IMG/VR virus record: IMGVR_UViG_3300037454_000941
Coordinates: 202,063 to 223,861 of that record
DNA: 21,799 nucleotides
Strand: one strand, 5' to 3'
Origin: a virus
Lineage: Duplodnaviria; Heunggongvirae; Uroviricota; Caudoviricetes
The notes under the pieces were generated by a model. That model ran no database searches. It saw only the letters and a program-made list of their open reading frames with translations, and was not told the DNA's origin. The position numbers and the translations under genes were made by a program. Positions 1 to 21,799 of the stretch are shown here, piece after piece. Each line of letters opens with the position of its first letter. Within the stretch, counting starts at the first letter, position 1.

Positions 1-105
1 GACATACCCCCGGAAGCGGTAATTCGACCAGATTCACTCAGCGTGAGGGTGGTTACCGAGATGCTTACATTTACATGCCACGTTGAAAAGATTAACCCGA
101 TATAG
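1..105 (+). CDS. 3' end of an upstream hypothetical protein (partial; ...DIPPEAVIRPDSLSVRVVTEMLTFTCHVEKINPI*)
   Basis: Frame 1 is open from base 1 to TAG at 103-105, directly before the ATG at 109. Confidence 0.55.
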   Translation, partial: DIPPEAVIRPDSLSVRVVTEMLTFTCHVEKINPI

Positions 106-108
106 ACG

Positions 109-393
109 ATGCTGACAATACGAGATATACTGTTGCAGATGAACGACGGCATTCACCATGCGAAGGATTTCATGCGCGTGGACACCGACGTTCACTTTCT
201 TTCGCCCCTGGACAATGGGATTAACCGGGATACCAAGCTCATGCCGATCCCAAGGGACAAGTTCATCGACCTGATAGATCCGGTCGCGGGTGACCGATGG
301 GACGTAATGGAGAGCCTGTATGGCAAGTACAACTCATTTGCATACGAGCCCGGCACGAATAACTACTATGCCTGGTATGACAACGGAAGGTAA
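109..393 (+). CDS. Hypothetical protein (94 aa)
   Basis: First full ORF of a tiled + strand run; ends 2 nt before the next start; no family recognised; RBS weak. Confidence 0.65.
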   Translation: MLTIRDILLQMNDGIHHAKDFMRVDTDVHFLSPLDNGINRDTKLMPIPRDKFIDLIDPVAGDRWDVMESLYGKYNSFAYEPGTNNYYAWYDNGR

Positions 394-395
394 CC

Positions 396-668
396 ATGGC
401 CGGGAAGGAGAGGATTTCGGAAGAGCTCAACAGGGCGAAACTATTGCTTCAGTCGGTCCCCCTGGCGGTCGACGAGGTGATTTCGTCATTGGCCCGGTGC
501 GAACTTATACGGGACAACATTGGGGACCGTACCGAGCGGTATTTCGCCGATGAAGCGGCTAGGGCACTGGGTGATTTGGGTGAACAGCTTATCACGATTG
601 CGGCACATCCACATCTGGAGGAAATAATAAACGCGGCTATGCCGGAGGAAACTGATGGGGGAACCTAG
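396..668 (+). CDS. Hypothetical protein (90 aa, predicted helical)
   Basis: GGAAGG at 385-390 before the ATG; overlaps the next gene by 14 nt. Confidence 0.7.
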   Translation: MAGKERISEELNRAKLLLQSVPLAVDEVISSLARCELIRDNIGDRTERYFADEAARALGDLGEQLITIAAHPHLEEIINAAMPEETDGGT

Positions 669-1173
669 CTACAAGGAAAAATATCGTTGCAAATGGATAC
701 AGGCGTGCTCGTCCAACACGGCCACTACCGATGGCAACACCATCATGCTGAACTGGTACGGCATAACTGTGGCCGAAATAAGTACCGGAAGCAGCTCGGA
801 TGTCTTCAATCAGCTATACATGTTCCCGGGAAACGTGGATGTCGCTGTGGAGAAGCTGCCGAATGCCGACGGCGCATTTAAGTCGTTGGTGAACGACGTG
901 CGTGAACTGGATGCAATCGTCCAGATGTACGAATATGTCCAGTGCGACGGAAACGAGATATGGCTGATGAGCGGCGGGAAACGGTATGGGAGGATCGTGT
1001 TCAGCATGGGGCGAGTTACGTTCTACATCAATTACGGCAATGGGGAAGAAAGCACGAGGAACCTACTGGATTTGAAGCGGTACGCGACTTACATCAAGAA
1101 TGCGAGCATAGAGGCTAGTACGATCGACGACTCGTTGCTGATAGCTTCTCTCGGAAAGAACGTGGTGGTGTGA
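655..1173 (+). CDS. Hypothetical protein (172 aa)
   Basis: GGAGGA RBS at 643-648; its stop overlaps the next start (GTGA). Confidence 0.75.
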   Translation: MGEPSYKEKYRCKWIQACSSNTATTDGNTIMLNWYGITVAEISTGSSSDVFNQLYMFPGNVDVAVEKLPNADGAFKSLVNDVRELDAIVQMYEYVQCDGNEIWLMSGGKRYGRIVFSMGRVTFYINYGNGEESTRNLLDLKRYATYIKNASIEASTIDDSLLIASLGKNVVV

Positions 1174-1622
1174 TAATGGTGATTGGCAAGATATTAAACA
1201 CGTTGATTCTTATGCGGTTCATGCATCGGGTGCTGCGAAAGGTAGGTCCCTCATCGTCGGGGACTTTGCCCGAATCGATAGTTTTCATCCCCATGGATAA
1301 TGGTAGCAACGTCGTGATCGGTTATGGTTCCCATAAAGAGATGGCATATGGGATGGCGCACGATGCACGAAGAATGGTGAACAAGAATGCATGTGAGGCG
1401 GTAAAGGTAAGCGATTATGAATACTCGTATACTATGGCTGGGTTTTATGGGAACAGAGGGGTAAAGATTGCTGAAAAAACACTCCGCGCTATCCCGTTCG
1501 ATGATGACCCGCTTGGCGTTTTGTCTGGATTATCCAAGAAATATGGCATCAACGAGGATATGGTCGCCAGGATATGCCGGGAGGCGATCTTGGTGGACGG
1601 CGGGGAAGGGGGGTGTCAATGA
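1170..1622 (+). CDS. Hypothetical protein (~150 aa; start may be ATG at 1176)
   Basis: GTGA overlap with the upstream stop and ATGA overlap with the downstream gene indicate translational coupling. Confidence 0.7.
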   Translation: MIMVIGKILNTLILMRFMHRVLRKVGPSSSGTLPESIVFIPMDNGSNVVIGYGSHKEMAYGMAHDARRMVNKNACEAVKVSDYEYSYTMAGFYGNRGVKIAEKTLRAIPFDDDPLGVLSGLSKKYGINEDMVARICREAILVDGGEGGCQ

Positions 1623-1867
1623 TACGTAATAGTGACGACACCGATGAGATTGACCGCGCGATAAAGGGTTTCCGGGAGAAACTTCGTGCAAACAGCGTCC
1701 CGTTGCGCATGAGGGATAAGCGGGTGGCGCCCAACGATGGGTACCCGGACTATATCACCCAGGCGGAAATGGACGCCAACTCCATGTTGGCCGCGGAGTA
1801 CAGGGAGAGCATAATGGGACTGAAACTATTAAAGCGCATCATAACGGGAGGTAAAGATGAGCGATGA
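1619..1867 (+). CDS. Hypothetical protein (82 aa, MIRNSDDTDEIDRAIK...); start moved from 1574 in the ORF track
   Basis: The ATG at 1619 overlaps the upstream TGA (ATGA) and follows a G-rich RBS (GGGGAAGGGGGG). Confidence 0.7.
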   Translation: MIRNSDDTDEIDRAIKGFREKLRANSVPLRMRDKRVAPNDGYPDYITQAEMDANSMLAAEYRESIMGLKLLKRIITGGKDER

Positions 1868-2156
1868 TATAGATGTGTTCTGCGAACAGTGGGCTGCAAA
1901 AATGGTTGGACAGCCGTTTGAAGAACTGCAGGAACAGCTTGAATCGAAAGGGTACTCGATGGCGAGTAAGCTGATACGGGTCCCGGGTAGCCCGACGGGG
2001 ACCGTCCTGGTCGCCAAGGGGCACCACGAACATAAGATGCAGTTCAGGATTACGTTCAGCTGGAAGGAGAAATACCACGGGATGTCGGTGCCCGACAAGG
2101 TGACCGCGGCCAAGTGGATACGCCCGATGCGACCGGAACCGTTCGAAGTGAGGTGA
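1857..2156 (+). CDS. Hypothetical protein (99 aa)
   Basis: GGAGGT RBS at 1847-1852; 11-nt overlap with the previous gene. Confidence 0.75.
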   Translation: MSDDIDVFCEQWAAKMVGQPFEELQEQLESKGYSMASKLIRVPGSPTGTVLVAKGHHEHKMQFRITFSWKEKYHGMSVPDKVTAAKWIRPMRPEPFEVR

Positions 2157-2159
2157 CAA

Positions 2160-2441
2160 ATGATGAATTTTGATGATGCTTATGCCGAAATCGTGGGTGG
2201 TTGCGACGAGGGCGATGTTTCGGCCCTGTATGCGGCCTTGGGGATCGATGGCGAATTTGCCGACGGAGCGCAGAAGTTGGCGGTCGCGTTGATTCTTGAA
2301 TATGGCGGGAAGGCACACGCCGGTTCCGAGGCCAGGATGGCGCTTAAAGCGGCGGCATCGAATGTGCTGGTTTATGGCCGGGTTGCCAGGGTGACGCCGG
2401 AACTCGCCATGGCCACGGAAAAGATGCGCCACATGATCTGA
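2160..2441 (+). CDS. Hypothetical protein (93 aa, Ala-rich helical)
   Basis: GAGGTG RBS overlapping the previous stop; ends 3 nt from the convergent ClpP stop. Confidence 0.7.
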   Translation: MMNFDDAYAEIVGGCDEGDVSALYAALGIDGEFADGAQKLAVALILEYGGKAHAGSEARMALKAAASNVLVYGRVARVTPELAMATEKMRHMI

Positions 2442-2444
2442 TTG

Positions 2445-2987
2445 CTAGATCATGTCGGTTTCGTATTCATGGGCGATTCCGTACCGGATTGCCTCGTCTG
2501 CTCCGATGAATACATCCTCGCGCAACATGCGGTCCAGAAGGTCCGGGGGTATGTTCATGGGGGTCAGGAGGGACTTGAACAGGCCGTTATAGTAGTCTAG
2601 TTCCTGGACCATGTTCCTGGCGTCGACATGGCTTGTCGAACCATTCTCGGCATCGGTGAAATATGCCGGGTGGATCATGATCCTGGTGTGCCGGTGTACG
2701 CTGCGGTGGATGCCGGCACAGAAAATGATGGCACCCATGGAGCTGGCTTTTCCCGAAGCGATAGTATGGACTGGACAGCCCTTGGTCCTCGCTATCGTCA
2801 TGGCGTCAATTACGCGGAATCCGTCATCGGGGCACCCGCCGTCACTGCTGATGATAAGGGTTATCGGACCGGGCGTGCGGCACATTTCGTGCATACTGAC
2901 GATGCACTGGTCAACGGATTCTTCGGTAATCTCCCCGGTCAGGCGAATGATACGTTCTTCCGTATCGGTCTGTTCTGTATCGTTCAT
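2445..2987 (-). CDS. clpP: ClpP/crotonase-like serine protease (peptidase S14 family), 180 aa
   Basis: Motifs: IRLTGEI, ITLIISSDGG (cf. IxLYINSPGG), GKASSMGAIIFCAG (catalytic Ser), RIMIHP (His), REDVFIGADEAIRYGI (Asp; cf. RDxFMxAxEAxxYGL). AGGAGGT RBS on the minus strand. Confidence 0.9.
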   Translation of the reverse strand: MNDTEQTDTEERIIRLTGEITEESVDQCIVSMHEMCRTPGPITLIISSDGGCPDDGFRVIDAMTIARTKGCPVHTIASGKASSMGAIIFCAGIHRSVHRHTRIMIHPAYFTDAENGSTSHVDARNMVQELDYYNGLFKSLLTPMNIPPDLLDRMLREDVFIGADEAIRYGIAHEYETDMI

Positions 2988-3121
2988 GGAGCACCTCCTG
3001 ACAGGAGTTTATCTTCGGCTCGGGGCCCGGACCGGGGGATAAGGATGGTTCTGAATGTTAAAATATTTTTACATAGCCGAGATTCCTAGAATTCATTCAA
3101 AAATGCTATGTTTAGGTTGAA
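2988..3121. promoter_or_regulatory. Divergent intergenic region between clpP (leftward) and the rightward operon, with several palindromes
   Basis: One of few non-coding gaps, with an AT-rich right half. Inverted repeats: CTCCTG-A-CAGGAG (2995-3007), CCCGG-A-CCGGG (3026-3036), TGTTAAAATATTTTTACA (3056-3073). No clean -35/-10 pair was found. Confidence 0.5.
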
Positions 3122-3358
3122 ATGTGGATGGAAAAGTTAAAATATGTGCTATACGGGTGCATCGTTGGCATAACGGTTCGCAAAATATGGTCACGCGCAC
3201 ACGAATGGGGGCATGGTGGCATAGTGTATGCGAACTATCGAATATGCCTGGCCAATAACCGGGAAACCCCGGAAAACCGGGAATATGTCGGATATGTCGT
3301 CACGTGCGACCATGACAAAGAGGCGGTCGCAAGCTCACACCCTTTAGGGCGTGGGTAG
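3122..3358 (+). CDS. Hypothetical protein (78 aa) with a moderately hydrophobic N-terminus
   Basis: First ORF after the intergenic gap; N-terminal LKYVLYGCIVGITV; start may be 3128. Confidence 0.55.
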   Translation: MWMEKLKYVLYGCIVGITVRKIWSRAHEWGHGGIVYANYRICLANNRETPENREYVGYVVTCDHDKEAVASSHPLGRG

Positions 3359-3364
3359 TTCACA

Positions 3365-3886
3365 ATGGAAAATAGGGGAATGGTTATGCCTACGTACATC
3401 AAGCGGGACGCGATAAAGCGACTATTTGCCACCAACGGGTTCAAGCTGGTGACCTTGCAGTCTGGGCCGGCATTCGTATACAGTAGCCGCAGCGGGTTTT
3501 CCATGGAGTTCCCGGTTAAATGGCTGAGTAGCGACAATGGGAGGGATTACGAACTCATGCAGGTCCGCCACGTACTCAACCATATGACGGCATCGGCCAA
3601 GCGCGAGGAGAGGATTTTCGACTTCATGCGGGACAAGAAGAAGATGGATGAGCTGTTCCTCGCGGCGAAGGATTTTGGCATGACCTATGATTCCGACAAC
3701 AAGATGCTGATTTGCAAGAAGTCGCGGCGCAGCCGGACTGCATTGTATACCGTGGAACTGGACTACATAGTCGCCTTGAAGCTGGAGAATTGCAAGGACA
3801 TGAGCTACAAGGAGATTTTCGAGGCATTGAAGGATAGTGCCGAGCAGGACAAGAAGGAAAAGAACGGCGGCGAGGGGCAGAAATGA
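3365..3886 (+). CDS. Hypothetical protein (173 aa)
   Basis: Long ORF with an ATGA overlap to the HAD gene; charged C-terminus; no family recognised. Confidence 0.75.
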   Translation: MENRGMVMPTYIKRDAIKRLFATNGFKLVTLQSGPAFVYSSRSGFSMEFPVKWLSSDNGRDYELMQVRHVLNHMTASAKREERIFDFMRDKKKMDELFLAAKDFGMTYDSDNKMLICKKSRRSRTALYTVELDYIVALKLENCKDMSYKEIFEALKDSAEQDKKEKNGGEGQK

Positions 3887-4368
3887 GTACAATATCGGTT
3901 GATTTTGACGGTACGATATGCCACGGTGGTTGGCCCGACATTACCAAGGGAAGGCCGAACAAGGCTGTTATCCGATGGATCAGGAAGCGTCAGGCCAAGG
4001 GAGACATCTTCGTACTCTGGACCTGTCGCGAGAATTATGGCGGAAAGCACTTCCCGGACGGTAGGTACCTGGATGATGCGGTCAGGTTCTGTACAGATCA
4101 CCGAGTATTCTTTGCGAATATTAACGCCAACGCGATCGATGGCAGCATTGAGCGGGGCTGGGAAAGGGAAAACTACGGAAGAAAGGTCCGCGGCGATTTC
4201 TATCTGGATGACAGGTCGGTATGGTTTGATGAAGATTCAGTCTTCTCGCCCCTGCTGTGGCGGCTGTATCTGTGGCTGGTCGGTCGGAAGCTGGACCGGG
4301 AAAATAGGACGCGGCTAAAACGAATCGCTTCAAAGGCAAGGAAGGAAACCGATGACAAGAGTAAGTAA
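3883..4368 (+). CDS. HAD-superfamily phosphatase (minimal-cap, phage-type hydrolase)
   Basis: Motif I ISVDFDGTI, motif II LWTCR, motif III/IV RKVRGDFYLDDRS. Confidence 0.85.
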   Translation: MSTISVDFDGTICHGGWPDITKGRPNKAVIRWIRKRQAKGDIFVLWTCRENYGGKHFPDGRYLDDAVRFCTDHRVFFANINANAIDGSIERGWERENYGRKVRGDFYLDDRSVWFDEDSVFSPLLWRLYLWLVGRKLDRENRTRLKRIASKARKETDDKSK

Positions 4369-5713
4369 GAAAATGATCAAACAGATGAAGCTGGATGCCA
4401 AGAAGAACAAGGCTAACAAGAAACCGGCCCGGGGGACTGTCGAGTTGGGTTCGAGCGATGGTACCCTGCTCGATGTGGTGAAAAAATATGGAAAAACGGA
4501 TGATGCGCTGAAATATGTCGTAGAGAACCTTATAATCGAATTCGGTGGCACGACAATGGAGCACCAGTTCGCCATTGAGGATTTCGCATGTTCGGTTGAA
4601 GTAACTTTCAAAAATTGTATATTTAAGAATACTAACGGTCTGGGGAGTTTCCCCATCGTTATTGCTATAGGTCGGTATGCCAGGGGGATTGCGGGTGTCT
4701 GCGAGGTACGTTTTGAAAATTGCTTGTTTGATGCACGAACATATATAAACACAGGTTCCAACATACGGTTTGAACGGATTAGGGGCACCGATTTACCATA
4801 TATCAAGTCACTAACGTGTGTTGCCCTACGTACCAACCTTGGTTGTACGCTGTCCAATGTCAAATGTACCGAAAGGAAAGCAGTAGGGAGTATTAGCCTC
4901 GATGGGTTCGAACGGGTTCACGTGGAAAAATGTTCGAAGTATGACATACCCCGGGGGTCGTCGAACTGGTCAATAAATGGCGCCAGTTCAGTGCACATTA
5001 TAGCTTGCCGTGAATATGATACGCAGGGCAATAAGAGCGACATCTGTGATATAGATGAACTGTCGATTAACGACTGTGGCAATCAAATGCACTTAACCAT
5101 AGATAATGCTTCAGTTGGTTTTTTGCGTGTTGGTGGAGGCAGCATAGGTCCAGTAAACATAGGCCAGTCACACATAGCGAAATTGCTTATATACGATGCT
5201 ACGGTGGATGCTATTTATTCAACAAAATCGACTATAGAACGGATGGAAGCCAATAATTCGGTGTGCAGAGAAACGCCGTCCTGGGGACCTACGTATGTAA
5301 AGGCGATCGATTCAGTCGGGTTCGGGGAGCAGTCCGGGCATTACATACTCTACAAGAAATGCAGACTTACAAATTGGTATTCCATGGCCGAAAAGAATGC
5401 CGTCATAGTGGAACTTTTGGTATCACCGAACACAAAATTCCGTTCCGAGCCGCATAATTTGACGGAACGGAAAGTTCGCGTCGCCCGGGCGAAGGTAATA
5501 AACATGTACATTTTTGATCCAACTGGGCAACAATTCGTCCCGTATGTGCCCAAGTGGTACGAACGGGTGCGCAGCAAGTACGATCCAAGGTTCACATACA
5601 GTATTGGGAAGGTAGTCCGACCCAAAAACGGATTCGATGACTCTCCCGTTGCATGTGGAGGCGGTATCCATGGGCTCCGTTCCATGGCGGAAGCGGACGA
5701 ATACTGGATATAG
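4352..5713 (+). CDS. Beta-helix/solenoid-like repeat protein with C-terminal DUF5758-like domain (453 aa)
   Basis: The C-terminus YKKC...IVELLV...RKVRVARAKV...SKYDPRFTYSIGKVVRP..FDD....CGGGIHG..SMAEADEY matches the DUF5758 pattern as recalled. The centre has periodic beta-strand repeats (IDELSIND, VGFLRVGG, IAKLLIYD, IERMEANN). Confidence 0.75.
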   Translation: MTRVSKKMIKQMKLDAKKNKANKKPARGTVELGSSDGTLLDVVKKYGKTDDALKYVVENLIIEFGGTTMEHQFAIEDFACSVEVTFKNCIFKNTNGLGSFPIVIAIGRYARGIAGVCEVRFENCLFDARTYINTGSNIRFERIRGTDLPYIKSLTCVALRTNLGCTLSNVKCTERKAVGSISLDGFERVHVEKCSKYDIPRGSSNWSINGASSVHIIACREYDTQGNKSDICDIDELSINDCGNQMHLTIDNASVGFLRVGGGSIGPVNIGQSHIAKLLIYDATVDAIYSTKSTIERMEANNSVCRETPSWGPTYVKAIDSVGFGEQSGHYILYKKCRLTNWYSMAEKNAVIVELLVSPNTKFRSEPHNLTERKVRVARAKVINMYIFDPTGQQFVPYVPKWYERVRSKYDPRFTYSIGKVVRPKNGFDDSPVACGGGIHGLRSMAEADEYWI

Positions 5714-5739
5714 CAAAGGATACATTCAATATACACGGG

Positions 5740-5770
5740 AACCCCGGGACGCATGTCCCGGGGTTTTCTA
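5740..5770 (+). terminator. Rho-independent terminator
   Basis: 11-bp perfect stem AACCCCGGGAC / GCAT loop / GTCCCGGGGTT running into a TTTTCTA tract, 26 nt after the DUF5758 stop. Confidence 0.8.
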
Positions 5771-5776
5771 TAAACT
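5769..5776 (+). promoter_or_regulatory. Candidate late-promoter/-10 element TATAAACT
   Basis: Lies directly after the terminator and 6 nt before an ATG that has no SD; the same 8-mer occurs at 15470. Confidence 0.35.
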
Positions 5777-5782
5777 GCGGTC

Positions 5783-6700
5783 ATGAAGAAATGTAACTGC
5801 ATACCCCCTCCTCCACCTCCGGCTTGTGGCCCGTGCCCCCCGCCGCCGGTACCCCCGGTGCCGCCGGTACCCGATTGCAACTGCCCACCCAAGGTGTACA
5901 GGAACCCGACAGAGGTGAAAGTCGCTTCCAACGTCGTGGTCAGGGCAGGCGACCATGTTACGGTGGTCGTGGAGGAGACCGATACCGACACCATATACAC
6001 GGTTAACTCGACGAAGTATCCGGTGACATTGGAAGAAGGGGAGAGTGTACTGCATGGTGACGGAACTCCCGAACACCCACTTGGTGCCGGCATGTTCGTG
6101 GGTGCGACCGAGGAAACCCCGGGACAGCCCGGTGCAGTTCCTCCTCCCACGGCAAATGAAAGAAATCTTTATCTGCGCGGCGACGGCGCGTGGGCAGCTC
6201 CTTCGACCCAGGATGTCCCCGCGTTTACCGGTGCGACCGAGAATGAACCTGGCACGAGCGGTCTAGTTCCTGCACCGGCTGTAGCCGATCGCGAAAAGTT
6301 CCTTAAAGGTGACGGTACCTGGGCATCGGCCAGGGTCGATATCCGCGGGGGTGAGCATATTAACGTATCGCAGGATGGTGACACCTACACCATTGACGCG
6401 GAGCGGTTCCCCGTGGAAATCGACCAGAACTCGCTGGGCATACTGGGAGGGGACGGGACACCGGAACACCCGCTGTCCATAGCGAAGCTGGGCGGGGCTA
6501 CCGCCGGCCAGGCCGGTTCGGCTGGCGTGGCGCCGGCTCCTGCGATGGGAGACCAGAACAAGTTCCTGAAGGGGGACGGCACGTGGGCTACTGTGCCCGA
6601 GTCATATACACCGATAGCCTGCAGTGCCCAGACGATGGACACGTGGCTTGACGCGGTTGATGCAGAAGACAATACACCCGAGGTAAACGGAAATGGCTAA
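5783..6700 (+). CDS. Tail-fiber-like protein (305 aa) with Cys/Pro-rich N-terminus and three GAT..G..G.VP.P...K(F/Y)L(K/R)GDG(T/A)W repeats
   Basis: Three imperfect fiber repeats, two LxGDGTPEHPL motifs and two (A/G)G.H(V/I).V linker motifs, all recurrent in phage tail fibers. Confidence 0.75.
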   Translation: MKKCNCIPPPPPPACGPCPPPPVPPVPPVPDCNCPPKVYRNPTEVKVASNVVVRAGDHVTVVVEETDTDTIYTVNSTKYPVTLEEGESVLHGDGTPEHPLGAGMFVGATEETPGQPGAVPPPTANERNLYLRGDGAWAAPSTQDVPAFTGATENEPGTSGLVPAPAVADREKFLKGDGTWASARVDIRGGEHINVSQDGDTYTIDAERFPVEIDQNSLGILGGDGTPEHPLSIAKLGGATAGQAGSAGVAPAPAMGDQNKFLKGDGTWATVPESYTPIACSAQTMDTWLDAVDAEDNTPEVNGNG

Positions 6701-9700
6701 TTTTACGTACGTAGGCGAAGAAGGCGCGAAGCAATTATACCGTCACATCAAGAGGATGATCCCCATTGTGGATACGGCACTCGACGAGCATTCGGACAAT
6801 CCGATTAGCAATAGCGTCGTTACGGAACAGTTGAATATTATCAACGAGAGCATAGCGAGCTTCACCAGCTACGTGGTGGTCGATCCGGTTCAGGATGACC
6901 CCGACCGCCATCCGGATGTACCGGTGGGCAGCCGCTCGACGAAGTATATCTATCTCGTACAGGAAAATGAGGGAAGCGCCACCGAGGATACGTTCGCGGA
7001 GTGGATATGGTGTGTACCCGGCGGCCAGGCGGAATCGTATTGGCAGAAAATCGGTACGACTGCAACTCAGCCTGGGGCGATCAACTCGTGGATGCAGTGG
7101 TCGATTGACCACCAGTCGGTTGGCGATTCTGATTCCATCTACATCGGTCAGCGCAACGCGGCCTACGGCCATTCGATCCTGTTCGGTGAAGACAACTTGA
7201 CCGACATCGACGCCGGTGCAAAAAATCATGCGACCCTAGTCGGATTTGGTAACTATTCCACAAGTGATTTGGGCTCGTACACGGCACACACGTTAATTAC
7301 GCCGGACAATGCGTCGGATCTGCGCGATGGGTTTTGGGGGGACTTCCAGAGTATTCTCGTTGCTGCAAGGGATTTCTTGCTCACCACCAACCAGTACACG
7401 CAGGAACAGGTAAATGAGTGGTACGATTCACAGCGTTATGAAGTATCCAACACTTTGTTTACTGGCGACGATGGTTACGAACCATATCCATATTTGTATA
7501 GCGAGATTGCATCTTATTTAGCAACCGATTACCTCGGTGAGTATTCGTACTCACAGTATTTGTGCTCGCCGACTCGTATGATGGATTCGGAAACCCTCAA
7601 TTCGTTTGGATACCTCTTCTATGGATGGGATGATGCTGATGAAACAGAGCGCAAAACAATAATATCAACCTTATTGGATACGCCAGAATTAATCGCTTAC
7701 TTTAGCAATGACTACGTGGCTTTGTTTGAGAAATTCGTCGATGTCGGTGCGACAAACTTGGCCACCTACGAAATGTACTTGCTCGAACTGGTCTCTAATA
7801 TGATATATTATTGGAGCCCGTTGCTTGAGAATTCCACATTCACTGATGCAACCCAAGCGAAGACATTCTTCTACTATGCCGCTGCGATAGAATTCTTTAG
7901 AAAATCGGCAGAAAACTACCGGCTTGATCATATTGTCCGTATACCGTTTAGGAAAGCCGGTGTGTGGTGCAACTCTATCCTGATGGGTGTTGGCAACGAG
8001 TCGTATCACCACAACTCCATCTTGCTGGGCGCATACAACCGTTCGTTGGCACCTATTGACTCACATGGCAAATCCGAGAATACCGACGATGACGGATTCG
8101 GTCTCGCAATCGGTAACTGCAACGTGGTCGGTCGCAACTACGACATCGCCCTGGGCTTCAACTCGATGGCGAATGGCGGCGAGAACCTGGCCATTCATCA
8201 CTCTTATGCCGGCGGGTACCGCAACGTCTCGATGATGAGCTCGTACATTACCGGTACGGCTAATATGGGTATAATCGAATCCAAGTTGAACACCTATGGA
8301 ATAGACGAAACCGACACGTACTGCGCTCGAAACTTCCTGGTTGCATCCGAAGTGGATTACGATACGGAAACCGACAAGAAATCAAAATATGCCGGTTCGA
8401 GCGTATTGACCGACAACATGATGGTCGGTGCCCGTATCACGTTTGGTACAACCGAAGATGGGTATGGCGCATATTCGCGCAACATAGTCATGATGTCGCC
8501 AGCTGGATATGAGAGCTACACCACTTCGATATGCGCACCTTCGGCAAACGATAACATCCTGATTGATCCGTTGCATAACACTCCGTGGGACCAATATTCC
8601 ACTTATCCAACATATATCGAAATCAGTAATGCGTTTGACCGAAACACGATACTACATGCGAGGGTTGATGCCGAATGGTTTAGCAGCGTAACTGACAACA
8701 TATTCATCAATTCAGTAAACTGGTTCTGGGGTGATGATTACCAGGATGATAATTCATATCCCCCAAACCGGACAGCGGCCAGAAACTTGGTAATTGGGTC
8801 TATCATCGACGCAGAAGTGTACACGTCGTATTCCATCGACAATAACGTGCTGACGCAAGGATCGATGTTACATGTAACGAACAACGAGGAGATTGAGCCA
8901 AGCGGACCATCGGTATCAAAAAATGTACTGATGAACGGAGCCTACCTAAAATCATCATCCAACGAAACCGTTGAAGCCAAAAATGGCAACCCATATTGGG
9001 GAAATGGGTGGGATTATACCAAAAATACGGTTCTGTTTGGTGCATATGGCGAAGGGTTGCTTGGGTGCTTCTCCCACAGCGAAAATGCTGATTGCACCTC
9101 GGACGACTGGTATGATTCCGACACAAGGAATTACATTCCGTATATCATGGATTCCATGAAACTGGATCTACCTTATTACCTTACACTCGACGCATGGATG
9201 GTGAACTCCAGGGCTACCGTGAACTTCGGCGATAACTTCGTCGGGGATGCGAATTGCTCGTTCGTTACCGGTGAAAACAACGTTGTGAACGGCATTGACT
9301 ATGCAAACATCCACGGCAACAGGAACCTGGTTAACAATGCGGACGGCGGTGGAGTAGCTCGTATACCGCACCTGACCATTTCTGGTTCCGAGAACAAGGT
9401 GTACAATTTGTACGGCGCGTATGGCGACGAGTTCTGTGGGAATACTATATATGGGCGACGCAACTACCTGTGTGGCGTAGCCATCATGGACTCGACGGTG
9501 ACCGGGCGAGAAAACGACTTGTCCGGTGTCGATCCGGTTCGTCTCAGTGTCGAGCAGATTATCGACTATCAGAGTCGGTATGCTCTGTCGAATCAGTCGT
9601 CCTACCCCAAATACTTCATTGCTACGGAAACCGGTGATGTGAATCTGTACTGCTTTGGCAAAGTCAATCAATATGATGTAGACGGAACGATTTATACAGT

Positions 9701-10778
9701 CAAGTGGCGAGTGTTTGCTGGAAAAATCTATAAATTCATACCAGATTATTACGAATTCAATACAAAACGTCTGAACGTCATGCCGGATCAGCGATATGAC
9801 GTATATGGCGAAGACTACAATGATGACGGCGATAACATGTATGAGTATGATCAGGCGTTTAACGACTATATCACCGCATGGGCGGAAAATTATTTCAGCG
9901 AAGAGCCTTGGGATTACTACGTTTACTATCTGCCGAAATATCGCCAACCGGACAAGCACATTGATAGCGATATGGGATACCTTATCGACCGTGCCTTCGT
10001 GGTCGGCCAGCAAAACCACATCGGTTCGTTCAACGTCGGCCACAGCATTTTTGGTTCCAACAACAGGATAGTTAATACTCTGTTCGATATTAACAAGTCC
10101 GGTGAACCATTCTGTCTGAGCAATTCTTTTGTCCAAGGTAATGACAACTGGGCCGAAAATGGAAGCAACCAGGTGCTCATGGGTAACGGCATCGTCGCAT
10201 ACGGACACAACTCGGTCGCTATCGGTACCCAGCTCGTGTCCGACCAGTGGCAGACCGTTCTCGGCAAGTACAATGCTCCGAAACCCGGCCCGGCTCGTAT
10301 CAAGGAATTTTACCACCAAGAAGATTCGTATGACCGTTCCGATGTAGTGTACAAGCAAGACGCTAGTGGACAGATTGGAAAATTCTACGAAGCACAGGAT
10401 GACATTGAAGCTGGTACCCCGTGGGATGAATCCCTGTGGAAAGAAATTCCATCCCCAGATAGAAACAAGGCACTGTTCATTATCGGCAATGGCTATAGCG
10501 AACGTGACGATCTGATGTGGCAAGACGAACAGTACATCAAGCGCTCAAATGCGTTCACCGTGTATGCGGACGGTACTGTTGAGGCTCGCCGGTTCGTCTC
10601 CAGTGAGGATGACGCTTCGTTGACCGAAGGAGATGGTATCAGCATCATAGAAGACTCCAATGGCGTGACCATATCTATCAAACCGCCGACCAATCCGGAA
10701 CGCCGGCACGTCCTCGAATGGGATCCAGTCGATCGCAAGGTCAAGTGGGTGGAAGTGGGCATGTATAGCCCAGAGTAA
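6693..10778 (+). CDS. Large tail fiber/adhesin (1361 aa) with YadA-head-like beta-solenoid repeats and inserted domains
   Basis: GAGGT RBS and 8-nt overlap with the upstream gene. N-terminal phage fiber motifs (VDTALDEHSDNPISNSVV; KYIYLV...EWIW...WQKIG), many S(I/V)(A/L)(I/M)GxxN repeats, and C-terminal QTVLGKYN...LFIIGNG...RSNAFTVYADG. Confidence 0.8.
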   Translation: MANFTYVGEEGAKQLYRHIKRMIPIVDTALDEHSDNPISNSVVTEQLNIINESIASFTSYVVVDPVQDDPDRHPDVPVGSRSTKYIYLVQENEGSATEDTFAEWIWCVPGGQAESYWQKIGTTATQPGAINSWMQWSIDHQSVGDSDSIYIGQRNAAYGHSILFGEDNLTDIDAGAKNHATLVGFGNYSTSDLGSYTAHTLITPDNASDLRDGFWGDFQSILVAARDFLLTTNQYTQEQVNEWYDSQRYEVSNTLFTGDDGYEPYPYLYSEIASYLATDYLGEYSYSQYLCSPTRMMDSETLNSFGYLFYGWDDADETERKTIISTLLDTPELIAYFSNDYVALFEKFVDVGATNLATYEMYLLELVSNMIYYWSPLLENSTFTDATQAKTFFYYAAAIEFFRKSAENYRLDHIVRIPFRKAGVWCNSILMGVGNESYHHNSILLGAYNRSLAPIDSHGKSENTDDDGFGLAIGNCNVVGRNYDIALGFNSMANGGENLAIHHSYAGGYRNVSMMSSYITGTANMGIIESKLNTYGIDETDTYCARNFLVASEVDYDTETDKKSKYAGSSVLTDNMMVGARITFGTTEDGYGAYSRNIVMMSPAGYESYTTSICAPSANDNILIDPLHNTPWDQYSTYPTYIEISNAFDRNTILHARVDAEWFSSVTDNIFINSVNWFWGDDYQDDNSYPPNRTAARNLVIGSIIDAEVYTSYSIDNNVLTQGSMLHVTNNEEIEPSGPSVSKNVLMNGAYLKSSSNETVEAKNGNPYWGNGWDYTKNTVLFGAYGEGLLGCFSHSENADCTSDDWYDSDTRNYIPYIMDSMKLDLPYYLTLDAWMVNSRATVNFGDNFVGDANCSFVTGENNVVNGIDYANIHGNRNLVNNADGGGVARIPHLTISGSENKVYNLYGAYGDEFCGNTIYGRRNYLCGVAIMDSTVTGRENDLSGVDPVRLSVEQIIDYQSRYALSNQSSYPKYFIATETGDVNLYCFGKVNQYDVDGTIYTVKWRVFAGKIYKFIPDYYEFNTKRLNVMPDQRYDVYGEDYNDDGDNMYEYDQAFNDYITAWAENYFSEEPWDYYVYYLPKYRQPDKHIDSDMGYLIDRAFVVGQQNHIGSFNVGHSIFGSNNRIVNTLFDINKSGEPFCLSNSFVQGNDNWAENGSNQVLMGNGIVAYGHNSVAIGTQLVSDQWQTVLGKYNAPKPGPARIKEFYHQEDSYDRSDVVYKQDASGQIGKFYEAQDDIEAGTPWDESLWKEIPSPDRNKALFIIGNGYSERDDLMWQDEQYIKRSNAFTVYADGTVEARRFVSSEDDASLTEGDGISIIEDSNGVTISIKPPTNPERRHVLEWDPVDRKVKWVEVGMYSPE

Positions 10779-10791
10779 TGGAGGATATCTG

Positions 10792-13700
10792 ATGTCCGAC
10801 CAGCCGTATATCACCACGCCGAGCGGTAGACGTATCCGCATCGGGGACAAGAAGAACGGAATGCTGCTCAGGAAGCACCCACCGGCATACACGGTCACAT
10901 TCGTGTCGAATTGCGAATGGGCAGAAGCGAGCGTATCTTCCGTACACGTATACGATGGGGGCTCAGTAACCGTCCCTCTCGTACTCACCATGGGAGCCGA
11001 CTACACCTATGTCGGCGCTATCGGTGGTACAGTCAGCGAGGCTGGGGTGACGGTGGAGAATGTCACAAGTGATGTTGAAGTTACGCTAGTCCCGGCAAAA
11101 GAACCGTATGTGATTTCCGTCGAGTCATTGTGTGACTGGGCGTCTACCGAATCGGAGAGTTACTACGGATTCGAGGGTCATACGGCTACCATCCCAGTGA
11201 CACTTATCGACGGCGCAGACGAATCTACGATCTCTGTGACTGGCGGCGTACTATCCAATAATGCCATCGTCATCGCCGATGTCCAATCCGATATCAACGT
11301 GACAATCAGTCCGGTCAAGGTACAGGTTATGCCAGACTTGTCAAATACCGAGTCAATAATTGCGATTGTTCCTAGCGTAGCATATGCCACGCCAGGTGCG
11401 ACTACTGAATTTATTGTGACCTATGCGGAAGGGTGTGGGGCGGATGATGTCAAGGTGGACAACGGCACATTCAATGGCAATGTATTAACATATATAGTAC
11501 CGGTTGATACCTGGTCGATACGTCCGGCCATTACGGACAATGTCTCCAATATCGAGGTATTAATTGGTTCCGGAGAATCATCCAGAAGTGACATACCACT
11601 TAATACGTATTATAAGTATTCACTTACCGAGCAGTTATACGAAGCGGCTGAAATTGGTGCGATTGGAACAATTAAAACGATTGCCTTCTATATTGTTACA
11701 CCGGATTCATCGACTCGTACTATTGACATCTACATGGCCCATACCAATAAAACCGCATTTAGCAGCTATAACGACTGGGTATCCATGAGCGACTCCGACA
11801 AAGTATTTAGTGGAACCATATATTGCGGTACGACCGGTTGGCATGAATTAACATTGACAACACCATTCGAGTACGATGGACATAGTAATCTCCTTATAAT
11901 GGTTGATGATAATACAGGTGCGTACAACAGTTCCGGATACTTTGCCACGTTTGACGGAAGCAATGGTTCTACGTTGTATATATACAATGATAATACCAAT
12001 TATTCCCCAGAATCAGCGGCTACGTATGGTGGATCAATAACAACCTCCAAAAACCAGCTAAAAATGGTTATTTCTGGCGAACGATTATATACAATCACCA
12101 TCGACAGTTCCGCATGTCCGTGGGCATCTACAGAAATAGACAGCACCATTGCAAGGCTTGGTGACACCATCAGTATACCGGTTACCCTTAGTAATGGCGC
12201 CGATTTCTCCACCATTTCAGTAAGCGGCGGAACAGTAGTCAACGGTGCGATCGTTATAACTAACATCCAATCCAACGTTAACGTCGTGATTAGCCCAGCG
12301 AAGGTGCAAATTATACCAGATATTTCCTCGACTGACAGGGTTATCGCAATTACGCCAAGCGTTATATATGGAGTTCCGGGTGATACGGCAACCTTCACGG
12401 TCACTTATGCTGACGGATATGGCGATGAAGACGTGACTGTACCAGGCGGCAGTTTCGACGACAGTACAATGTCTTACTTAGTACCAAGCGATGTATGGTA
12501 TATCTACCCGAAAATTGAAGATGTATACGACAATAGAGAAATAACTATTGGCAATGAATCTAGTTCAACAGGGTATTATCCAATAAGAAATGGATACTAC
12601 TATACTGCTTGCGAACAAATAATTACCGCAAACGAAATTGGAACCGCAGCCACAATTAAATCGGTTTCGTTTAAGGTGCCTCAATATTCATCTTCATCAC
12701 CTACAATCAGATGTGTCGATTTATATATAAAACATACAAATAAGACGCAGTTTAGCTCAACAACTAGCTGGATAATCCCATCCGACGATGATAAAGTATA
12801 TAGTGGACTGATATATATCGGTGCAACCGGATGGTTTGAAATGCAATTAAATAAGCCATTTGTATACAACGGTTCAGACTATTTACTCATAGCATTAATT
12901 GACAACTCCGGGGAATCCTTGGCGGGAATTTATTTCTCGACGATTTCATCTAGTTCTAATAAGGTGTTGTATGCCAGCAATAACAATGACCCGTACACAC
13001 CGGAAAACCTTAGCTTGACCACTGGCACCCGTAGTAACTATCGAACATACTGGAAAATGATACTCAGTAACAAGCCAGTCGATAGAAGCGAAACCACTAT
13101 TGGTGTGGGTTTCGGCCCAGTTATACATTCTCTGTATATTTATGCCCAAGTAAGTCGTCAATATGCGATAAAACAGCAAATTATACTTGCAAACGAAGTG
13201 AATATGGCTGGCCCGATAACAAAATTATCGCTGTACGTGTCCTATGTATCCAGCGGCAACCGCAACGTTGATGTATATCTAGGTTATACAAATGTTTCAT
13301 CGTATGCAAGTGCATCCGATATGATTACTCAACCAGCAGGCAACAAAGTATTTAGCGGAACGATAAATATGTCCCAAATTGGCTGGCTTGAAATACCCTT
13401 GGATACTCCATTCAACTACAACGGCGTAAATAATTTGCTGGTTACAATTAACGACAAGACCGGCACAGGTCTAAGTACGGACGCTCGAGTATATGGATAT
13501 CAGGTTGCCGGTAATAGCAGATTTATTTCTAAATATAATTCAAGTGCATATGACCCAGCCGATAGTAATACACTACGCTATGGTACAGGTTACACCAGTC
13601 AGTTTTGTATGGTCACAAATCTGACGTTCAAAACCGACAGTCCAGTTTATACTGTCTCGATTGAAACCAACTGCACGTGGGTATCTCCGAGAACAACTCA

Positions 13701-14541
13701 CATATCGACCACAGAAGGTAACTCGGTCGCGATACCGATTACGTTTACTGAGGGGGCCGATAGTTCGACTATTTCAATCAGTGGCGGAACACTCGTTAAC
13801 GGCGCAATCGTTGTATCGGACATACAATCGGATGTAACGGTAACAATAAACCCGGCCAAGGTACAGGTCAATGCCAGCTTGGTAGACACTAACGTAATCA
13901 CAGCAATATCGCCCACTTGCCAGTACGTATCGCCGGGGGACACCGCCCAGATTACATGCACGTATGCTTCGGGCATGAGTGCATCCGATGTGACGGTCAG
14001 CACGGGAACCATAACCGGTAATACTTGGTATATCCCAACCTCATCGGCTAATTGGGTCATATCCGCTTCGGCGTACACGGCTGGCAGCGGTTATACCTAT
14101 TTCAAGCTGGACATTACCGCGAACAAGGGCGATTCCTACCTTCAAGTGTCCGAACTTGAGCTCTATACCCAATCAGGCGACAAAATACCGCTGGAATATG
14201 TGGACGGAACGGCAGGAAACAACACAAACGAAAGCGGGGCCAAGCTGTGTGACGGATCGACCAGCACTAAATTCTGCTGTCGATTCAATTCATCCGTGGG
14301 TGCATACCATATATTCCGTACGTCATCCGAGACCAACGTCGCATATTACCGGATGGCCACGGCCAACGACAGTTCCCAGTACCCGACCAGGAATCCGTAT
14401 TCATGGACACTCTGTGGTTCGGCTACGGCAGTCACGTCGCGTACCGATAGTTCATGGGTAGTTCTGGACCGCCGTACAAACGATAATACTATGGGGTCAA
14501 CGAATTACACGTTCTACGACTTCACTGTGAACGGAGGTTAA
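10792..14541 (+). CDS. Multidomain Ser/Thr-rich adhesin-like protein (1249 aa): Ig-like repeats, three ~170 aa beta-sandwich modules and a C-terminal discoidin/CBM32-like domain
   Basis: GGAGG RBS; no signal peptide (short basic N-terminus); internal protein repeats are directly visible. Confidence 0.8.
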   Translation: MSDQPYITTPSGRRIRIGDKKNGMLLRKHPPAYTVTFVSNCEWAEASVSSVHVYDGGSVTVPLVLTMGADYTYVGAIGGTVSEAGVTVENVTSDVEVTLVPAKEPYVISVESLCDWASTESESYYGFEGHTATIPVTLIDGADESTISVTGGVLSNNAIVIADVQSDINVTISPVKVQVMPDLSNTESIIAIVPSVAYATPGATTEFIVTYAEGCGADDVKVDNGTFNGNVLTYIVPVDTWSIRPAITDNVSNIEVLIGSGESSRSDIPLNTYYKYSLTEQLYEAAEIGAIGTIKTIAFYIVTPDSSTRTIDIYMAHTNKTAFSSYNDWVSMSDSDKVFSGTIYCGTTGWHELTLTTPFEYDGHSNLLIMVDDNTGAYNSSGYFATFDGSNGSTLYIYNDNTNYSPESAATYGGSITTSKNQLKMVISGERLYTITIDSSACPWASTEIDSTIARLGDTISIPVTLSNGADFSTISVSGGTVVNGAIVITNIQSNVNVVISPAKVQIIPDISSTDRVIAITPSVIYGVPGDTATFTVTYADGYGDEDVTVPGGSFDDSTMSYLVPSDVWYIYPKIEDVYDNREITIGNESSSTGYYPIRNGYYYTACEQIITANEIGTAATIKSVSFKVPQYSSSSPTIRCVDLYIKHTNKTQFSSTTSWIIPSDDDKVYSGLIYIGATGWFEMQLNKPFVYNGSDYLLIALIDNSGESLAGIYFSTISSSSNKVLYASNNNDPYTPENLSLTTGTRSNYRTYWKMILSNKPVDRSETTIGVGFGPVIHSLYIYAQVSRQYAIKQQIILANEVNMAGPITKLSLYVSYVSSGNRNVDVYLGYTNVSSYASASDMITQPAGNKVFSGTINMSQIGWLEIPLDTPFNYNGVNNLLVTINDKTGTGLSTDARVYGYQVAGNSRFISKYNSSAYDPADSNTLRYGTGYTSQFCMVTNLTFKTDSPVYTVSIETNCTWVSPRTTHISTTEGNSVAIPITFTEGADSSTISISGGTLVNGAIVVSDIQSDVTVTINPAKVQVNASLVDTNVITAISPTCQYVSPGDTAQITCTYASGMSASDVTVSTGTITGNTWYIPTSSANWVISASAYTAGSGYTYFKLDITANKGDSYLQVSELELYTQSGDKIPLEYVDGTAGNNTNESGAKLCDGSTSTKFCCRFNSSVGAYHIFRTSSETNVAYYRMATANDSSQYPTRNPYSWTLCGSATAVTSRTDSSWVVLDRRTNDNTMGSTNYTFYDFTVNGG
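10888..14075 (+). repeat. Four copies of an Ig-like protein repeat (about 10888-11100 half copy, 11107-11540, 12085-12520, 13645-14075)
   Basis: Recurring YTx(T/S)...C.W.S......G....IP(V/I)T...GAD.STIS(V/I)(S/T)GG....AIV....QS...V.I.PAKVQ...PG.T....TYA.G. Confidence 0.85.
11551..13632 (+). repeat. Three copies of a ~170 aa module (11551-12075, 12535-13068, 13090-13632)
   Basis: Shared pattern IG...P...Y.Y...QI..A.E(I/V)G..G.I.......R..D(I/L/V)Y...T(N)...........KV(F/Y)SG......GW.E..L..PF.Y(D/N)G...LL....D.(T/S)G. Confidence 0.85.
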
Positions 14542-14542
14542 C

Positions 14543-15457
14543 GTGCGGATCGCGGTCGCCATACCCAACCATAACCAGCACTCGATGGTACGCGAGACCA
14601 TCGCTATGCTGTATTCCGGTACGGTCAAGCCAGCCGCAATCTACGTGATGTCTGATGCCAAGCCGTACTGGAATCTTCCGGGTGACCAAGGGAATGTCAT
14701 CCCGCTCAATAACTTCAATAAATTCATCGGACGTTGCGGAAACCGGAACTCGGTTGTCGAACATTTCCTCTATTCCGGATATGACTCGCTGGTATTCATT
14801 GACGGGGACTGCTATCCGGATTCCCCTGACTTTCTTGCCAAATACGAGACTTTGCTGGAAAACCACGACCTGGTATTCGGTACGCGCCGGCACGATGACG
14901 TGTCATCGCTCGCCATGCCACCATCGGACCTCCTAACGGCCAACATGGACAACCTATGGTCAGGCAACCCGGTCGACTATCGGGACTTGAGACTTGTCTC
15001 CGGCGCGGTGGAGGCCTGGAATGCATCCAAGACGTTCTCGGAACGTCTCGACCTTATGCTCACGGGAATGATCGGTTGGAGCTGCAACTTCGGTTTCTCG
15101 CGCAACGGCATTGCCAAGCTCAGGAATTTCCAGAAAAGGGTCTACGGGCTCGACGAAGGTATCTTCGACTCCGGGGCGTTCGGCAATGGATGGGGATATG
15201 AGGATGTTGCGATGGGGCTGGATGCACTATATGCCGGGCTGGACATATCCATAACCGACTCGGTGCAGGTCGGCCACCGTTCCCATGACCGTTCGGACGG
15301 CCTTTTCGACCACGTCAAGGGACGACATGCCATTATGGAACGGGCGAGGATGCTGGGGCGGTACGTGGCCTCCAGGCACACTGTGGCGAAGGTCGCCGCC
15401 GTGGCCGCATCGTTCTTCATCGGCGGCTTTGTCACGGCCATCTGCGCATTCTTCTAG
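14543..15457 (+). CDS. GT-A fold glycosyltransferase (GT2-like with Glyco_transf_7C-like motif) with C-terminal membrane anchor
   Basis: GGAGGT RBS and GTG start. Motifs IAVAIPNHN, VFIDGDC (DxD), WSCNFGF, GWGYEDVAMG and GHRSH. Hydrophobic tail VAAVAASFFIGGFVTAICAFF. Confidence 0.85.
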   Translation: MRIAVAIPNHNQHSMVRETIAMLYSGTVKPAAIYVMSDAKPYWNLPGDQGNVIPLNNFNKFIGRCGNRNSVVEHFLYSGYDSLVFIDGDCYPDSPDFLAKYETLLENHDLVFGTRRHDDVSSLAMPPSDLLTANMDNLWSGNPVDYRDLRLVSGAVEAWNASKTFSERLDLMLTGMIGWSCNFGFSRNGIAKLRNFQKRVYGLDEGIFDSGAFGNGWGYEDVAMGLDALYAGLDISITDSVQVGHRSHDRSDGLFDHVKGRHAIMERARMLGRYVASRHTVAKVAAVAASFFIGGFVTAICAFF

Positions 15458-15469
15458 GCTCTCCGATCA

Positions 15470-15477
15470 TATAAACT
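15470..15477 (+). promoter_or_regulatory. Candidate late-promoter/-10 element TATAAACT upstream of the giant ORF
   Basis: Lies in the 53-nt AT-rich gap; identical to the motif at 5769. Confidence 0.35.
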
Positions 15478-15510
15478 CCGATTAAACGTAGTTTTAACCG
15501 AGAGCCACCT

Positions 15511-18500
15511 ATGAGCGATATTAATAACGAACTTCCAAGAATGATTGACGGATTCGGCGATGACAAGCTGTTCGCTGAATGCGCAAAGTCAGACAAAAAT
15601 GGCCATTCGCTCGAACTGGGTATATCCGAGGATGACAAGATTATTACCATCGGCGGACGCCAGATAGCCGGTGTCGGCGGTGGCAACATGGTCGTACTGG
15701 ATGGCATAACATCGACATGGTGGGACATTGCACGCGCTCAGGCCGAGGGAAAGACGGTCTACCTGAAGTTCGGCATTCCTGGCTATTTCTCGTCCATCGT
15801 CGGTCCGTTGAAACACGCCCTCGGCACTATGGAGGACGGCAACAAGATCCAAGCCATCAAGCGTGCGTGGTACGCATCTCAATATTTCAGCGAGCTGAAG
15901 AAGATCAACCTGGCCTATCGAGCCCCAGCCGGTGAAATCGTTCCCGAAGAAGAGGGCGTGGAACCGACTTATCAGGAAGGATTCGTCCCGTTCACCTATG
16001 ATGAGGCTATGCAGCTGGCCTATGGCAAGCTGCCTCTCGAACGGTTCGACCTCTACATGTACGGTCGGGGGTGCGATATTTATCCTGGGGACGAATACAA
16101 CGGCAATACCGAGCCGTACCGTACATATGAATATCCGGCGGTTCCAAAGAACTTTGATCCGAATACCGACGCAACGCTCGATTTCTCTGATTATGTGTCC
16201 GGTCTGGACGACCCCACCACACGCGACAAGGCCCAGATGGATTATGACCGCTGGATCAAGGACGCTTCCGCCGGTGGCCTTCTGTCCATCACCGACCTGA
16301 CCGGAAGCAGCCGTCCGCACGTCATCAAGGACTACACTAGCACCGACGAATATATCCGTCACTTGGTGGGTTACTACTTCGACGAGATTCCGGAAACGAT
16401 TGTCAAGAAATATTCCGACCGGATGAACCAGTTCAACATGGCCTACCGCGCACCAGCAAATACGATTATACCAATAACGGAAGAACCGGAATATCAGACG
16501 AATTACATCCCGTTCGAGGAAGGCGATGCGGTAAAGCTCATCACCGGCCAGCTCACTTTGGAGAAATTCGTCGTATATTATTTTGCTGATCATTATGTCG
16601 ATGAATTTTACAACCCAGAGACCGACCCGACCCTCGATTTCAGTGAATATAACCTTCCCGACTTGTCAGATGATTCTGTGCGCAAGGCTGTAGAAGAAAC
16701 CTACGACGAGTGGGTTGCCGAAAATTACGAGGACATGATAAATGACATCTATGGCCAAGTGCTTCCATCCATTTTAGGCGTCCTCTATGATACCTTGCTC
16801 CCGTACGAAGTCGACCTTGACATTACCCTAGCCGGATTTCTCCGTGTCGGTATAGGGCTCGCCTACAAGCGTAGCATGCCTTTCATCACGCCGCGCTACA
16901 TGGCCATCGGTCTCCCGAATACGTACGCGGTCGACTTGTCATCGTTCAAGGATGCTGGTGCGGACCTTTCGACCCTGGAAGGCGTAATCGAGACGCTGGG
17001 CAACATCACCAGCGGCAAGCTCGTGGACACGCTGAGCGGCCTTGGAAACGGAGAAAGCGGATCTGGAATCGGCGGAATTCTCGGCGGCCTTATAGGCGGT
17101 TCCGAGGAATCCGATAACAGCGACGTGACTATCGAACCGCTGAATAGCGGAAGCCTCAATAAAGGCGGCTCTGTCCGTCTGGAAGCCACCCGTGATGGCG
17201 ATATCTCCGATAGCGGTGACGATCCGAGCGGAGACAATGACGATGATTCTAACGACAATGATAATGCTAATCCGATACTAGACTTGCTCGGAATCGACCA
17301 AGAACAGTTGGCCGGCGTGGTGGCCGGCATATCCGAAGCCACATTCGGACGTGATGACGACATATTCTATCTTTTTGCCGTGGGCATGGATGTCAATCGC
17401 CGCTTGTCGACAATTCCCGGATTGGAAGACATTCTTGGTCCAGACACCGACATTGAATTTGACCGGCACAAGGGTTTCATAGTCGACGTTAACGGATGGA
17501 ACATATTTGCACCAATTTCAGGTGACGCCTACACCGGTATCCAACTTGACACACTGATCGAGTATGTAGAGCAAATCGAGGATGTGATTGAACGACTCGG
17601 TGATACTATTCCGGGACTGGAATATATTCAAGGACTTATCGACGCCATAGGCGACTTGCTCGGTATCGGAATCAGCGTAACCCGCATCAAGGAACTTCTC
17701 CAACTCATCAACAACATGACGATGAGCTTCTCTACCGTATTGAACCAACGTGCCGTCTATCACCTTGTGGAAAAAGGATGGCCGGTATCCCTGCTCAAGT
17801 TTGACAAGGATGCGAAGCGGCTGTATTCGACACAGTGTCTGGCCAAGGTGGCCGGTGCTACCCCGTCCGCATCGGTCATTAACGTTTCGAACTTCGGTGG
17901 CCTGATCGGCACGGCGATAGCCGAACTGTTGATTCGCGCACTAGGTAACTACAACATGGAGATGCTCGTCGAGCTTGTTCTCGGGTTTACCTCCAGCGTA
18001 TCTTCCAATACGTTCAACGGCGCTGACGACGCAATCAAGAATGCGTTCGAAAAATATGTGCCACTTTACGGACTAGAGTGGCATGGGCTGACCGAAATTC
18101 CTATGGGTGCGGGCGTATTGGATGGCCTACCGCATGATCTCGCGAATATACACGTAAAGGCGGGAATCACGTTCCGCACTGACGAGGATGAGGATGGCGG
18201 CGTTACCGGGTCCGGTGTTGGCGGCGTATTCAACCGCACCAAGCTCAGCGTTGAGCAAATTGACACCGATTTCCTACGCTCTTACGTCAAAATCAACGAA
18301 GGTACTTCCTTCAACGAAGTGTACAAGGCCGCCGTGCTCGGCAAGGGCGTGCTCTATGAGAACGTACCGAGCGTATCCGCAGTTGTAGATGTTTCTTCCA
18401 CCGAAACCACTGATGGTGAAATAAAGTCGGCGAGCACCGAGCAGGATTCCAGCGACACGGCAATGCGCTCTTGGGAACTGCACGGAGAAGTGGTACCTAC

Positions 18501-21500
18501 CGTGTACGACGGAAAGAAGGCCGTACAGATGCGCATAGGTGCCGGCGATGGCTCCACCATCGACTTGGTCGGCGTGGAGAACACCGAGAACGTTCCGGAG
18601 TATGTTAAGATTGCTGGTGAATCGACCGAAGAAAAATGTGACGTTCGAGTAATTGCCATTGATGGCCAAGCGCACTCCATGTCATATCATATCTATAACC
18701 GAGATGACATCACTGGTGAAGGGGGAATTGCGTCATTGAAGTTGCATTGTGGACCCGGTGACATCGGGTCATACGAAATCGGTGTATTCGTTAAGGATAT
18801 ACCGGCAACATGCAATGAATTTGACCCGAATACGTCGATTGTACCAAGTTTTGCCGAAGTTAGCATTAATGACGTAGTGTACATTGGTACTATTGAATTT
18901 ACCCCGAATAGCACAGTGAAGATTCCCATTTGTGGAATTAATTGGTCTACCGAGACAGTTTTCCCATCATATATAAATCATGACCCCAGTAAGAACTTGC
19001 TGGTTGTTATTTGGAGTAACACTGACGAAGTAGTTGGTGAACCCACATTTCATTATGATGATGTTGAAAACTACGAACATACTTATTCGACATTGTGTGT
19101 ATCATCCACGAATAATTTTGATCCATTCGATGTTCCGGTGGAAACTGATGAAACCGAGCCAGTTATTGAGGAGGAATCCGATGATAACGAGTCTGATCCA
19201 TCGTTCACTATGACAGCAAAATTGGGTGTCGCCGATATCACTATTGGTTTCAGCGAGCCATATGCTGTACCGAAATATGAGTTGCCGATTACCATTGGCG
19301 ACAAGAACTCAAGCAAAACAAGCAATCGCATTTTCGGCATAGAAGGTAAGCCGTACTCGGTTTCATATCACATTTTCAACGCCAGTGATATAAAATGTGC
19401 CGGTGATATATCGTCGCTCAAACTCTATTGTAAAGATGGTTCGGAATGTACTCGCAATGTATGTGTATATCTGCAAACAACTTCAGATATTGATTATTTC
19501 CCTGACGGTTTGACTTTAGAAGAGTTAGCCAACAATAATCCCGTATCCGTATCGTGGAATGATTGCATTTACGCTGGACCACTACATTTTATACCAAATA
19601 GTGACATAGAAATATCAATTAATACAATTGATGAAACATATGCACTTATCCCCACCACGGTCCACTACAACGGTGAGGATAACATCCTTGTCGTAATTGA
19701 AGATTATAGTAATGATACTATCAGCGGAACAGCACCAGAATTTTCCTATACCCCATCGGATTCTGAAGATCCGCATGATTCATCGTTGTGCGTAGTAAGC
19801 GACAGTGACTATCTGGATCCGTGCAATCCGGGTAATTTTGCCGCCGTTGGCACTCTCTACTTAAAGGATGGCGCACCCACCATAACATTGAAATTCGCGG
19901 ACGGTGTCCGATACGACACCACAGCAAGCGAAGTACCAGACGAGGGTTCTGGAAACACCGGTCACTATGGACCTCTTCCGGTCAACTCCACTGACGCCGT
20001 TTGGAACGCTTCTCCGGTCTCCGAATCGCACATGATATATCCCGCCGAGTATATCCAGCGTGGCGGACTTATCACTGGAATTCGATTCTACTACTCGCCT
20101 TACTGGGACACCACTGCATACGGATATCGTAGCATGACTCGGCATCTCAAGGCATATATTCGATACACGCACTACACCGCGTTCACCAGCAAAACAGATT
20201 CTGTCGAACCACCGACTACCGGTAACTTGGTGTTCGATGGCAATGTGCTGTTCGAGGCCCGATTCAAGAACAATGACCTCGGCGAAAAGCACTGGTTGAC
20301 TCTCGAATTTGACGAAGGCGTATCGTTCGCCTACGACGGTTTCCACAGTCTGCTGGTTTCAGTGTATGACTACGGCGAAGCCGAAGAACCACCAACGGAA
20401 AAGCCGCCCTATGAGATATTCTCCTGCAGCCTGATGCCGGACACGAAGAACATCATGTCCATCGGCTCCAAGGTCAAGAAGGACTCGAACACTAACGAGA
20501 ATGTGTCTGTTCCATTCAGTTACAACTGCGTCCCGTTGTGCAATTTCGTATTCAGCGAGGACGAATCGGTTGACCCGGAACCGGAGCAGATAACCGATTC
20601 CGACCCGGTTACTCCCGACTGGGAAGCCAACCGAGTCGAAGGCACTGAACCGGTTGAATGGAAAATCGTGGCAACAGAGACTCGTGCAGTCTATGTCAAG
20701 ACTATCCAAGATGCAATGAAGAATTATAACTGGTTTGCTCCGCAGGGTATTGACGTATATCTGGAGTACGAACCACATACAAATGTCATAGACTTTGGTC
20801 CAAAGTCGAGCACTGGCTACGTTACGGACATCAACGACTTCATGCCCCCTTGGTACAATGGCGGTCCATTGCGCTTCAAGGTTCTTGAGGCGTCTTCACG
20901 CGAAGGGTTGCTTGCGGTTGCCGAACATGAAGAATTTGTTGGATATCATGGTATTATATATAGTAGTGTCAATGACGGAAACAAAGGTCGTTCTGCGTCC
21001 ATATCCGCTCCTGATATTCCGGTGTTGGTCAAATACTACCTATATGCCAGTGAAGAGTACGGCACGTTTACATTCGCCTACCGTCCGACCATTTCAATCG
21101 ATATCGATTACGACAGTGGCTACTGGAATCATGGATACGATAGTGGGTATTATTTTTATACAATGACTCCGGAATTCATGAGATACTCTGGATTCTGGGC
21201 ATATCAGCTATCGCCACTGATGATGGATGAAAACCGCAGCAGCTCCGATATATCGATTGCATATGGCGGTGTCGACATGACTCCATATTATTTCTTCGAG
21301 TCATTGTACAATAATATGGTGACGGTCAATATACATAGTTCTCACGATGCATATCAATTAGAGAACTGTGGTTCTAGCTATGCCGATTTTGTACGGTACG
21401 ATGCAAAAGATTTTACTGAAAATGGTATTTCAACTCTCCTATATGCCGAGCTGTTCTGTGGCAATAACGGCGAAATCCAGTATAACGCAGATCAAGGACG

Positions 21501-21799
21501 CTCAATATCAACATCCGACGTAGACGAGCCATACTACATCGGGTTGTATATGGATTACATGGAATACGAGCCGGACTTGCCACAGGGAAAGAGCCTCGTG
21601 CCACCCATCGAGCTCGCCCTCGAAGCTGACTCCGAGTACGTGTACCATATGGATTACATCCGCGGCGTTGAAATCGAACCGAACACGGTCAACGTCATAA
21701 CCATTTCCGACGCGGTAATTGACGAAACGGTCGAAATCATCGAAACTGTTAACGGAGATACTATCCGTCACCATTATGGCCAGGCCGACAGCCCAATCC
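15511..21799 (+). CDS. Giant acidic multidomain virion/fiber-like protein, >2096 aa, 3'-partial (absent from the supplied ORF track)
   Basis: I translated frame 1 from ATG 15511 (MSDINNELPRMIDGFGDDKLFAECAKSDKNG...) to the window end and found no stop in 2096 codons. It has fiber-type N-terminal motifs (AKSDKNG; WDIARAQAEGKTVYL), internal repeats and three divergent copies of the module seen in 10792..14541. Confidence 0.9.
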   Translation, partial: MSDINNELPRMIDGFGDDKLFAECAKSDKNGHSLELGISEDDKIITIGGRQIAGVGGGNMVVLDGITSTWWDIARAQAEGKTVYLKFGIPGYFSSIVGPLKHALGTMEDGNKIQAIKRAWYASQYFSELKKINLAYRAPAGEIVPEEEGVEPTYQEGFVPFTYDEAMQLAYGKLPLERFDLYMYGRGCDIYPGDEYNGNTEPYRTYEYPAVPKNFDPNTDATLDFSDYVSGLDDPTTRDKAQMDYDRWIKDASAGGLLSITDLTGSSRPHVIKDYTSTDEYIRHLVGYYFDEIPETIVKKYSDRMNQFNMAYRAPANTIIPITEEPEYQTNYIPFEEGDAVKLITGQLTLEKFVVYYFADHYVDEFYNPETDPTLDFSEYNLPDLSDDSVRKAVEETYDEWVAENYEDMINDIYGQVLPSILGVLYDTLLPYEVDLDITLAGFLRVGIGLAYKRSMPFITPRYMAIGLPNTYAVDLSSFKDAGADLSTLEGVIETLGNITSGKLVDTLSGLGNGESGSGIGGILGGLIGGSEESDNSDVTIEPLNSGSLNKGGSVRLEATRDGDISDSGDDPSGDNDDDSNDNDNANPILDLLGIDQEQLAGVVAGISEATFGRDDDIFYLFAVGMDVNRRLSTIPGLEDILGPDTDIEFDRHKGFIVDVNGWNIFAPISGDAYTGIQLDTLIEYVEQIEDVIERLGDTIPGLEYIQGLIDAIGDLLGIGISVTRIKELLQLINNMTMSFSTVLNQRAVYHLVEKGWPVSLLKFDKDAKRLYSTQCLAKVAGATPSASVINVSNFGGLIGTAIAELLIRALGNYNMEMLVELVLGFTSSVSSNTFNGADDAIKNAFEKYVPLYGLEWHGLTEIPMGAGVLDGLPHDLANIHVKAGITFRTDEDEDGGVTGSGVGGVFNRTKLSVEQIDTDFLRSYVKINEGTSFNEVYKAAVLGKGVLYENVPSVSAVVDVSSTETTDGEIKSASTEQDSSDTAMRSWELHGEVVPTVYDGKKAVQMRIGAGDGSTIDLVGVENTENVPEYVKIAGESTEEKCDVRVIAIDGQAHSMSYHIYNRDDITGEGGIASLKLHCGPGDIGSYEIGVFVKDIPATCNEFDPNTSIVPSFAEVSINDVVYIGTIEFTPNSTVKIPICGINWSTETVFPSYINHDPSKNLLVVIWSNTDEVVGEPTFHYDDVENYEHTYSTLCVSSTNNFDPFDVPVETDETEPVIEEESDDNESDPSFTMTAKLGVADITIGFSEPYAVPKYELPITIGDKNSSKTSNRIFGIEGKPYSVSYHIFNASDIKCAGDISSLKLYCKDGSECTRNVCVYLQTTSDIDYFPDGLTLEELANNNPVSVSWNDCIYAGPLHFIPNSDIEISINTIDETYALIPTTVHYNGEDNILVVIEDYSNDTISGTAPEFSYTPSDSEDPHDSSLCVVSDSDYLDPCNPGNFAAVGTLYLKDGAPTITLKFADGVRYDTTASEVPDEGSGNTGHYGPLPVNSTDAVWNASPVSESHMIYPAEYIQRGGLITGIRFYYSPYWDTTAYGYRSMTRHLKAYIRYTHYTAFTSKTDSVEPPTTGNLVFDGNVLFEARFKNNDLGEKHWLTLEFDEGVSFAYDGFHSLLVSVYDYGEAEEPPTEKPPYEIFSCSLMPDTKNIMSIGSKVKKDSNTNENVSVPFSYNCVPLCNFVFSEDESVDPEPEQITDSDPVTPDWEANRVEGTEPVEWKIVATETRAVYVKTIQDAMKNYNWFAPQGIDVYLEYEPHTNVIDFGPKSSTGYVTDINDFMPPWYNGGPLRFKVLEASSREGLLAVAEHEEFVGYHGIIYSSVNDGNKGRSASISAPDIPVLVKYYLYASEEYGTFTFAYRPTISIDIDYDSGYWNHGYDSGYYFYTMTPEFMRYSGFWAYQLSPLMMDENRSSSDISIAYGGVDMTPYYFFESLYNNMVTVNIHSSHDAYQLENCGSSYADFVRYDAKDFTENGISTLLYAELFCGNNGEIQYNADQGRSISTSDVDEPYYIGLYMDYMEYEPDLPQGKSLVPPIELALEADSEYVYHMDYIRGVEIEPNTVNVITISDAVIDETVEIIETVNGDTIRHHYGQADSPI
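15901..16722 (+). repeat. Two copies of a ~100-120 aa AYRAP repeat (15901-16263, 16429-16722)
   Basis: N(L/M)AYRAPA..I(V/I)P...YQ....PF....A..L..G.L.LE(R/K)F..Y...(D/N)P.TD.TLDFS(D/E)Y...DD....K....YD.W occurs twice. Confidence 0.8.

Follow-up and report, generated by a model that had tools for sequence, protein, structure and literature searches.

A hidden giant gene at the end of a phage contig, a probable tail-fibre or receptor-binding adhesin gene

The window analysed here (21,799 nt) is the final 21.8 kb of a 223,861-bp IMG/VR viral contig with an estimated CheckV completeness of 59%, and the seemingly empty 6.3 kb at its end proved to be coding. We propose that the giant gene found there probably encodes a virion-associated tail-fibre or receptor-binding adhesin of approximately 2,200 aa from a T4-like contractile-tailed giant phage. 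We favor this reading because of the gene slot that relatives of the protein occupy, its lectin-like modules, its cassette mosaicism and a conserved fibre gene as its partner. The domain anatomy described in the initial annotation was largely recovered, yet the function is less mysterious than that description implied, as both anatomy and context fit a fibre or receptor-binding adhesin. The kind of protein is ordinary; its sequence family is unannotated.

A genuine gene cut by the contig end

An open reading frame (ORF) listing that admits open ends identified positions 15511..21798 (+) as a single stop-free frame of 2096 codons, with an ATG start, an open 3' end and 0 stops in the 2096-aa translation. 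Because the window ends where the contig ends, the gene is cut on its 3' side. No 5'-open frame was present on the + strand at the opposite end of the contig, which ruled out an ORF running on across joined contig ends. We recovered ten full-length homologues (2076-2230 aa, 46-75% identity) from related giant-phage contigs, all collinear with the giant protein. All ten have the same MSD... start and extend 87-119 residues past the last codon of the window (approximately 107 in the closest homologues). Based on these ten collinear relatives, we estimate that the complete protein has about 2,200 aa, that its C-terminus lacks only some 107 residues here and that the gene carries no frameshift or chimeric junction. 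The size given initially as an open-ended ">2096 aa" is thus bounded, and the implied uniqueness of the protein gives way to these homologues and to a wider family of 838-1100-aa proteins with the same N-terminal core.

Codon-level analysis against the copy in the sister phage L003 (leaving out those of L007, L008 and L009) returned dN/dS values of 0.06-0.15 across the N-terminal half and the module designated M3. Hence, the hidden ORF that a track of closed ORFs had missed is a genuine gene under purifying selection. The break of the contig at this gene may itself reflect the frequent failure of assemblies in hypervariable fibre tips.

Domain organization of the giant protein

The features of the gene, all on the + strand, are as follows:

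15511..21799, +, giant ORF, 2096 codons, 3'-truncated at the contig end
15535..15693, +, N-terminal fibre-type motif of about 50 aa (aa 9-61), recurring in proteins P0022, P0024 and P0025
15628..15909, +, core block 1 (aa 40-133), common to 838-1100-aa fibre-slot proteins of small myoviruses
15880..16326, +, AYRAP module 1 (aa 124-272), alpha-rich, block pLDDT mostly 70-82
16408..16776, +, AYRAP module 2 (aa 300-422), duplicate of module 1
16681..16929, +, core block 2 (aa 391-473), common to the short fibre-slot relatives
17026..17310, +, Gly-rich and acidic flexible linker (aa 506-600) with a conserved Gly-zipper-like GIGG.LGGLIGG inside
17311..18360, +, predicted helical region, conserved (aa 601-950), with core block 3 (aa ~682-777); low model confidence
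18511..19140, +, predicted jelly-roll module M1 (aa 1001-1210), galactose-binding-like, divergent cassette
19207..19845, +, predicted jelly-roll module M2 (aa 1233-1445), galactose-binding-like fold in the model
19897..20559, +, module M3 (aa 1463-1683), related to M1 and M2 by profile, poorly modelled
20593..20910, +, segment M4 (aa 1695-1800), conserved
20911..21798, +, Tyr-rich hypervariable distal domain (aa 1801-2096, plus the ~107 missing residues), exchangeable alleles

The N-terminal half is rare in sequence databases, as an exhaustive phmmer/HMMER search of 1.84 billion representatives produced only nine matches. The family profile and phmmer linked it, with an E-value of 8e-15 in the same library, to the 838-1100-aa proteins, which share with it three collinear blocks (aa 40-133, 391-473 and 682-777). 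These blocks are short, with about 230 residues aligned in all (33-36% identity), and AYRAP module 1 is inserted with respect to the short proteins. The search for named relatives of one such protein, P0019, recovered only unnamed or 'hypothetical' entries. The fiber-like character ascribed to the N-terminus was supported by the recurrence of residues 11-61 in fibre-like proteins, partly as tandem copies. The motif is present one to three times in each of the shorter proteins P0022, P0024 and P0025; P0024 also has PHROG segments of the minor-tail and tail-collar-fibre types and ends in a Fib_succ_major domain. The reported AYRAP duplication (aa 124-272 versus 300-422) was also evident (BLAST E 8e-14; hhalign 99.7%). 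Module 1, with a block pLDDT mostly in the 70-82 range, had no fold match. The AlphaFold2 model of aa 1-960 reached a mean pLDDT of just 39.6 and matched only helical-hairpin noise (Z <= 5.6; Foldseek E >= 0.8). The long helical region proposed for aa ~590-850 is predicted solely within a low-confidence model.

Composition agreed with the description of acidic linkers and a Tyr-rich C-terminus (15 Tyr in aa 1801-1900; net charge -205), and a hydropathy scan revealed neither a signal peptide, as had been noted, nor transmembrane segments. Such extreme acidity and a largely helical N-terminal half are atypical of classical beta-rich fibres and count against a fibre reading.

The three beta-sandwich modules recognized earlier map to M1, M2 and M3. 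M1 and M2 were modelled as jelly rolls (block pLDDT mostly ~60-89) and aligned with solved carbohydrate-binding module (CBM) and lectin domains with VIA-align Z scores of 8.9-10.7 over 141-162 residues. M3 was assigned solely by profile homology to M1 and M2 (hhalign 95% and 87%, respectively) and is highly conserved in the close clade. We therefore predict three homologous galactose-binding-like, lectin-like modules, with the fold modelled for M1 and M2 and extended to M3 by profile. The best matches of M2 were the Bxb1 tail tip (Z 10.7, 162 aa, rmsd 3.7), a carbohydrate-esterase chain (7tog_A, Z 10.1) and the phi812 baseplate (Z 9.9); other matches to the M1/M2 fold included the lectin-like domain of Cwp84 (Z 8.9) and many CBM32 modules. 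The phi812 (9euf_0) and Bxb1 (9d93_Pa) proteins share the jelly-roll fold of M1/M2 (Z 9.9-10.7, 150-162 residues, rmsd 3.5-3.7) but differ in that only one domain matches, at 9-12% identity, and the rest of the architecture is unrelated; the fold is shared and homology is not established. The same beta-jelly-roll fold occurs in CBM32, the CBMs of acetyl-xylan esterases (7tog/7tok) and PHR domains (Z 6-10). These are typical glycan-binding modules, plausible in a plant-fibre or rumen setting. The modules of the giant differ in matching no Pfam CBM or F5/8 type C family, and the likeness is one of predicted fold. Foldseek searches of the whole C-terminal half model against the PDB gave no match at E <= 0.001, and those against BFVD returned generic tandem jelly-roll matches to uncharacterised phage proteins. 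Jelly-roll lectin modules are also found in capsid decoration proteins and in non-structural enzymes.

The assessment that no characterised family matches the protein end to end held in Pfam, PHROGs, NCBIfam, PDB sequences, INPHARED phages and the ESM Atlas. The whole protein matched zero families in Pfam, PHROGs and NCBIfam, including their tail-fibre profiles. Six sub-domains searched against Pfam at E <= 10 produced nothing credible (the sole match was DUF5423, E 0.18), with no CBM or F5/8 type C domain even at that threshold. PDB sequence searches with the family profile, the N-terminal 150 aa and P0024 gave nothing, tblastn of both halves against 50,697 GenBank (INPHARED) phages gave no match, and the ESM Atlas had no usable match to the N-terminal half or the C-terminal 402 aa. 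No description of the family was found in the literature. None of the findings that could have overturned the initial annotation (frameshift, chimerism or a characterised end-to-end match) emerged.

Mosaicism and genomic context

Identity to relatives changes abruptly along the protein. The homologue P0003 is 96-100% identical to the giant over aa 1-999, falls to 43% in M1 and 37% in M2, returns to 98% in M3 and drops to 27% in the tip; P0004 and P0005 follow the inverse pattern. At the nucleotide level, identity to L003 moves in steps (0.96-1.0, then 0.40-0.51, 0.71-0.77, 0.92-0.97 and 0.50-0.56), with M1 at 40-51%, and dS rises from about 0.06 to 0.7-2.0. The jumps in identity to the sister phage fall at module borders, and the tip domain exists among relatives as alleles of 27% versus 73-84% identity. 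The conservation profile, the identities of individual modules and the dS steps all describe a conserved N-terminal part followed by a variable, recombining distal part, as is expected of fibres and receptor-binding proteins. Such cassette mosaicism is typical of host-range genes. Shorter relatives of the C-terminal half were limited to one 339-aa fragment.

We classified the phage as T4-type because the contig of the giant gene encodes a gp23-family capsid protein (E 7e-66) and a 308-kb sister contig carries a gp6/J-like wedge gene, which lies approximately 150 kb from the giant. A scan of GTDB genomes for clues to the host identified no relative. Upstream of the giant gene, the window contains the following genes:

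5783..6700, +, protein of 305 aa, Pro-rich at its N-terminus, with three repeats of fibre type, G.VP.P......FL[RK]GDGTWA, matching phrog_4302
6693..10778, +, 1361-aa unannotated protein in a tightly packed + strand run, 93% identical in L003
10792..14541, +, 1249-aa protein with three copies of the jelly-roll module
14543..15457, +, GT2-like glycosyltransferase with a C-terminal membrane anchor, directly upstream of the giant and syntenic in three contigs

The giant lies beside other fibre-like genes and, in the sister contig, far from the J-like wedge gene. The 1249-aa protein, with three more copies of the module of M1-M3, was the only paralogue found elsewhere on the contig. In L003, L009 and L008, the last with a giant of 46% identity, the gene is adjoined by a convergent, repeat-rich tail-fibre gene encoding 1798-2704 aa (phrog_9729, E 2e-78). 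A phosphoheptose-isomerase-like gene lies 11 kb upstream.

The short relatives of the N-terminal core provide additional context. In the small myovirus contigs L004 and L005 the gene order is sheath, tape measure, two hub genes, a gp25-like gene, gpJ-like and gpI-like wedge genes, and then the relative of the giant (839/842 aa). This slot is the tail-fibre position of P2 gpH and Mu gp49. Viral-contig scans for P0020, P0021 and P0024 recovered no loci.

Candidate roles and significance

The giant resembles P2/Mu-like fibres of the gpH slot in that the only detectable distant homologues of its N-terminal core (838-1100 aa) hold that slot in L004/L005 and in its conserved N-terminus and variable distal part. 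It differs from them in having no sequence similarity to P2 gpH, Mu gp49 or tail-fibre Pfam/PHROG families and in not lying beside wedge genes in its own genome. It is also about 2.5 times longer, owing to the insertion of a pair of AYRAP modules together with linkers and the three jelly rolls. The T4 fibre proteins gp34-gp37 offer a second comparison, as the phage has a T4-type gp23 capsid and a cluster of several very large fibre-like genes at a distance from those of the baseplate. Mosaic exchange of distal tips is well known for gp37/gp38, and the tip of the giant is likewise mosaic. Yet the giant matches no T4 fibre family, its N-terminal half is predicted to be helical rather than a beta-structured shaft, and it carries globular lectin modules on acidic linkers. 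A search for the gp9/gp10 N-terminal domain (PF07880) produced no match, but the control was also silent and both contigs are incomplete. The distance from baseplate genes, the lack of a tail-fibre family match, the shortness of the blocks linking the giant to fibre-slot proteins and the occurrence of jelly-roll lectin modules in capsid decoration proteins and enzymes are further points against a fibre.

If the protein is a tail fibre or receptor-binding adhesin, as we think probable, the conserved N-terminal ~1000 residues, with the fibre-type motif and three core blocks, would oligomerise and dock on the baseplate or fibre apparatus. This docking role is conjecture, because the low-pLDDT region resisted modelling and had no fold match. 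The Gly-rich and acidic flexible linkers would hold the distal array outward, and this array of three lectin-like jelly rolls and a Tyr-rich tip would bind host surface glycans. Recombination between related phages would then swap M1, M2 and the tip as cassettes and retune host specificity. We infer the presence of the protein in the virion, its oligomeric state, its glycan binding and its site of attachment.

The giant could instead be a capsid- or neck-attached decoration fibre (Hoc- or whisker-like) that holds the virion on polysaccharide matrices, for instance those of plant fibre, mucus or biofilm, without being the primary receptor-binding protein. T4-like phages display Ig-like or lectin-like decoration proteins, the M1/M2 fold also matches capsid proteins of cyanophage A4 (Z 8.8) and PBCV-1 (Z 7.6), the gene is distant from baseplate genes in the sister contig, and acidic linkers of such length and flexibility would suit a dangling adhesin. 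We consider this role unlikely, however, as the distant relatives of the N-terminal core follow the wedge genes, where tail fibres are encoded, and do not lie in head modules, the conserved partner gene is of the tail-fibre type, and exchange of tip cassettes is more typical of receptor-binding proteins. It is quite unlikely that the N-terminal ~1000 residues are, instead of a passive anchor or shaft, a new virion-borne machine, such as a penetration device of membrane-active or enzymatic type joined to the lectin array, which would make the giant a new class of host-entry protein in giant phages. That proposal draws on the AYRAP duplicates, the Gly-zipper with its acidic flanks, the helical core, the lack of PDB, Pfam or PHROG matches and the scarcity of the region (~9 representatives in 1.84 billion).

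The membrane-anchored GT2 directly upstream, syntenic in three contigs, the phosphoheptose-isomerase-like gene nearby and the lack of a structural-protein family match could also point to a non-virion infection protein, for example a cytoplasmic or lysis-released scaffold that binds or edits glycans with the GT2 in superinfection exclusion or surface remodelling. Such a role appears very unlikely for a protein with no signal peptide or transmembrane segment, and hence no evident route to the envelope, and no detected catalytic family; the homology of its core to fibre-slot proteins and its fibre-gene neighbors favor a structural role. Finally, giant phages often package very large proteins, and the conserved GIGG.LGGLIGG between disordered acidic linkers and the largely helical, model-resistant N-terminal half could suit an internal virion protein ejected into the host with a membrane-active Gly-zipper to aid envelope penetration, but this is highly improbable given that the Gly-rich segment lacks the length needed to cross a membrane, that hydropathy predicts no transmembrane segment, that neither the three lectin-like modules nor the hypervariable tip would have an obvious purpose within a capsid or cell, and that the relatives occupy a fibre slot.

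If the tail-fibre or receptor-binding reading is correct, the giant would be a main host-range determinant for a clade of uncultured T4-like giant phages and would define an unannotated fibre family whose core spans 33-kb myoviruses and phages of >300 kb. The clean module borders would provide a natural system in which to study the retargeting of hosts by giant phages through cassette exchange, and the lectin-like modules could be used to probe glycans on the surface of bacteria that degrade fibre.

The giant reading frame and its domains

When open ends were allowed, the ORF listing contained a single frame of 2096 codons (window 15511..21798, + strand) that begins with ATG, translates with 0 stops and is still open at the end of the window. 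As the window covers the final 21.8 kb, positions 202,063-223,861, of a linear IMG/VR contig of 223,861 bp (CheckV completeness 59%), this stop-free frame is cut by the contig end, in agreement with the initial annotation of a giant ORF in the last 6.3 kb with its stop outside the window. The opposite contig end carries no matching 5'-open frame to continue it. Among 5.8 billion proteins, a word-indexed search retrieved ten collinear, full-length relatives (2076-2230 aa, 46-75% identity over ~100% of the query), all with the same MSD... start and none with a Pfam domain. They run 87-119 residues beyond the window's final codon (~107 in the closest) and the complete protein would therefore have ~2,200 aa. 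These collinear relatives and the dN/dS of 0.06-0.15 in conserved parts (vs the syntenic copy in L003, a 308-kb sister contig) exclude, on comparative evidence, the frameshifts or chimerism that could have undermined the annotation. The giant protein is organized as follows:

aa 124-272 and 300-422: AYRAP modules, duplicates of each other (BLAST E 8e-14; hhalign 99.7%)
aa ~506-600, 951-999, 1205-1232 and 1685-1700: linkers, Gly-rich and acidic
aa 1001-1210, 1233-1445 and 1463-1683: jelly-roll modules M1, M2 and M3, mutually homologous (M1~M2 99.9%, M2~M3 95.3%, M1~M3 86.8%)
aa 1695-1800: M4, a conserved segment
aa 1801-1900: distal part, 15 Tyr/100 residues, where the Tyr-rich tip begins

The AYRAP duplication, three beta-sandwich modules, acidic linkers and Tyr-rich C-terminal region read initially from the sequence are all recovered here, as is the lack of a signal peptide (no signal-like N-terminus was found). 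The net charge is -205. An otherwise disordered and acidic linker contains, at aa ~519-530 (window ~17065-17100), a conserved Gly-zipper-like segment, GIGG.LGGLIGG, with several Gly, Leu and Ile invariant across the family.

We modelled the protein with AlphaFold2 as two halves of ~1000 residues from a shallow 11-sequence alignment. Confident structure was limited to the AYRAP modules (block pLDDT mostly 70-87) and M1 and M2 (mostly ~60-89); the remaining N-half (mean pLDDT 39.6 over aa 1-960), M3, M4 and the tip were poorly modelled. By exhaustive structural comparison, the predicted models of M1 and M2 belong to the galactose-binding-like beta-jelly-roll class, with matches to the mycobacteriophage Bxb1 tail tip (9d93_Pa; Z 10.7, 162 aligned residues, rmsd 3.7), the carbohydrate esterase PbeAcXE (7tog_A; Z 10.1, 152 residues), a phage phi812 baseplate protein (9euf_0; Z 9.9, 150 residues), the Cwp84 lectin-like domain (Z 8.9, 141 residues), a cyanophage A4 capsid protein (Z 8.8, 157 residues), and PHR domains and many CBM32 modules (Z 6-8). 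Because sequence identities are just 6-12%, these matches denote a shared fold rather than proven homology. Fold searches with the N-half returned only helical-hairpin noise. Neither the whole protein nor its domains matched Pfam, PHROG, NCBIfam, PDB sequences, GenBank phages or ESM Atlas clusters, so no characterised family aligns end to end, and the libraries and literature searched describe no counterpart of the architecture, as the initial annotation had supposed.

A putative short-fibre core and its slot in small myoviruses

An exhaustive phmmer search of 1.84 billion representatives with aa 1-960 matched nine proteins, two from the giant's own family and seven more distant. Four of the latter (P0019, P0020, P0021 and P0023; 838-1100 aa) have up to three collinear blocks in common with the giant (aa ~40-133, ~391-473 and ~682-777), match it faintly at the very C-terminus too, and lack the AYRAP modules that in the giant stand between blocks 1 and 2. 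For this reason the giant looks like an expanded form of a shorter protein, enlarged by putative insertion of AYRAP modules, linkers and jelly rolls. The other three (P0022, P0024 and P0025) share just residues 11-61, in 1-3 copies. In addition, P0024 has segments of minor-tail and tail-collar-fibre PHROGs and, at its C-terminus, a Fibrobacter succinogenes major domain (Fib_succ_major), which would support a rumen habitat or Fibrobacter host only indirectly.

In two small viral contigs (L004 and L005), an 839/842-aa relative closes a canonical contractile-tail module: tail sheath (phrog_165, E 2e-82), tape measure, two baseplate hub genes, gp25-like wedge, gpJ-like wedge (phrog_6), gpI-like wedge (phrog_203) and, last, the relative. 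P2/Mu-like myoviruses have their tail-fibre slot in this position. The major capsid protein of the window's phage is of the T4 type (Pfam Gp23, E 7e-66), and L003 encodes a gp6/J-like wedge; thus, the phage is expected to have a contractile tail and fibres attached to the baseplate.

Modular divergence and gene neighbourhood

The window and L003 share 93-99% identity in the genes flanking the giant but just 77% in the giant itself, whose divergence is modular. Nucleotide identity to L003 is 0.96-1.00 up to aa ~1030, 0.40-0.51 in M1, 0.71-0.77 in M2, 0.92-0.97 at aa ~1431-1730 (M3) and 0.50-0.56 beyond aa ~1730. Full-length relatives are similarly patchy:

Amino acid identity (%) of three full-length relatives to the window's giant
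P0003: aa 1-999, 96-100; M1, 43; M2, 37; M3, 98; M4, 67; tip, 26-27
P0004: aa 1-999, 42-89; M1, 41; M2, 49; M3, 93; M4, 86; tip, 73-84
P0005: aa 1-999, 42-90; M1, 60; M2, 50; M3, 50; M4, 85; tip, 76-84

Synonymous divergence from L003 leaps from ~0.06 to 0.7-2.0 or saturation, which indicates that alleles were replaced by recombination rather than diverging through rapid local evolution. Exchange of cassettes in this manner is the signature of phage host-range determinants.

The giant is the last gene of a tightly packed + strand run whose order is kept in both L003 and L009, an NCBI contig of 407 kb. The window's features upstream of the giant are:

2445-2987 (-): ClpP/head-maturation-protease-like ORF, 180 aa (phrog_94, E 3e-18), upstream of the fibre block
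3883-4368 (+): phosphoheptose-isomerase-like ORF (phrog_1238, E 8e-19), upstream of the fibre block
4352-5713 (+): 453-aa protein with basic N-terminus, Cys-rich repetitive middle and C-terminal DUF5758 / phrog_9562 domain
5783-6700 (+): 305-aa protein with Cys/Pro-rich N-terminus (runs of PPPP, VPP) and three fibre-type repeats G.VP.P......FL[RK]GDGTWA; matches phrog_4302 of unknown function
+ strand run, between the 305-aa and 1249-aa proteins: 1361-aa protein
+ strand run: 1249-aa protein with three further copies of the giant's jelly-roll module
14543-15457 (+): GT2-like glycosyltransferase, 304 aa, with one hydrophobic anchor at the C-terminus (aa 280-304), between the 1249-aa gene and the giant

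In L003, a 407-aa gene with weak similarity to the 453-aa protein occupies the opposite strand. Together, the giant and the 1249-aa gene hold six jelly-roll copies, with none elsewhere on the contig. At the C-terminus of the 1249-aa ORF (window 14101-14700), nucleotide identity to L003 drops from ~0.99 to 0.61-0.79 and L003 has two ORFs of 1061 and 187 aa in place of the single gene; either a second cassette has been replaced in this adhesin-like gene or the gene has been split. The putative promoter motif TTTGCTATATTT had no match in the 21.8-kb window with one mismatch allowed; the fibre/adhesin block may belong to another transcription class.

Beyond the giant, L003, L009 and L008 (a contig of the 46%-identity clade) carry a tail-fibre gene of 1798-2704 aa, convergent and rich in repeats (L003 21512-29218, L009 23050-29265 and L008 6963-12359, all -), which matches phrog_9729 (E 2e-78), phrog_27373 and phrog_1718 and has many tandem repeats of ~40 aa; the window's contig stops short of its position. 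Its C-terminal tip domain is histidine-phosphatase-like (RHAERGD motif), an unusual enzymatic tip for a fibre. Directly 3' of the giant, L003 (19602-20030, +) and L009 (19678-20106, +) encode a 142-aa ORF that matched no family and is 97% identical between them, though the similarity of the two giants is much lower; its product is a candidate chaperone or assembly factor for the fibre, and the equivalent position falls past the window's contig end.

A putative adhesin and its alternatives

The best-supported reading is that the giant is a virion tail-fibre or receptor-binding adhesin, which we consider probable. A conserved N-terminal anchor and shaft region, kin to the fibre-slot proteins of small myoviruses, would be followed by flexible linkers and then, as a distal array, by three lectin-like modules and a Tyr-rich, exchangeable tip that would recognise host glycans. 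The giant's location in the virion, its oligomeric state, its attachment site and its ligand are all inferred. It is unlikely that the giant is instead a head or neck decoration fibre, the reading to which the capsid protein among the fold matches could be assigned and the tail-fibre slot of the short relatives could not. Some other function altogether is about as unlikely. The adjacent membrane glycosyltransferase, 93% identical and syntenic in L003 and present in L009 too, might modify glycans of the host envelope or else the fibre proteins; that the giant is its non-virion partner is improbable beside the kinship to fibre-slot proteins. An ejected, membrane-active protein is the most improbable reading, and no transmembrane segment was found in the giant.

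As an adhesin, the giant would work like other modular tail fibre/receptor-binding proteins, but it falls outside every annotated fibre family, and a known fold can be assigned to just one of its domain types. In the libraries and literature searched, no counterpart is described of a short-fibre core enlarged with AYRAP modules, a Gly-zipper linker and three jelly rolls. Huge unannotated adhesin-like structural proteins are common in giant phages. The N-terminal 1000 residues, which matched no known fold and are very narrowly distributed, are the only part of the giant that could hide something new.
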